Assembly: GCA_008632985.1 (NCBI GenBank)
Contig: QPGO01000185.1
Span: forward strand, 1-64,000
Length of the DNA stretch: 64,000 bases
Origin: Psammoneis japonica
Lineage: Eukaryota
Reading direction: 5' to 3'
In this document: positions 1-64,000 of the stretch, piece by piece
Layout: each line of letters begins with the position of its first letter
Position numbering within the stretch: the first letter of the stretch is position 1
The notes under the pieces: generated by a model
Database searches by the model: none
Told to the model about the DNA's origin: nothing
The model's input: only the letters and a program-made list of their open reading frames with translations
Made by a program: the position numbers and the translations under genes

Positions 1-3000
1 TGTGTCAATTCCACTGCACACAAGTTCGTGAGACATGACACACTGTTGATTGTTGTGGCTCTTGACATTGGCACCATTGAGAAAACGGTGGCTGCAGAGT
101 TGCCATGTTGAGGTGGTTTTTTGTGGTTTCTGGCTGTGGCACGCCATCGGCAAATTCGCATTGAGACTGAGTCACGCTTGTCAAGTTGGCATGGCTGTTG
201 CTTTGCACATCATGTGCCAACCATTCTCAGACCCATCACAGTCATGGAAATTGAGGTGCAATTCAGGTGTAATTTGGGGGTGTAAAAACACGCATCACAT
301 GAATTCATGCACCCCAAAATTACACTCAATTTTCTCACGACTGCAAGAGTGTGAAATTTGATGTCTGCAATTCTGTGAAAAATGACACATTCATTGAGTG
401 TGTGCTCCTCAAAAATTGTTGACAACTGAGCTGGGATGACTCCGTGTCTCCAATTGCAATCAACTCATTTGCATGCAAAGCTGAACATTCCATTGATGGC
501 ATCAAAACACCGTGGCATTTGGCGGCTCTGCTGCAACCTTGTGCATGTCAAATCATTGTTCTGACAAGTCCAGTCCACTTGCAATGATGTGATCAACATC
601 ACATGTTGCTGTTGCATCCACAGCCAAGGTTTCAGAGACCACATGACGTGTTTTTCTTCTGAAAATGGCATGAACTTGCCTTCATTTTGTTGTCCATTGA
701 TGGCATTCTCATCATTTTTCACCATTCATTTCTTTCACAAACATGTTGCAACAGTTCCCCATCAAGGAGTTCTTGCATCTCTTGCTGGTTGGAGTTTGTT
801 GTTGGTTGTTGGTTGCCATTGTTGTTCGTTGAGATTGTTGGCTGACGTTGTTGTTCGACACTCTGATGTTTGTTGCTGTCATGGACAACATTGAGTCTGT
901 TTTTGAATGAAAAATTGCAGGCACTCACAAAAAATTGCAGGCAAAAATTGCATGCCTCAGAACAGGCAATTGTTGGCTGTAATTTTTTGAGGGTGCACAC
1001 ATTCTCACACCCCAAAACCACATCCCGAATCACACCCCTTCAACACAACTGTGACGGGTTGGGCCAACAGCAAAAAAAGGGCGTTTGGCAAAAAAAATGA
1101 CTCAGCATCATGAAAATGCACACCTCATCATCACCGCTCTTTTGTAAAATCCATCATGTGGAGCTCGGAGGGAGAGGTGGGGTTTCCCAGGTTGGTCAGG
1201 GGCTCGAGCCTCATTGATCACCACAGAGCCTCCAAGGGCCGCTGTGCTGGAGACTTTGTTGATCGGGGGCCTCAATCAATGGTTGGCTTGCAGAAACCTT
1301 CCTCTGAAAACACAGAGCAGCATGCACAGGGGGGGGTGACCACCAGTCTCTGCTCTCTGGCCAGGGCCCTCTGGCCCGGTTGGAGAGAGGGCATTTCACA
1401 AATGCTGCAACACCACAGCACATCGCAGGCCCTGCTGTGCACTGCAGAATGCAAGTGCAAGCATTGTGCAGTTGCTTGCAAGGGGCAAGTCTGTGCTGTC
1501 CATTTGGTGACAGCTCCCAACTTGTTTTTGCTGCTTGTCAAAAAAGTTAGCACAAGATCGTTTCTGGGACACAATTTCACTCTGAATCTAATGGGCCACC
1601 TCCCACCTTCTGAAAATTGAGCCTTGAGTGTCTTTTGAACAGATCAACTTTTGGCAGGCACCCCAAGCAAATCTTTTTCCACCAAAATTGCTTGGCTCTT
1701 TGTGCGGTGCAATGCGCACCAACACAGCACCCAACAAAAAGACAACCAACATGGCACATCGCTGCTCTGAGTCATTGTGATGGACAGCACCCCCATGCCA
1801 CACAGGGTGATCATTGACACGACAAAGTGTGTTGTGACAGCTTGGTTTGGTTTGTTGTTGCATTGGCCTTGTTTGTTTTCATGTCTTCACTTGCTGGCCA
1901 TCACATTGGCATTTCTTGCATCATGACAGGTGCAACCGATGGTCACAAACAGAATCTGTGCTGTCATTTTTGTTGTCTGCAGGATGGAATCTGGTGGAAT
2001 GTCAAACAAGTGGGTGAGCATGCACCACAATGCTGTTGTTCTGTTGCATTGGATTGTCCCTTTTTGCACCTCACATCCCCTCAGCTGGCACTTGCTTTTT
2101 GTGCCACTGTTTTCTGGCTTTTCAGCACAAAATCAGAGTCGTTTGTGGTGTGGCATGATGGACATGAACAACAGAAAGCATGTCCATGCTTGCCTTCAAT
2201 TCCCTTGACATTTCACCTCCAGTGCTGTCAGAAATTGCAGGTGTTTCACGTTTCTTGTGCTTGTCGAATCAAAGAAAACAAGGTGATCTTCTGCTGATCT
2301 TGTTTGCACCCATTTGCAAAAGACCAGCCCTTTGCTCATTGTCCACTGAAAACATTTTTCTCTCTTGTTCACTTGCACAAGCTCACATGCACCACGCAAA
2401 GAACACATCCTGCACTGTGGTCCTCTCTCAGAGTGTCTTGACAAGGAAGTTGCAGCAAGGGAGATGTCCAGGCAGACAAGGCTCTCTTGGCCAATGAGAA
2501 CAAAAGTGTTGAGCAGAAAACTGCCAATGCAATTTAAGGGTGTTGCTGTCAACACATCTAAAACACACATTGAGCACAACAAAGCGCAACAACCGCCAGC
2601 TGAAAGTTGGCAATGTGCGTGTCTGTCATCTGTCGTGCACACACTGCTCTCTGTGCCACAGCTTGATTGAAGAATGTGCACCTTGCAGCTGTGGAAAATG
2701 CTCTTTCTCTGCAAACATGGTCTCACACATGGAAAGACCTGTTGACCAAAGAAAGGGAGGAAGAGGCTTGTGCGCAGGAAGAAGACCTTGTGAATGACAA
2801 GAAAGTGATGAGGACATTTGACCACATGCGTTGGTGCGCAGTGCAGAGGCACAAAAACATGCACCAGTGCGTGATGCATGAAATCCATTGAACAAAGAGA
2901 TGACAACACAAACTTGCTTTGAAAAAACAACAAAAGCTTGACTGCATCCATCGCTTTCACCCCCCATCCATGCTTGAAATCCAACAGCATCAAACATGTC

Positions 3001-4535
3001 AACAGCTTCCAAACATGATCTTTCAAAAGGAAGAGTGACTTCTTCAAATTGGTGTGCATCCTGCTGTTTTTGCAGTGTCACCAGCACTTGCACCTGAATC
3101 CAAGCAAAAAGCACTGCTGTGGCAGTCCACAGCCACACCATCAATGACACTCTCCATCTGCTCTGAAATGCAACAAATGAGCACAGCCAGAAAACATGTG
3201 CCAGTGTGCAGCACCAAGGCATTGCATGAAATGTGTTGAGCAACAAATGACAATGCAAGAGACAACAATGTGTCTTGCTTTAACAACAAAACAAAAGCTT
3301 GCCTGCATCTCTTCTGCCCCCCTTCCACAATTCTGAGCATGACTCACAGCTGGGGTGTCTCAAACAGTGACAACAACAGCAGCAACCATGTGAGTGCAGT
3401 CAAATCATTGCAGAAGAAAAATTGGCAATGACAGCAACCACGACATTGAAGTCAAAAATTCCACTGGAAAATGGAGGACATCACACCTGCCGTGGTGGTT
3501 CTGTGACAATGGCGAGTGCAACTGCATCATTGCAGCCATTGGCATCACTGCCATTGTGGTGTGTCGTGGGTGCATGTTGTGAACAAAATGTGTGCAGCCA
3601 CACACTGCAAAAAAAAACACTCCAATCTATTTTGGCAAACAAAGAGTTAACTTTTTCCACACCCTTGGGATAAATTTTTTTGTCCCGGCATTTTCTCCAT
3701 TCAACTCAAGTGCAGTTGTCATTTTGTTGTTGTTTTTGCATTGCATCACACATTTCTTGGTGCAAAACTGTTGCACTGTTGCTTTGAACAGAAAATGTTG
3801 ACTTTCCTCTTTTTGTCAGCAACCTCAGAAGAGTGACCCGGCTTGACACATTTCGACCTGCGGACTTTCAGCTTGGACACTTGTGAAGCAGGGTGCACAG
3901 CCCTGCTGGCAAAACCTGTGCACAATGCAAAACTTTGAACATGACCAAAGATTTTGGAAATTGTTGCCAAAAGTCACTCTTCCATGGTGCCCACATGCGC
4001 TTCCCCAGCATGCACGTGTCTGCCCATCACTTTTCTGTGCCCTGTTGCCATGGCCCTCCATTCAGATGTGTCGCCCGGGTCTGTGCAAGGCACAGATCTC
4101 TTTGCAATTGTCCAAACCACAGATCCAAAACATGTCCCAGGGCACGCAGTGCCACCAGACAAAACTGTCACGGTTGAAACAGCTCACACTTGTTTGGCAT
4201 TCTTCGCCATTGAAAATTTTGTTCAAACATGGCAATCGCGCAAAACTGCACATGGGTGCTGAAAAAGTCAATGGAATGATGGTGTTCCAAGGTGTTCGCA
4301 AAAAATTTTGCTCAAGGAGATTTTTCCATCTGATGGTGACAATGAACGGTGATGCCATCTCCTCCTCAGCTGTTTGCCTTTTAGTCTTGCAGCTTTGTTG
4401 GCGCACGCAAGACACTGTTGTGCATGCGCCGACGAAGTTTCAATGTCCAACTCCAGTCAATCACAAACCAGATGGCTTTGCCATTTTCATCTCAGAAGCT
4501 GTTGCCAAACGGACAGCACCGCACAGTAAAAAATG
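1..4535. repeat. Hypermutated repeat block 1 (TpA- and CpG-depleted decayed elements)
   Basis: About 15 TA dinucleotides in 4.5 kb by eye, few CG, strong TG/CA excess. 2440-3335 is homologous to 54120-54945 on the opposite strand. No coherent gene. Confidence 0.85.
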
Positions 4536-4682
4536 TGTAGAGTAGGGCCCTAGTAGTAGGATTCTACTACCTACGTAGGTTTCCCTGGTCACCCGGAATT
4601 GAGAAAAGCAAAAGAACTCCGGGACGGATCGATCTCTTCGCGCGTGACACTTTTGTGGCAAAACGCAATACCGTACCGTACC

Positions 4683-5607
4683 ATGGCGCGGCGACCCTCG
4701 ACGAGCGCCAACCGAAACAGAGTCTGACTTGGTGTTTTTGTTTTGAAGATAAACATAGTATCGTCACCATATGTGACGAGGTAGAGCCCGACAAGTCTTG
4801 GTTGGAAGAATATATCAAACGGATTGGAGAGGTGTTTGATCAAAAACCGGGTGTCGGAGGTCGGAGGTGGGTTGAGTCAAAAGATTTGTGATAACGTGAA
4901 AGACCTCATGCTGAATGATATTATCGCAGACATCGAGACAAGTACGTCTATCGTATCAGTCAGCATGGCACTCCAGCAGTACTGTCAGTACGACCCCGTG
5001 TGTCCTCCGATTTTAGCGAAACTATCCAGCTTGGGGCGGGAGCTCTTTGAGCCACGCGAAGAGCGCTGTCGATCTGTCGTCTATCGTGACAGAAGTGTCG
5101 AGGTCGCGTCCCGCGTAGACATATTCAGGACAACCGTTTCTTGCTTGGAGATGCACTCCGAAAATGCTCTTGTTCAGGAGGAAGGGCTTCATGCCATTTC
5201 AATGATGGCTCGTTGTGTGTTGCCCTGTCCGTCGCCAAGAATGTCTAGTTGGGACGATCGTGTCATTTGCTGCTTTGTTACCGCCATTCGTGGCGAAATT
5301 TCAGGAAGCGGCTTATATCTGTTTAGATTATCTAGCGTCGGCATGGAAACAATACGGAGATGATAGGCGTCGTTTGGGTCTCTTGTCCTTGAGCCGTAAT
5401 GGGATCATGCCTTTGCTCTTTGCCTCCCTTGAACGCCATCCTTCACAACCCATATTTGTCAAGTATGCTCTGCGTCTTTTTAATCTCATCGTTGACACGC
5501 CCAGGAATGCCATGTTGTTGGCGCATTCGGTCCAACACCCGGAGTGGCGTCAAACCGCGGAGACCGCCGCCCAAACTGCTCGTGAGAATTTTCCAGATGA
5601 TCACTAA
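4683..5607 (+). CDS. Hypothetical armadillo-like helical-repeat protein, frameshifted across three ORFs
   Basis: Overlapping ORFs 4655-4891, 4824-5363 and 5215-5607 with normal dinucleotide usage. ARM-like segments MHSENALVQEEGLHAISMM and AKFQEAAYICLDYLA. The start codon is uncertain. Confidence 0.45.
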
Positions 5608-5894
5608 CTTGAATGGCAAATAACTTTTTTTTAAGTTTTTTTGAGATGTAGAACAATGGGATAAAGATAGAAGAAATGGGATTCTGTACTAAGTTGCGGG
5701 AGTTACGGCTTGGGACTTGGGACTTGACCTCGTTCAAGAACGGAAATGCATACGAGAATCGCATGGCACTTTCATCGCTTGCCACTGTTGGATTCTGGTT
5801 GGATCGGTAAAAAAAGTCACGTTGAATGTCAGGGACCAGCATGAAGCTTGCTAGTCGTTTTTCTACATACATAGGGATACTTGCCCCACACGGC

Positions 5895-6075
5895 TCGTAC
5901 TAGTAGTCTAGATAGCTAGCTCTACTGGAGGTGCCACATTATTTGAGTATTACTCTACATAAATTACTATCTCTAGACGCTTTTCGTCCAACTTGAAACT
6001 CTTGCTACTACCAACTGTAGCTATCTCTAAGCTCTAGCTAGTACTGTAGCTCTAGCTCTAGACTACTCTATTAGA
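5895..6075. promoter_or_regulatory. TpA-rich (CTAG/TAG/TAC) low-complexity island upstream of the gene at 6317
   Basis: tactagtagtctagatagctagctctac ... gctctagctagtactgtagctctagctctagactactcta. Regulatory role inferred from position only. Confidence 0.45.
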
Positions 6076-6316
6076 GAGAGGAGAGAGCCCCTTTTGTATG
6101 AATTTTGGAAATGCGCGCATCCAACGCGCAGAAAGCTCTCCAACGCCAACCTGTGGTTGGGTGTTGGGCTGGACCGGTATGTGGGTGTTGCTGGGTCGGA
6201 TGTTGTGGGATCTCAGATCTGTGTTGATTGCGAGTAATTGAATGCTCCATAACTCGAAAGAGCGAAGAAAATACCAAATTGATCCATAAGCAGAAACCAG
6301 GTGTGTTTGTACGGTA

Positions 6317-9300
6317 TGAATTTTCAACGGGAAGACGAAAACACCTCTGCGTCCGCTTCTTCTGAGTTGTCACCCGAGAGCGACGCTTCTCTAGTATCTT
6401 CAAGAGAAGAAAATGTCTTCAGCCCTAGCCCACGTACTCCTTCACTCCCTCAATTCCTCTCCAAGAGAACTTCGTCTTCTAACTCTGACGACAGACCGGA
6501 TGTGCAACATGCTGAGTTCGACGACGACTCAGCCAGTCTGTCTCCTCAGATCCGAAATTCAACTTCACCTCTCCCTTCATTTCCTTATCCAGCAACGACT
6601 CAGTCAACAAGAGAATTAGACCAAATCATACAAGCCAGCTCTGCTTCAACCCAAAGTCCTCAGCATTCACCCATTCGCAACATGCACTCAGCAACAAGCT
6701 CTTCTCGAGAACACGTTGAAGATGCGGATTCTTCTTCGGTCGAGCCGTCACCCCATGCTGATGTAGCCATACATTATGCTCACGAATACGATTACGATGC
6801 TTCCTCGGATGAAGATATGCGCACTTCTCCTTCTGTTGATACCGAAGTAGACGACGTAGGATCACTTTCTGTTGCGACAGAAGACAGAGAGTCAGTCGTC
6901 GAGTATGAACCGCCGCCTCCGTTTGATATTTCTGCAAACGAAGGTAACCTCGTACGTCAAAAAGAAAACACCCACGCCAAACTACCCAGAACGAGAGAGA
7001 AACAGACTGTTTGTCTTCGAGCTTCTCCTTTGCTCAAGACGCTTGTTGTTTGCCCTGTAAAGAACCCACGTTCTGGTAATCTGATTGTGTGTGCAAAACA
7101 GAGGCATGGCTTTGTAATCTCCGAGTTTGACGTAAAATCGCGCGGTGCCACTGTCTCGATGCCCATTTTATCCAAGAAAGTAAAACGAAAAATGACCTCC
7201 ATGTACAAGAGCGAACCTGTCGGTGTCTCCAATGTAATTGCCATGGCAACAGGCGTTCAATGGGCTCAGCAACGAGCTCGCGTGCATGTTGCGGCTCTCG
7301 TCGATTTCGACGTGGCTTCCACCGACAAAGGGACTACTCTGTCACTGGCAAAGCGGATGCTTGTAGTTTGGCAGTGGGGACATGGCGTGAATCAGGAGGA
7401 TACCGCGCTGCTATCCATCATTGAGCCACCACAAACTGATTCTGGGTTTCGCTACAACGCGTCTTCTTTGCTGACTGCGGATGGCCTTTGTTTCTTCTCC
7501 GGGCAGGATCGAAATGGACTTCCTCGTGTTCTAGTTTCCTCAGCAGTCAAAGCATCTTGGTTATCAACGAACGTGGGAGCTTCTGCAAGCACAATCACGT
7601 CTATGGCTGTTACGTCCGCCAAAGAACCTTACCTCGCCGTTGCTTTATCCAACAATTCTGTTAGAGTGTGGAACTATGCATCCGCAAAGAATGGAATGAA
7701 CATGAGCAGTGTTAAAGGAGAGTTTCTATCGCTTGCCTTTGTTTTAAAAGCCACTCCGGTTGAACTTCGAACAACCGAGTCCGGAGATGTGGAGTCGAAA
7801 CAAGTCGCTGATAGTACGTGATTGGGCTGTTCCCATAAGTTGCTGCCGCTGGTTTGAAAGTCGCTCAAGCTTTTGTTTCTAACTGTTGTCATCTCGTTCA
7901 GGTAATTGCACGTATATGGAGTGGTCTGCTCCTTTTGTAGCAGACGACACACCGTTTCTACTGCTTGCACTGGTGTTCTCGGATAGCGTGGCCGCCTTTT
8001 GCGTTCCGCTTCCTTCCGAAAATGGGAAGCATTCTTCGTTGGATTCCTTTGCAGTTGGGAGGCTCTACCGTTCTGGAGGACCCAGGAATGCTGTTACGTG
8101 GCTAAATCTCGGGCCGCATTGCAGTCCATGTCTTGGCGTTCTGTGTGCTGCTTCGAAGGAAAGTGTTAGCTCTAGCGTTCTTCTTTTATCGATTGATCTC
8201 CCTACAGGCGATGAGTCAATTGTGAGCACCGACGAAATTCGTGTGGTGTGTGAGACGCCGCTTCCTCAGCCATCATGCGAAGAGAACGATAGAGTTGGGC
8301 TCGTCGGACTCGACTCCGTTGGATGCATTGCATGTTGCTGTGGCAGTCGATTGGATAGCTATTCTCCCAGGCTGATGTCTACTGATCTTGCCTTGGAAGA
8401 CCCCTACTTTTTATCAATGCGACAGCTTGTTATCTCGGAACCCCAGGGACTGGATTCATTTGGTTCAAAGACCGCGGATAGCTGCTTTGATGATGTTTTG
8501 CTTGTTTCGACAACGTTGCATTTTGCTTCTGTGGGGAAATCAGGCATTCCAACACTTAGACATTTGTTGTACCGAATCTATGTTGAAGAAGCTAGTCAAG
8601 CAGCAACGACATCACCAAATAAAGATAACCTCGACACTACCGACGGCGAGAATCTAAAGGGAGGACTTCCTTATTTTCTGTGCGAACTGAAATATGAAGG
8701 CGCCAGCATGCAGTCTGCTATCCAACCTCATCGAATAAGAAGATGTAGGGGAAGTGGCGACTGCGCGGTACTCTTTACCGCTGCTATTGGAGATGAAGAC
8801 CTATCGTTGAACTCCTCCATGCTCATTTTGCTTGACACGGACGCCGCCAACAAAAGTTCACCCATTTTGTATCAATGTGCTGGTAGAGACGTGGCATTGT
8901 TATCCAAGGGACCTGGCGACTTTGCAAGAGCTGTGATTCTTAGCAATGATGGCGCATCTGTTAATCTTTTGACTCGGGATGTCAGGGGCGAAGGAGTATG
9001 GGAAGAAATTTTGTGTTCGCGTTCCCTATTTTCTAGTAATGATGACGACTGCGAGGGTCGACGTCTCTTCGTTGTTTCGTCGGGATCACGAGTCAGCCTG
9101 GTAGTCGTTGGCTTCAGCTCCCGCGATAATAAAGTGTTCGTGTCCCGCGGCCCATTCCTTAACCCTGAAGAATCACCGGATTGGTTGTCAAAGATGTTGC
9201 CCATCTCCGATGTTCGCCAGACACTTTTGTTGGAACCCGGAGAACACGTAGTTACAGTTCGACAATTGCCGGACGATGGTGTCTCACGCTGCTGCATTGC

Positions 9301-12300
9301 CATTGCGACTCAGCAAAGAGTCATAATCGCAGACTTGGGTGATCTTGACATCCTCATGGAGGCTCCCGCGAGGGTTACTTCGTGTTCGCTGACTCCTATC
9401 GGCTCTCACACTGTGGCTTACTGCTCTGATGATTCGAGAGTTTATTACCTTTCTTGCTTGGGTGGAAAATTCGCTGGAGGTGCCCTTGCCACACTGCAGC
9501 CTCAAACATTTTGTGGCGCTCCCTGTTCTCTCCTCGCATTGCGACCTGACCGCATTTTGTATGTTTCGGACGAAGTGCAATCGGGCTTTTCGTTTCCTGT
9601 CGGAAAAACAAAGCCCGCGCTAATGTTGGAGCCACTAGTCGCTAACGCACTTTGCACGAAAGCCGAGCATTATCAACATACTGAGAGACTCGTGCACGTG
9701 GCAACAGAGAAATTTGGGCGCAAGTTACTGTCGCTGGCTCATGAAACGGGGGGTACCGGAAACTTGGGCGCTGGAGTTACCCCCGTCGTTTTAGAGATGC
9801 TTTCGTCGTATGGCTTCAAGGGAGCGGGTTCGTGGCTGCTCACCGGTAGCCCTCGATTGGAACGAACGTCGAACCCAAAAATCGTGCCTTGTTGGGCTTC
9901 AATGCAGTCAAAAGCACTCGTAGCTCAAAACAGTGACGCAATTCTGCACTTCTTGGCAAATGGAGATCCTTATTTGTCGGAATATGTTAATTCGCCTGAT
10001 CATAATATGGTTTCAAGCTTGCCACGAGATAGCGATCCATCTGCACAATATGCTAGTGAGTTTGCTCGCCAAGCAATGAAAGAAGGGAGCATTGGAGACG
10101 CCATCAAAATATCGGATTTCACGGGTTTTGAGTCGTCAGAGAGGGATCTTCTTATACTGTCGCTAGCTCTGGGTCTAGATCCATTTTCAGATACTGAAGA
10201 ACTGTTGAGATCATTACGTAAAAGCACGGAGTCTGGCGCAACAAGTTCGATTTCTGGTCTAGTTCTCGATGCAAAGATAAGACGTTCGGAAAACAGAGAG
10301 CCAACCAGATTAGATGAGGGCAAATTTGATGAGAAGGATATGAAGCATCTCGCACCATCCGTCCAGCGCAGCTGCGACCTTCAACGTTCAAGACCTCGTC
10401 TAATTGGCGAGAGAGCCTCCCGTCTAGCTGTTACCGGTCAGAACGATAGTTCCAACAGCGAGGCTCCTCTTTGGAATAGTTTGTTCAACGAGTCGCATCA
10501 CATCTGGTAAGAACACTCTACTGTGACAATCGAAAGTCGATTAGGTTTCCAGCTCAACTTCGCAACCTCGTTGATAACAGGAACGAAGGCCCGTCTGAAA
10601 AACGAGAAAACTTGCTTGCCCTCGATCGGATAGAGGATTGGTTGGGGCGTAGGCAACCCACCCTTCTTGGTGAGGAAGGTTCGACGGGAGCATTTGAACG
10701 TGGCGAGAAAAGATTAGCATACATCTCGCAAAAGACGATGATTCCTTAGACGACAAAGTGATACGTCCCATACGCAACGATTGGGATGGGTAAACGGCGT
10801 TGGTGAAGGGCGCTTGGATGAAGACAACCTTTCTGCCTATTTTCGCATGTCTGAAGGCGGAGGTAAGTTACCGTGTTTTTGCTGGACAAGGTATTCTGAG
10901 AACACCTCTGACTGAACTCTTATTTTCTTAAACTCTATGCAGAGGAAGAGCGGACTGGCGAGCCAACGGTTTATCGGATTTGACAACGTTTCAACACAAG
11001 GGTTTGCTTGTTGGCATGACCGACTTGGTATCCTTGCAGCCCACATCGTCGAGCGTTGATGATGGGGAGGATGGAAAGGCGAAGCGTCTCTATGACCTTG
11101 TATTTGAGAAAGATTGTGACGGCTTAAGCCCTGCTGGGCTTGTCATTGAGGTATCGCGTGGCGGAAGCCTGGATGTTGGAATCCTACATGAGCTTGATCG
11201 CTCTTGGCGGAAGAAATGTTCGATTGAGTTCTGGTATCATCTCCCTGTCCGAGAAAAAGTGTCAACTGACATTGTCCTTGCCAGAAGGTCCGTTAGTTCC
11301 CCTGAGGAGGATTTGTCAGCCTGTTGCATCGCTGCAGAGAGAGATCGACTCCTCTGGGAACTGGTTGTCCTTCCGTCAGGGGAATTAGAATTCAAGAGTA
11401 ATTCCGGTTCTTCTCTACTGTCTACATCGGAAAGCTCGAACACCGATACTACTCATGAGTTCTCGGGTGATTCGAAGGAAGACTATTCAACCAGAGGACT
11501 TGTTTCGTGGCAGCAAGAAGGCGGCTCCGGAGGTTGGAATCATGTATGTCTTGCCTTTTCTTCTCAACAACACTCTGATCCAAGCACGTGTACGGTCTCA
11601 GTTATGATGAACGGATCAAAAGTGGTATCTGGCGTAGTCTCAATACTGCCCCCGGGAACCAGCGATGACAGCACAATCGATGTTGCTATGGAAAGGACGG
11701 CACTGGCATTTTGCATTAATCCGGTCTCCGGTCTTCGAATTACAGAGGTCCGAGTTTGGAGCTGTGAAAGGAGCGAAGATGACTGCAAGATGATGATGTT
11801 TGAGTATCTACGAGAAGCAGAAACAAAGAGAAAACTCAAGGTGAGGATTCGGAATAAACAAAAGGTTTTGTCTGCGGAAGAATCAAAGATCAGGTCGTTG
11901 GGTGGTTTGCTGGCCCCTCCTCCGAGAGAGGGGGTTCAGGCATCTCGAAGAAGGATTCGCAGTGAAATGGAAGAAACCCAAGAACATAGTATCCCACTCC
12001 CTAGTATGCAAGCCATGTCCGGAGCAGAAAAAAGTAGCGAAACTAGGGATGACAGAGTGACACCGTCCGATGATGGTACCTTTCAAGCGATTACTTTAAC
12101 AATTTCGCGAGATTCAGCTGGCGAAGACACCGCGGGAACTACAGTTGAATCAGCCGCCGCTCCTGCAGCGACTGATCATTATTTGTTGTCCCCAGTTGCC
12201 CAGTCTTCAACATCACGGTCCTCCTCCCTCAGACTCTCGGATGTTGTTCGACGTTCCGCTGCTGCGGCTCTAATTCGTGGCCCTCCTGCTACTCGCCATT

Positions 12301-13550
12301 TTGGTGGCAACAGGGGGGGCTTATCACCTACGAGCCTAGCGCGTGCCGTAAGGTAAGATCGTGTCCCATATTATGTCCTTTGTATCAACGGAGTTCCGTC
12401 CTCTTATACAACCTGGTTGCATTCAATATCTATCAGGTGTGGAATTGGTGCTATCGCTATATGTGGAGCAGAGAAGACAGTGGTTTTCTCGCACCAGAGA
12501 AATCCTCCCGGGAAAACGTACCCCATCGGAGCGTCCGGAGCGATCATCAGGTGAGTAGTCCTCCTTTGGATTACATATTTTTAGGTCATTCGCTGATCAC
12601 TTCTTTATTGTTTTTCAAATTCTATTAGCGATGAAATAGACCACAACGGAAGCGAATTCCTCTGTTGCTTCTTTGCGAGAGACAAACGAATGATGCTCTT
12701 TGAGCTTTCCAGCAGAACAGTCGTTGTGGAATTGCAAATGACAACGAAGCTGAATTTCTGGAGATATTTGCCGCCACAGACACATGGGCATACATTAGTG
12801 TTCATTATAGTAACGCCTGTGGGAGGCTTTCATTGGACCCCGCTAGAGGCCTCACCTCGGCCGCTTCAGGTGTGGAACCGGGGTCCGGACCTCCAAGGAA
12901 AGAAGATTATCGTCTATGAAGAAGGCGGTAGCAACGGTGTATCAGGCTCAGGGGCTAGATCAGCGGTCGCACTCTTGCTTGCTTCCGTTTCTACTTCGAA
13001 CCCAGTGGAAGCATGGATTATACCCCTTGGTGGAGATTTTGGTGGATTCTGTGTCTCAAACAATGTTTTGGGGGCTGCGTTCTGTAGTCCGAAGACGATC
13101 GAGATTGGCAGGTTTCTCCCTTATGTGTTGACAGCAACGCGGGATTTAGAAAGGAACATTATCATTGAAGTTGCAGATCTTGTTGACGATTCATCTCAAG
13201 GAACTGTAGCTGTTGGAGGCATTGTCGCCCATTTGGAACTGTCACTGACACAATTGAACGAAGTCGACTTTGTGCCACCATCATTGGCGATGGGGAGCTG
13301 GCCAGAAGTTATTTGTTGTAGTGCGGGCGACATTGTCGTTGTCGCCGTGAGACGTAAGGGATTGGTTGCAGCCTACAAATTCGATGGCGACAGTCTCGAA
13401 CTAGCAGTATGTGAGGCTGTCGGAAATTTCATTGTGGACGCAGCTGTGACCGTAGGCGGTAGAGCTGACGTTTCGGCTGAAGTAGTCCTACTGGTCTGTG
13501 ACAATGACAACAGCAAAGATGGCCGCGTCATATCGGTATTCTTGGAGTGA
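6317..13550 (+). CDS. Large multi-exon WD40 protein, TSET/TPLATE TTRAY(TWD40)-like, with a LamG/ConA-like domain and a C-terminal clathrin-terminal-domain-like propeller
   Basis: Long ORFs joined by GT-AG introns at about 7814-7901, 10507-10580, 10863-10942, 12353-12437 and 12551-12628. Motifs: IATQQRVIIADLGDLDIL, LLALRPDRIL, MLEPLV (TWD40-like); SIEFW, WNHVCL, ITEVRVW (LamG-like); FWRYL..IVTPVGGFHW..P.QVWNRGPDLQGKKIIVY (clathrin-like). Confidence 0.75.
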
Positions 13551-13718
13551 CCACGGAACCATTTGCTCTTTTCATTGTTAGTTTCAAGTTGCGAAGTTAA
13601 AATAAATGAGCGACAATTGACTGAGTGACCATGGCGTAGGAAACGTCAAGAGAATACGAACCAGATATGTGCAGCAACCGAAAAACAAGGCGTTTACTGG
13701 AAGATACGTTATCCTTTG

Positions 13719-16700
13719 TTAAAATTTCTCCATGGTGACTCCTCCATACATCATCCTCCAGTTGGTACGACCGACATCTAGCAACCTCAGGGCTTTTTCA
13801 AACGCCTCATCGATGGACTCATGCCCACCAGAGGCGTCAAAGAATGCAGACTCTTTCGATATCATGCAGAAGTCAATGCAAAGTTGAGCTTCCATGTCTT
13901 CCAGATCCATACCGATAATGATCACGTTGATAGCGGTGCCTTCCGTTTTCTCGTTGAGATCAGATATATGGAACTTGAGACCGTTCGCACAACGAAAGAA
14001 ACTGCTCCCACTGCAAAGGAAACAACAATCCACACATCGCGACCAGTCTCGTTTACATTCATAGCCGCTTCCAAGACATCTTCGATACTGCTCTGACGGC
14101 TATCGGCCTTTAAGTTCACATTCGTACTCGACACATCTGTCGGTCTGCCGACCTGCATAAGAAGTGACCGCTGTTCAACTTCCGCATTTCCTTTCGTCTG
14201 CAGGGAGAATTCGCATCCACTGCCCAGCTTTCCGTCGATGGGCAGAAGCGCAACGCTGTCATAGTCGGAACAACAATCGTCGAAAATCCTAACAAACTTT
14301 GTCGCGACGCAGCGTAGCTCGTCAGTTTCGCGTTGGTCAAAATAGAAGACTACCTTTTTTCCGGTGTCAACGCTGATCGTCTTGCACTGTCTGGACATTC
14401 CCCTCAGGTTGGAGGTGATCGCGGCCACCACGCCATCGGATTCAGTGGTGTCGAAGATATCCCGTCTAAGAATCGCCAGAAGAGCCTCCGCAGCGCTCGA
14501 GAAGGGTAACTCCAACAAAAAGCAATCTTCGATGAACATTCTCATCGCGATTCTCGCTGCCTCGCGAAAGTTTCGCTTGCACAATTCATACTGAATAACA
14601 ATATCTTCCAGTTGTTGTAGTCGTCCAATACGGCTCACTTCCTTGAACATAGGAGATGAAGGATTGTTCCATGACATAAAGAGAAGGCTCTCAGCTTCGT
14701 CAACCATGTCTTTGATCTCCCAAACATCCTCGACACCGTCATCATCAAGCAGCCCAACAAGACCTTGCAGCCTTCTTAATATCTTCTCAAAGTGTTCAGA
14801 ATCATCGTAGGAACGTGGTGGGGGTTGCAGTCACATCGTAGTTCCTGAGCCTCTCTATCGAGACATTTCGCTTTCAAAAGATCTTCATATCCGCGCTCTA
14901 CGGCATCATCAACAGCGCATGGATCATGTCTTGTGATAAGGAAGAAAAGCCCTCGGTTGAAATGACGATTGGCAAGCTGCTCTACGTAGTCTGCAAATTC
15001 GCCGTCTGTTGTGCATAGGTCGGGACCTCTTAAGTACTCTTCGAGTCCAGATTTTATTGCCTCGTCAAAGCACAGACTGCCGACATGCCAGACGCACTGG
15101 CTATTGATGAAGCAGCATCCACGACATGAATAGCGTTCCTTGTACATGGCGACCAGGGTGTTCCCAAGATTATTGGAAGCGATCGCAATCGCCTTTTTGT
15201 CTCGTAATTCTTCAAAAAGTGTTTTTGCATCGCCTAGAGCAAGATAAACAAAATCGCGGAAATGATAAGTTGAAGATGACGGAAGTGGTTTCAGCATTGT
15301 GACATAAATCAACACTTACAAAGAAATTTGTAGGACCATTGAAAATTTGCTGAAAAGAAAGCGGTATTTGAAAAGCGCAAAACTTTGTGGAGCTTAGCGA
15401 AACTGTTGTACACCTGCATAGTTTCTCTTGAGCCACCGTCCATTGGTGGTATGTCATCGATAATTCGTTTCGCGTTGATGTTGCGAACTATACCCAGCAA
15501 TATCATTACGGGCACTGTGATGGACGAAGCAATCTGAAAACCCGCAGAAACAAGGTGAGAGGCAGAATTGACGAATCAGAGGATACGGAGAGAAGCTTAC
15601 ATCATATGCGACCAGCGAAACAATGACGGCCACCACCACAATCAAAATAATCAAAGTCGTTGCGGCGGCATCGATCTCTTGCGTTACTTCGTCTTCGATT
15701 TCTTTGAAAGGCCCTTTCAATTCTAGGCTAGACACTCCAACGCCCACTGAATAAACTAGAGTGGAGGTGACTTCGACACCCCTTTGAAAATCGCTAGGCT
15801 TAACCGGGCGCGAAGTGCGGACCTTTACAGGCGCGTATGCAATGAACATTACCTCTTCCTTCCCATCCTCACTCATCCTCGTGAAGTCCGTCATGCCCTT
15901 TTCACCGGCCTTCATTACTTCAACAATGTCGCGATCAAATGCCTTCCGATTTCTAGAATGATTCTCGTCCGACGGAAGAATAAGGTCACCGATCGGTGGA
16001 GCTGTTTTCTGAAGGAAATAACCTGGCGCTTTAACTGTATCGCCTCCCAATGAATCCACTTCCGGTGTTATCACAATTTCAAAACCACCAACCTTGCTTT
16101 CGACAACGGTGGCTCGCTCTATGAACTCTGGAATGAAATCGATCGCTGTTTGCCCAACGTGTTGTCCAGTTGCCGGATCAACTAAAGCTGAAGTCGCGGT
16201 TGCGGCGACAAAATCGTCCTCGTTTCCCCGTGCTGCAAAAATATACGGAGGAGTGATATGTACTCCACTTCCAACTTCCGACGTGCCTTTTCGTTTACCC
16301 TGTGCATACCAGTCTCTACAACGACAATCATACCCATACTTCCCAAGCGGACAAAGCTCTCCGCCTATAACAGAAGCTCTGTTCTCGTTCGTTGAACGAA
16401 AGTGTGCTGACTGGGTGTAGGAGTATGCGCAGCCGCCCCAACCAGTCAACATTCCGTCGGCTTCAAGGCCAACGTACATTGCAAGGTGATTATTCCTGGA
16501 AGACCCCCCGCAGTAATTGTACACCGGAAACTGCACAACGGCAGCCGCTGAAAGAACCCGCACACGATCATAAGTGGATTTGTAACCTGCAGCAAATTCT
16601 CCTTTTCCTGAACCGGGCATGTCTGCAATCGACGTCCACCACTCTGTCGACTCAGGGCTGAAATCCGCCAAGGGAAAGCTTGTCTTATTGCGCGAGCCTG

Positions 16701-19278
16701 TCACAGGATCTGCATCCTGTGACTGGCCAGAAAAGAATCCTCTCTGTAGCGGCCGGGTGCTGTCGCTGAACTGTCTACAGTGTACCCCATGACTGTCTGC
16801 CCATGCGCAGTCACAGGGCGATCTTGAAACGTTCAAGTAAAAAGGGCAGCTTCCGTCAGGAGGGAAGCTTTTGCACTCTTCCGTAGCTTCATCTAGTTCC
16901 GTGAAACCGGTCGAGCGATCAAGACCGCTAAAAAGCAGCCACCCTGTGAATCGTGTGTAGATATGGAGGTCGCGAATCGGTGCCATCATTGCTTCTTCCA
17001 TGAAATGGGCTCTAGTTGTCACAGTCGTAACGATCTCCTCCTTTTCGAGCAACACAGACGATTCAGCAACATCCTCGAGCCACGTCGGTTGCACGGTAGT
17101 TATGTCAAGTATGACCACAGTGCAAATAGCGGCCATTGTCACTAGCAGCGGTATCACAATTAAAACAACAATCCACCGAAATAAGGGAGAAGCAAAAACG
17201 TTCCTGTGGGTGCTAAGAAGGGCCCGAAAATAAAATCTCGTTTGTTCATCTCGCAAAGTATCCTCCCCCTTCGCGACGTTAGATCCGGTGTTTAGCCTAC
17301 CCACAGGGGGGACACATTCATCACTTGTTCTTTGAGTTTCCCCGTCGTTTCCATGGAGGTCGGAATTAATCTCTTGTTCTGAAGCTGTCGACGGCATGTC
17401 GGAGCTCCTGAGGGTCATCGCCTCACTGCCCTCTATAGTGTACAGCTGCTGAAACACGCCATGCCACTCCATCGTATTTGGTATCTCATAAACCGTGCGT
17501 CGAGCTACCATAGCAGCTCCATCACCAGAAAAGCCGCTAATCATTGCACGAAACTCGTTGACCAAATCAGTGATTTCTGTCTTTGGACTACAACGAAAGA
17601 GTGGATCCTTGTCTTCGAATCCTTCCGCGTCAGTGGAATTGATGTCGGCTATGTTTACAATCCGAAAAGCGGCGCGCTCCATCCATCGTAAAGGTCGAGT
17701 CAGAACATTTGAAAACACCCAAATAACACACAGGACAACAGAAAGCCCTACAAAACCTATCACAAGAGTGCTCCAGATCAGTGTATTCACGTCGCCATCG
17801 ATAGCCGAGTCAGTCCTGTCGACGGCTTCTAGGACTTCACCACCAACCGACGAAACAATAATAAACTCTGGCACGTAGCTCGGATCGTATTCGGAGGGAG
17901 GGAGCGGGAGCGGAGAAATGGATATAAGGCTGCCGTCATACTCAAATGTGTTGGATACAAAAGCATCAACAACCTGCTGCGGTGACCACACCTTGTCAAA
18001 GTCTACTCGAGACACAATCTCCTCGTGTGTAATACCCACTTTGAGGTCTGAGAAAGACATCGTTTCTTCTGCGGTAGTCGTATTCCACTGAGAAGATGAT
18101 ACAACTGTCCCATCGTCCCATCGAATTAGTGTTAAACTCGTATCGGAGACATTACCTCCAATCTTGACGCCATCGAGAATAGTTTCAATTCTTGAAATTG
18201 ACACATCCAACAAAGTGCAGCAGAGGAACTCTCCTGTCAGTCGGTCAAACGCGGCTCTACCGAATGTGATCAGCCACAAATCTTTCCGAAAAGCATCAAG
18301 ATATGGCCCAACACTGATAGTTCTGCCAGGGTTCAAAGCTTGGTCACGACACCAGCCACGCTCCAATGGATTGTACTCGCGACTTGGCACAACTTCATTT
18401 GCTTTGTGACATCTTGCAATTTCTTCATCGGATCCCAGTGGCCGCCCAGTCCGTTTGTTAACGGCTTTCATCCAAGCACAACCAATGGAGGTAAAAGAGG
18501 ATGTACCATCTCTCACTTCGGCTGGATAAGCAACGAAGCTACCTGCCCCAGAGTTTGAGAAGTAGACACCAGCAATCTTGACGTCACCATGACTCTCGTA
18601 CATTGGTTTTAGAACGGACAGAAGATCCGCACTCTTCTCCGCAAGCATTGCATTTGTCGAGGTTGGCTGAACTACCCCTCCGGTTTCGAGGTTGTTGTTT
18701 TCGTCAGTACACCCAGGATAGAATGCCCTTGCGGTTTCATTTGTTTCTGATGGGTCGCAAACTCCTTGCATGAAATAATGAGCATGTCCCGTGCTTAGAG
18801 GAAAGGAATAGAATGATATTCTCTCCTGAACGTGTTCCTCGTGATTTTCCAAGTCTACAGTACCAGAGACGTTCCATTCAACTAGAGGCGGCGAAGAGCG
18901 CAGGGGATAAACGTTCTTTCCTGTTTCCATGTCTCGAAATGGCACGTGAGAATCGTTCTCAAAGTCATCGGGGTATCCTACGAATCGATCTAGAGCTGCT
19001 TCCTCGATGATAGATGCAACACTTCCAAAGTTGTGGAATTTCTGTGAGACTGTTTCAGCGACAACTTCTGTTGAGGTACCGAGGTTCCTAATCACCTGCT
19101 GTTTCAGCGACGATCGAGCGTGCGATTTGACGCTTTCGCCGCTTGATTTCACAGTGAGCGTTGCGATTATCATTACCACAGCAATGGCAAGAATACTAGT
19201 AGCTCCAAATGATACCAGAAGTTGTCGTCGAAGCGAGTATTGTGGCTTGACACATGTTGCTTGAAGAATCCGGCTCAT
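13719..19278 (-). CDS. Membrane receptor-like protein with two TM-Cache-TM modules and a cytoplasmic TPR-like tail
   Basis: 1309-aa ORF with hydrophobic spans flanking two Cache-like regions (YNPLERGW..GPYLDA; YDCRCRDWY..TPPYIFA) and HAMP-like LTRPLRWM..TEITDLVNEF. Continues after introns near 15535-15600 and 15265-15320 into ORFs down to 13719, with frameshifts. Confidence 0.7.
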
Positions 19279-19554
19279 CTTGATATCATCGTCGAGGCAC
19301 CGCTTCTTTTTTTGTGTGTGTGTGTCTTCTTTCTTCTCTCCGGGCACCTGGTGAGTGCGCGGCATTAAGTGTGGTGTTCGCATAGTACGTCATGTGGCTA
19401 TAATGAAAAGTATCAAAAGGCTAAAGTACCCTATGTTCTGTATTGTTATACCGGTAGATAGATAGCACTACATAAAAAATGCCTACGTCACGATAATAAA
19501 CTACTTGAAGCACACCCACATCACAGATAGCCACCAAAACTGAACGAATGCGCA

Positions 19555-21273
19555 ATGGCGGCGTCGACTACACTCCGGACTTGTCATTGTCTTGCTACTT
19601 CTTATGGATACCCCACAAAAATGAAGAGTGATGAGCGGGCGCTGAGCTGTAAACATTCAAGAACTTTGCGTAGGAGAGCTATTGCGTACGCTTTCGTTGC
19701 TTCCTGCGTGGTTGATGCTACGCAAAACAAGAAAGACACCACTTGCGGATTCAAATCTTTTCGTTGTGGAAGGCTTACCACGTCTAGTTCAATGTTTTCG
19801 GATTGGCATCATTTTCTCGCAGGCTATCGAGGCGGAACTTGCGGCATCGGCGAAAATGATGACCTTTTCTTGAACGATCAACCGACTCCTCGGTCCGAGA
19901 ATTCCGAAGAAAACTCTAGCGCTGTGGACCAAAAAACAGCGCAAGGACCATCACTTCCTCAACCCCCCAATGAATTCTCCGATGACTATCCGCCAGTGCC
20001 AGATGATTTCTCTACAGATCTCGGAACTCGCCTAACAAGCACATCTCTCTCCAATTTCACTGAATCTCAGCATGAGTTCATATCTGAACAACCTCCAAGT
20101 GATCTGCTAGTCGAGGAGGAGGAGGTGGATGACACGGAGCAGCTGTCAAAGGCCTCTATTGTCTATCGCTTCTTTGGACGAAAGCGTGTCCGGAATCATA
20201 GATCCGAATCCCTTCCCTTCCTTTTACTTGGACCGTGTGTGGATCACTGGAAGTCCGTTGGTCTGCTTCTGGCATCGCGTGGCTTTGACGTAATGGCATG
20301 TGAGATTGTCAACAGGCAAATAAGCAACAACCCGGACAGCAATTTGAATACCCAGCAAAATGATGATGGAGGCAAAGAGGATACTGTTATTTCCATACTA
20401 GATGCACTCCGATGGAAGAAGGCAGTTCTGGTTGGCTGTGACCAGGAAGCTGAATTGGCTATACGGACTGCTCTGCGGTTTGCACCTGAAAGAATCGCAG
20501 GGCTAGTACTCTGCGGCGAGCTCTCATCAGTAGGCAATATTCCGAATCCATCAACTGATGTGAACAATCCCTTTTCGTTTGATACCTATCTCGCGAGTAA
20601 CTTGGGCTGTCCCTTTGAGGTCATTTGGGATGGGGATATGAGACCGGTGTCGAAACGAAATCCGAGACCGATCGGGGAGAAGCGTGGCATCAATCGCTGT
20701 ATGATTCTTGGTGGAGGAATAAGTCCCCATCGTCGTCTTCCGGAGCAGTTTTCATGGGTGTTGACGCGGTTTGTCGAGGATAAGGTTGCTCCGAGACAAA
20801 TGACGAATGAAGATGTCCGGATTAGAGACAGAAGTGCTTCCTCTAATCGACACAGCAGACGGTTATGGTCCGCCTTCTTCAGCCAAGTACTCGGTCCCTC
20901 CACTTCTTTAGTTGCTGGACGGATTGTCGCCCGAGCAATATTGTTCACTACCGCCTTGCGGGTGTCGTTATGTCAATACGAAAACGCACGTACCGGGTTA
21001 AGCAGTTTGAAGTGCAGGTACAAAAGTTTGTCCTTGTGGAGAAAGCATGTTATTCAGTCATTTCCTCTATTCTTTCATCAGAGTTGGGGATCTTGGCCAC
21101 GCTTATTTTTAGGCAGACCTGGGAAGGTCAACAGGGATTTCGTGGAAACCAAAGCCGGTCTAAAATTTGATAAGTCAAAAACTTGCGATGAGGAGAATAA
21201 CAAATTGGGCGAATCTCAACGAGACGGGGAATCGAAAAGAAAGCTCGCGTATCTTGACAGAGTGGTCGCATGA
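19555..21273 (+). CDS. Alpha/beta-hydrolase-fold-like protein
   Basis: 572-aa ORF with DHWKSVGLLLASRGFDVMA and ILDALRWKKAVLVG..ALRFAPERIAGLVL, typical of the fold. No canonical GxSxG nucleophile. Confidence 0.7.
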   Translation: MAASTTLRTCHCLATSYGYPTKMKSDERALSCKHSRTLRRRAIAYAFVASCVVDATQNKKDTTCGFKSFRCGRLTTSSSMFSDWHHFLAGYRGGTCGIGENDDLFLNDQPTPRSENSEENSSAVDQKTAQGPSLPQPPNEFSDDYPPVPDDFSTDLGTRLTSTSLSNFTESQHEFISEQPPSDLLVEEEEVDDTEQLSKASIVYRFFGRKRVRNHRSESLPFLLLGPCVDHWKSVGLLLASRGFDVMACEIVNRQISNNPDSNLNTQQNDDGGKEDTVISILDALRWKKAVLVGCDQEAELAIRTALRFAPERIAGLVLCGELSSVGNIPNPSTDVNNPFSFDTYLASNLGCPFEVIWDGDMRPVSKRNPRPIGEKRGINRCMILGGGISPHRRLPEQFSWVLTRFVEDKVAPRQMTNEDVRIRDRSASSNRHSRRLWSAFFSQVLGPSTSLVAGRIVARAILFTTALRVSLCQYENARTGLSSLKCRYKSLSLWRKHVIQSFPLFFHQSWGSWPRLFLGRPGKVNRDFVETKAGLKFDKSKTCDEENNKLGESQRDGESKRKLAYLDRVVA

Positions 21274-21924
21274 AGAGCTGCCTGACATGTGCAAAATGCC
21301 TGCGTATTTCTATCAGAAGCGGCCTTTGCGATGCGACGACAAGTCTCGAAAGGGTTTTGAGTTATTTTCAATTTGGTCCTCTTCTTTCTCGTCTGTTCGT
21401 GTTTCTCCCATTCAGGAATGTACATTTTTTACTCTTGTGTATGTATACAAGTCATAAAAGATTTAACTTTGTATTCATCATCTAACACAAATTTTATTGA
21501 AAACCCTAATGAATCAATGTTTCGAAATTGATAAATAAAATGTTTCAACACTGAATAAAAATTTGGCGGGAAAGAATAGAATGCGTGCGCGTGCGTGCCG
21601 GCTTTTCGTGTCCTTTGCTTTGTTTCTGCTTTTTGGAGCTTTGCGTGTCAATGTCGGCGCTGTCGCTGTTGTCGCTGTCACTTTCGCCTTTCGCACTCGA
21701 TCGATTGTGGAGAAGCATCTTCATTTTCCTAAGCATATATCTCCTGGTCTCACTCTTGATCTCGTGCTTTTTGTGTATTGGATCGAAGTTGCAAGTCGTG
21801 ACTGTTGCGTTACACGGAAAATTCTGTGGTTAGCAAGAGCGACAGACGAAGGTTACCAACCTAGAAGAGCTGAACACGAACTCGCAATCGATTCGAATCG
21901 CTTCAATTATTTCTTCCCGGGACC

Positions 21925-24900
21925 ATGGATGCTGAGGAGCCTAGCAACGAAACAGAAAGGTGCGAAGATCACTCAATATCACAGCTTATGCCGTTGGAGG
22001 ATGTTGAGAAGATGGAGGATTTCGATATGAAACTGGCACCGCCTGAGTCAAGTCATTTGCCCTCAAGACAAGGGGGGTACGACTACAACAGTAGTCAGGA
22101 GCTTAGCTTCGATAGTCCTGGCCAGAGCTTTAGAGTGAATGGGAGCAACGAAATGGGGTCACCCAGTAGAAGTCAAAGGTCGCATAATAGCGATGCGAAC
22201 AGTCGCCCGGGAGACGATGATCTAGCTGATTTTTGCATCCTGTTTAGAAATCAGGATGCCAATGACAAGGAACGTGCAAGCGTTGGCACTCCAGTCGGTG
22301 GTCATTCGTTCTTACTTATGCAGAACGAGCGGTCTGACGTTGACGGTGGAGGTGGAGGCCTTGATGTTGAATCCTTAGACGACGGTCCCTTCCAGCGGCC
22401 ACAAAGCCTTCAAGCAGACGACGGTAAAACAGACGAGTCCCATGAAGACTCATCGACGCCCGAAGTTGACGATGAGACAGAAGCATCGCCCAGAGCTCCA
22501 ACCAAGAAAGAAGTGTCATCTCAGTCGAGTCCGTCTGCTTGCGACTCTACTAAAGCTTCCGCACAAATCAATGTATCACCATGCTGTGCAAATCCTCAAT
22601 CTCCTGCGGGTTCTGAGCCTGGATCCCCCTCGAGAACGAAGTCTAAAGAGGGATCCTTAGCGAAAGTAGATGGGAAGCAAAGTAAGGTGCGAGGAAAGGA
22701 TCTTCTGTTGAAGGTGGCAAGTCCATCATTATTGACCTTAACTCCGGGCCAAGAAACGCTTGTTTCGCCTGTGGCGAGGGCTTTGGCTTGCCAGAAACGC
22801 GTTCTACCTTGCGGTGGTGGAGGTTCGGGCGATGCGACCAGCTCACCGGTCATCTCGCCTGCACCAGATGTCAGTCCCGTGATTCCGACGCCTGCCCCCG
22901 TTCCAAGGCAGCTTTCCGGACAAACTGCAGAGCAAATTGACAGGAATGACGTGGCGTCAATACTCTCCAAGCTCCACGAGTTATCTCCATGTGTTTCCCC
23001 GGGTGTTTCCCACGGTACAACCGTTGATGGAAACACTACCCTAGCCTTTCCCACTACATTCAGCCCAAGAGCAAAGAAGCTGAAGCCGTCCGTGTCTGCC
23101 AAGGTGCTCCCTCTATCGTCAAAGAAATCTCAAAGTACAGGTGGCGGTCCCCCAGTGGCTTCGAGCCCGGATTCAACCGACCCACCCTCGCACGAAGAGA
23201 CAGGCAAAAGGGGCTCGCAAGGCGTCGGCGATGAGGTGTCTTCCCGTGCTACTCAGAAAGGATCTGCAGTCGAATCGACGGATGCGACTGCCGGTAGGCA
23301 GTCCGGAAAATCCGAGGCAGCTTACACTTCTTCTCAAATGGCGGCGAAAGGAATTTCTACTGCAGCGAATTCTACAGATCCCGATAAAGCTGGCAAGCAG
23401 ACAAGCACATTTGTGCCAGCGGAGGTATCTGAATCAACCCAGAATGACTCCGGGGATTCAGACCAAGTTGTGACGGATACCGATATAGCCGCACCCCTTC
23501 CATCCGAGGATAGAACGCATTCGGAAGCATCGACCTCGGAGACAAGTGCGAAACGCTCTTTGGTTGCAGAGAGAGCGAATGCAGAGGCGAAACCCAAGGC
23601 ATCCGATGCCGATGACTCATATAAATCACCGGCTATTATGGCGGGGGGTGATTGTCCGCAAAACGCAACTGAGAGGAAGGAAACCGATTCGCCTTTGCAT
23701 GAGCATGAAATGGAAGTTGCATCTTCGACTGAGCATGAAGAGCCAGATGAAGGGAGTTTCGTGCAAGACCATTTAGAAGGATCCGGTTTCCCTCAAGATT
23801 CAGATGATCAAGATTCGTCTTCCGATTCAGATGATGAATCGGAAAGCGGCGAGGCTTACTTGCGTCGAGTTAACAAGAGAAGGCGAGCGAATAGGGATCT
23901 AATGAATTCCATATTTGGTTATCCAGCCCAAAGATCGCCACGTGACGCTCAATCGACAAGGGAGGAAAGCTCCATCGACGAATCGCGCTCACCCAAGATC
24001 AAGCCGTTATCAAAGACCCCTGGTATGTTATTTTCAGTCAACAATTCGAGCGATACTCTAAGCTCGGACTCAGAAGAATGCGTATCCGACATCTATGATC
24101 ACCTGTACTCTCTTTACCCCTATCGCGACAAAGAAATCGAGCTACTCTGTAGCTTGATGGAGACATCGATTCGACAGGTGAATGCGTTCAAGTACAGCAG
24201 AACAATATACACTCCAGCTCCCATTTTTGTTTCAGGACCCAGCGGCACTGGAAAGACGTCGGTGGTTCTTGACATTTTGAAGACGTTGAAAAAAGTCAAT
24301 AAAACCCGTGAATCACCCTGGAAGTCGCAGGACAACGCCTCAACTATCCCTTTGATTGGAAGCGCCTACGTGAACTGCGCAACGGTGGCTCCGGGGTCCA
24401 TTGACACAATCGTAGAAAGTGCGTTTGGACAATTGGTTGAAGATGTTCGGAGTCCCGAGGCGCAGAGTGTCCGTCGCCGAGAAAAACAGAAATCGAAAAT
24501 ACCTCGCCGGCGGAAACGTCCTCGTAGTGAAATTGGAAGCGACATGCACGATTCCGACACAGATAGTGAGGGAGACATGGAGGACATGATTGAAGCCGAG
24601 AGAACAAGAAGCACGAAGGGTGTCGAGCTGGCTTCGAAAGGTTTAGAGAGGAAGGCGAAGACTGTGTCTTTGCGGTCTCGTGGTGTAGTTGGTGGAGAGA
24701 GGCAAGTGGATGGAGCGACACGGAAGGTAAAGGAACGAACATCACTGCACGCAGTGCCTATGGCATTTGGCCGTGCTCTGTTGCCTTTCTTTAGAACGGA
24801 CGCACCTTTGACGGAGCCAAGAGGCTGTGGGTTTTTGGTGCTTGACAATGGTGATGCGTTGCTTTCGTTGTCGTCTTCAGCGTCCGAAAGGAACAATTTT

Positions 24901-26230
24901 CTCTCTCAGTTGTTGATCACTCCAAAGATCTTGGGACTCAACCTTACAGTGATTGTAATTACTCGCAGTATCTTGCTTAATTCTTCCCGTAAGTGTGTCG
25001 AGAATGTCGAATGCTCCGTGCAGCTTTTCTCTTTCTGTTTCTGTGAGACTCACAGGTTTTGATTTGGACAAAAAAATGTTTGTGGCACAGGTTTTAACAA
25101 TGCAGTGCCTCCGAGTAGGGGCGTGGGAACAATCAAGCAAGCCATTGGACCGATCCCAGTTCATTTTTCTGCCTATAGGGGGAAGAAGGTTTTCAAAGCA
25201 GTGAGTAAGAGAGAGGAAGATTTCGCTTCTGTTGTTATTGTCAACTGACTGTCTTCTTTTCAACTGCTGTCTGCCTCAGATTCTTAAACAGCCGAAGCTA
25301 AAACAACTGATTATTGGTCTACCCGACCCCGAGAAAGGCACAAAGAATCCTGAGTTCCAAGAACGAGTTTACGACTCATTTCTGGACGTTTTGACCGATT
25401 CTCTCTTAAGCTCGACTCGCGACATTCGGGACATCATAAGAATAGGTCGTTTGTGGCCAACTTACATTGCACCTCTTCAGAGCAGCCGAATTCAGGCGAC
25501 ACTCGAAACCATCCGTTCTAAAGATCAGAGCGGTTGCGCCGGGAGCAGCAGCTCAGATGAGCATATGGACAGCTCAGAAATAAAAAAGAAACTCCTGACT
25601 TTCCTTGATCAAATGATTCTGCCACGGTTGCGGATCCACCTAGAAAGCGGCAGTTTCTTTGTGAAGAACGCCGCACCAGTGTCGCACCGCGGAGGCATCC
25701 AAATGGATGAATCCCCTGTCGGCGACTTGCCCTATCTGAGCAAATGTCTTGTTCTTGCAGCTTTCATCTGCCAGGCAAACAAGCCGGAAAAGGACCACCA
25801 GCTTTTGACAATTCAGAAGCGTGGAACGAGGTCCAAACGAAAGAGAGGTGAAGTAGATGCGGGAAGGGTTGGATCAAGCGCAAGGGAAGAGCAACAGCAG
25901 AATCTGCTCCGTCCTCGTACCTTTGCGCTTGAACGCATGCTTTCTGTGTTTGTAAACATGACGGGGCTGCTCCAAGGTACTTCAAACTTGTTTCTTAGGG
26001 ATCCAGACGCGGGTTTGGAGGGGCTGCTCCGATCCATGGGAAACGATGTGTTCTTTGAAAGCATTTCCCAGCTTCGTGAATTGGGTTATCTTCGAGAAGG
26101 TGGCACGGGCTCAAACGGGAATAGAAAGATCGACCTTTCATCCACGAAATACTGGTGTCCTTTGACAATTGACGAGGCGGAAGAAATGGCCAAGAGCATT
26201 GACTTCCCGATGGACAGGTTCTTGATCTAA
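21925..26230 (+). CDS. ORC5: Origin recognition complex subunit 5 with a long N-terminal low-complexity extension
   Basis: YPYRDKEIELL, Walker A GPSGTGKT, FLVLDNGD, and ORC5 C-terminal motifs LPYLSKCLVLAAFICQAN, RPRTFALERMLSVF, AKSIDFPMDRFL. Introns at about 24989-25090 and 25201-25279. Confidence 0.88.
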
Positions 26231-26527
26231 TCCCACAGGGAAACAAACTACAATAAAAATTTATAGGTTACCATATTGCTGCTTGAAGAATCGAGAGTAC
26301 AAAACAGCAGATTCCTATAAACTAGTTTTCGACGACTGCAAGTGCAGCTCTCCAGCGGCTGGAGCAAATGAGAGCTACTAGAGTACGAGTAGCATTTTCG
26401 CTTAAACCGTGGGGAAGGCGACACGGCTTACTCGGGATCGATGGTATCCACCACCGTTCCGCCTTTCGTCCGGCATTTTTCCTTTGACGCACCTCTGCAA
26501 CCTCCAGCAGCTGTCCAAAGCAACCTG

Positions 26528-26705
26528 TGTAGAGTGTAGCGTACCTACTACTCTCTCTCTCTCTCCGAACAAACGAACGAATGAACGAACGAACGAATGC
26601 TAGTAGTAGTAGCTACTATCTACTAGAGCTACTCTAGCTACAGTCTACTATAGCTAGCTAGCTAGAGAGTAGAGCGAGTAAGTAGATAGAGAGTCTGTAT
26701 AAACT
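26528..26705. promoter_or_regulatory. TpA-rich island upstream of the gene at 26942
   Basis: tagtagtagtagctactatctactagagctactctagctacagtctactatagctagctagctagagagtag, plus (CT)n and (GAAC)n microsatellites. Confidence 0.45.
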
Positions 26706-26941
26706 GTAAATCGAGTGCGAAAAGGCTTTCGTTGAACGCTGGACAGACTCACTCTACGTGTTTTTCTGACGTGCAAATGTGGCGGACAGAAGTGTTTTGG
26801 ACAGCTCAAGTCCAAACTCGCTTCACACTGAGTACGGTAAAGCCTATTCATCAGGCGCAGTCTCAATCTCAACCTTGTCAAACAAGCTGTGCTGTGCTGT
26901 GTAGTGTTGTTCTCGTTCTGCTCTCAAAATCTTATATTGCA

Positions 26942-28318
26942 ATGTTTGCTAAGTTGCAACGTGGAGGAGGTAGTGAGGTAGGAAGAACCCCGAGTATATC
27001 GCGAGTGATAGACGGCCCCACTCCTCTTCCTCCAACTGAGAAAGTTCAGTTGCGGTCATCCCGGGTAAACCATAGAGCAAGCCCTGCTACGATTGAGGAC
27101 ACGGACGCGACACAATCACTGTTGAGCTTATCGTCATCGGTAGCGAGAGGGCCAAGTGCAGTAGTTACTGAATCACTTGCACGGTCCAGTCAACCAACAG
27201 GCAACGGCGAAGAATCGAACAAAAATGGGTTGACGCAGGTATCAGTATCAAACGTGTCTCACCTGCCTGCAGTTACGAATGGACAGCCCATAGTTGCAAC
27301 GCTAGAAGCATTGGCAACCAAGGACGGTTGGTGTGGTCAAGCCTTGGAGTACGCTGCAGGGTTTGCGTTGCGAAACAAAGTCTTGCTGCCTGTGATGGGG
27401 AACGTGGACTCAAACGAGCGAAACTCGGCCGTACTTGCAAAGGCACCAAGCATTATGGGGTCTTACATTACTGGAAATGCTGTTCTTATAAAGAGAAGCG
27501 ATAACAGTAAAATTGAACAGGCATCAATACAGCGCATCTCCTACAAAGACGCCTCTGTGCTTTGGTCTTGGTGGGAAAAAGATAAAGTGCTCTCTTATTC
27601 AAGTGATGTTTGGTCTAATTGGTGGCTAAGACGTTGTGAAAGTCCAGATCCTGGCTGCGACATGCTCAAACTGGTACATGAGGATGGAAGGGTTCTTGGA
27701 GTAGTTTGTTATGAAAGGAACATTATTGACCGCCATATGCTCGAAAATGGAGAAGCCACCCGTACCACTCTTATTCGTGGTATTCGGCTGTCCCCATCAG
27801 TAAACCCAGAGGTTGCTCGACGAATGGAGCTCAGCACCAGGGATGACATTCCCGAAGTTGACTATAAAGGGATTGCCTCGCTTCTCTTTTTTCATGTGCT
27901 TTTTATGTCTTCACGGTATGGCACGCATTGTGTTTCAGTCTATGCCCCCAAGAATGAGGTGGCTGAGCGTTTCTATGAATCCTACATGGGCAAAGCTGTG
28001 TTGAGGCACGACGACGGCCGACGTTACTATAGACTCACGTCAGAGTCACGTTGGAAAACCTTGCAGATGGGAGTTTCCCGGCAATTATCGTTGTGGGAGC
28101 AACGCCAGAGATCTGAACCGGGGGACAAAGTATCGGGACAGCAGCGCAGCGACGACGAGCAAAGCAGAAATACCAAGAGAAGGAAAGTAGATGTTTTATC
28201 TTCCGCAGATGGGGAAACTTCAAAGAAAGGGGAGGCATTACCATCCGCAGATGGGGAAGCTACATGCAACGAAAGGGGGGAACAAAATACCGATGAAGCG
28301 ACCGAAAGTAGAGAGTGA
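26942..28318 (+). CDS. Hypothetical protein with a GNAT acetyltransferase-like C-terminal region
   Basis: Long single ORF, probable ATG at 26942. YKGIASLLF..VSVYAPKNEVAERFYESYMG resembles GNAT motifs A/B. Confidence 0.65.
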   Translation: MFAKLQRGGGSEVGRTPSISRVIDGPTPLPPTEKVQLRSSRVNHRASPATIEDTDATQSLLSLSSSVARGPSAVVTESLARSSQPTGNGEESNKNGLTQVSVSNVSHLPAVTNGQPIVATLEALATKDGWCGQALEYAAGFALRNKVLLPVMGNVDSNERNSAVLAKAPSIMGSYITGNAVLIKRSDNSKIEQASIQRISYKDASVLWSWWEKDKVLSYSSDVWSNWWLRRCESPDPGCDMLKLVHEDGRVLGVVCYERNIIDRHMLENGEATRTTLIRGIRLSPSVNPEVARRMELSTRDDIPEVDYKGIASLLFFHVLFMSSRYGTHCVSVYAPKNEVAERFYESYMGKAVLRHDDGRRYYRLTSESRWKTLQMGVSRQLSLWEQRQRSEPGDKVSGQQRSDDEQSRNTKRRKVDVLSSADGETSKKGEALPSADGEATCNERGEQNTDEATESRE

Positions 28319-28704
28319 ACGATGCTTACAAGGCATTCTGCCGGTTTTCCCGGGTATGGGATTGTCGAGAGTGGCATTGCAAGAGTTAATCATTTGTCGA
28401 AATTGGTTGTCTTGCTTTTTTGTTGATGCTTAGGCAACGAAATGAAGGGAGCGAGCGGGGGGCACCTAGTAGGTCGACTCCTGAGCGACGTTATTCTTTT
28501 CTAGCTAGTCCTCCTGTGGGTTGTGCTTGATCTACTTCGCAATTTTCGAAGCTTGGGACGGGCCTAGAGGCACCATTCATTTTGTGTAAAACTTAGAATC
28601 GCCAACCAAGATCGTGAACCGGCGGCATGGATGATTGAAACTTTGTTGTCCGTGTAGCGACGTTTCTGGAGACTTTACCCAGGGTCTATCGTTCCTCTTG
28701 GTGC

Positions 28705-28855
28705 AGCTAGTCTATCTCTCCTTTTTACTATCGTACAGTACTGTAGCTACTCTCTCTAGAGCTAGAGGGTAGGGATAGAGAGACCTATGATGTATGGCAC
28801 GGTACTGTACATAGTCTCTAGATCTAGCTACTAGAGTAGGGCCTCTACTAGAGTG
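28705..28855. other. TpA-rich low-complexity island beside the Crypton-like element
   Basis: agctagtctatc..cgtacagtactgtagctactctctctagagctagag..gtctctagatctagctactagagtagggcctctactagag. Confidence 0.6.
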
Positions 28856-29125
28856 GACCAGATCATCGATGAGAAAGCGAAGGCGATGTCGATCCCTTAG
28901 CTTGCAACGAAGCAGACGGATATCTCGAGAGAACAACATTTACAAACACGGCATCCATATTCCCATTATCGCAACCGTGTCTCATCATAAGACGACTCCT
29001 CGTCAGCACGGATTTTTCAGACACCAGCATTGAAGCCAAGTCCACCCGAAGCACCCTCTCGCACCGAGGTCGAAGAGTCAGGATAAGAAGGCTGCATCGT
29101 GAAGCACAGGACCATCGCCAGCGAA

Positions 29126-32113
29126 CTAGGTCACGAACGTTGGACCCACCAAAGAATCGTTGGCGTTCTTCCAGTGAAGAAAACGTTGTGTTGTCGCGTG
29201 GTCTGATTGTGAGTCTTGAGCGCTACGGTATCCCTGACTATGGCTCGGACGAAGCGTCCATGTAGAGAAGAGCCCCTGTTGCGGGTGCTGTTGTCTTTTT
29301 TTGCTGTCGGTGCTAACATCACAGTCGTCGTTGGCTGTGCCACAAACGCCGTCATTCATTCGAGGTCATTGTCGCTGTTGCTGCTGGCTCTGCGCCCACA
29401 TCTGGCTGCTTTCTTCTTCACAGTTTGAAGCTTCTCCCAGATGGAGCAAATGGCTCCCACTCCATTGTCTGCCTTTGAGTTTCCTTGGGTCACCCGTTGA
29501 TTGTCCTTTGCAACACCTGTGAGGCATTTTGCTTCTTTGGCTTGACAAGTTTGTTGTGCTGTGCTGCCATCTCATTGCGCTCTTCCACCAAATGGAAAAT
29601 GTGCTTGAGTGCCACGTGCCGCAGACTTCAAAACATCACATGCGCGTCCTGGCCATGCGGTGCAATTTTGGGCAGTCTTGCTTGTCATTTTGGCGGTTGG
29701 CTCCATCCAGACATGCACGCTCTTCTTGATTGTGCAACATGTGCAAATGCTTGGGATTGTGGATGTTGTCCAGCACCTTCACGACCTTCCCTTTGAGCTG
29801 GCAATCGATGGCAGCACCAAATGGGTTGTGCCCAGACGTTGATTGCCACACAATCCTGCACTCAGTTTGTCATCTTGAGCAAAATGTGCAGGGAAGTTTC
29901 TCAAAGATGCTTGCTGCTCAAGAATGCCTGCACTGGTTGAGTCCTTTGAGTGAGCATCAACAACTTGTTTGCATTCATGGCGGCTGCTTGAACCTCAGCC
30001 CATGGCACACATGTCGCTGTCATCTGCACAGTCGCCCGAATTTCACGATGCATGCAGTCTGTGAGATGTCCGATGGCGGCTTCAAGACTTTTCACCTTGC
30101 TGAGTGTGTCTCGCTGATGTCCCTGAGTCCCTTGGTCAACACGCCAATCTGGATTTGTTGTTTCTCTTCCACAGAGGTGCGTGTGCTCTTTTGGAAGTTG
30201 ACAGTGTTGCTTGCAATGAAGTCCTCCTTGGCCGTCTTTCCCCGCTCCATGAGCTTGTTGCTGTTGACGCGCAGCACCTTTGCAGAGCCTGCCAGCCAAT
30301 GAACAAGCCAGCCCTGGCATCCATGTGTGTCTCGACAACTTCCTTGTGGTGCACGAGCAATGTCGCAAGCATCGCTGGACAAAAGTTGTTCAAGTGGCCA
30401 CTTGGCAAAAGGGCAGAAATCCCAGCAGGTGAGAACAGGGAGAACACCCAATTGTTTGTTGGATCCAAGTTCTTGGGAGAGTGAGAAAGGAGGCATTTGG
30501 CTTGGGAACACAGACGTCTTGTCCTGGGTTGGCCCATTGGCTCAAACTTTTTCCGGCCATTGCTGCAAACAGCTTCATTGTCCAGCAGCCAAAGACAGCC
30601 GAGTCTCCCTTGAAACCCCAGCTGCCTCTGGCAATGGAGGCCCCTGCACCAAAAAACTGTTGGAAAGAAATGTTGTCAGCAGAGCCCACATGGAAACTGT
30701 GGCTCATGTGCTCCTTTGTCAATCCATTGACCTTGTCCCATGCACTTTCAAGGATGCATGAAACCTTTGCAGTGGCACCACCACTGGCCAAATTTTTGAA
30801 CTTGGGAAACACAAAGTTGGCTGTGCAATCATCATCTGCTGGAGTTGTTTCCAGGTTCCCACTGGCTGCAACTGTGCATGCTGCAAGAGCGTGGCACAGG
30901 CAAGCCAAGAAACTGTTGGCACCCACGTGCCAAGTCGTGAATCCGTTCTTTGATGTCTTTGTTTCTCGCCAGTTGCTTTCAAGTTGCTCTTGCTGTGGGC
31001 TCCATTTTGTCACCTCCCACACACACGTGCCCACCTCAGCTGTTCACCCAATGGCATGACAAAACCTGGTGGCAATGACACGATCACAGCAGCAGCGACC
31101 CTCCTTCATGAGGACATGCTCCACAGCTTCCAAAAGGTGTCGATGCAGGCCCACAGCAGAATCCTCTGGAGAGCCCCCTGCGCTCAATTGCAGCCATTCC
31201 AGCCCACATTTTCAACAATTTGTTGAGCTTGTCATGATGTTTGCTTTTCTTGCACAGCACTCCTGTTGGGAGCTTGTGCTGTTTGAGATCCGTGCAAACG
31301 ATCTGGGCTTCCAGTGGGTGCCTTTCTGCTTGCCATCCTTTTCCATCTTGTGCTCCATGAGAAAAGCACAAAATTGCTGCATCATTTTGCTGCAGCTCAG
31401 CATGGTTGTGACAGCTCCTTGCAAGTGCTTTTGCTGCAACTCGTGGAGGAGCGGGTGGCCCGACTTTCTCGCAAACACGTCGAAAGCTGCAGCGGCAGTC
31501 TTGCAGCCATCTTCAGTGTGATCAGCCTTCAGCTTCATCTTGCTGCACACCTCCTTGCTGATGTCATCTTCCTGCAGCAGCTCTGCTTCAATGCTTTCTT
31601 TCAGCTTTTCAGCCGCTCTGAGCTCTTTCTCCCTTGCGGCATGGATTCTTTGCAAACAGGGCTGCAGGTGCTGTGTTTGGTGCCTCGTCTGCAGCAAGGG
31701 CACTCTCCCCGGCAGCTCCAATGGCCTTGTTGTCACTGGTGCTCCCGCCATCAGTGCTGGCTGTTGCGCCATCAGCTGCACCTTAAGTGGGGGGGGACCC
31801 GCTCAAGAGACACGGCATGTTTGCAGCTGTTCAACCTGCCACTGTGACTGCTGAGCTGCTGTTGGTGTGACAGTCTGGTGTTTGGTTTGTTGTTGTGCAT
31901 TTGTGCCGAAGCAATGGCAGCTGTCCATCGTGCATGGTTGCGGTCGCGGTCACGGCTTGTTGCTTGTCGCTGGTGCAGGCCAGCAACAATGCGGCCGCGT
32001 GCACACGGGAGGGGAACGACGTGCGACGCACGGACATTGTGCGTCGCGGTTGGCGTCGGGAGGGGCGTCCCTCGGGGGACGCTCCGCGCCCCCCAAAAAA
32101 AATTTCTGTCCAT
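29126..32113 (-). mobile_element. Decayed Crypton-type tyrosine-recombinase element
   Basis: The minus strand reads HAIG*TAEV..WRETKTSK..CLCHALAAC..FVFP..HMSHSFHVGSAD..IARGSW..VFGC..AGKSLSQW. This is the R / HxxR / W / Y tyrosine-recombinase pattern once CG and TA changes are reverted. Element ends are uncertain. Confidence 0.8.
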
Positions 32114-32320
32114 TTCCGTTGCTTACGATCGCGCATTACAGAGCGCCTGCTTCAGAGTAACCCGTTTAGGGCAAGCGCGTACAAGACTTCAGACATGCAG
32201 ACAACGCAGACGACTGGGAGCTCGAGCAAGCAAGAAGCAAGCAGTCGAAGACCCAAGCTCGGGTTAGTTGTTGGAGTAGCATTCACATGGCATAGGAAAC
32301 GTCTATGGTCCAATCTGAAG

Positions 32321-33926
32321 ATGGTCGACCGCGTAACACCTTCATCAAGTTCTCGTCGGGGACTTCCTGGCTTCTTACGCCGAAATCCGAGGACCCCTGA
32401 TGAAAATATGCCCACAACTATAACTGGAGGCACAGCCGCAGCATCGTCGTCCAACGGCAGCCAGCACCAGACCACACCGGAGGATGAAGTCACAACGGCA
32501 GTAAAGAATGATATTGAAGAGGACGAAGCCGAACATCCATCTGTAGACGAAGTGGCGGCTCCTCCGGACAGTACCACTTCCTCCAACAAGAAGGAAGCTG
32601 AACATACCCTCGAGCAAACAGGGTTGCCCACGGAACCAGCAAACCCGGAATTGGAACGCAAAGCGAGCTACAAGGAAACAGTTTTTGAAAGAACCATTAA
32701 AGCCGAAGTTGTCAATATGAGCGACTTGCGACGGCTTGGCTGGAATGGAATACCAGTAAGTGATGAGAGAATTGCACCTACCTTGCTATGTTGCTGTTAT
32801 TCTCATTTTCCCCTTTTGCTATTACAACGATGGCCTTTCGCAGCCGCAGCACAGGGCACAAGCATGGAAAATCTTGCTAGGATACCTTCCGGTGAATTCA
32901 GTAAGGAGGCCTCAAACTCTACAAAGAAAACGCGCCGAATACTGCGATGCAATTGCCCAGCATTATGAAATTGATGACAACAGTCGAACTCAGCAAGAAC
33001 AGGAGACTTTGAGACAAGTGCTCGTTGACGTGCCCCGCACTGCGCCAGAGGTTGGTCTTTTTCGAAACGACCGTATACGACGGTGTCTTTCGCGTCTCTT
33101 GTATATTTGGGCAATGCGTCATCCAGCGTCGAGCTACGTGCAGGGTATTAATGACATTGCAACTCCGCTTGTAGCTGTCTTTTTGAGTAGTTATTTTGAT
33201 GGCGTCGATGTTCTAGATGGGGAGATAATGGATGAAGTATCGGATGAAATATTGGACGAGGTGGAAGCTGACTCTTATTGGTGCTTGACAAATCTTCTTG
33301 CTGGAATTCAGGACCATTACACCGCGGACCAGCCAGGAATACAGAGGATGGTTCTACGACTGGAAGAGCTGGTTACCCGTATTGACGCTGATCTCACAGA
33401 ACATCTTCGCAACGTCGGGGTAGAGTTCATGCAGTTCTCTTTCAAATGGATGAATTGTCTGCTACTCAGAGAGTTCAACCTTCCTTGTGTCATGCGTTTG
33501 TGGGATACCTACATTAGCGAATCGGAGGGGGATTCGAGAACTTTCACGTTTATGTTGTGCAGCGTTTCTCTGCCAGTTCAGCGGACAGCTACAAAGCATG
33601 GAATTCGATGAGCTGTTTGGTTTCATGCAGGTGAGTAAGCTTGATTTCGACACATAAACAGTCTTGATTTGCCTCTTTCACTTTTTGCTCACGTCGCTGA
33701 CCATCTTGGCAATCTAGCAAATGCCGACCGACGATTGGGGTGATACCGAGATTGAGATATTATTGAGCCAAGCGTAAGTTGGCGACACAGTGCTTCTTTA
33801 CCTAAATCTGTTCTTTTCTTCAAAAGTTTTGACGACTAAACGCAATTGTGTTCTCTCTTTTGTAGGTACGTGTTAAGCACCCTTTTCGGTGGGAGTGACG
33901 CCCATCTCAATAACCAGCGAGCCTAG
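32321..33926 (+). CDS. TBC1D22: TBC-domain Rab GTPase-activating protein (TBC1D22/Gyp1 type)
   Basis: LRRLGWNGIP, WKILLGYLP, QVLVDVPRT, IWAMRHPASSYVQGIND, QFSFKWMNCLLLREF, RLWDTY. Introns at about 32756-32843, 33631-33717 and 33774-33865. Two 1-bp slips near 33530-33560. Confidence 0.92.
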
Positions 33927-33956
33927 AGGATAGATTTCGAAGCATTATGACAATAT

Positions 33957-34110
33957 AAACGTTTCACTACTATCACTGCTACGCACACATACTGTAGTTC
34001 TTGGACTCCATCGAACTACCGTATCAGATTACGAAGCGTGATGATAACAAAAACGTTGACTACTGTCACTGGTACGTACATATACTGTAGTTCAGGACTC
34101 TATCGAACTA
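33957..34110. repeat. Diverged direct repeat of about 60 bp between convergent genes
   Basis: aaacgtttcactactatcactgctacgcacacatactgtagttcttggactccatcgaacta versus aaacgttgactactgtcactggtacgtacatatactgtagttcaggactctatcgaacta. Confidence 0.8.
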
Positions 34111-35449
34111 GAACCCTCCATAAACAACCTTGATGCTTTGCGGATCAACCATGTATTTCACTCCATTGGGAGTAGGAGCCTTGATCAACGTGAATGCAAC
34201 GACACCAGCATTTGTGATCTTTTTCTTCTTGGACACGTGATTTACAGTGTAGGCAGAAAGGTCCTAAAAAAGGACCTGAACCAGATCGAGTGCCCCCCAG
34301 CAATCACGTAGTCTTCAGAGACGGACGATGAAAACACAAATTCGCAAAATTCTGTCATTCTTTTCAGTCCGTTCGTGTCCAACGGCTTGTTTCCCATGTG
34401 AAGACTCACGTCCGTTTGATTCGTAAAGATGTGCTGGAAGTCGCATATCTTTGACGTCTTGTCTATCCATGACGCTGTAACAAGTGTGTGAGCAGGAGTG
34501 ATCGAAAGCGTATCCGGGTTGCGGCTTCACAAAAGAAGAAAGAAATTAGCATGATTGAAATCCGTATTTGAAGCATTCAAAGAACGGCAACAAGCCACAT
34601 TAACACATACCTAATTTCCTGAAGGGAGGGTACCACCAGAATTTTGTCGTCAGGTCTCCTCGCGAGACGATCTCTGAATCCGGCTGCCATGGTGGAGAGC
34701 GCACGGCGAAGACTAGAACACAAAATCTGGGAAGGCGGAGCTCCAGGATCCGCCTTTAGGATCGAAATGAGTTCTGCCTCTGTGTGCTTACTCTCATTAA
34801 AGAACTTGGCAAGCTTGTCAACCTGCGAAAGCCCAAGATAGGATAAGGGCGAATCGTAGAACCAACTGCATCAAGAAAACGAGCAATAGAACCGGCGTTG
34901 AGAAACAAATTACAGAACGAATGACTGCGCTGAAAAGCCACCAACTTACCTGTCCATTTTTCCGCTGAGAAAAAGGTAGGTTTCGTAAGCGACTGAGTAA
35001 ATGAGTCCAGGGATGTAACCATGGCAAAAACGGCGACAGATCGATGGTTTCCTTTGTTAAAAGTTGAATTCCAAGTGGATTCCCCATGCCTCACAAAGAA
35101 CACCGTCTTCTTCTCGACCTTTCCACCCGACTTGATATATGGCCCGATAAGCACCGCAGGGTCCTGTGGAGTCTTCCAGCTCTTATCATTGCAAAACAAC
35201 ATGTACAATACGGCCCGAAATGACAGCTTTGTCTACAAAGAGAAAAGGCGTAAGATTACAGGCACATAAGCCAGTCGCTTCCAGACAACTGCAGCGGTAA
35301 GCACGTACCTTGTAGAGAGCAGTCGGTAGGTTGAACAGCAGCATGCCGCACACCAAAATCACGACAGGGCGCAAGTAGCTATCTTTTGCGGCATCCGTGA
35401 GGGTGCCAATGTGGGCCTTACCGGCCTCCAACATCGTCCCGAGCACCAT
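34108..35449 (-). CDS. Histidine phosphatase / phosphoglycerate-mutase-family protein (multi-exon)
   Basis: FFVRHGESTWN motif, CSSLRRALST, GGHS-like segment, several GT-AG introns, C-terminus ..KVVYGGF*. Confidence 0.82.
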
Positions 35450-35906
35450 TGTCCAGCTTCACTTCTCCCGTGAAAGCAAGTAGTTGAATGAGGTCGGCAG
35501 TGAAGAAAGCTGCGCAGAACTGCGCGCGCTCACGCGTGCAGAAGATCGCTTCTCGCATATCATATTGTCGTATACGTAATTGGATATTTATTTCTGCACA
35601 CGTGTCAATCAAACAGCGCAGACAGCCAAATGAGAACTCCGCGAAAATCTGCACGCACGAACTCATCACGATCTGCTTCGGTTCGATCGATAGATCGATA
35701 ATCGCGATCGGGATGTTGACGCGACTTCTGCAGAAAGAAAGAAGCGACAAGTGGTGTTGGAGGTGTATTGACATCTTTGCTAGGCCAGCACAGCGGAAGA
35801 GAGACTCAATCGTACTCTATCTCAAAGGCATATTCGGTAAAGAATGAGAAGCAATCGGAACAAGAAGAAACAGGACGAAAAATCGAGTGCACTCGTGCTC
35901 TCGAGA

Positions 35907-38900
35907 ATGCGACGTGTATCTTTCTGTGTCAGCCTGGCTATTCTTTCATGTCTCCATCAGAATGTCGGGTCTCTTTCAGTTCATCGTTTCTCTGCCTCAT
36001 CCTCGTTTGCAAATATGGCTCGGACAATACCGACTAGAACCGGACCGACTAGACAGGGATGGCTCGCGACAGGAGATCGACCTTTTCTGGATCCACACAA
36101 ACAATCGCCTCGACGAACGCTGCAACAAAGATCGCTCGCGGGTAATCAGGACGACACAATACCAGAAAATTTAGAGAGTGACCCGTGGTTAATCAAAAAG
36201 GCTACCGAGTTGGAAGAACAGTACTCGTCTCTGATGGAGGAAGCAATCTCGCAACTTGATCAACAGCGAAAGCAGGATCCAGACAGTGTCCGGAGAGCTC
36301 CTATGACATGATGGCTTCCATGTTGAAGGAAGAATTTGAAGCAGAAAGGGACCAAATAATAGAAAAGAGAACAGCCGAGCTTTTGGAAGAGATGGAAAAT
36401 AAGAAAATGGAAGCGCTGGAAAACGCTGACCTTTCGACGCAGAAGACGACATTGTGCGGCAGATTATGGACGATGCTGACGCTGAGGCGGAACGGTTGGA
36501 TACAGTTCAGACAAAAATGGAAACCTTCACACAGTATGAAAGAGACGCATTACGACGAGCAGAGGAAAATCCGGTCGAACTGCCCGAAGACAACTCTAAC
36601 ATGGACGAATGGGCTCTTGGTCAGATGGAGGAAATGCTTTCCAAGACAAAGAGTGAAACTGCAGGTGCAGTAGCGGAGAATCTCGAGAAAAACATCGAAG
36701 AGCTACGAACGCGGCTAGAAAACAAAGGAGATCCCTCACAATCCAGCCAGAGACCATGAAAGACTGGCAAATGTATCGATCTATTGCTACGCGATTTGCG
36801 AAAGAGAATCCTGGCCGAGGGGACACAGACGCGGTTTCCGGCCCACGCCGAAACGCTACAGAGGACGAGGAGGCTATAGCATCCCAGCTAGAGTCATGGA
36901 AGGATTTCCAACGAAAGGAACAGGAGTATAGACAACGGGCCGGTCTTGCGAGCAGTGGCGTAAAAATGCCATTTGCGTGGCAAGAGCCCGGAAAAGATCC
37001 AATGGACGACCTTAAGCCACCAGAGCCAGTAGAAGAGGACAACCGGACGCCAACTGAAATCCGAAGAGACATAAATCAAAAAGCATTGGAATCTATGGAG
37101 CGGCTTCTCTTGCAAGGAAGTATTCGGAGCGAGAGACTGGAACGGAAAATTGAAGAGTTACGAAATGAAATGGCGTCGCCCGACTATTTGAAAGAAGATA
37201 TAAAGGAGCCTGAGGAAGAATTAGTTATCGAGCCAATAGACCTCAGCGATGTTTTCGGAGACAGAAAAACGTCCAAAAAACGAAGAACTCCGACGCCTCA
37301 ATTTGAAGTTAGGGACGACGCGGAAGAAGTGAGGGCGAGTTCTCCACCTCCCTCAAGGATTGACGCTGCCCCAACTCTCGAAAAAGAAAACGTGGACGAC
37401 GAACAGCTCATCCCTCCGAACACTCCGTTCTTCTCGGACGATGAAGACGAAAAGCCTATCCCTCCCGACACCCCTTTCTTCTCGGATGATGAAGATGATT
37501 CTGATACTCAAACTTTGATAAAAGGTAGCACTGATGATGTCGCCGCTGAGCCGAAAGCCCCGCCCCCTGATACCCCATTCTTCTCTGACGACGAGGAGGA
37601 CGACGATTACGATACATCAACGTCTTCTTCGCAGGATGGTGACTCGAAGCTTGGTTCGCTGGAGGAACAGAAACTGCGATCCATGTATCAACGCGCCGGT
37701 GCTCGGACAGAGTCGGAGCAAAGAGAGCTGCGCGAGCAATGGGAGCAGTTTCAGGAATATGAGAAGAAGTCGCGCGACATTTCGGGATTGAGCGATTCGA
37801 GTGATTCTTTGCAACAGACGTCCACCCTTTACGATATTTCAGACGTGACCAAAGAAGACGGTGATTTCGATGCTGCGAAAGTGCTTGCTTCGATCGGCCC
37901 TCGCCCCACTAGGAAGAATCGAACTGCCACCGCCTCAGACATTGAAAGACGAGGGTCTCCCGCAAAGGATTTTTTGGAATCCAATACTGCGCCTAGTGCA
38001 GTGGCGTCGATTTCAGAGCCCTCTTCTGACGCCATTCCCGACTTGGAAGTGAAGGAAGAAATAAGTATTGACGATTCGGCGTCAAAGGATGTTTCAGATC
38101 GCCAGGATATGTATAGCGGGCCAGAAGATGTCAATCAAGGATCTGAATCTGCTGATTTGTTGTCCGAAAGTGGAAGAAGAAGAAGAAGAGACTGACCAAT
38201 ACGGATCATCTTCGGCAGATGAACTAGTACCAGATTGGTTCCAAAACGACGAGACTTCAGCTCGATCTCGTTCAAGGTCGTACATGCAAACGGAATACGA
38301 TGACGAATTTTCAAGGGGGCAAATGGGTATTGACATTAGCGACGTCTTTCTTCGCGACAGCAACGACAGGTATGTTGAAGAGAGAATGCCCGTTCGGAGT
38401 AATTGGGCCAGACCATCTAGCTTTGCCTCGAGGAAAGCCCGCCTGTTGGAAAACACTGAACTCTCTATCAGTGAAGTGAATGCTTTGATGGATGTCAAGG
38501 ATTCTCCCTATACAACAGGGGTTTCCTCTTACATGAAAAAGATCAACAAGCCTTTTTGGGCGTTCGGTGTCATATTCCGGCTTGAAGGGGCGTTGATGGA
38601 GATCAACGGACTCGAATACAAAGCTTGGAAGCTGGTTTCCGAGAAGCATGGTTTCTCGCCACCTGAATTTGAGGATGTACGACGTGCCTCTGTGTCGAGG
38701 CCTGAAATCGCTGTGCGGAAAATATTCTTTTGGTCTGACGATCTGCTTGTTTGTCGCGAAGTTGCGGCTTCTCATCGGCAAGCGGTGGGAGAAGTGTTTG
38801 ACCAATGGATGAGCGACAACAATATCACAGAAGGCACGCAGTTGTTTGGTGAGGAGACACCACCGATCGCAGGTCAGGCGGAACAAGAGACAAGCGGCAA

Positions 38901-40681
38901 CAATGTGGATGACAGAACGACTGTTGTAAGTACTGTTTCGGTCGATTCCACTGTCCCTATGTCTACTAGTGACAAGAGCATGCTGGAAATCGAGTTCATG
39001 GCATGGAAGGCAACCGCGGAACAATGCGGATTCGAAGAGCCGTACCCAGAACAGGCCATGGCGCTATGGTTATCAACGACCCTTATATCCTTGTATCTGA
39101 AGGCTTCGCGTGGTCAAGTGAACCATCGGAGGTAAAGCGAATTGTGAAAATATTCGAAGAATCGAAGAGCGAAATACTTCGCGGCCGCTTCAACATCGAG
39201 AATATTCCGCAACCCAATGATATGCCGAAAGCTTCTGACCGTGAACGTGATGCCAGACCGTCGCCAAGCGAGAAGACCATGTTGGAAATCGAATTTTTGG
39301 CGTGGAAACAGACGGCAGAGGAGAGCGGGTTGGAGGCGCCATATCCCGAGGAAGCCATGGCAGCCATGGTAATCAATGATCCAAAGATCATTGTACGCGA
39401 TGGATTTGGGTGGGCTGATGATGAATCCGAAGTAGAGAGACTGGTCAACATGTTTGAGAAGTCCAAGAGCACGATATTGGAGGAGCGCTATGGTGCTGAA
39501 AGTATACCGCAACCAGATACTCCGATGCAAAAGAAAGAAGAGACAGAGTCGCCTGCTTCGAAAGATGGTCCGACCGAACAAGAAATTCTTGAAATGAACG
39601 TTTTTTCCTGGACAGTGGCAGCAGAGAAGCATGGATTTGATCCGCCACCGTTGGCAAAGATGCAGCTTGCAATGGATGTATCTTCAGAAGAAGCGATAAG
39701 GAAAATTTTCCTCTGGACAAATGATGCTGAGCTGATCAAGAAGGTATCCGCGACCCATCGTGAAGCGCGACAAAAGATCAGCTCGAAAATAATTGAAAAA
39801 TACAACCTTGACTTTGATGGTCTCGATCTCGCCTCTGAAATGTCCTCGGCGGGAGCAGGTCCCGACTTGGACGACAACATCGAAGTTCCTACCAACGACG
39901 AAATTTTTGATGTGACCTTTGATGCTTGGATCGAGGTTGCCGAACAAAACAGCTTCCCGTTGCCGATATACGAAGAAATTGTGTACGCAATGACGGTAGG
40001 CGCTGAAAACGCGATACAAGATGGGTTCAAGTGGTCGAGCGATCCAGTCAAGGTCAAGGAAGTTGCAGAGCAGTTCACCGCGGTTTTGGAAAAGACTTAC
40101 ACGAAACTCGCAAACAAGTACAACATCGACAAGATCCCGATGCCGCAACCAATCGAAGCGAAAGAAACAGAATACCCGTTCTTCAGTGTTACACCTGGTG
40201 CAGCGAAATGGGTTCAGTCTCTTCTTGACATTGAAATACCCTGTGCCGTCTATTCTTACCTAGAAGGCTACCAATTAGATGTGTTGTTGGGCAAGCTGGC
40301 TTAGCCAGCTTGCTCCCTCGTGGGAAACGTGTGAGTATGAGCACAGGATACTTGCTTGAAAGCCAACAATTGTTGGGGGCGGCTTTGCGATTGGAACGTC
40401 GACCGGACCACTGCGTTGTCTTTGACACAACGCCAGAATCCGCCGCGAGTGCTCACGACGCCGAAATGAAGTGCGTCGGAATGACTGGCATCTACCCGAG
40501 GTACAATCTACTGTCAGCTGATAGCACTGCCAGGTATTTCAGTGACTTTTCTCCGATGAACCTTCGCAGTCTCTTCGGTGAACGCGTCGATGATGAACCC
40601 TTGCTTGACATGAAGGACACGCAGCCCAAGAGTCCGCCACTGATGAAGACAAAGTTCTGGGATGAGGGGGACAGGCAGTAA
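35907..40681 (+). CDS. Large HAD-superfamily hydrolase-like protein (CbbY/PyrP-like) with signal peptide and repeated cap domains, split by frameshifts
   Basis: Consecutive overlapping ORFs. FGVIFRLEGALM..KAWKLVSEKHG and AALRLERRPDHCVVFDTTPESAASAHDAEMKCVG. Hydrophobic N-terminus MRRVSFCVSLAILSCL. Confidence 0.75.
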
Positions 40682-41781
40682 CCTAAAGTTTGTTAATAAT
40701 TAAGTTGGGAATTGAAATAGAAATAATATCTGCAGTGCTAATTCGAAGAAGATGGGCTACAAGATAAGTGTTCTCTACGACTGCTCCAGCGTTAGAGAAT
40801 AGTTGGGATTCACCGGTAAGCAAGGTTAGAGGTTGGCGGAGCACCAACTGTCGGAAGGTCGCGCAACACGGCCCTTTTTGAACCAAACAGTCACTCGTAC
40901 TTTTTGTCGGCGATGCCTCCTGTGATGCACGAAAGCCACTAGCAGGAGGGATCCCCAGCAGTCATCTCTTCTCGGCTCGGCTTCTTTGCAAACAAGATGA
41001 CCTTGAAACACTGGGGGTCACAGCCTTGCTGCGCTGAATGGCACAGCTCTGATGTGGTGGCGGGGCGAAGATGATGCAGAACTCAATTTCCTCACCATTC
41101 AATTGACAGAACCATGCTGAGTTGATGCATGAAGACATGTGTTGTCCATTTCATATTTCATCAAAGCTTTCTCTGCTTGCAGCATGTGAGAGTCATGTGA
41201 TTTTTGATGCTCTCACTGTTTCTTGTGTGTGAAGAGAGAAGTTTTGCAATCAAACACAGGACAAAAGATCTGCGCCAAAAATCTTCCACAAGCAATGCTT
41301 GCATTGACCAAGCCATGACACAAGGTCCACAATGTTCATCAGGTTCTTTGTGAGCACTGCAAGGGCTGCTCTTTTTGTCAAAATGAAGCTGTTGCATGAT
41401 CACAAAGACACTGTGCAGGTCATTGAATGAACACACAATGTGAAGCATTGCCCAGGCGAGTTGGACAGCAAGAATGGCTGCCTTTTGTTTTGTCTGCAAC
41501 AACCAAAGCTGTTCATGTTTGTTTGCAGTCTTTTTGCTGGTGCATCCTTTGTTGGTGCATCTTGCATCTTGTTGCTTCATCTCCTTGTTCCTTTGCTTGC
41601 AGGAAATGGTGGAGATCAGTCAGAGTTGTTTCAGTCCATTTGTGTGCACCCAGGCCTGTCAAATCAAATTGCAGCACAAGGTGCACCACACAGCACAATC
41701 TTTTGAACCAAAGGGCTGCTCCATGCCACTGGCACACACTGCAGACATGCATCTTGCAACAAACACAAGTTTCTCCATCAT

Positions 41782-42826
41782 GGCCACCCCTGAATGACCA
41801 GAGCACACAAGTGCCACAGCAAACAATCATCACCAGACTCAACTGTGCTGGATTCTTGGCATCATGCAAGCTGGCACAAACAACAAGTGAGTGCAGCAAG
41901 TCCTGTGCCCATTGCTCATTTGTGCTGTTCTCTGTCTCTCAGGATCTCAGGATTCTTCTTTTGCTCAAATGTGGTCACGCTGATGATCTCATGGAGCCTG
42001 TGTTGTTGGGCAAGCCTGATTAGATGGCCTTGTCAAAGGAAGTGTGTCTCTCCCCACCAGTGCAGCACCCTCTCCATTTTGGCAGACAAAACAAAGGACC
42101 TTTGTCTTCATGAGTCACTGCCATTGGCTGGATGTCTTTTGCCCACTGGCATCTCACTCTCAGTGCTTGTGCTGGATGTGGGCTCTGCCAGCCAAGAGAG
42201 CAAGTTTGGCTCACCCACCACAGGAGAAGTTTTTTTTGCAATGACTTGCTTTTTTTCTTGTTTGCACTGAACAGATGGATGCATGTTGTTCTTGCCACCA
42301 TCGGCCACCCCTGAATGACCAGAGCACACAAGTGCCACAGCAAACAATCATCACCAGACTCAACTGTGCTGGATTCTTGGCATCATGCAAGCTGGCACAA
42401 ACAACAAGTGAGTGCAGCAAGTCCTGTGCCCATTGCTCATTTGTGCTGTTCTCTGTCTCTCAGGATCTCAGGATTCTTCTTTTGCTCAAATGTGGTCACG
42501 CTGATGATCTCATGGAGCCTGTGTTGTTGGGCAAGCCTGATTAGATGGCCTTGTCAAAGGAAGTGTGTCTCTCCCCACCAGTGCAGCACCCTCTCCATTT
42601 TGGCAGACAAAACAAAGGACCTTTGTCTTCATGAGTCACTGCCATCAGCTGGATGTCTTTTGCCCACTGGCATCTCACTCTCAGTGCTTGTGCTGGATGT
42701 GGGCTCTGCCAGCCAAGAGAGCAAGTTTGTGGCTCACCCACCACAGGGAGAAGTTTTTTTTGCAATGACTTGCTTTTTTTCTTGTTTGCACTGAACAGAT
42801 GGATGCATGTTGTTCTTGCCACCATC
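41782..42826. repeat. Near-perfect tandem duplication, 521-bp period
   Basis: 41782-42302 matches 42303-42826 except for a TG/CA dinucleotide and two small indels. Confidence 0.95.
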
Positions 42827-42989
42827 AACCTTGGTCCTTTGGAGTTTTCAAATGGCTTTCTTTGACCCCAGCCACAAAGCAGTCTTTGCAGGCCTTGACA
42901 AATGCATGCTCTTGACAGATGTTGGGCACTTGCCACATGAAACAATGACAATCTGCAACTCCCATTTTTTTTATGAATCAATTGCAGGC

Positions 42990-43430
42990 AGTCTGGCCCA
43001 TCAACACAAAGTCACACTGTTTGAAGCACCAAGAAAAAAAAACAATGCAACGTCCATTTGGGCTCAGCAAAGGGCAACCAATGGTGCCACTGCTGGGCCC
43101 AAGCTCAGGGTGCTGTTGCAGCCACCAAGCTGCAATGGACAAGCAAACCTTTGTGATGCTGTGTGGGAAGCCACCCCAGATCATGCACTTGTGCCACACA
43201 GCAGTCTGGGCAGTCATTGTGATGGCAACAATGATGAGTCCCTTGACACTCAGCTTGGCAATCATGTTCTCATCAATGAGATGAAGAGCAGCTTTGGTGG
43301 GAAGGTCCAGCACAAGTCCTTGCATCTGGTGTGCCTTGAGAGCACAAGGATGCTCCTTGCAAATTGCCTGGCTGAGGTTGTCAATCTTGACAGAGACATC
43401 AATGAGCCAGTCAAAAGCATTTGTCATTGC
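42990..43430 (-). pseudogene. Decayed copy 1 of unknown repeat-borne ORF family A
   Basis: AFDWLIDVSVKIDNLSQAICKEHP..LPTKAALHLIDE..QTAVWHKCMIWG..TKVCLSIAAWWL, homologous to copies at 48.8 and 52.3 kb. Confidence 0.7.
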
Positions 43431-46400
43431 ACACAGTGCAGGTGCTGTGGTCAGACTGTTTGTGGATGATGGGTCAGACCCACTTTCATTGGACAACCAA
43501 ACAGATCTCTTCTCTGAGATCTGCTTCTCACTCTTTCTTGCTGGTGCACACATGTCATCACTGTTGCCAGTTTGTGGAGAGCTCTGCATCATTGTTTGTT
43601 GACTTGGCTGTCTCTGCTCTGACATGTCACAGCCTTGCATTGTGCCACATTCTTCTGTGTTGTGATCTCCACTTTGTTTCTTTGTTTGGTCTGTGGTCTG
43701 ATCAAACCCACTCCAAGTTTTTGTTCCTGCAACTGTTTTTTTTCTCTCCAAACTGCAACAGTTTTTGGGTCACAGGACAATGCTGGCCCTTTGCATGTTG
43801 CAGGAACATCTTTTTTGCACACCTCCACCATGGCACCTTGTCAAGGAGAAAAGAGTCCCATTGACACCCTTGTTAAGATGAAAGTCACTTTTCAGGCACA
43901 CCCCCATCTGCAGATGGAAGCCACCAAGCACCAAACAGAAGAACTTGCAGCAAAATGGTCATTGAGATGGATCAGTTTGTTTGATGACAAGAAACACACC
44001 CAAGCCAAGGATCACATTTGTGAGCCACTGCAGGGCTGTGTTCTAAAGCTCATTGCCCCACATTGGAGACCCCTCTGATGTCTCATCTGTTGCATTGCTT
44101 TGCAGCCCCCCCCCCCCCCTTGAAGAAGGTGAAAGCTCCAGCAGGCAACAAATCTCCATCTTGTCCATGTCACATGGCAAGATCCACCTTGCTCTCAAGA
44201 TGCATCAGCTGCAATCATTGTGGGGGTCAGTGTGGTGCATGTTCGCTGTGAACCTGATGTGAAACACAACCAGAGGAGGGGTTAGAGAGAGTTTTCTGAT
44301 CAATGTTTTCCACTGAAATGCTCTGCATCTGCACCCACAGTGGTGCCTTCCCCACCAAATTGAGCTCTGTTGATGTTGATGCATTGTGAGCTGCAACTGG
44401 CAGCATCCAAAACACCTTCAGTGGGTGGCTCTTTGACTGCCAAGAAACAGGCAACATTCACATCTTTGAGCTGCATCTGTTCAATCCAGATGCATGGCCT
44501 TTTCTAAATGTTCCACAAATGATTTGATCAGAAGGATGTCACAAACAACTTCAGAACTCATTTGCCCCATTCAATGGTGGCAACCCCTCCCCCAACAAGT
44601 CCTTTGGATGGAACAGACCACCTCATGCTGGCTGATGGCTCTCTTTTTGTGATCAATCTGATGCCCAACCACAAAGCTTTGCTTTGTGAATCAAGTTTGT
44701 GCAATGATGATTTGCCACATGGCACTCTTGCCAGTGGCATCTTGAGACTTCCAGTGGTGTGCTGCAAGGCTGACCATGGCTGCTGTTGTGGCATTCACCC
44801 ACTTTGGTGTTTCCTTCACAGCCATGGTGGTGGTTCTTGGGGTTTTGCCACTGGCAACAACAAGCTGAACAACCCACCACAACAAATGCATTTCCATTGC
44901 CTTTGGCCACCACACACAATTCACAAGCACCGGCTGCACTCCAACATGCTGTTTCCCAAGAATGGCACAGGCGGCATTGCACTGATGTTGCTTTTTGTCA
45001 TGGCAGCTGCTACAATGCACCAAAGTCCAAGCAGACCTTGTTTCAAGTTCATCTGGCCTCTGTGATGAAGCACCTGGTCCAATGGACAGTCATCCAAAAC
45101 AAGGGAATGAAGCTGTTGATTGCCAACTGCTTTGTTGTGTTCAAAGATTTTTTGCAACTTGGTGCACCCACACTTGACATTGACTCCTTCTCTTGGATGA
45201 CAAGAGGGAGATGGCCATTTGCATCAAGAACATGAAGCAGTGCAATGTTCTCAACATGAGTGGTGACATGTGACAAATGCCTCAAACACAAGCACACTGA
45301 GAAGCAGATTGCAGAGACACTTTCCCTCATGTGTTGAGAGCAACACTTTTTGTTTTTCTCAGTCAACCAGACAGCCCTTTGTCTGTTGATTGCAATGGTG
45401 CTCATGCCCCGTGTCTGAGATGTGTGATTTTCCACAGGCAATGGATGGCAAGCTCATGACAAATGCCTCACAACAAAGTGGCAAGAATGCTGCAGGACAG
45501 ACAAAAGTGCCAGTCGCTCTTTCAGTCATCTGGGAGCTGGAAGGGCTCTTGTTGCCAAAATTGTTGAACTTGGAAATCAGGCCAACTTGCTTTTTGGTGC
45601 AAATGTGGTCTTCTTGTTTGCAGCCTGAGCACTGTCAGGGGGGAGGGGCATGTTTTGTACAGCACTTCACTTCTTTTCTCAGTGCATCCAAAAAGTGTCC
45701 TTCAGGCAAATGTTTCTTTGGAGTTCAAGCCATTCTTGTTTGAGCTGCTGCAGCTGTGATTGCTGGTGTCACATTTTGTTGGGTTCTTGTTGCAGACTCT
45801 GTGTCAGTCTTGCATGTGGATGGCTTGGAAGAAGCAGATGAGGAGATGCAGCTTCAAAGCTTGGGGCATGTGCCCAAAACCAAAGTGGCAGATGCTGCCT
45901 CACTAGAAAATCAGGTGGTGTTGGTTTCTCTGCACTGGCTGCTGCATCTGCAACATTTGTTGGCCTTGCAGTGTTGCGGCCACTGGTCAGCTGAGCACAG
46001 AGCAGATGCAAGCAAGAATGATGAAGGGTGTTCATTTTGCTTCCACTGGTCACCTGGGCAATGCAGTCAACAAGAATTTGCACCAGGAACTGAGTGAGAC
46101 ATCATGCCCTTCTGCTCAGGACCATGCCAATTTCCCCATTCCTCAAGCTTCCCCAGCTTCAACAAAGCATTGCATTTAAACAGAAAATGTGCCACTTCTT
46201 GTCAAACTTGCTGTGCCAGCAATCTTGTGGCCAGCATTTTTTGCTTGTCAAGCTTCAGTTGATCCTTTTCCAGTGGGTCCCATGAAGGCAGTGCTGCTCC
46301 ACATTTCCTGACAGATGGCCACAGGCCCTGCAATCATTGGACAACACCAACTGGCTGCATCTTGTGTGGGATGCCATGGCAAAAGAAGATCTGGCGCAGA

Positions 46401-47053
46401 TTTTGTGTCAGAGAGTTGTGCCACCATGGCTGCAATCTTGGCATGGCAGGCTTGAAAGATGCCATTGGGAGCACATTGTTGTGGAATGCCTGCTTGAGAC
46501 AAGGCCACTGTGCTCTGACCATGAAGCCATGTTACGTTTGAGCAATCAAAATTGTGGGGGGGTTCTGCAAAGTGTGTGGGGCACATTCTCAGATCCCCTG
46601 ATGTCACCAGTGCTGCCTCCATGTTTTGCCAATGCCCCCCACTTCTTGCTCTCTCAGTGCCAACACATCTGTCACTTGTCTCAGCTGCAAAGATGCACGC
46701 ACCACTTGGGCCTCCACAGTTGCTTGTGGTCAACCTTGTTGTCCACTTCATCAACACAATCATCAACCACATGTCAGACTTTTGGTGTCCACAGCTGTTC
46801 ATTGCATCCCATCTCAGGGCAGTGACCACCGTTCACAAATGCCATTTGAAAACATCTTGAATGGAGGAGGTGACTCTTGAGATGTGTTGCACACTTGCAA
46901 TGCATTTTTGGCTCCTCTTGGGATGGCACAGAGGACTCCCACTCCTCTTGTGTGTGCACAACATTCCTGTCAAGATGGAGCACAAAACTCACAAGACCAT
47001 GTTCCTCACAGTGTCATCTTCTGAGTGAGCTCCATTGTCCAGCTCAGACAACC

Positions 47054-47107
47054 TTCAGGTCCACACCAAACAGAAAATGATTCAGGTCCACACCAAACAG
47101 AAAATGA
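47054..47107. repeat. 27-bp tandem repeat, 2 copies
   Basis: (ttcaggtccacaccaaacagaaaatga)x2. Confidence 0.9.
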
Positions 47108-48537
47108 ATTGCCAAATTTTTTCTTGTCCACAGTGAGAGCTCATGCAATGGAAGAAAAGGAGCAAAGAACACAACTGTCAGCATCAACAGACTCCACAGC
47201 CATGCACTCCAGTGCAGTGGCAACCAAGGTGCAGTCTCTGACAACTGCTGCTCAAGACTTCAATGCACTCCTCTTCTTGTGGCTCTCTGGCTCCTCACCA
47301 CAATCAAAACAGCAGAGTGATTCATTGATCCTGGCAATGATTGATGGCAAGGCACTGTCCCACAGACACACAAACATGCACACATGGCCAACCCTCAATC
47401 AGTGCAGTCTTCAAAAAAGAAAGGTCATGAAAGCCATCTTTTCCTGCTTGACAATGGCAGCACTGTCCCTCTTGATGACCACATGCTGGTCAGAGCAGCC
47501 TTTGAGAATCATCCCCTCCTCACTGTCATGGCCATCTTTTTTCCATGCTGTCTTTTCTCCCAATCCCTGTCACTGCAGACACATGCTTTGACCAAAGCAT
47601 TTGGTGTTGTGGGGCCCATTGAAACATCATTTCTGCACAACTCTTTGTCTTTTTGAACCCCCTGGCAACTTGGATCTAAAGCAAACCAATCTCAGCATTC
47701 AAAATCTCATGACAACTCTAAAATTGAGAGAGCAGTTTAAGAGCACACACTGTTTTGGGAACACAAAGCATCAAGGAGCACAAAAGAGGAACCTTTCCAA
47801 AATGCTTGATGTGCAAAGACTCACTTCTCTTGATGCATCTTCACATTTGGCAGCTTCAACAACCTGATCTGCATTTTCATGGCATGTGCCACAAACTGTG
47901 ACACCCAAGCAACCAGCAAGTTGACAAATGCATTGTCAGAGCTGTTGCCAAACTCTCTCAGACATTGAACAAGATTGGAAAAGATTTTGCAGCATTGGCC
48001 TGATCAAGTTGCTTCTTGACACTTTCACAAGCTGCTTGAGCAGCAACAAGCTCTGCATGCAAGCATGGCATGTGTTGGCCAGTGCTTTGTGCAGAACAAA
48101 CTGGGCCATCTAAGTCATTGCTGTTCACAATGCTGTTCTTGGAAGGGGATCAAGCATGAGACAACAGCGAAAGATCAGAGCTCCATTGATTTGGTTGACA
48201 GAATGTGCGCATTGGCATCTCACGGCATCTGGCACATGAGCTGCAACTCACACACACCCCAAAGCCAGTCTGTTCTGATGGACCTGCCATGTCACACCCA
48301 TCACAAGCAAGGTTGTTCTCCCTGGGAAGAACATGATGCAATTGTCCATCCCTTCTGTTGGGGAGTGCCTTGTGCCTTTAAACAAGCTGCAATTGTTTTT
48401 CCATGCACATCAGAAAAACACCCCTGACAGTCTGACATTTTTCCTGTCACAGATGAAGTCAAAAATGGGAGCCCACGAAACACATGCCACTGCATCAGTT
48501 CTGCATCCTGGCATTGTGAACAAACAATTTTGCACAG

Positions 48538-48568
48538 TCAGGGTTGGGGTTTAGGGTTTGGGTCAGGG
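48538..48568 (+). repeat. Degenerate interstitial telomere-like (TTAGGG)5 array
   Basis: TCAGGG TTGGGG T TTAGGG TTTGGG TCAGGG. Confidence 0.7.
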
Positions 48569-48829
48569 AGCGGAGCTTTTAGCAAAGCGCCAGTTTGGGA
48601 TGACATTGAAAGAAGGGGCGACTGAGCAAGCAAGCTTCCATCCAAAAAGTCAACCGCACAGTGGGACCAAGTTAATCTGTGACAAGTTCGCACCCCACAT
48701 GTGTGGTGCCATGCTTGATGCAGCCCTCACAGAGCCGGCAAGCTTTGCACTGTCAGTTTCCAGCATGAAGACTTGGGAAGGGCTTGCCCTCTGCAAAGCA
48801 TCTCTTTGCATGTCTTGGCCAAACACAGC

Positions 48830-49100
48830 AAGGCTGGCAAACAAGCTTCCCACTTTCTCCCATTCCATTCATTTTGGCACATGTGAATGTGCTGCAGACT
48901 TGTGCAAAGACCAATGTGATGATGATGAAGAGAACAGCTCCCTCCAAGAAAAAGTCAAACCTCGCGGGAGGGGCTTTCATGTTGATGATTCTGATGCTTT
49001 CGACTGGGTGATTGACATCTCAATTGAAATTGACAACCTCTGCCAGGTGATGCAAAAGGAGCAACCTGGCACTCTGGGGGAGCTCCACAAACAAGGCTTG
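48830..49100 (+). pseudogene. Decayed copy 2 of ORF family A
   Basis: KLPTFSHSIHFGTCECAADLCKDQCDDDEE..DAFDWVIDISIEIDNLCQVMQKEQPG. Confidence 0.7.
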
Positions 49101-50814
49101 CCAAGAAGACAACAAACACCATGGTCCTTGCATCATTTCTTGGTCAATGAAGCATTGTTTGTAGAAGGCAAATAACGTGTGTGTTGTGTCCCATGTTTTG
49201 AGCACCAAACTTGTCTATGTGCAAGAAACAGCAAGAGTGTGAGACATCCAAAACAGATTGAAATGCATGAAATGCACAACAGAGGCAGGAACATGTGTGG
49301 TGTGACTTGAAGCTTGCTCAAGAACAACATGGCATTTGTGTGTGACAAGCAGAGAAAGCTTTGATGAGATCTGAAATGGTTGCACTGCACACCTTCATGC
49401 CCAAATCTAATGCAGTTCCATCAATCAAATGGCCAGGAATTGCATCTGCATCATCTTTGCCCCACCACAGCTTTAGAACCACACCATTCAGTGAGGCAAG
49501 ATGGCAATTTTTCATGTTCATTGCTGGCCAAAAGGAAAAGGGAAAAAAGGAGGGGATTCAACCATCCAACACACACAAAAATTGACCATGCAAGCTGGGC
49601 CAGAGATTCATTGGCTTTTTCTTTGCAGTCTGGGGTGGTTGCTGCAGGTGCAAAAGGTGGGTGCACATTGCAACTTGTTCAGGGTGACCATTCACTCAAA
49701 GGCTGCATTTAGGAAGGGCCAGGGAGAAGAAAAATGCACAAGCTTGGCTTGCTTCAGACCCTGGCATGTTGTGCATCACTGTGCAGAGAGTCTTGTTGCA
49801 GCCAGGCACATCTCACAGGAGGTCTCATGCTCGGTGTGCTCCTCAATGACTCTTGGACCCAACCTCACTCAGAGCTTCTTGATGTCAACAACAAGTTGAC
49901 TCACAGTGCTGACAAAGAAGCTTGAGGAGCAGGCTTGAATGCCATTTTGCATCTCTGTGGTGTGTGTGGGAAGGCACCAACAGGAGCAGCTCCTGCCAGC
50001 TCCAGCTTTGGCTTGGGGGGTCTTTGCAGCCATGGTGTCTGCCTCAAGCTGGTGCTCTCAAACACAAGGGGTGCTGTGATGTGTGGGGTTGGGCAGCCCA
50101 ACCAGCTTGCCTGCTGCACTCCTTGCTCATGGCACACAGCACTGTCATGGCTGCAACAAGGGTGATTTTGTGGTTGGGCTGGTGTTTTGGAGGTCTGGGT
50201 GCACCCTGGGAAGCCAAAGAAGGGCTCAGCATTGTGCTGCCAGTGCCAGAAACATGCTCTGCCCTGTGACTTGCAGCTCTGGGAGCTCACAACCTCAAGT
50301 TTGACATCTCAGTTGGCAGCTCAGCAAACAGCCAGTCTTGACCACAGCTTGGTGTGTGGGTGGCAGGTGGCACTGTTGCCATTGGGTTTACAAATGCACA
50401 ACACACCTGTGGCACCAACAAGACCTCAGCAGTCTTGCCTGACTTACAAAGCTTTGACGATGACAAGCTTTCACTTTCACTTTCACTTCATCAGTGCAGT
50501 TGGCATTTTTACTTGCAAGCCAAAAAAGTCGAGATCGGCACTTTGAACGGTTCTGGAGGCGGCAGCTGACGTGGGGCCATTGGGGAGATGCCGAGTGTGT
50601 GTTTTTGCGCGCGAAGCGTGCAAAGCACACTTGTCTTAGCCCAAAATTTCCGGTGGAGAAAAAGCGGGCATCAAGGTTTCACAGGTGGTGTTCCTGGGCC
50701 CACGCACTGAGACAGTAAAAAGAGACGACTGACTGCACAGTGAGTGGTGATTGGGGTTTGGTGTGACCCCAATTCAAAAAAACTCAAATGGGCGTGTGTG
50801 TGTGTGTGTGTGTG

Positions 50815-50832
50815 NNNNNNNNNNNNNNNNNN
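50815..50832. other. Assembly gap (N run) flanked by (TG)n and poly-G
   Basis: 18 N characters. Confidence 0.99.
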
Positions 50833-52329
50833 GGGGGGGGGCAGAAAAGTTTTGCATGAGCTGTTTTGTCAGTGCTCACAGGATGGCCTGGGTTGCTGTG
50901 GATTTTCTCAATGGAAGCCAAGTGGCCACAGCACAAGAGAAAACAATTTTGTTTTTGAGCATCTGATGGACAAAGTCTGGGCACTCAGACAGCTGTCCAC
51001 ATCTCCTCAGCTCCGGCAAGAAGCAGCAGGCTCCAATGGCAGCATTGTGCGTGCTCATGCACTCATGCGCAAACAAGCCTCAAGCTGCAAGTCATGAGAA
51101 AAAGCCACTCAACCTCCCAACCAGCTGCAGAGCAGTCAAATCATGCCACTTGAGAGTCCAAGGTTCAAAACAAGTTTGGCACATCTGCTCTCTTTTTGTT
51201 TTGTGTGCTCAAGAGCCTTTGCTTTGTTCTCCCCACAACAAGTTTTTGGCATGTGAAAGGAGGCTGCAAATTCCAGATGGGTTGATTTTTCTCTTTGGTG
51301 CAAAGGGTGTGCATTGCATGTTTTGATTGGATGCCCACGCAGAGATCTGAAAACCAGCATTGTTGCAAGCATTGGAAGCAGAGAGAGAGAAAACCAACCA
51401 ATTGACACCTCAAAATGAACATCTAAATGCTGCATGAGTGGTCAACTGGTGCAGAAATGCAATGGTGATTTTGCACTTGACATCCTGTTTTACCATGTCA
51501 ATTTTGCTTGTGCCCAAAAACTCTGCAGCATTGACCACTCAGTGTGTCTGCCAGCTTTCTTTGTGCCAAAGTGGAAATTTTAATTGGAGGGGAGCTCGTC
51601 AACCATTTGGCTGTCTTTGTGCCAAAACAGAAATTTGAATTGGGGGATGCTTGTCATCAACCAGCCACGAGCATGAAATCTAAGACTGCACCCCCCTCCC
51701 GGCTCCTCCTGCCCCCCATCCCTTGCTCATGTCTTGGTCAGTGAAGAACAGTGGGATTGCACTGTGCCGTTGGTGTGCAGAAAACCCTTCTGACGGCTCT
51801 CTCATTTGCTCTTTGGGAAGCAAATGACAAAGCTCCCATGTTTGAACAATTGGAAAAATGTAAAAGACAAGAAGATGTGCAAATGTGCAGCTGTGTTGTT
51901 TGCTGTCATTTTGTTGTGTTGCACATCATCTCAACAAGTGTGCTTGCTTGTGTTTTTCATCAGCAAGTGTCGCGTCAACTCTGATCTCAAAAAGAAGCAA
52001 GATCACAACACAGTCAGGGAACTCAAGTGAGCTGGAGACCTCAAGGGTGCAGTCAAGAGGGCAAAACAGAGCACACCAGCCAGATGTGCACAACAGCTCA
52101 GCAAGAGTCCAAAACTTGAGCATGCCAGGCAATCTGTGGAGTGCCTGGATGGCCTTTGACTCCTGGCAAGGAAATGCACCAAGCCTGCTGCATGTGCTGC
52201 TGCTGATGGAAGCATGGACATTTGCTGAGGCTTGTTCGCCATTGTCATGAAGGGATCATCTGCCAACAGTGCAAGGGCAGCAGCAATGAATGCTTGCAAA
52301 GTGCACAATGCAGTGCACAGGCATTCCCA

Positions 52330-52970
52330 CAAGCCTCAACCTGGACAAACTTCCTGCTTTCTCCCATTCCACTCATTTTGGCACATGTGAGTGTGCTGCA
52401 GACTTGTGCAAAGACCAAAATGATGATGATGAAGAGAGCAGCACACTCGGAAAGTCCAAGCTCATCAAGAAGAGGGGCTTCAGTGCTGATGACTCCAATG
52501 CTTTCAACAGTGTCATTGACATCTCTGTCAAAATTGACAACCTTTGCAAGGTGATTCACAAGGAGCATCCTGGAACTCCAGGAGAGCACCAGGAGCAAGG
52601 ACTTGCACCAGACTTTCCTGCCAAAATTGTCCTTCATCTCATTGATGAGAGCCTCACCCAGCCAAGCTTCAAGGGGTTTGTTGTTGACATCATGATGAAT
52701 CTCCAGCCAGACACCCAGACTGCTGTGTGGCGCAAGTGCATCTGGGGCAGCTTCACATGCACCAAGGTTTGCTCATCCATTGCAGCTTGGTGGTTGCCCG
52801 AGTGTGTTGAGCTTGGGCTCAGCAGCAGCCACTGTTGTTTGCCCTTTGAAAAAGTTGCATGGAACTGTTTCGTTGGGCATTTGGAGGATCTTTGGCAATT
52901 TCATTGCAACTTTGCATTGGGCTGGGTTCTTGCCTGCGATGGATCCATCAAACCACCCATGGAGGTTTAA
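52330..52970 (+). pseudogene. Decayed copy 3 of ORF family A
   Basis: KLPAFSHSTHFGTCECAADLCKDQNDDDEE..VIDISVKIDNLCKVIHKEHPG..FPAKIVLHLIDE..QTAVWRKCIWGSFTCTKVCSSIAAWWLPE. Confidence 0.7.
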
Positions 52971-54119
52971 GATCATTGTTCTGCATGACAAGTGCCAGGC
53001 TTTCATCAAGAACATGTTCATCAAGGCCTGAAGTGACTGCTTTGGGATCAAGACATGTGGGTGCATGCAACTGACCAACATTGACAGCTGCAAGAGCATC
53101 ACTTGCCTCGCTGTCAACCTCAAACACATTTGGCAGTTTTTTCTCAAATCGCATTTTCAGAGGAAAGGAACAGCAAAAGCAAATTCCTCACATGTGACAA
53201 GGGGGGCAAGACACTGAGGGTTTGTTTGGATGACAGTGTTTGAGGGAGAGACACAATCATTGAAACACACACATCCACTTTGTCATTCAATGGTTTTTTC
53301 CCCACAAAATGGAGGTGATCACTGCTTGTCATGTGCAAAAATCTTGAAAACTTTGGAGAAGAGCCACGCTGGAACAAACTGCAAGTGTTGTGCTGCACTG
53401 GCCCGGCATGATGGGAGAACTAAATGCACATCAAATTGAGGCATGCGCACAACAAGTGCACAGCAGCACAATGTCGGACAGATGACAGTCACACATTTGT
53501 TGTGATTTGCGCGACAAATTGCCGTTGACGCCAATGATGATGATGACATTTTCTCAAGCTCTCACAGGATGACTTTGCAGTGGGCACTTGTCACATTGAT
53601 CAACTGCACTGTTTGAAACACAAACATGCAAAGAAAGTCCCCCTGATGAAGTCTCAATCATTCAACAATGAATGCATGACAGTGACAGGTCGGAAAACAG
53701 AGCTCAGCATTGGTGTGATGTTTTGCTTTTGAACGGAGGTTGATCTTGGGGACTTTCATGACTGAACGCGTTCACAAACTTGGCAAACCAAATGTCCACA
53801 ATGACAAAAGACTCTGGGACACGTCACTGTCATTGCGACAATGCACCACCGCCATGTCACTGATTTTTGGCGATGATGCATGCAGCACGCACGAAGTTTC
53901 CAGCACAAAAAAAAAAAACAGGAAATTCCAATTGTCTTGCCATGATCAGCTTGTTGTGCAAATGCCTCATGACTCTTTGTTTGCCAGAATGGATTAGAAC
54001 GGATTTTTTTGCACGGTTGGACGCGTGCAGATTTTTTTTGCCACACGACGCACTGCATGTTGGCAATGCCAAGAGCCGCAATGGCGTTGTCTTCACCATT
54101 GTCACAGAGGACACATGCT

Positions 54120-54945
54120 GACAAAGCACTGCTCTTCATTTGGAAAGAGTGTTTGGAGTCAGGTGTTGTGTTTGAGAAGCTGCAGCGTTGAATTGTGGAT
54201 GGGGCAAATGACAGCGAAACAGATTCATGCAGGCTTTTGTCTCTGCACCAAAGTGTGAGCAGGGCATGTTGTTTTCCCTTGCATTGTTGTGTGCTGCTCC
54301 CCACATTTGTGCAATGCCTTGGCATTGTGTGCCAATCCATCATTTCTGTCTTTGCTTTCATTCACAGCATCAAAATTCATGGACAGTGCCGTGGCGGCAA
54401 TGCCATGTTGCAGCATCATCCATTGCTCTGACTCAGATGCCAGAGCTGATGCTGCATGGGAATTTGAGGATGTGCACCAACAACAAACTGCTTTTCATTG
54501 TTCAGAAAGAACATGTGGAAACAGGCGCTGTGTTTGAGAGAGGCTTTGATTGTGGATGGGGAGCAAAAAAGATGCAGCCAGCAGCTGAGCTTTGTTTCGG
54601 CGTCAAAGCAAGTCATGCTGTTGTCTGTTGCATTGACATTTGTTGCTCAACAGATTTTTTGCAGTGCAAGCCAGACAGAATGCATCAGACACAGCATTGT
54701 CTTCCACAATGAGGCCAGTGCTGTTGAGCCAAAGCCAGAGCAGAGAGCAGTGCACACAAGACACGCGACAGACAAGTGTGTTGCCAATTAAACCAGTGGT
54801 TGTTGCAGTTTGTTTTGCTCAGTGTGTGCCCCAGATGCATTGGCAGCAGCACCCTTAAAGTTGCACTGGCAGTCTTCTGCTCAACATTGTTGTTCTCATT
54901 GGCTGAGAGAGCCTCGTCTGCCCAGACATCTCCCTCGCAGAAATT
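54120..54945 (-). repeat. Repeat family B, inverted homolog of 2440-3335, with an internal unit of about 360 bp
   Basis: The reverse complement gggagatgtctgggcagacgaggctctctcagccaatgagaaca matches gggagatgtccaggcagacaaggctctcttggccaatgagaaca at about 2459. tgttgagcaacaaatg.caatgcaa.agacaaca is also shared. Confidence 0.8.
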
Positions 54946-55833
54946 GTGGCATGTGCCGGGACACACAGAATTCTACAGGCAAATTCTCAAAAGTCACTGA
55001 AACACCACATTCAGGCTTCTTGCAATCAAAATTTCATCAACAACTGTCATTTGACATCGTGTTCTTCCAATTGTCAAATGTGGTTAGAAGCAGCAGTGGC
55101 TTTCCACCGTGCTTTCGTCGTGCCATCAATTTTGTGACACAGCAAAGTGTGTGTGCACACAAGTTCACACCAGGTTCCACCACAGTGTCCCCCATTTGAT
55201 CAACTGAAAGCATTTGCAGGTGCAGATTTTTTCAAGCCCCTCAAAATGAGAACAAGCGGGGCTGCAGATTCTCATTTTTGCACAGATTTTCTGTGACAAT
55301 CAGGGTGGGCAAAAAAAACATGAGATGAGTGCCTCGCTCAATTTTGACAATGCCTTAGAATCAGATTGGGTGCAGCACTGCAAGCAAAAGCAGGGCACTG
55401 GGTTTTCTGAAGAAGAAGACCTTCGCTTGTTTCTTGATTCTGTGCACTTGTTTCTTGACTCTGTGCAGGATGAGTGTTCTTCAGAATTAACGCAGAACCA
55501 TCCAAGCTGGAGAGTGGACAACGATCTCATGGAAAAGACATTGCAATCACATCGGGGCTGCAGAAGAGGACCCTCTCCACTGGCAACTGCTGTAGCCACT
55601 GCATGTAGAGCACATGCAGAGATTCTACAGATCTTACATGAACTCGTTCAATTGACACTTGACTTTGACAAAAAAGCAAAAAAGTGACACTTTGCGCGTT
55701 AGATGCGCGACGTGCAATCTGACACGTAGAAGTCTACGGGGAAATACTCGAAAATTACTGAAACACCATTTCAGGCTTCTTGTAATTAAAAATTTTGCAG
55801 ATCAACGATGGTAGCAAGGTAAATTTACCGTCG

Positions 55834-55905
55834 TGGGCTGTAGCGCAGGGGTAGCGCGACTGTTTCGCATACAGTAGGTCGGGTGTTCGAATCATCCCAG
55901 CTCCA
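55834..55905 (+). tRNA. tRNA-Ala(CGC)
   Basis: Cloverleaf: D arm GCGC/GCGC, anticodon arm ACTGT-TTCGCAT-ACAGT, T arm GGGTG-TTCGAAT-CATCC, G3:U70 Ala identity pair, A73, downstream T5 terminator. Position 1 is T opposite C72. Confidence 0.88.
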
Positions 55906-56045
55906 ATTTTTGTCAAAAAAGGCAACAACATGCGTTGCCCTTTTTGTCGTGTGTGCTCTTCCAGGGCAAGGACAGAGGCTCAAACAAACACGGGGTTGAG
56001 AAAAACAAAGAGTTCACGTTGGCAACACTTGTCAATGACCTGCTC

Positions 56046-56235
56046 GGGCTGCAGCACAGGGGCGCTGACTCGACTGTTTCACGCGCAGCACGTCACATGC
56101 TCAAATCATCCCCCAGCTCCAATTTTTGTTAAAAAAGGCAAAACAACACATGTTGCCCTTTTTGGCGTGTGTGCTCTTCCAGGGCAAGGATGGAGGACAG
56201 GCTCAAGCAAACATGGGGTTGAGAAAAACAAAGAG
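56046..56235 (+). pseudogene. Decayed tRNA-Ala copy plus duplicated 3' flank
   Basis: gggctgcagcacagggg..gactgtttc..tcaaatcatccccagctcca, followed by a tail matching 55906-56012. Confidence 0.85.
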
Positions 56236-56489
56236 ACGTGCATGCACCCCGGTGTGTGCGCCAGCCTGCAAGCACACAGCACACCCAACTCAGTGCACAG
56301 CAGACAGCAGCGAGCAGGAAAGAGCACCGACACTGCCGCTGCCCCTCCAAATCTCAGGTTTTTTCTCCTTTGCTTGTTCTTTTGTGTGAAGACATTTTTG
56401 TGCCATTGTCTCAGCTGCAGGCAACTGCTGTGGGTGGCGGTGATCTCCCACCAGTTGCCACCTCACAAAGCAATTGGGAGAGGGGCTTG

Positions 56490-56750
56490 TGGGCTGCAGC
56501 GCAGGGGCAGTGTGACTGTCTCGCATGCAGCAGGTGGGGTGCTCAAGTCATCCAAGCTCCACTCTTTTGGTGGTTGCACAGCATGACATGGCCAAGTGCT
56601 CAAATTGTCCCAGCTCCATTCTTCAGCTGGTTGAGCACCACATTGTCAAGTGGTCGAATTGATCAAGCTCCATTCTTTTGGCAGTTGCGCAGCACATGTT
56701 TTGCCTTTTTTTTGTGTCATGTGTGCCTTTCCAAATGAGCAAGGGCAGAG
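56490..56750 (+). pseudogene. Decayed tRNA-Ala copy (56490-56561) followed by tandem 3'-half repeats
   Basis: Ungapped 72-nt alignment to the tRNA. Two further T-arm/acceptor-like units end in agctcca at about 56618 and 56672. Confidence 0.85.
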
Positions 56751-57473
56751 GCTGAGTCAAATGCTGCTGGGTTCTCTGCAAAGCAGAAAAAGAAACACAT
56801 TTGCTCACACATGCAATGCTTTTTTGTGCATGCCCCAGCTTGGTTTGGTTTTGCTGCAGGATTCTCCAAAACTCGCCGGGATTGCCACCTTTTGCCTTGC
56901 TCTTTGCCTTGAAGCATGAAATCCCTGGGTGTTGCCACTTGCCACAAATGCTGCTGGGTCACAAACAGATGGCAAAACAGAAACTGCTCTCTGTCCAGCA
57001 CAGGCAGATGAGAGGACAGGGAGGAGCAGCTTCAGAACAACCACCACAAGATTTTGGGAGAGAAGGTGCTGTCAAGCCAGATGGGCACACAGAGAAGACA
57101 GGGCCAACCCTGTTCACCATCAACCACAACCCGCAACACTTGTGGAAAGTCACACACGACTCAGGACTCAGGAGCCCTGCTGACAACAAGAAATGCTGTC
57201 CTGGCACAATTTTGACATCCACAAGCGCTTGGGAACAAAAACTATAAACTGAATTATCTGTGGTGTTGCAATGAGGGATGCACATGTTTTGACTAGCTAG
57301 TCTTTATCTGTTAGTCGCATCTCGCCAAACATGAGAAATGAACTCGATCTCGACATTACATCTCCATCTTGAATCTCGAGCCGACCAGAAAAAGAAGCAT
57401 GGACTTTGATGGCGAACATACATAAACTCAAACGAAAGCATCACCTACTATGCATAGCTTATCCCAAGCATGA

Positions 57474-58066
57474 CTAGACTGGAGCACGACGACTGCTGTT
57501 CGTACCCCCACCAAAGCTCTGAAAGAATCGCTCTACAGCTGGCATGCGCATTACCGGACCAATGACTGGTGCGTCCTTCATGGATGCGGCAGCGATTGGG
57601 AAAAATTGACCAAAAAGATAGACGAGTCCATAGAGTTGACAAAGCATTCCAATGACGGGCCACCGTATCATTACTAAAAAGATTCCACCAAAAAATGAGA
57701 TAATGCCTCGAATTCGCTCGGGTCGTGAAAAGAATCGGACTGTTCTCGAAAATCCTGAATTCATAAGGGAATTACAAAATAAGGGTTGAATACTGTTTGA
57801 AAGAGACGAATGAAACGATCGAACCAAATCCTACCTATCGTCAGTGTGAGTCCCGTTAGAAAGAGCAAATCCCCGAGCGCTATCATTGCAGAATCAAATA
57901 GAAAAATTACCCCAAGGAATAGAAACACGCACCCCTTTAGAATGCAAAAACACAAACAAGAAATTGTTAGCACCACGGGCACTTTCCTTGAAGTTTGTGT
58001 TGGGAAACACCTTGAACTCACCAGAAACAGAAGCCCTGTCCCTATTTTTGTATTGTCGCTAACCAT
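57474..58066 (-). CDS. GOT1: Vesicle transport protein Got1
   Basis: [15 protein letters not shown] / [34 protein letters not shown] / [33 protein letters not shown]. Two introns. Confidence 0.92.
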
Positions 58067-58627
58067 GGTTGCAAATTATTGACGGTTGTTTTCCGCTCGG
58101 GTGTCGGGTGTCGGGGGTGCCTGTTGCTGTGTTGCTTCTGGGGTTGGTTGCGGCTTTTGGTCATTCTTGTGGCGTCTTTGTCCCAACTGTAGCCCCCAGT
58201 ACATTTCGTACATACGTAATCTCGTACACCAAATCTGTTACTGCCAAAGGAAATTTAAAAAAAAGATACAGCTCTGTATATAAAATGTTTATCAAAACGA
58301 TGCGGTTGGCGGCAAGACAAGAAAGAGCACGATCCAGCCATCAAAAAATTGGAAATGAGCAACACAAAAAACAACACACAACATTCCAGAGAAAGCCAAA
58401 GCATACTGTGCACGTTTGAACAGCAGTCGCGGCATGAGATGCTGCTTAGAAGTCGCAGTTTGTGCCAATTGTTCATGTTCATAACTAGTGCGATTGAAAG
58501 TTCTGGGTTTATTTTTTCTACAAATCGAAAGTGGACGAGATTTGCATACCGCGTTTCGTCGTCGCGACCGCCATCTCGTTCGTCTTGTTTCGTGTCGACG
58601 ACGAGAGCAATGATTGACAAGACAACC

Positions 58628-59723
58628 ATGGCGAAGAATGTGTCCATAGAATCCCTAAGGACTGTGGTGCTAGGCTGAGAAGTGGAGAGCTGGTTGCCTT
58701 TCCTACTGAAACAGTTTATGGTCTTGGCTGCCACGCGTTGGACCCAATTGCGGTCCAGAAAGTATTTGCTGCCAAGGAAAGACCACTGTCCGATCCGCTT
58801 ATTGTTCACGTAAGCGATCCATCAGATGCAATTACCCTCTGGAAAGCAGACGAAACTTCAAGCGAAGGACGAGCACTCCGAGCCTTGTCAAGTCAATTCT
58901 GGCCGGGGCCGTTGACTGTTGTAGCAAAGGCTGCATCACAGGTACCTCCGATAATCATGGCAAACACTGGCTATGTGGCTTGCCGGTGTCCATCACATCC
59001 GTTGGCCAGATCCCTAATCAAAGAAGCTGGAGTACCTATTGCTGCTCCCAGTGCAAACAAATTCGGACACGTAAGTCCGACTCGTGCTCATCATGTGTGG
59101 GACGACCTGCAATTTGAAGATGTGTGGATTCTGGAGGAGCCAAATTCGTTTGAATCTCGAGTGGGAGTTGAAAGCACAGTAGCAAAAGTTTCCTTGAAGA
59201 ACGATATTGGTAAAATTGCGATACTACGACAAGGCGCCGTTTCAGCTAGCGATATTGAAATGTGTCTCGAAGAAGTGGGTTTGGGTAGTAGTTTTTGCGT
59301 AGATGTGGCCATTGGCAAAACGACGGCAGAAGACGTCCCGACGGTTGCTCCTGGACAGACAATTCGACACTATGCTCCAAATGTTCCCAGCTACATTGTC
59401 GGTACTGATCTCTACAACAATCACGAGTTGAGCCAAGAAGAAGCGTCACTTCTTTCTACTGATGTGATTGTTGATTTCGGACAGCGGTTGGCAAAGTGGA
59501 AGCCTCATTCCTGCGCCTATCGCGATTTGAGTGCCAGCAATGATTCTTCCGAGGCAGCACAAATAGTGTTTGAGACGCTAAGATGGGCGGAACAGGTAGA
59601 AGGGGCAAGCAGAATACTGTTTCCAGAAGTTGTGCCTCTGCCGAAACAGATGCACTCACCCTAGCTTTGAAGGATCGATTGACGAGAGCCGCAAGTGGCG
59701 TTGTAGTTCATAAGCTCCAATGA
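58628..59723 (+). CDS. SUA5: Threonylcarbamoyl-AMP synthase (Sua5/YrdC)
   Basis: LVAFPTETVYGLG, KERPLSDPLIVHV, FWPGPLT, IAAPSANKFG, GVESTV, APGQ..HYAP. Frameshifts near both ends. Confidence 0.92.
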
Positions 59724-59861
59724 CACTAGAACGAACTTTGTGTCCTTATCTTAAATAAGGTGGTTGTCTAATTTAGGAAATAAGTGCTGCACTATTCATA
59801 TCGCTCATCATAAAACGTTTCATGTCAAGAAGAACTGGCTCTCACATTATACCGTACACGA

Positions 59862-61203
59862 CTACAGGAACGCAATAACATCAAACAAAGGAAAACTAAT
59901 GAGAAAGAATCTGGTATCATCAAGATCCAAAACATGCAAAGAGAGAGGCTTACCTAGCACAAAGGCCTCGTATGCGACGCAAACCAGGTGCCACCTGAGA
60001 TCGAGACTCGCGGTTTGGGCAGCCATGGTGAAGAGGCGGAAAATCATGAGAATCAGTCCATCGCCGATAGCCTGTGCCTTCCAAATCATGCGGCACTTGA
60101 TTTCTCCGCTGCCATCGGCTCCATAACGAATGAAAAAGGCTGAAACAAACTTGTACACGCATCCAATCAAATGTGCAACGCGAGAAGTTGCGACACAAAC
60201 TTGTCACCGACGTAGAGAGGGGCCTCTAGACCCTGCTCGACGTCCTCTGGAGAATTGCGAGGCGGTGAGTGAAAGAACGCTCCTGTCCATTCGAGGTAAA
60301 TGTCGTCGCGGGGGATGAAACCCATAATGTGTCCCGGAAAGAAAAGATCTCGAAAGAAAATAACAGCCAAAAATCCAGAGACAAGAGTTACCGTCTTTGT
60401 AACGATTCGACTTGGTACAGAAGAAGGGGATTTACCTTCTGGGAGGGCAACAGCGACCTTGGAAGCATCGTACTTTCGATAGAGCGAAAAGTAAAGGATT
60501 GCCAGCGACTCGAGTGCAAGCAAGCCGCACGAAATTATGGCCATACCGTTGGCCCCAGCGGCAGCTAGATCTTCCATATAAACGGTATAAAACAGCATAG
60601 TTGCAATGTTTCCGAGAAAAGCGGTAAGAAAGAGAGGTTTAAAGTGTCCCATGTTCCACTGAGCCCCAGCCGGATGAAATAAAAGAGGAAGAAGCTTCTG
60701 CGTCTGAACCGCAAGAACTGCAACACCGGCGAGTTTACGCACAAAGAGACCTCCCATGTTGTTTGCATCGGTCGTATATCCCGCAATGCTACTAGGCCTC
60801 CTTGACTAGATTTCCATCCTTTTGAGTCGTCAAAGAACACGGTAGACTTGGTAAAGAGCTGCATCATTATGGCAAGAGCGCAGAATCAGGAAACATTCCA
60901 AATGCATCGTCAAAGCAACAACCCCAGCATAGCACTCACCTGCATGGCTTCATCCCACTGACCACCAATGATACGACCGGTTGCAAAAACATCTCGGAAA
61001 GCCAGAACCCACAATACGCCGGAGCAAAGGAGAACAACGAACACAAAAGGCAAAGGTGCCAAGTGCTCCTTTGCGAGATCAACAACGTTTGTGGGCTTAG
61101 AGGAGCTATCTGCGGTTTTCCCCCGTTGCTCGGAAGAACCTTCACCTTTTGCACCACGCTTTGCTACATCCGTCGACTGCTTTTGTCTTCTCCGGGCTGC
61201 CAT
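59862..61203 (-). CDS. Hypothetical multi-pass membrane protein
   Basis: Chain of hydrophobic ORFs 61203-60940, 60867-60565, 60757-60167 and 60170-59862. Intron near 60866-60940. Confidence 0.7.
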
Positions 61204-61483
61204 TGTCGCCAATATATGATGCTTGCTTTTGCTTCAAACGTTCTGTGAGACCATTGTCTGATTTCTCAGAAATTATTGAGATTTGGGCCCGATTGTCATT
61301 TTTTGTACGCTAGATTAGTACCATTTTCATGTACGTAGGATTCCAGTATTGATTCTACGAAAATTTCAAATTTCTCCCTCTAACGCCAACCTCTCATTTT
61401 TTCGCTTTTTCGCAACTTCTTCTCTGGCTTCTTTTGTTGTGAACAACTTAAACAATGTTGGTTTACAACCGTACTCTTCGTTG

Positions 61484-63013
61484 ATGAGTCGCCAGCTTCT
61501 ACGATTACGTCGCGCATTACCAACGTTACGCCAAGGCGCTACACTTTCGATTCGGTCGTCATACCCGCAAAAGATTCGAGTCCATGTGATCCCAGAATGG
61601 CGAGCGGACGGTCACGTTGTTCTCGTGCAACCGCCGGGTAGTGGGCCGAGTGCTTATGCAACAATTGTTGAGGAAAAGGACATGCTCACGTCCATGGGAA
61701 GAATTGAGCCTCATGTATCTGTGCATGTAGGCCTTGATGGCAACCAGGAGCTGGTAGAGGATGACCCCGCAGACGACAACAACAACAACAACAACGAGTC
61801 TTTTGGTTTTTGCGACATTCTGACGTTGACTGCAACAGTTCCAGAAAAGATCAATCTAAAATGCGACTTGCCAAACGGGGGAGACGTATCGGTATCAAAC
61901 AAAATTGAAGGTGACATCCATATAAATACTGCTGATGGAGACATAACAGTGAAAAAGCTTCGTGGTCACGCTGTGAACCTTGCGACGGCAGGACGAAAAA
62001 ATGTCATCTACGTTTCCAGTGCACTGGAGGCCAAGAGTTTAAACATTTCCACTCCGGGACGAGTACGTGCGAAACGTATTCTAGGAGAGAGTATCAATAT
62101 TGAGGTTGTGGAGCAAGAGGCAGTCTCAAAGGAGTTGCTTGACGCGCGGCTCCTGCGAACCATGGACGATGATGATCAAGGCGCAGTCATTGATGTTAGC
62201 TCCCTTTACGCCTCGGGTACCGGCGATGCGCATTTAGCAGCAATTCTAAGCAGAGAAATGCAGGAAGGCCAGAGGGCAGTAAGGGTCAAGTCCAGCCATG
62301 GTCATGTTTCCGTCTTGACTAGACTTTTGTCGAGTACTTGTGATAATGCCGACACACCCATTGTTGCACTTGGCGGCGTGAACGGTAGCTGTGACGTTTC
62401 CGTGGAAGGCGCCACACAGAGTCATGTTGCCGGTGAGGTTCATTTCGATAGCCTATCTCCGGGCTCTGTGAATGTAGTGAGCGCTGATGCTGGCAATCTT
62501 TCCACTTCATTTGCTCAATCGGTGGTTTCTGATGTTCGACTAGCGTCCAGTCCATACATTACAACTATCGATGCGAGAGAGACATTGGTCGATGCCGACA
62601 ATCCAGAAGACGTCGCTAGTGTTTTGAAAGAGCTTGGAGAATCAATTACCACAGAACTTGGAAAAAATACACTGGATGGCTCAAAGATTTCGATACAGAC
62701 TAGTTCATTCTCGAATCGCCCAAAGCTCTGTTGCAGCTTGGAGAAGTCAAACGGAATTCTAGAGTACGTAGACGGATGGGTAGAGGACTCAGAAGGGGAA
62801 AAGGATACTGGTCACGGTGGCAAGATTAGAATTGACAATGCTGCAGCCCAAGCGCTCCACGGATTTTCCAAATCCGAAAGTGTTGCAGAGAATGGTAGTC
62901 GTCCGCTTGTCGTTGTTGCTACCAATGGACGAATTGCCGTTGATGTCATGAACTGGGTATCAAGTGTTGCGCGACGCTTCGGCATGAATATAAAAGAAGG
63001 GATACATAGATGA
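61484..63013 (+). CDS. DUF4097/FAM185-like beta-repeat protein with an Arg-rich, mitochondrial-type presequence
   Basis: MSRQLLRLRRALPTLR N-terminus. ATVPEKINL..GGDVSVSNKIEGDIHINTADGDITVKKLRG and VKSSHGHV. Confidence 0.7.
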   Translation: MSRQLLRLRRALPTLRQGATLSIRSSYPQKIRVHVIPEWRADGHVVLVQPPGSGPSAYATIVEEKDMLTSMGRIEPHVSVHVGLDGNQELVEDDPADDNNNNNNESFGFCDILTLTATVPEKINLKCDLPNGGDVSVSNKIEGDIHINTADGDITVKKLRGHAVNLATAGRKNVIYVSSALEAKSLNISTPGRVRAKRILGESINIEVVEQEAVSKELLDARLLRTMDDDDQGAVIDVSSLYASGTGDAHLAAILSREMQEGQRAVRVKSSHGHVSVLTRLLSSTCDNADTPIVALGGVNGSCDVSVEGATQSHVAGEVHFDSLSPGSVNVVSADAGNLSTSFAQSVVSDVRLASSPYITTIDARETLVDADNPEDVASVLKELGESITTELGKNTLDGSKISIQTSSFSNRPKLCCSLEKSNGILEYVDGWVEDSEGEKDTGHGGKIRIDNAAAQALHGFSKSESVAENGSRPLVVVATNGRIAVDVMNWVSSVARRFGMNIKEGIHR

Positions 63014-63713
63014 GGTGAAGAGTATCTGTGTATCCATTCGCGATGAAGATTGAAGATCGGGGATCTTGGGCTAGATCTCGAGAAGTCCAAAAAAGCGCTT
63101 GAAAGATCCAAGTAGGTAGAGTGCGGGAGAGTATGAAATAGAACGTCTCTTCTACTTCTGCTATGGTAAAAGGTAAAACTATCTTTTGAACTAACTGCTC
63201 TACGGTATCACAGTATAACTACTGTAACTTGGCATCTCTGCATTGGCGGATGACACTCATGGTCCGACCCTATGTACAGAAATTTCTGCAACGTCAAAAG
63301 CGAGGCCTCGACATTATTTGTTTATATTCAGATTCATATGTTTCAAAATCACTCAAAGTAACTATGGACTTGAAGATGTTTTTTTAAAATATGATATACA
63401 TAGTAATATTTTGAATGAATTTATTAGATCATTTATGATTTTGTACAAAGACTCGTACGCTATGGAATGTACCTACGATCACCTGTAGATCGGACAGATT
63501 GTTTTCGTGCAAAAAATCACACGACCGCGCGGCGGCTGGCATTTCCTCCGCGCCGCACCCCCGCAATGGACAACGGAGACTGACTTGTGGAGCGCTCCTT
63601 CTTGCGACGTCATTCAAGGCATCAAGCTTCCAAGAAAAGAGAGACTGACTAAAGGATTACCTGATATACTAGTTTGACCACAAGGTTGATCGAAAGCTCA
63701 CTTATCTTCAGCA

Positions 63714-64000
63714 ATGGACGTGTCGGTGGTCGCAGCTGTCGGGTCGTTTGTGGTTTCAGAGAGGGTACTCCGACCCAAGGCTACTATTCTTGTCATTCTT
63801 GGCTGTGTACTGTGTTACGACTTGACGACAAAGACGCATGATCCCTCCAGTTTAAGGGTTTATCGAGGTAGGTCATTCACCGTCACGTTTTTACGGGCTG
63901 AAAAAGAAAGAAAAATCTCACAAAACGCATTTTCCTATTCTAGGTCCTTCTTTGCTTGCGTTTACGCTAATGTGCTGTGCATACTCACTGAGAGTGTGGA
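63714..64000 (+). CDS. Possible 5' end of a further gene, truncated by the window
   Basis: ATG at 63714, hydrophobic short ORF, GT..AG intron-like segment at about 63868-63943. The frame is interrupted. Confidence 0.3.
   Translation, partial: MDVSVVAAVGSFVVSERVLRPKATILVILGCVLCYDLTTKTHDPSSLRVYRGRSFTVTFLRAEKERKISQNAFSYSRSFFACVYANVLCILTESV

What the first reader, a model, noticed from the sequence alone, without database searches (positions are those of the whole stretch)
1..4535. Block 1: surviving TpA sites are almost all in TTA/TAA context
Seen by eye: about 15 TA in 4.5 kb, where base composition alone predicts a few hundred. Contexts are GTAA x5, TTAA x3, CTAA x2, TTAG x2, TTAC, ATAA and CTAT, so 14 of 15 have a 5' T or a 3' A. 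Survivors elsewhere agree (31784 TTAA, 42021 TTAG, 43874 TTAA, 44044 CTAA). Inference: the process has flanking-base selectivity like an enzyme or a DNA-shape-sensitive step. Alternatively, new TA arise preferentially at A/T tracts.
Basis: partly seen in the sequence, partly recalled or inferred. Interest (0 to 1): 0.7.

Follow-up and report, generated by a model that had tools for sequence, protein, structure and literature searches.

The report
Flank code of diatom TpA hypermutation
In this diatom's transposon DNA nearly every T-A step has been rewritten to T-G or C-A. The few left sit where the rewriting is slowest: TA followed by C or T is hit about 2.5 times faster than TA followed by A or G, the same bias that laboratory A-to-G DNA editors show, which hints at the kind of enzyme responsible.

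Summary
Observation confirmed. Block 1 has 15 TA (about 327 expected); 14 of 15 have 5'T or 3'A (P 2e-4 to 3e-3). It is a nest of non-autonomous transposons in a diatom. TA-rich sister copies show TA>CA/TG loss after insertion; 9 of 10 alignable survivors are TA in other copies, so most are leftovers, not new. Rates from 915 sites in 55 copia copies give the rule, read as A>G on 5'-T-A-N: 3' pyrimidine 2.6x faster than purine, 5' A 1.7x faster, TAAA slowest. It predicts retention and product in an independent MITE (rho -0.62, 0.70). So the slow class is Y-TA-R and TAAA, not all TTA/TAA; 6 of 15 survivors also sit at element or block ends. The process matches the TpA hypermutation reported in Bigelowiella (bioRxiv 2026), whose main text gives no flank analysis. 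TAY>TAR matches TadA-derived DNA editors and opposes fungal Tad2/3 and ADAR; the enzyme is unidentified (deaminase about 55%). This scan noted the phenomenon and similar flank rules many times elsewhere in this genome.

The parts
1..4526 (.). TpA-erased, CpG-poor block (left end runs off the contig start); 14 TA inside, a 15th at the border (4527)
230..1060 (+). Family A: ~830-bp MITE with ~17-bp terminal inverted repeats and 3-bp TNA target duplications in sister copies (Harbinger-like by recalled TSD type; no transposase seen). Converted copy; survivors 270, 283, 321, 980 are ancestral TA at or near its ends
1723..3646 (+). Family B repeat (aligned part), ending at a TTAA. Survivors 2535, 2559, 3281, 3628 are TA in 3/4, 4/4, 3/3 and 2/3 other aligned copies
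3647..3650 (.). TTAA target-site duplication at the B/C junction, kept (TA in 7 of 7 aligned copies)
3651..4267 (+). Family C: ~620-bp non-autonomous element with inverted ends flanked by TTAA in sister copies (piggyBac-like by recalled TSD type). Survivor 3671 is CA in 4 of 4 other copies, probably a new TA
4268..4271 (.). Right target-site copy of C, now TCAA: converted after insertion
4527..4600 (.). Sharp border to TA-normal DNA (10 TA in 4501-4600, against 1 in 4001-4500)
29315..32123 (.). Second TpA-erased segment (1 TA, TTAA at 31784)
40941..55592 (.). Third TpA-erased segment (46 TA)
55876..57242 (.). Fourth TpA-erased segment (1 TA, TTAA at 56130)

Best explanation
A host process converts A:T to G:C at TpA steps in transposon DNA after insertion. 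It hits one strand or the other at each site until almost none are left, and the survivors are the sites it handles worst. SHOWN: the change is TA>TG or TA>CA; it happens after insertion and largely independently in each copy; it takes both strands about equally and without strand-coordinated runs; it runs far ahead of CpG decay. Its rate depends on flanks: read as 5'-N-T-A*-N-N, a 3' C/T is fast, a 3' A/G slow, a 5' A fast, T at -2 or A at +2 slow, TAAA slowest, an adjacent CpG slows. INFERRED (about 55%): the chemistry is deamination of the adenine to inosine by a TadA/ADAT-fold enzyme that reaches transiently opened DNA in silenced elements; inosine is then copied as G. Part of the flank code (the symmetric +/-2 and A-tract terms) probably reflects how easily the duplex opens. 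INFERRED, weaker: targeting starts at CpG-rich internal regions of elements and spreads. Confidence that loss is flank-selective: about 0.95.
For: 45 of 52 aligned TA of TA-rich MITE copy L008 are CA/TG in the window copy, and the 4 kept are ancestral. Between 5' and 3' LTRs of 11 copia copies, 63 TA were lost in the 5' LTR and 3 in the 3' LTR. A>G per opportunity is 0.14-0.35 after T and 0.0025-0.008 after A, C or G; CpG C>T is 0.016-0.024. Flank effects with site-bootstrap intervals: +1 Y/R 2.56 [2.31-2.93], -1 A 1.73, +2 A 0.52, -2 T 0.55, -1 G 0.95; similar without family Z and in family X alone, and in all four families. YTAR > RTAY retention holds at codon positions 2 and 3 and outside the longest ORF in all four families. 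The model predicts the independent non-coding MITE (retention rho -0.62, n=48; TG share rho 0.70, n=47) and the rank of 10 tetramers in old blocks (rho -0.92). Rare A>G at non-TA adenines shows the same 3' bias (207 before Y, 95 before R; 2.4x, P 7e-13) and rises with local TA loss while transversions stay flat. TadA-derived editors are best at TAY and worst at MAR (PMC10879117, passages). No PF02245 match (AAG/MPG, which I recall removes hypoxanthine from DNA) in G000, control 4 of 14.
Against: Sequence cannot tell A>G from T>C on the other strand, so a thymine-centred reading (R-T*-A) fits the same numbers. No dedicated enzyme was found: one ordinary ADAT2, one TadA-like gene and two A_deamin loci. 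The Asn cited for DNA editing is present but shared with yeast, vertebrate and trypanosome ADAT2. TACG, the E. coli TadA motif, is not the best site (1.23 against 2.2-2.3 for TACC/TACT). The ~50-100x preference for 5'T is much stricter than I recall for engineered editors, and here AA is the best non-TA context whereas 5' A/C with 3' purine is worst for ABE. A 3'-pyrimidine bias could be a generic base-flipping effect, and the leak at non-TA sites could partly reflect copy age. EndoV is present. The model under-predicts TTAA in old blocks (31% seen, 9-17% predicted at 3-7% survival) and over-predicts CTAC (7.5% against 15-25%) and CTAG (6% against 10-14%).
Confidence: 0.55

Rival explanations
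1. Thymine-centred chemistry: a TET/JBP-type or other enzyme modifies T in R-T*-A, and the product is copied or repaired as C.
For: Formally identical to the A>G reading in sequence data. Oxidised thymine on repeats in dinoflagellates is recalled, not checked here.
Against: No PF12851 match in G000, but the control never rang, so this shows little. The motif agrees with a known adenine-deaminase bias when read as A>G.
Confidence: 0.17
2. Error-prone patch synthesis (polymerase-eta type, WA>WG) triggered by T:G mismatches from 5mC deamination in methylated repeats.
For: TA>TG is a Pol eta hotspot (PMC7884765, passage). Among non-TA adenines AA is highest (3.7 per 1000, against 2.5 and 2.1). CpG decay rises with TA loss, 4 to 16 per 1000.
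Against: TA is hit about 50-100x more than AA. Transversions are flat (0.61, 0.67, 0.62 per 1000). Neighbouring hits are not strand-clustered (0.516 against 0.507 expected at <=10 bp). TA loss approaches completion where CpG is about 98% intact, leaving too few triggers.
Confidence: 0.1
3. Some other lesion or enzyme not yet imagined, for example a methylated adenine at TpA that is then deaminated or miscoded, or a deaminase too divergent for the profiles used.
For: No obvious dedicated enzyme. Only 11, 4 and 6 candidates were scored, so divergent folds would be missed.
Against: No positive evidence.
Confidence: 0.12
4. Survivors are mainly new TA made at A/T tracts.
For: 13 of 85 TA in converted MITE copies are not at known ancestral sites, 4 at indels, and 11 of the 13 are TAA/TTA. 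Site 3671 looks new. TTAA exceeds the survival model in old blocks.
Against: 72 of 85 are ancestral; 9 of 10 alignable block-1 survivors are TA in other copies. Loss rates measured directly show the same bias.
Confidence: 0.03
5. Survivors reflect position or selection at element ends (inverted repeats, target sites), not flanking bases.
For: 6 of 15 block-1 survivors lie at element or block ends. Terminal GTAA/TTAC sites are kept at 0.40, internal ones at 0.12. The left TTAA of family C is kept in 5 of 5 copies.
Against: The rule was fitted mostly on internal copia sequence and holds there. The right TTAA of C is converted in 3 of 5 copies.
Confidence: 0.03

Closest known systems
TpA-restricted hypermutation in Bigelowiella natans (Mettrop et al., bioRxiv 10.64898/2026.01.13.699255; parts 1-4 of 5 of the main text read; supplements closed)
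   Same: Same change (TpA>TpG/CpA, A:T>G:C), same strict dinucleotide, confined to foreign or mobile DNA; ADAT2-type deaminase proposed, not shown.
   Different: There it was measured de novo in two viral insertions of a rhizarian, with only modest depletion (Rho 0.45). Here a diatom, DNA transposons and LTR elements, near-complete erasure (o/e 0.05), 56% of a 200-kb sample affected. The main text has no flank analysis ('context', 'trinucleotide', 'flank', 'diatom' 0 hits); its Fig. 2B and Table S2 were not visible and may show one.
TadA-derived adenine base editors (ABE7.10/ABE8e) on DNA (PMC10879117, passages)
   Same: A>G in DNA, best at TAY; 3' purine disfavoured.
   Different: Engineered and Cas-targeted. 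5'T preference is moderate (recalled), and 5' A/C with 3' purine is worst, whereas here TA dominates about 50-100x and AA is the best non-TA context.
Fungal Tad2-Tad3-Ame1 mRNA editing and animal ADAR (PMC4817773 passages; PMC11087585 passages)
   Same: 5' U/T preference; ADAT-family enzyme retargeted by a cofactor.
   Different: RNA substrate. +1 preference is A~G>U>C (fungi) or G first (ADAR), the opposite of the 3' pyrimidine preference here.
Repeat-induced point mutation (RIP) of ascomycetes (features recalled; DNMT4/RID link from PMC9998398 passages)
   Same: Repeat-confined, dinucleotide-specific, dense transition mutagenesis of transposons.
   Different: RIP is C>T and creates TpA; this removes TpA. 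Homology sensing and sexual-stage restriction are untested here.
E. coli TadA mRNA/tRNA editing (PMC13170351, passages)
   Same: UA core with a 3' pyrimidine.
   Different: Needs UACG; TACG is not the preferred site here.

Membership tests
Bigelowiella-type TpA hypermutation | A:T>G:C transitions almost only at TpA | tested here: met
   A>G 0.14-0.35 after T, 0.0025-0.008 after other bases; 45 of 52 TA converted to CA/TG
Bigelowiella-type TpA hypermutation | Confined to foreign or mobile DNA, host genes spared | tested here: met
   Block 1 is repeats; neighbouring gene DNA has about 40 TA/kb
Bigelowiella-type TpA hypermutation | Acts on the integrated chromosomal copy, both strands | tested here: met
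   LTR pairs 63 vs 3; converted target-site copy; sense/antisense 1.07
Bigelowiella-type TpA hypermutation | About 1000-fold raised de novo rate, on in only some lines | not testable with these tools
   Needs mutation-accumulation lines
Bigelowiella-type TpA hypermutation | Same enzyme and same flank preference | not testable with these tools
   Enzyme unknown in both; the preprint's mutation table was not visible
TadA/ADAT DNA adenine deamination | 5'-T and 3'-pyrimidine preference as in TadA-derived editors | tested here: met
   +1 Y/R 2.56 at TA, 2.4 at non-TA adenines; ABE best at TAY
TadA/ADAT DNA adenine deamination | ADAT2 with HxE...PCxxC and the Asn linked to DNA editing | tested here: inconclusive
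   Present in L144 but the Asn is shared by ordinary ADAT2s; one copy found
TadA/ADAT DNA adenine deamination | Inosine in DNA; dependence on the enzyme | not testable with these tools
   Needs chemistry and genetics
E. coli TadA native specificity | UACG/TACG optimal | tested here: not met
   TACG 1.23 against TACC 2.16, TACT 2.31, TATC 2.66
Fungal Tad2-Tad3-Ame1 / ADAR editing | UAG/UAA preferred (3' purine) | tested here: not met
   TAR is the slow class (literature)
RIP | C>T transitions, TpA gain | tested here: not met
   TpA lost; non-CpG C>T 0.001-0.006
RIP | RID/DNMT4 methyltransferase and homology-triggered targeting | not tested
   27 PF00145 matches in G000, 6 loci scanned by Pfam, not assigned to DNMT families
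Polymerase-eta A:T mutagenesis | WA hotspots with transversions and strand-coordinated patches | tested here: not met
   TA >> AA, flat transversions, no same-strand clustering

The most novel reading that the evidence does not exclude
A natural adenine base editor: a host TadA/ADAT-family deaminase is recruited to silenced transposons, deaminates TpA adenines in chromosomal DNA with a T-A*-Y code, nucleates at CpG-rich internal regions and spreads. It would be a genome defence shared by stramenopiles and rhizarians that has rewritten about half of this genome.
Probability: 0.4. Interest if true: 0.9.

Novelty: new variant of a known kind. Interest (0 to 1): 0.62.

Why it matters
I recall no natural enzyme shown to deaminate adenine in chromosomal DNA at scale; adenine base editors had to be evolved. 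A quantitative, strand-resolved flank code turns an anonymous mutational scar into a testable fingerprint. It can be checked at once against the 231 de novo mutations of the Bigelowiella study, and against any candidate enzyme in vitro. It already disfavours ADAR-like, fungal Tad2/3-like and polymerase-eta explanations. Inferred consequences: the fastest targets (TAY) are tyrosine codons when in frame, and the slow class includes TTAA, the piggyBac landing site, so the bias may shape which transposons can still insert in these regions. The interest is tempered because the core phenomenon is in a 2026 preprint and the enzyme is not identified.

Tried and rejected
(1) Assembly artefact: rejected; short-read contigs match pieces of the block and its border, and LTR pairs and target-site copies show directional change. 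(2) Codon-level selection as the source of the flank effect: rejected; the ranking holds across codon positions and outside the longest ORF and in a non-coding MITE. (3) Shared ancestry of copies: product concordance 0.57-0.62 in X, Y1, Y2 but 0.70 in Z; dropping Z leaves the effects unchanged. (4) Transcribed-strand bias: none overall (1.07; 0.91-1.27 by family). (5) Processive, strand-coordinated action: not seen. (6) Symmetric duplex-only model: worse (LL -9957 against -9738, in-sample and pseudo-replicated; -1 G effect null). (7) Pfam scan of 11 long open frames in depleted DNA: only two sub-cut-off hits; such frames are expected where TAA/TAG are lost. (8) No TA-rich copy of families B or C was among the loci fetched, so these are polarised only by sharing between converted copies; survivors 1145, 1548, 1589, 4382, 4527 had no aligned copy. 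(9) A second 200-kb genome sample was not obtained, so the 56% figure rests on 20 fixed-position stretches from large contigs. (10) Literature searches for a diatom report returned only the Bigelowiella preprint as relevant; subscription journals are largely not covered. PMC13101598 and PMC10661471 (passages) gave nothing on ABE flank preference. (11) Run X2 covered 9 of 30 bins and adds nothing for the block. Rows dropped: 43 overlapping TATA sites of 958; MITE loci L026 and L047 as duplicates; 10 duplicate loci plus the window's own copy in the block-1 site table, 12 loci in the search-loci table; sites with only 1-2 TA and a single product (55) left unclassified.
Full report
1. Observation. 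Window 1-4535 has 15 TA where composition predicts about 327; CG is also low (o/e 0.29) and CA and TG are near 1.9. A two-state segmentation finds four depleted segments (1-4526, 29315-32123, 40941-55592, 55876-57242) with 62 TA in 23,354 bases. 14 of 15 with a 5' T or 3' A beats four nulls (P 8e-6 to 3e-3), and the bias repeats in the window (54 of 62) and in CpG-poor depleted DNA from 20 other 10-kb stretches (179 of 208; null 0.46). In that sample 111,379 of 200,000 bases are depleted. Short-read contigs reproduce parts of the block and its right border without differences. Named relatives of a G000 gene are diatoms, so the host is a diatom.

2. What block 1 is. A search of G000 splits it into three repeat families. 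A (230-1060) is a MITE with terminal inverted repeats and 3-bp TNA duplications. C (3651-4267) has inverted ends and TTAA on both sides in sister copies; B ends at the same TTAA. The labels Harbinger-like and piggyBac-like rest on recalled target-site types; no transposase was found. TA-rich copies of A exist. Against L008, 45 of 52 aligned TA read CA (26) or TG (19) in the window and 4 are kept; these 4 are all the window copy's TA. The right TTAA of C reads TCAA in the window, so the change came after insertion.

3. Old or new TA? Ten block-1 survivors align to other copies; 9 are TA in most of them, and one (3671) is CA in 4 of 4. In 17 converted MITE copies, 72 of 85 TA are at sites that are TA in TA-rich copies. 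New TA therefore contribute about 15% or less, and 11 of those 13 are also TAA/TTA, as expected if they pass the same filter.

4. I fetched 60 copia loci and used 55 copies in four families, giving 958 inferred TA sites, 915 without overlap. A>G per opportunity is 0.14-0.35 after T and under 0.01 after other bases; CpG decay is only 0.016-0.024, so TpA loss is separate from, and faster than, 5mC decay. A likelihood fit with a dose per copy and kilobase, read as A>G on 5'-X-T-A-N, gives relative rates for N = A, C, G, T of 0.27, 0.73, 0.39, 1.0 (X=A); 0.13, 0.36, 0.16, 0.60 (C); 0.16, 0.34, 0.14, 0.45 (G); 0.16, 0.40, 0.13, 0.36 (T). Bootstrapped over sites: +1 pyrimidine 2.56 [2.31-2.93], -1 A 1.73, +2 A 0.52, -2 T 0.55, -1 G 0.95; TAAA is 0.15 of the mean; a neighbouring CpG slows (CGTA 0.35; TACG 1.23 against about 2.2 for TACC/TACT). 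A site survives only if both strands are slow, so the protected class is Y-TA-R plus TAAA/TTTA. In the window, YTAR is 40 of 63 survivors (21% of CA/TG sites), RTAY 2 of 63 (25%), TAAA/TTTA 32 of 63 (15%); block 1 has 0 of 15 RTAY. All 15 block-1 survivors fall in the slowest 35% of predicted rates.

5. Controls. Cross-validated likelihood improves out to three flanking bases. The ranking holds across codon positions and outside the ORF, without family Z, and in family X alone. The copia model predicts the non-coding MITE: retention rho -0.62 (48 sites), share of TG product rho 0.70 (47 sites), and the order of ten tetramers in old blocks, rho -0.92. Against the model: old blocks hold more TTAA (31% of 548; 9-17% predicted) and less CTAC and CTAG than predicted; different ancestral composition, target-site TTAA, loss of protecting CpG and new TA may explain this, untested. 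Terminal MITE sites are better kept than internal ones of the same tetramer (0.40 against 0.12), and 6 of 15 block-1 survivors are at element or block ends, so this block overstates GTAA.

6. Clues to mechanism. No sense/antisense bias (1.07) and no same-strand clustering point to many separate hits rather than processive runs or repair patches. Private A>G changes at non-TA adenines show the same 3' bias (207 before Y, 95 before R; 2.4x) and rise from 27 of 22,023 to 202 of 74,578 opportunities with local TA loss, while transversions do not: the process appears to leak at about 1%. In family X, loss is polar. It is strongest just inside the 5' LTR and fades toward the 3' end whatever the orientation or the 3' flank. 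Between LTRs of 11 copies, 63 TA were lost at the 5' LTR and 3 at the 3' LTR; in L111 and L115 the 5' LTR is nearly intact while the region behind it is erased. Targeting thus seems to start inside the element.

7. Comparison with what is known. The same mutation type was measured de novo in Bigelowiella natans viral insertions, with ADAT2 as an unproven candidate (bioRxiv 10.64898/2026.01.13.699255; parts 1-4 of 5 read). Its main text has no flank analysis and does not mention diatoms; figure and supplements were not visible and may bear on this. Searches for a diatom report found nothing else. TadA-derived editors are best at TAY and worst at MAR (PMC10879117, passages), which matches the 3' rule. 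Fungal editing prefers +1 A or G and ADARs +1 G (PMC4817773, passages), the opposite. E. coli TadA needs UACG (PMC13170351, passages), not optimal here. It works like RIP in logic but fails RIP's defining C>T test. G000 has one ADAT2, one TadA-like gene and two A_deamin loci; the ADAT2 Asn is present but common. No AAG/MPG match, EndoV present, no Tet_JBP match with a silent control, many C5 methyltransferase matches, not classified; diatom DNMT4 is related to RID (PMC9998398, passages).

8. Earlier notes of this scan. The phenomenon was noted many times in this genome, and survivor rules such as TTAA, YTAR, TAY>TAR and YY-TA-RR were noted on other pieces. I obtained my rates before reading those flank notes; they are not independent support. 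My data refine YY-TA-RR: at +/-2 it is T/A specifically, not any pyrimidine/purine.

9. Verdict. Real and non-random. New variant of a recently described kind: TpA hypermutation of mobile DNA, here near-saturating in a diatom, with a measured flank code that favours, but does not prove, a TadA/ADAT-type DNA adenine deaminase. Interest 0.62.

Noticed in passing
L099-L111, L115, L118 with L158-L168 (copia family X): TpA loss is polar: it starts in the CpG-rich region just inside the 5' LTR and spreads both ways; 63 vs 3 TA losses between 5' and 3' LTRs in 11 copies; a depleted 3' flank did not spread into L107.
   Followed up: partly
L157 (G000:C301) 1069-2163, - strand: A C5 DNA methyltransferase frame lies inside TA-depleted DNA, with similar matches on C297; possibly carried by a mobile element.
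   Followed up: no
window 55593-55905: A 283-bp TA-normal island inside depleted DNA, ending at a tRNA-Ala(CGC) gene (55834-55905); a piece like the tRNA's 3' end and tail recurs near 56130.
   Followed up: no
window 41794-42794: Tandem duplication with about 521-bp period; both copies carry the same survivor (42021, 42542), so it probably arose after erasure.
   Followed up: no
L079-L098 (copia family Z): Higher product concordance between copies (median 0.70, up to 0.87) suggests that partly converted elements went on transposing.
   Followed up: partly
G000 whole genome: No AAG/MPG glycosylase match while EndoV is present; dCMP deaminase region present twice (C41, C317), possibly haplotigs.
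   Followed up: no
window 4527-4570: Immediately outside the block a very TA-rich stretch with a short inverted repeat precedes normal DNA.
   Followed up: no
window 50815-50832: Run of 18 N inside the third depleted segment.
   Followed up: no
window 21874-26230, 32760-33611, 58618-59664: Ordinary host genes between blocks: ORC5, a TBC RabGAP, Sua5.
   Followed up: no

Follow-up and report, generated by a model that had tools for sequence, protein, structure and literature searches.

What did a short, almost TA-free block between two host genes of the diatom Psammoneis japonica once encode, and did a single mutational process both erase its TA dinucleotides and destroy its active site? A sequence-only reading of the 64-kb stretch of DNA that holds it (hereafter the window) had proposed a Crypton-type tyrosine recombinase with three catalytic codons lost to one signature. 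The evidence below makes it probable that the block, lying between two diatom host genes, is the remnant of a Crypton-like transposon with a single gene, now dead, in which TpA and CpG transitions removed the catalytic Arg, Arg and Tyr.

Extent and composition of the erased block

The TA sites around the block lie at 29314, 31784 and 32124, and counting bears out the earlier observation that 31784 is the only TA across 29320-32120. One TA compares with ~111 expected in 2807 bp (P(≤1) ~8e-47), if TA is taken to make up 3.95% of dinucleotides as it does in the window's normal parts. Observed/expected (o/e) TA is 0.01-0.02 in the element versus 0.59 in those normal parts and ~0.6 in the flanking genes. 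Within the block CG is also low (o/e 0.48) and TG (1.65) and CA (1.82) are in excess; outside the element CG o/e is 1.0. The erasure has edges sharp to tens of bases, the nearest TA sites (29314 and 32124) lying close to the element ends (29272 and 32136). The features of the locus as a whole are as follows.

29316..32123, no strand: TA-erased zone with 1 TA (31784)
29272..32136 (~2865 bp), minus strand: whole element, probably a dead single-gene Crypton-like transposon copy, delimited by contig break points
31937..32136, minus strand: 5' terminal region, CpG-rich with CG kept (30 CG in 31872-32136)
32023-32047, inside the 5' terminal region: perfect 9-7-9 inverted repeat, a candidate recombinase site

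The ends are contig break points only: in contigs assembled from a public run (X1), which may be the sample behind the window's own assembly, matching by contigs of other copies stops in loose ends, at 29271/29272 on one side and 32136 on the other. These ends move both limits of the 29126-32113 interval in which the element had originally been placed. The lower limit falls outside the element, since TA is back at 29314 and the other-copy contigs break at 29271/29272; 29126-29271 is part of another repeat, in which TA is at its normal level. For the upper limit, 32124-32136 takes the place of 32113.

We found no long terminal repeat and no second gene in the element, and no terminal inverted or direct repeats beyond chance. 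With the ends taken at the contig break points, 29272 and 32136 share no matching short repeat, and TATGG terminal direct repeats were sought there and not found; ATGGAC is present at 32113-32108 and 29261-29256, within chance expectation. Under a Markov model, a repeat of the 9-7-9 kind turned up in 44/300 simulated whole elements and in 17/2000 simulations of the terminal 200 bp, a segment that was picked post hoc.

By tblastn, the family is present at this single locus within the 64-kb window. In that sense the insertion is solitary, as had been suggested. Erased DNA also occurs elsewhere, however: blocks 1-4500, 41001-55500 and 56001-57000 have the same composition, which makes up ~36% of the window. 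At the element itself the erasure is bounded by the ends, and the flanks are normal. Eighteen stop-to-stop ORFs taken from the other erased blocks matched no Pfam family. The 410-bp repeat adjoining the element has a 96.6% identical copy elsewhere and is not depleted in TA, which suggests that being duplicated is not enough to provoke erasure. Run X1 also contains further contigs 90-99% alike, with summed word depth up to 142-282 in parts. Among the listed read-derived contigs none bridges the element, which does not imply that an empty site is absent.

The element lies between a gene at 26732-28318 and a RabGAP gene, and the RabGAP gene has diatoms as all of its named best matches (71-77% identity). 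In an RNA-like run (X2), an 88-nt GT..AG intron is spliced at 32755-32844. On the element the same run covers only 29242-29580 plus a small stretch around 31877-31897, which weighs neither way on expression.

The recombinase frame and its catalytic codons

Frame 31544-30498 matches, at E 2.7e-88, a family HMM from which the window's own row had been left out, and a phmmer search with the frame returned 100 matches in a eukaryotic protein family (best E 2.8e-76). A tblastn search with homolog P0002 covers 31589-30411 (E 1.1e-77, 40% identity). The nearest intact relative is 43-46% identical, and intact relatives overall are 40-46% identical. One family member is named, from Skeletonema menzelii, and a metagenome scan gave one relative locus (L001), which at 1.2 kb is too short to show its architecture.

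The fold was examined on homolog P0009 and not on the broken copy. The AlphaFold (AF2) model of P0009 (pLDDT 91.3) aligns with Cre (Z 17.1), Flp (16.4), XerH (14.4) and Ndc10 (14.1). In VIA, 50/50 rows are tyrosine recombinases or derivatives, and the top Foldseek matches are all Cre, lambda Int, Tn1549 Int or Flp (E down to 4.1e-6). At the sequence level PF00589 (Phage_integrase) matches 9/61 homologs, all below threshold (best E 5.3e-5); homolog P0017, for example, reaches 22.6 bits where the cut-off is 27.1. Every other Pfam family occurs in at most two of the 61 homologs, and GCR1_C matched none of the 16, and later 61, homologs scanned. The 100-protein family, the sub-threshold PF00589 matches and the Cre/Flp/Ndc10 fold of the modelled homolog together uphold the assignment to the tyrosine recombinases.

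Searches with the window's own sequence were less productive. Its frame matched no Pfam family at E ≤ 10, the read-through frame gave only chance matches among PDB sequences, and a word-index search with that frame returned no homologs because erasure has left too few exact words in common; a full HMMER search succeeded. The homolog profile against PDB sequences gave only coiled-coil noise, from the C-terminal half.

Catalytic columns were read from an alignment of the frame with 16 homologs. The features of the frame are as follows.

30498..31544, minus strand: N-terminal Cre-like core-binding domain and tyrosine-recombinase catalytic domain in one frame, from the family HMM
31803..31805, minus strand: in-frame TGA in the unaligned N-terminal leader
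31212..31214, minus strand: second in-frame TGA, where the alignment is poor (residues ~213-250)
31044..31046, minus strand: box I Arg position, now TGA (Arg in 16/16 homologs)
30957..30959, minus strand: conserved Lys (K324), kept, in an invariant column (coordinate derived from the frame)
30690..30701, minus strand: HxxR box, now H-S-F-H (CAC AGT TTC CAT)
30618..30620, minus strand: conserved Trp (W437), kept, in ARGxW, in an invariant column
30585..30587, minus strand: nucleophile Tyr position, now TGC (Tyr in 16/16 homologs)

The three altered codons lie where the sequence-only reading had put them, on the minus strand and in a single frame. The box I TGA, which sits in HAIG-TGA-TAEV, is one C-to-T at CpG away from CGA. 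In the HxxR box the invariant His (CAC, 30701-30699) is kept and the Arg codon, Arg in 15/16 homologs, is CAT (30692-30690), one G-to-A at CpG from CGT. The nucleophile codon, in TTT GGC TGC at 30593-30585, is one A-to-G at TpA away from TAC. From TGA to the His codon there are 115 codons, and from CAT to TGC 35. The active-site series thus reads stop, Lys, His, His, Trp, Cys where the family has R, K, H, R, W, Y. The residues obtained when the three codons were reverted on paper, Arg, Arg and Tyr, are those of the family columns. The homolog columns support Arg, Arg and Tyr as the probable residues of the direct ancestor. Judged by its codons, the copy is a descendant of the tyrosine-recombinase family that cannot be an active member. 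As for the poorly aligned stretch, a local double frameshift at 31251-31180 was considered; the alternative frame reaches only E 0.27, and it is not established.

The family protein is ~860 aa long, and the remainder of it runs colinearly to ~29400 through at least three frameshifts. Homolog P0002 residues 494-534 match in another frame at the start of the C-terminal region (tblastn).

30334..30468, minus strand: start of the family C-terminal region, first frameshift (HMM positions 13-56, E 7.4e-10)
30094..30322, minus strand: C-terminal region continued, second frame change (HMM positions 60-136, E 4.9e-7)
29689..29845, minus strand: C-terminal region, weak colinear match (HMM positions 252-297, E 0.0056)
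29400..29553, minus strand: C-terminal end, third frame change, weak colinear match (HMM positions 312-365, E 0.054)

One colinear family protein therefore fills 31589-29400 of the 2865-bp element, and since the copy carries at least three frameshifts, point changes are not its only lesions.

Direction of the changes and their possible cause

The window contains an intact tRNA-Ala locus and two erased copies of it, which allow the changes to be polarised. Of 14 TA in the intact locus, 9 became CA, 2 became TG and 1 was kept; in the same comparison of tRNA-derived repeats, 18 CG gave 8 CA and 4 TG, with 4 kept. The protein columns point the same way. Seven Tyr-majority columns can be aligned, and these positions are now 5 Cys (TGY), 1 His (CAC) and 1 Phe. 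Seven Arg-majority columns can also be aligned; three keep Arg and the other four are TGA, CAT, TGC and TGC. The translated frame contains 0% Tyr versus 1.9-3.9% in the homologs, and 5.3% Cys versus 0.8-2.5%. The polarised tRNA-repeat and Tyr/Arg-column comparisons support the view that one signature lies behind all three catalytic codons. It had further been argued that the process necessarily kills enzymes with a Tyr nucleophile. Every Tyr codon begins with TA, so that TA erasure necessarily removes Tyr, and the loss of the nucleophile is indeed forced; the Arg losses are not, as the three of seven columns that keep Arg show.

Coding-strand deaminations account for 8/10 polarisable Tyr/Arg changes, and in the tRNA-derived copies 17/23 changes end as CA; both samples are too small for a claim of strand bias. 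Non-signature changes at conserved columns, such as Asp to Gly at 30617 and 30923, indicate that some of the change is ordinary divergence. Contigs from variant copies show 17 differences from the present one; 9 of these are CpG to TpG/CpA interchanges, and TG versus CA accounts for one adjacent pair only. Since the copies differ mainly at CpG, TA loss may largely predate their split.

These observations fit the following course of events. The sole gene would have encoded a protein of ~860 residues, in which a tyrosine recombinase with two Cre-like domains was followed by a coiled coil and by a C-terminal domain particular to the family. If active copies behaved as Cryptons do, they would have been excised as circles and reinserted by tyrosine-mediated strand exchange. 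Two context-specific transition processes would have hit the present copy, bounded ~15-45 bp from the element ends: TpA to TpG/CpA, driven to saturation, and CpG to TpG/CpA, which took about half the CpG. All Tyr codons would thereby have become Cys or His, the nucleophile included (TAC to TGC), and two CGN-encoded catalytic Arg would have become a stop (TGA) and His (CAT), with at least three frameshifts completing the inactivation. The likely cause would be a defence by which the host marks mobile or silenced DNA. In DNA so marked, an enzyme might deaminate TpA adenines, in line with the proposal for Bigelowiella natans, and CpG cytosines that are methylated might undergo deamination too.

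Four other explanations deserve consideration. The block could be a fragment of an integrated virus, of the giant-virus or phaeovirus type, with a Crypton/Ndc10-like recombinase, a reading encouraged by B. natans, where the hypermutated regions described are integrated viruses (Mettrop et al., bioRxiv 10.64898/2026.01.13.699255). The erased block here, however, contains a single gene and, flanked by host genes, is over within 2.9 kb. The look-alike clusters (oomycete, diatom, then NDC10_II, GCR1_C and DUF3504) are cellular (oomycete, diatom, fungal, plant), and a scan of IMG/VR viral contigs with a family-alignment pattern, of limited sensitivity, confirmed 0/28 pattern matches. A viral origin is unlikely. 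Drift of an old pseudogene under general TA avoidance and CpG decay, with no targeted process, could draw on the fact that the window's normal parts are already at TA o/e 0.59; TA is nonetheless far lower in the element, the edges are sharp to tens of bases, and CG o/e is 1.0 outside. Intact relatives are still 40-46% identical at E ~1e-76, a modest overall divergence to set against a complete loss of TA, and we regard drift as very unlikely.

The sequence could also be an artefact in which modified bases of silenced DNA were miscalled in long reads and fixed in the assembly. In this direction point two positions, 30284 and 31658, where the window has CA and the sole covering X1 contig has CG, and the library type of X1 is not on record. 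Yet those are the only two differing letters in the listed pieces of the X1 k-mer contigs, which cover 29242-31330 and 31413-33500 and reproduce the erased sequence at the word depth of the flanks (~60-70), as befits a single copy. Since these contigs carry the element, the sequence is present in the reads. Miscalls would not yield the frameshifts and the Tyr-to-Cys/His pattern so neatly, and an intact tRNA island within erased DNA argues for real sequence, which renders an artefact highly improbable. Finally, a domesticated host gene derived from a recombinase (DUF3504- or Ndc10-like) could have lost catalysis under selection: Crypton-derived domains without catalytic residues are known (PMC3212892), and Lys, His and Trp are retained here. 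Three in-frame TGA, at least three frameshifts, 0% Tyr in the frame and a composition common to non-coding erased blocks speak against this, and domestication is hardly conceivable for this copy.

Taken as a dead transposon copy, the element is an ordinary casualty, yet among the cleanest read-outs of the mutational process. Because the active site (R, K, HxxR, W, Y) is well understood, the lesions can be polarised one by one, and as a short element between normal genes it makes the targeting edges measurable. We tentatively suggest, as a possibility somewhat short of an even chance, that diatoms have a targeted, saturating defence that rewrites TpA and CpG, the two self-complementary pyrimidine-purine steps, of mobile DNA to TpG/CpA with edges of tens of bases. 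Adenine deamination would act on TpA, and methyl-cytosine or RID/DNMT4-like deamination on CpG. If so, this would be the first TpA hypermutation outside the chlorarachniophyte just described and would extend it to an ecologically dominant algal group. Through the genetic code, such a process would remove every Tyr codon and every TAA/TAG. Enzymes with a tyrosine nucleophile (Crypton, DIRS and Ngaro recombinases) would be disarmed with certainty, such copies being unable to revert because no TA means no Tyr, and long TGA-only pseudo-ORFs would be left as a recognisable footprint. Were it confirmed, a composition filter (TA o/e < 0.1, TG/CA near 2) would find silenced mobile DNA and correct gene calls, and the RID-related DNMT4 and ADAT-like deaminases of diatoms would gain a candidate function to test.

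Comparison with known systems

Fungal RIP changes C to T mainly at CpA and hence raises TpA. The locus resembles RIP as a context-specific transition storm with sharp edges that kills repeated or mobile DNA, and differs from it in that TpA is erased and CpA enriched here and a 410-bp, 96.6% identical duplicate is untouched. In phage P1 Cre the catalytic residues are R173/K201/H289/R292/W315/Y324. Both domains of the P0009 model align with Cre (Z 17.1, rmsd 3.3 Å, 259/317 residues), the order R..K..HxxR..W..Y is the same, and the family spacings (Arg-Lys 29, Arg-Trp 24 and Trp-Tyr 11 residues) are close to those of Cre, whereas sequence identity is ~12% and the family is eukaryotic, with an extra coiled coil and C-terminal domain. 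The family shares its fold, and the copy its loss of catalytic residues, with the domesticated Crypton recombinases, namely DUF3504 genes and Ndc10/Cbf2 (Ndc10 Z 14.1); those are intact and conserved, while this copy has stops and frameshifts.

TpA-specific hypermutation has been described for integrated viral DNA of B. natans, where transposase and reverse-transcriptase domains are over-represented among the low-TpA coding sequences (bioRxiv 10.64898/2026.01.13.699255). We found no literature on TpA erasure in diatoms, and this 2026 preprint is the sole precedent found. The likeness lies in TpA to TpG/CpA change, enrichment of TpG and CpA, restriction to foreign or mobile DNA and normal flanks. 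The host here is a diatom and not a chlorarachniophyte, TA o/e is 0.02-0.04 (saturated) versus 0.45 in the B. natans NCLDV region, and CpG is also depleted (o/e 0.23-0.49), a dinucleotide to which the preprint makes no reference.

CryptonS transposons are described from oomycetes and the diatom Phaeodactylum tricornutum, with termini of 5-6 bp direct repeats, mostly TATGG (Kojima and Jurka 2011, PMC3212892). Two differences are that such terminal repeats were not found here and that the present copy is dead. The label Crypton-type given to the element at the outset is consistent, not proven: no TATGG repeats were found at its contig-break ends, and the single gene, the C-terminal region conserved within its own family and the lack of LTR or TIR agree with the label. 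So do the look-alike clusters, oomycete and diatom ahead of the Crypton-derived families NDC10_II, GCR1_C and DUF3504. Compared with the published description of CryptonS rather than with Repbase sequence, the element is alike in its one gene, for a tyrosine recombinase whose C-terminal region is conserved in the family, its lack of terminal inverted or long direct repeats, its apparently low copy number and its stramenopile host.

A decayed tyrosine-recombinase element

We analyzed the minus-strand read-through frame at 31928-30393 (P0001, 512 residues, with X at three TGA codons), for which Pfam, a PDB sequence search and a word-index homolog search returned no match. A full HMMER search against 1.84 billion representatives identified 100 proteins at E ≤ 1e-3, 55 of them at E ≤ 1e-10 and 9 at E ≤ 1e-30; the top homolog, P0002 (861 residues), is 43% identical (E 2.8e-76). 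The frame was aligned with 16 homologs picked as the best-scoring long ones (17 rows). With the window's row left out, the family HMM matches 31544-30498 in a single frame at E 2.7e-88. Among 61 family members, Pfam matches PF00589 below threshold in nine (best E 5.3e-5), and no other family is common to more than two members. An AlphaFold2 model of the homolog P0009, built from a 61-row alignment, has a mean pLDDT of 91.3, and Foldseek against the PDB matched it to Cre, lambda integrase, Tn1549 integrase and Flp (E down to 4.1e-6). In VIA-align the model superimposes on Cre across both domains (Z 17.1, rmsd 3.3 Å, 259/317 residues), followed by Flp (Z 16.4), XerH (14.4) and the Ndc10 DNA-binding domain (14.1), and every one of the 50 rows is a tyrosine recombinase or a known derivative. 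The family HMM, the Cre match of the homolog model and the weak PF00589 matches support the tyrosine-recombinase identity proposed by the sequence-only reading.

Four C-terminal HMM pieces were located:

30468-30334, minus strand, C-terminal HMM positions 13-56, E 7.4e-10
30322-30094, minus strand, C-terminal HMM positions 60-136, E 4.9e-7
29845-29689, minus strand, C-terminal HMM positions 252-297, weak, E 0.0056
29553-29400, minus strand, C-terminal HMM positions 312-365, weak, E 0.054

The pieces are colinear in changing frames (the first frame change is also found by tblastn), indicating that the whole protein of ~860 residues is represented, interrupted by no fewer than three frameshifts and by three TGA codons in frame. 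For a local double frameshift suspected at 31251-31180, the alternative frame scores without significance (E 0.27).

The element ends carry no terminal inverted repeats and no long direct repeats. Contigs of other copies from X1, a sequencing run of a public sample, lose their match at 29271/29272 and at 32136, and summed X1 word depth reaches 142-282 in parts of the stretch; together these indicate that a few related copies exist and that the element spans about 29272-32136. The start first assigned to it, 29126, falls inside a separate repeat (28862-29271). This adjoining repeat has a 96.6% identical copy in a 2805-nt contig from a second run, X2, and a word depth of 168-282. One X1 contig connects 29300 with 29429, leaving out 128 bases, so another copy of the element carries a 128-bp indel difference in the C-terminal or 3' region. 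CpG is kept in the 5' terminal 200 bp (30 CG in 31872-32136), where there is also a perfect 9-7-9 inverted repeat (32023-32047). Markov simulation yielded such a repeat in 44/300 runs for the whole element and in 17/2000 for the terminal 200 bp, and we note it only as a candidate.

Erased dinucleotides and catalytic codons

A dinucleotide count of 29320-32120 gave a single TA, at 31784, as had been read from the sequence, with observed/expected (o/e) ratios of 0.48 for CG, 1.65 for TG and 1.82 for CA. The TA sites bounding or inside the element are 29314, 31784 and 32124. In the normally composed parts of the window TA makes up 3.95% of dinucleotides (o/e 0.59) and CG o/e is 1.0; at that TA frequency the 2807 bp from 29314 to 32124 should hold ~111 TA (P(≤1) ~8e-47). 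Element-like composition, in which TA and part of CG are erased to TG or CA, extends over three further blocks (1-4500, 41001-55500 and 56001-57000). Erased DNA including the element amounts to 22.9 kb, ~36% of the window (TA o/e 0.04, CG o/e 0.23), and the three other blocks have TA o/e ~0.03 and CG o/e 0.03-0.5. A Pfam scan of 18 stop-to-stop ORFs from these three blocks matched no family. The element had been described as a solitary insertion, precisely targeted: tblastn of the window found no second locus of the recombinase family, but the other blocks are erased as well. TA content in the adjoining 28862-29271 repeat is normal, so duplication alone is seemingly no trigger of erasure. A tandem duplication of ~530 bp (41775-42302 and 42295-42826, 98.7% identity) lies inside an erased block; the erasure is older than this duplication, whose copies have barely diverged since. 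The window includes 18 N.

The catalytic positions of the element are as follows:

31046-31044, minus strand, TGA in HAIG-TGA-TAEV; Arg column in 16/16 homologs (HAVGRGGEV)
30692-30690, minus strand, CAT closing H-S-F-H; HxxR Arg column, Arg in 15/16 and Cys in the homolog P0004
30587-30585, minus strand, TGC after F-G; Tyr column in 16/16 homologs
Invariant columns retained in the element: Lys K324, His H410 of HxxR, Trp W437 of ARGxW

The three altered codons lie where they were first read and share one minus-strand frame. Each is one transition from CGA, CGT and TAC, respectively, and every transition falls within CpG or TpA; the homolog columns support the Arg/Arg/Tyr ancestry. The Cre active site consists of R173/K201/H289/R292/W315/Y324, and its spacing resembles that of the family (Arg to Lys 29, Arg to Trp 24, Trp to Tyr 11). 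These results support the view that the block-wide CpG/TpA transition signature converted the nucleophile Tyr and two Arg of the active site.

In the listed pieces, k-mer contigs of X1 cover 29242-31330 and 31413-33500 at a word depth of 66-70, on a par with the flanks (59-61), with only two mismatches, at 30284 and 31658, where the window has CA and the contig CG. Recent CpG decay, heterozygosity or assembly error at a methylated CpG are possible causes. X1 comes from one public sample that may be the source of the window, and the support is read-level and non-independent. At 32755-32844, inside a RabGAP-TBC gene, an X2 contig omits 88 bases with GT..AG ends. These bases are an intron that has been spliced out, so the run, recorded as 'DNA?', has the behavior of RNA. 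Near this intron, two ORFs (31895-32968 and 32760-33611) overlap.

Direction and timing of the changes

The P0001 frame contains no Tyr (0%, versus 1.9-3.9% in eight homologs) and is rich in Cys (5.3% versus 0.8-2.5%) and Gln (7.5% versus 2.5-3.8%). Of 10 Tyr-majority columns, three are badly aligned (residues 214-236); the other seven read Cys (TGY) in five, His (CAC) in one and Phe in one. Ten columns are Arg-majority, three of them again in residues 214-236. Arg is kept in three of the other seven (CGA, CGT, AGA), and the remaining four read TGA, CAT, TGC and TGC. Conserved columns also show changes off the signature, such as Asp to Gly twice, so the copy has undergone ordinary divergence as well.

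Between erased blocks, a normally composed island of ~500 bp contains an intact tRNA-Ala(CGC) gene (55834-55905), and erased copies of the gene and its flanks occur just downstream (56046-56235 and 56489-56567); the set may be a tRNA-derived repeat. We polarized changes in three alignments, the two tRNA copies and a normal/erased pair (55721-55794 versus 54960-55034). Of 14 TA in the normal copy, 9 became CA, 2 TG, 1 CG and 1 TT, and 1 was kept; 18 CG gave 8 CA, 4 TG, 1 CT and 1 GG, with 4 kept. TG and CA were kept in 16/17 and 22/26 cases. Residue content, the Tyr and Arg columns and this polarization all support one signature for the element and the blocks. The earlier argument that this process necessarily kills Tyr-nucleophile enzymes stands, since no Tyr codon can remain once every TA is erased. 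The loss of both Arg does not follow in this way, because about half of the alignable conserved Arg columns survive (3/7 kept).

Variant contigs differ from the window at 36 listed letters, 17 of them within the element: nine are CpG versus TpG/CpA, 30803 and 30804 jointly are TG versus CA, and six are other changes. CpG decay thus varies among copies while TA outcomes are mostly shared, and in this small sample of short contigs most of the TA erasure may have preceded the separation of the copies.

Host, element and comparison with known systems

The window carries the eukaryotic genes ORC5 (21925-26230) and RabGAP-TBC (32760-33611). The ORC5 homolog appears to be spread over two ORFs, an AAA_16 part (21925-25062) and a lid and C-terminal part (25232-26230), probably separated by an intron. 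The named top matches of the RabGAP protein are without exception diatoms (71-77% identity), including Grammatophora, Thalassiosira, Stephanocyclus, Cylindrotheca, Nitzschia and Amphora, and one recombinase family member is from Skeletonema menzelii. Language-model look-alikes of P0002 begin with oomycete and diatom clusters, followed by NDC10_II, GCR1_C, DUF3435, Phage_integrase and DUF3504. Kojima and Jurka 2011 (PMC3212892) describe GCR1_C, Ndc10 and DUF3504 as Crypton-derived. Their CryptonS elements, from oomycetes and one diatom, encode no enzyme besides the recombinase, show conservation in the C-terminal region and end in direct repeats of 5-6 bp, in most cases TATGG. Set beside that description, our element is alike in architecture and host; CryptonS-type terminal repeats were looked for at the element and not found. 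The evidence supports a dead, single-gene, Crypton-like tyrosine-recombinase element, confirming the underlying observation and bearing out the overall interpretation of the sequence-only reading.

The element itself is of an ordinary kind; the unusual part is a saturated TpA signature with CpG loss in a diatom. Fungal RIP raises TpA, whereas TpA is erased here, so RIP does not match the pattern. We infer that two superimposed, element-confined processes, TpA adenine deamination and methylated-CpG deamination, could have acted. Diatoms possess RID-related DNMT4 enzymes, described as of unknown function in PMC9998398. A literature search for TpA erasure in diatoms returned no report, and the saturated, CpG-coupled signature merits genome-wide follow-up.

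The one close precedent that we found is a 2026 preprint on Bigelowiella natans (10.64898/2026.01.13.699255). There, the changes in mutation-accumulation lines at two regions of integrated viral DNA are almost all TpA to TpG/CpA, transposase and reverse-transcriptase domains are over-represented among coding sequences low in TpA, and an ADAT2-like adenine deaminase is put forward. The host there is a chlorarachniophyte and here a diatom. Background TpA in that genome is 6.0%, compared with 3.95% in the window's normal parts, and TA o/e in its NCLDV region is 0.45, whereas erasure here is saturated (0.02-0.04). CpG has 0 occurrences in the paper's text, but is also depleted here.
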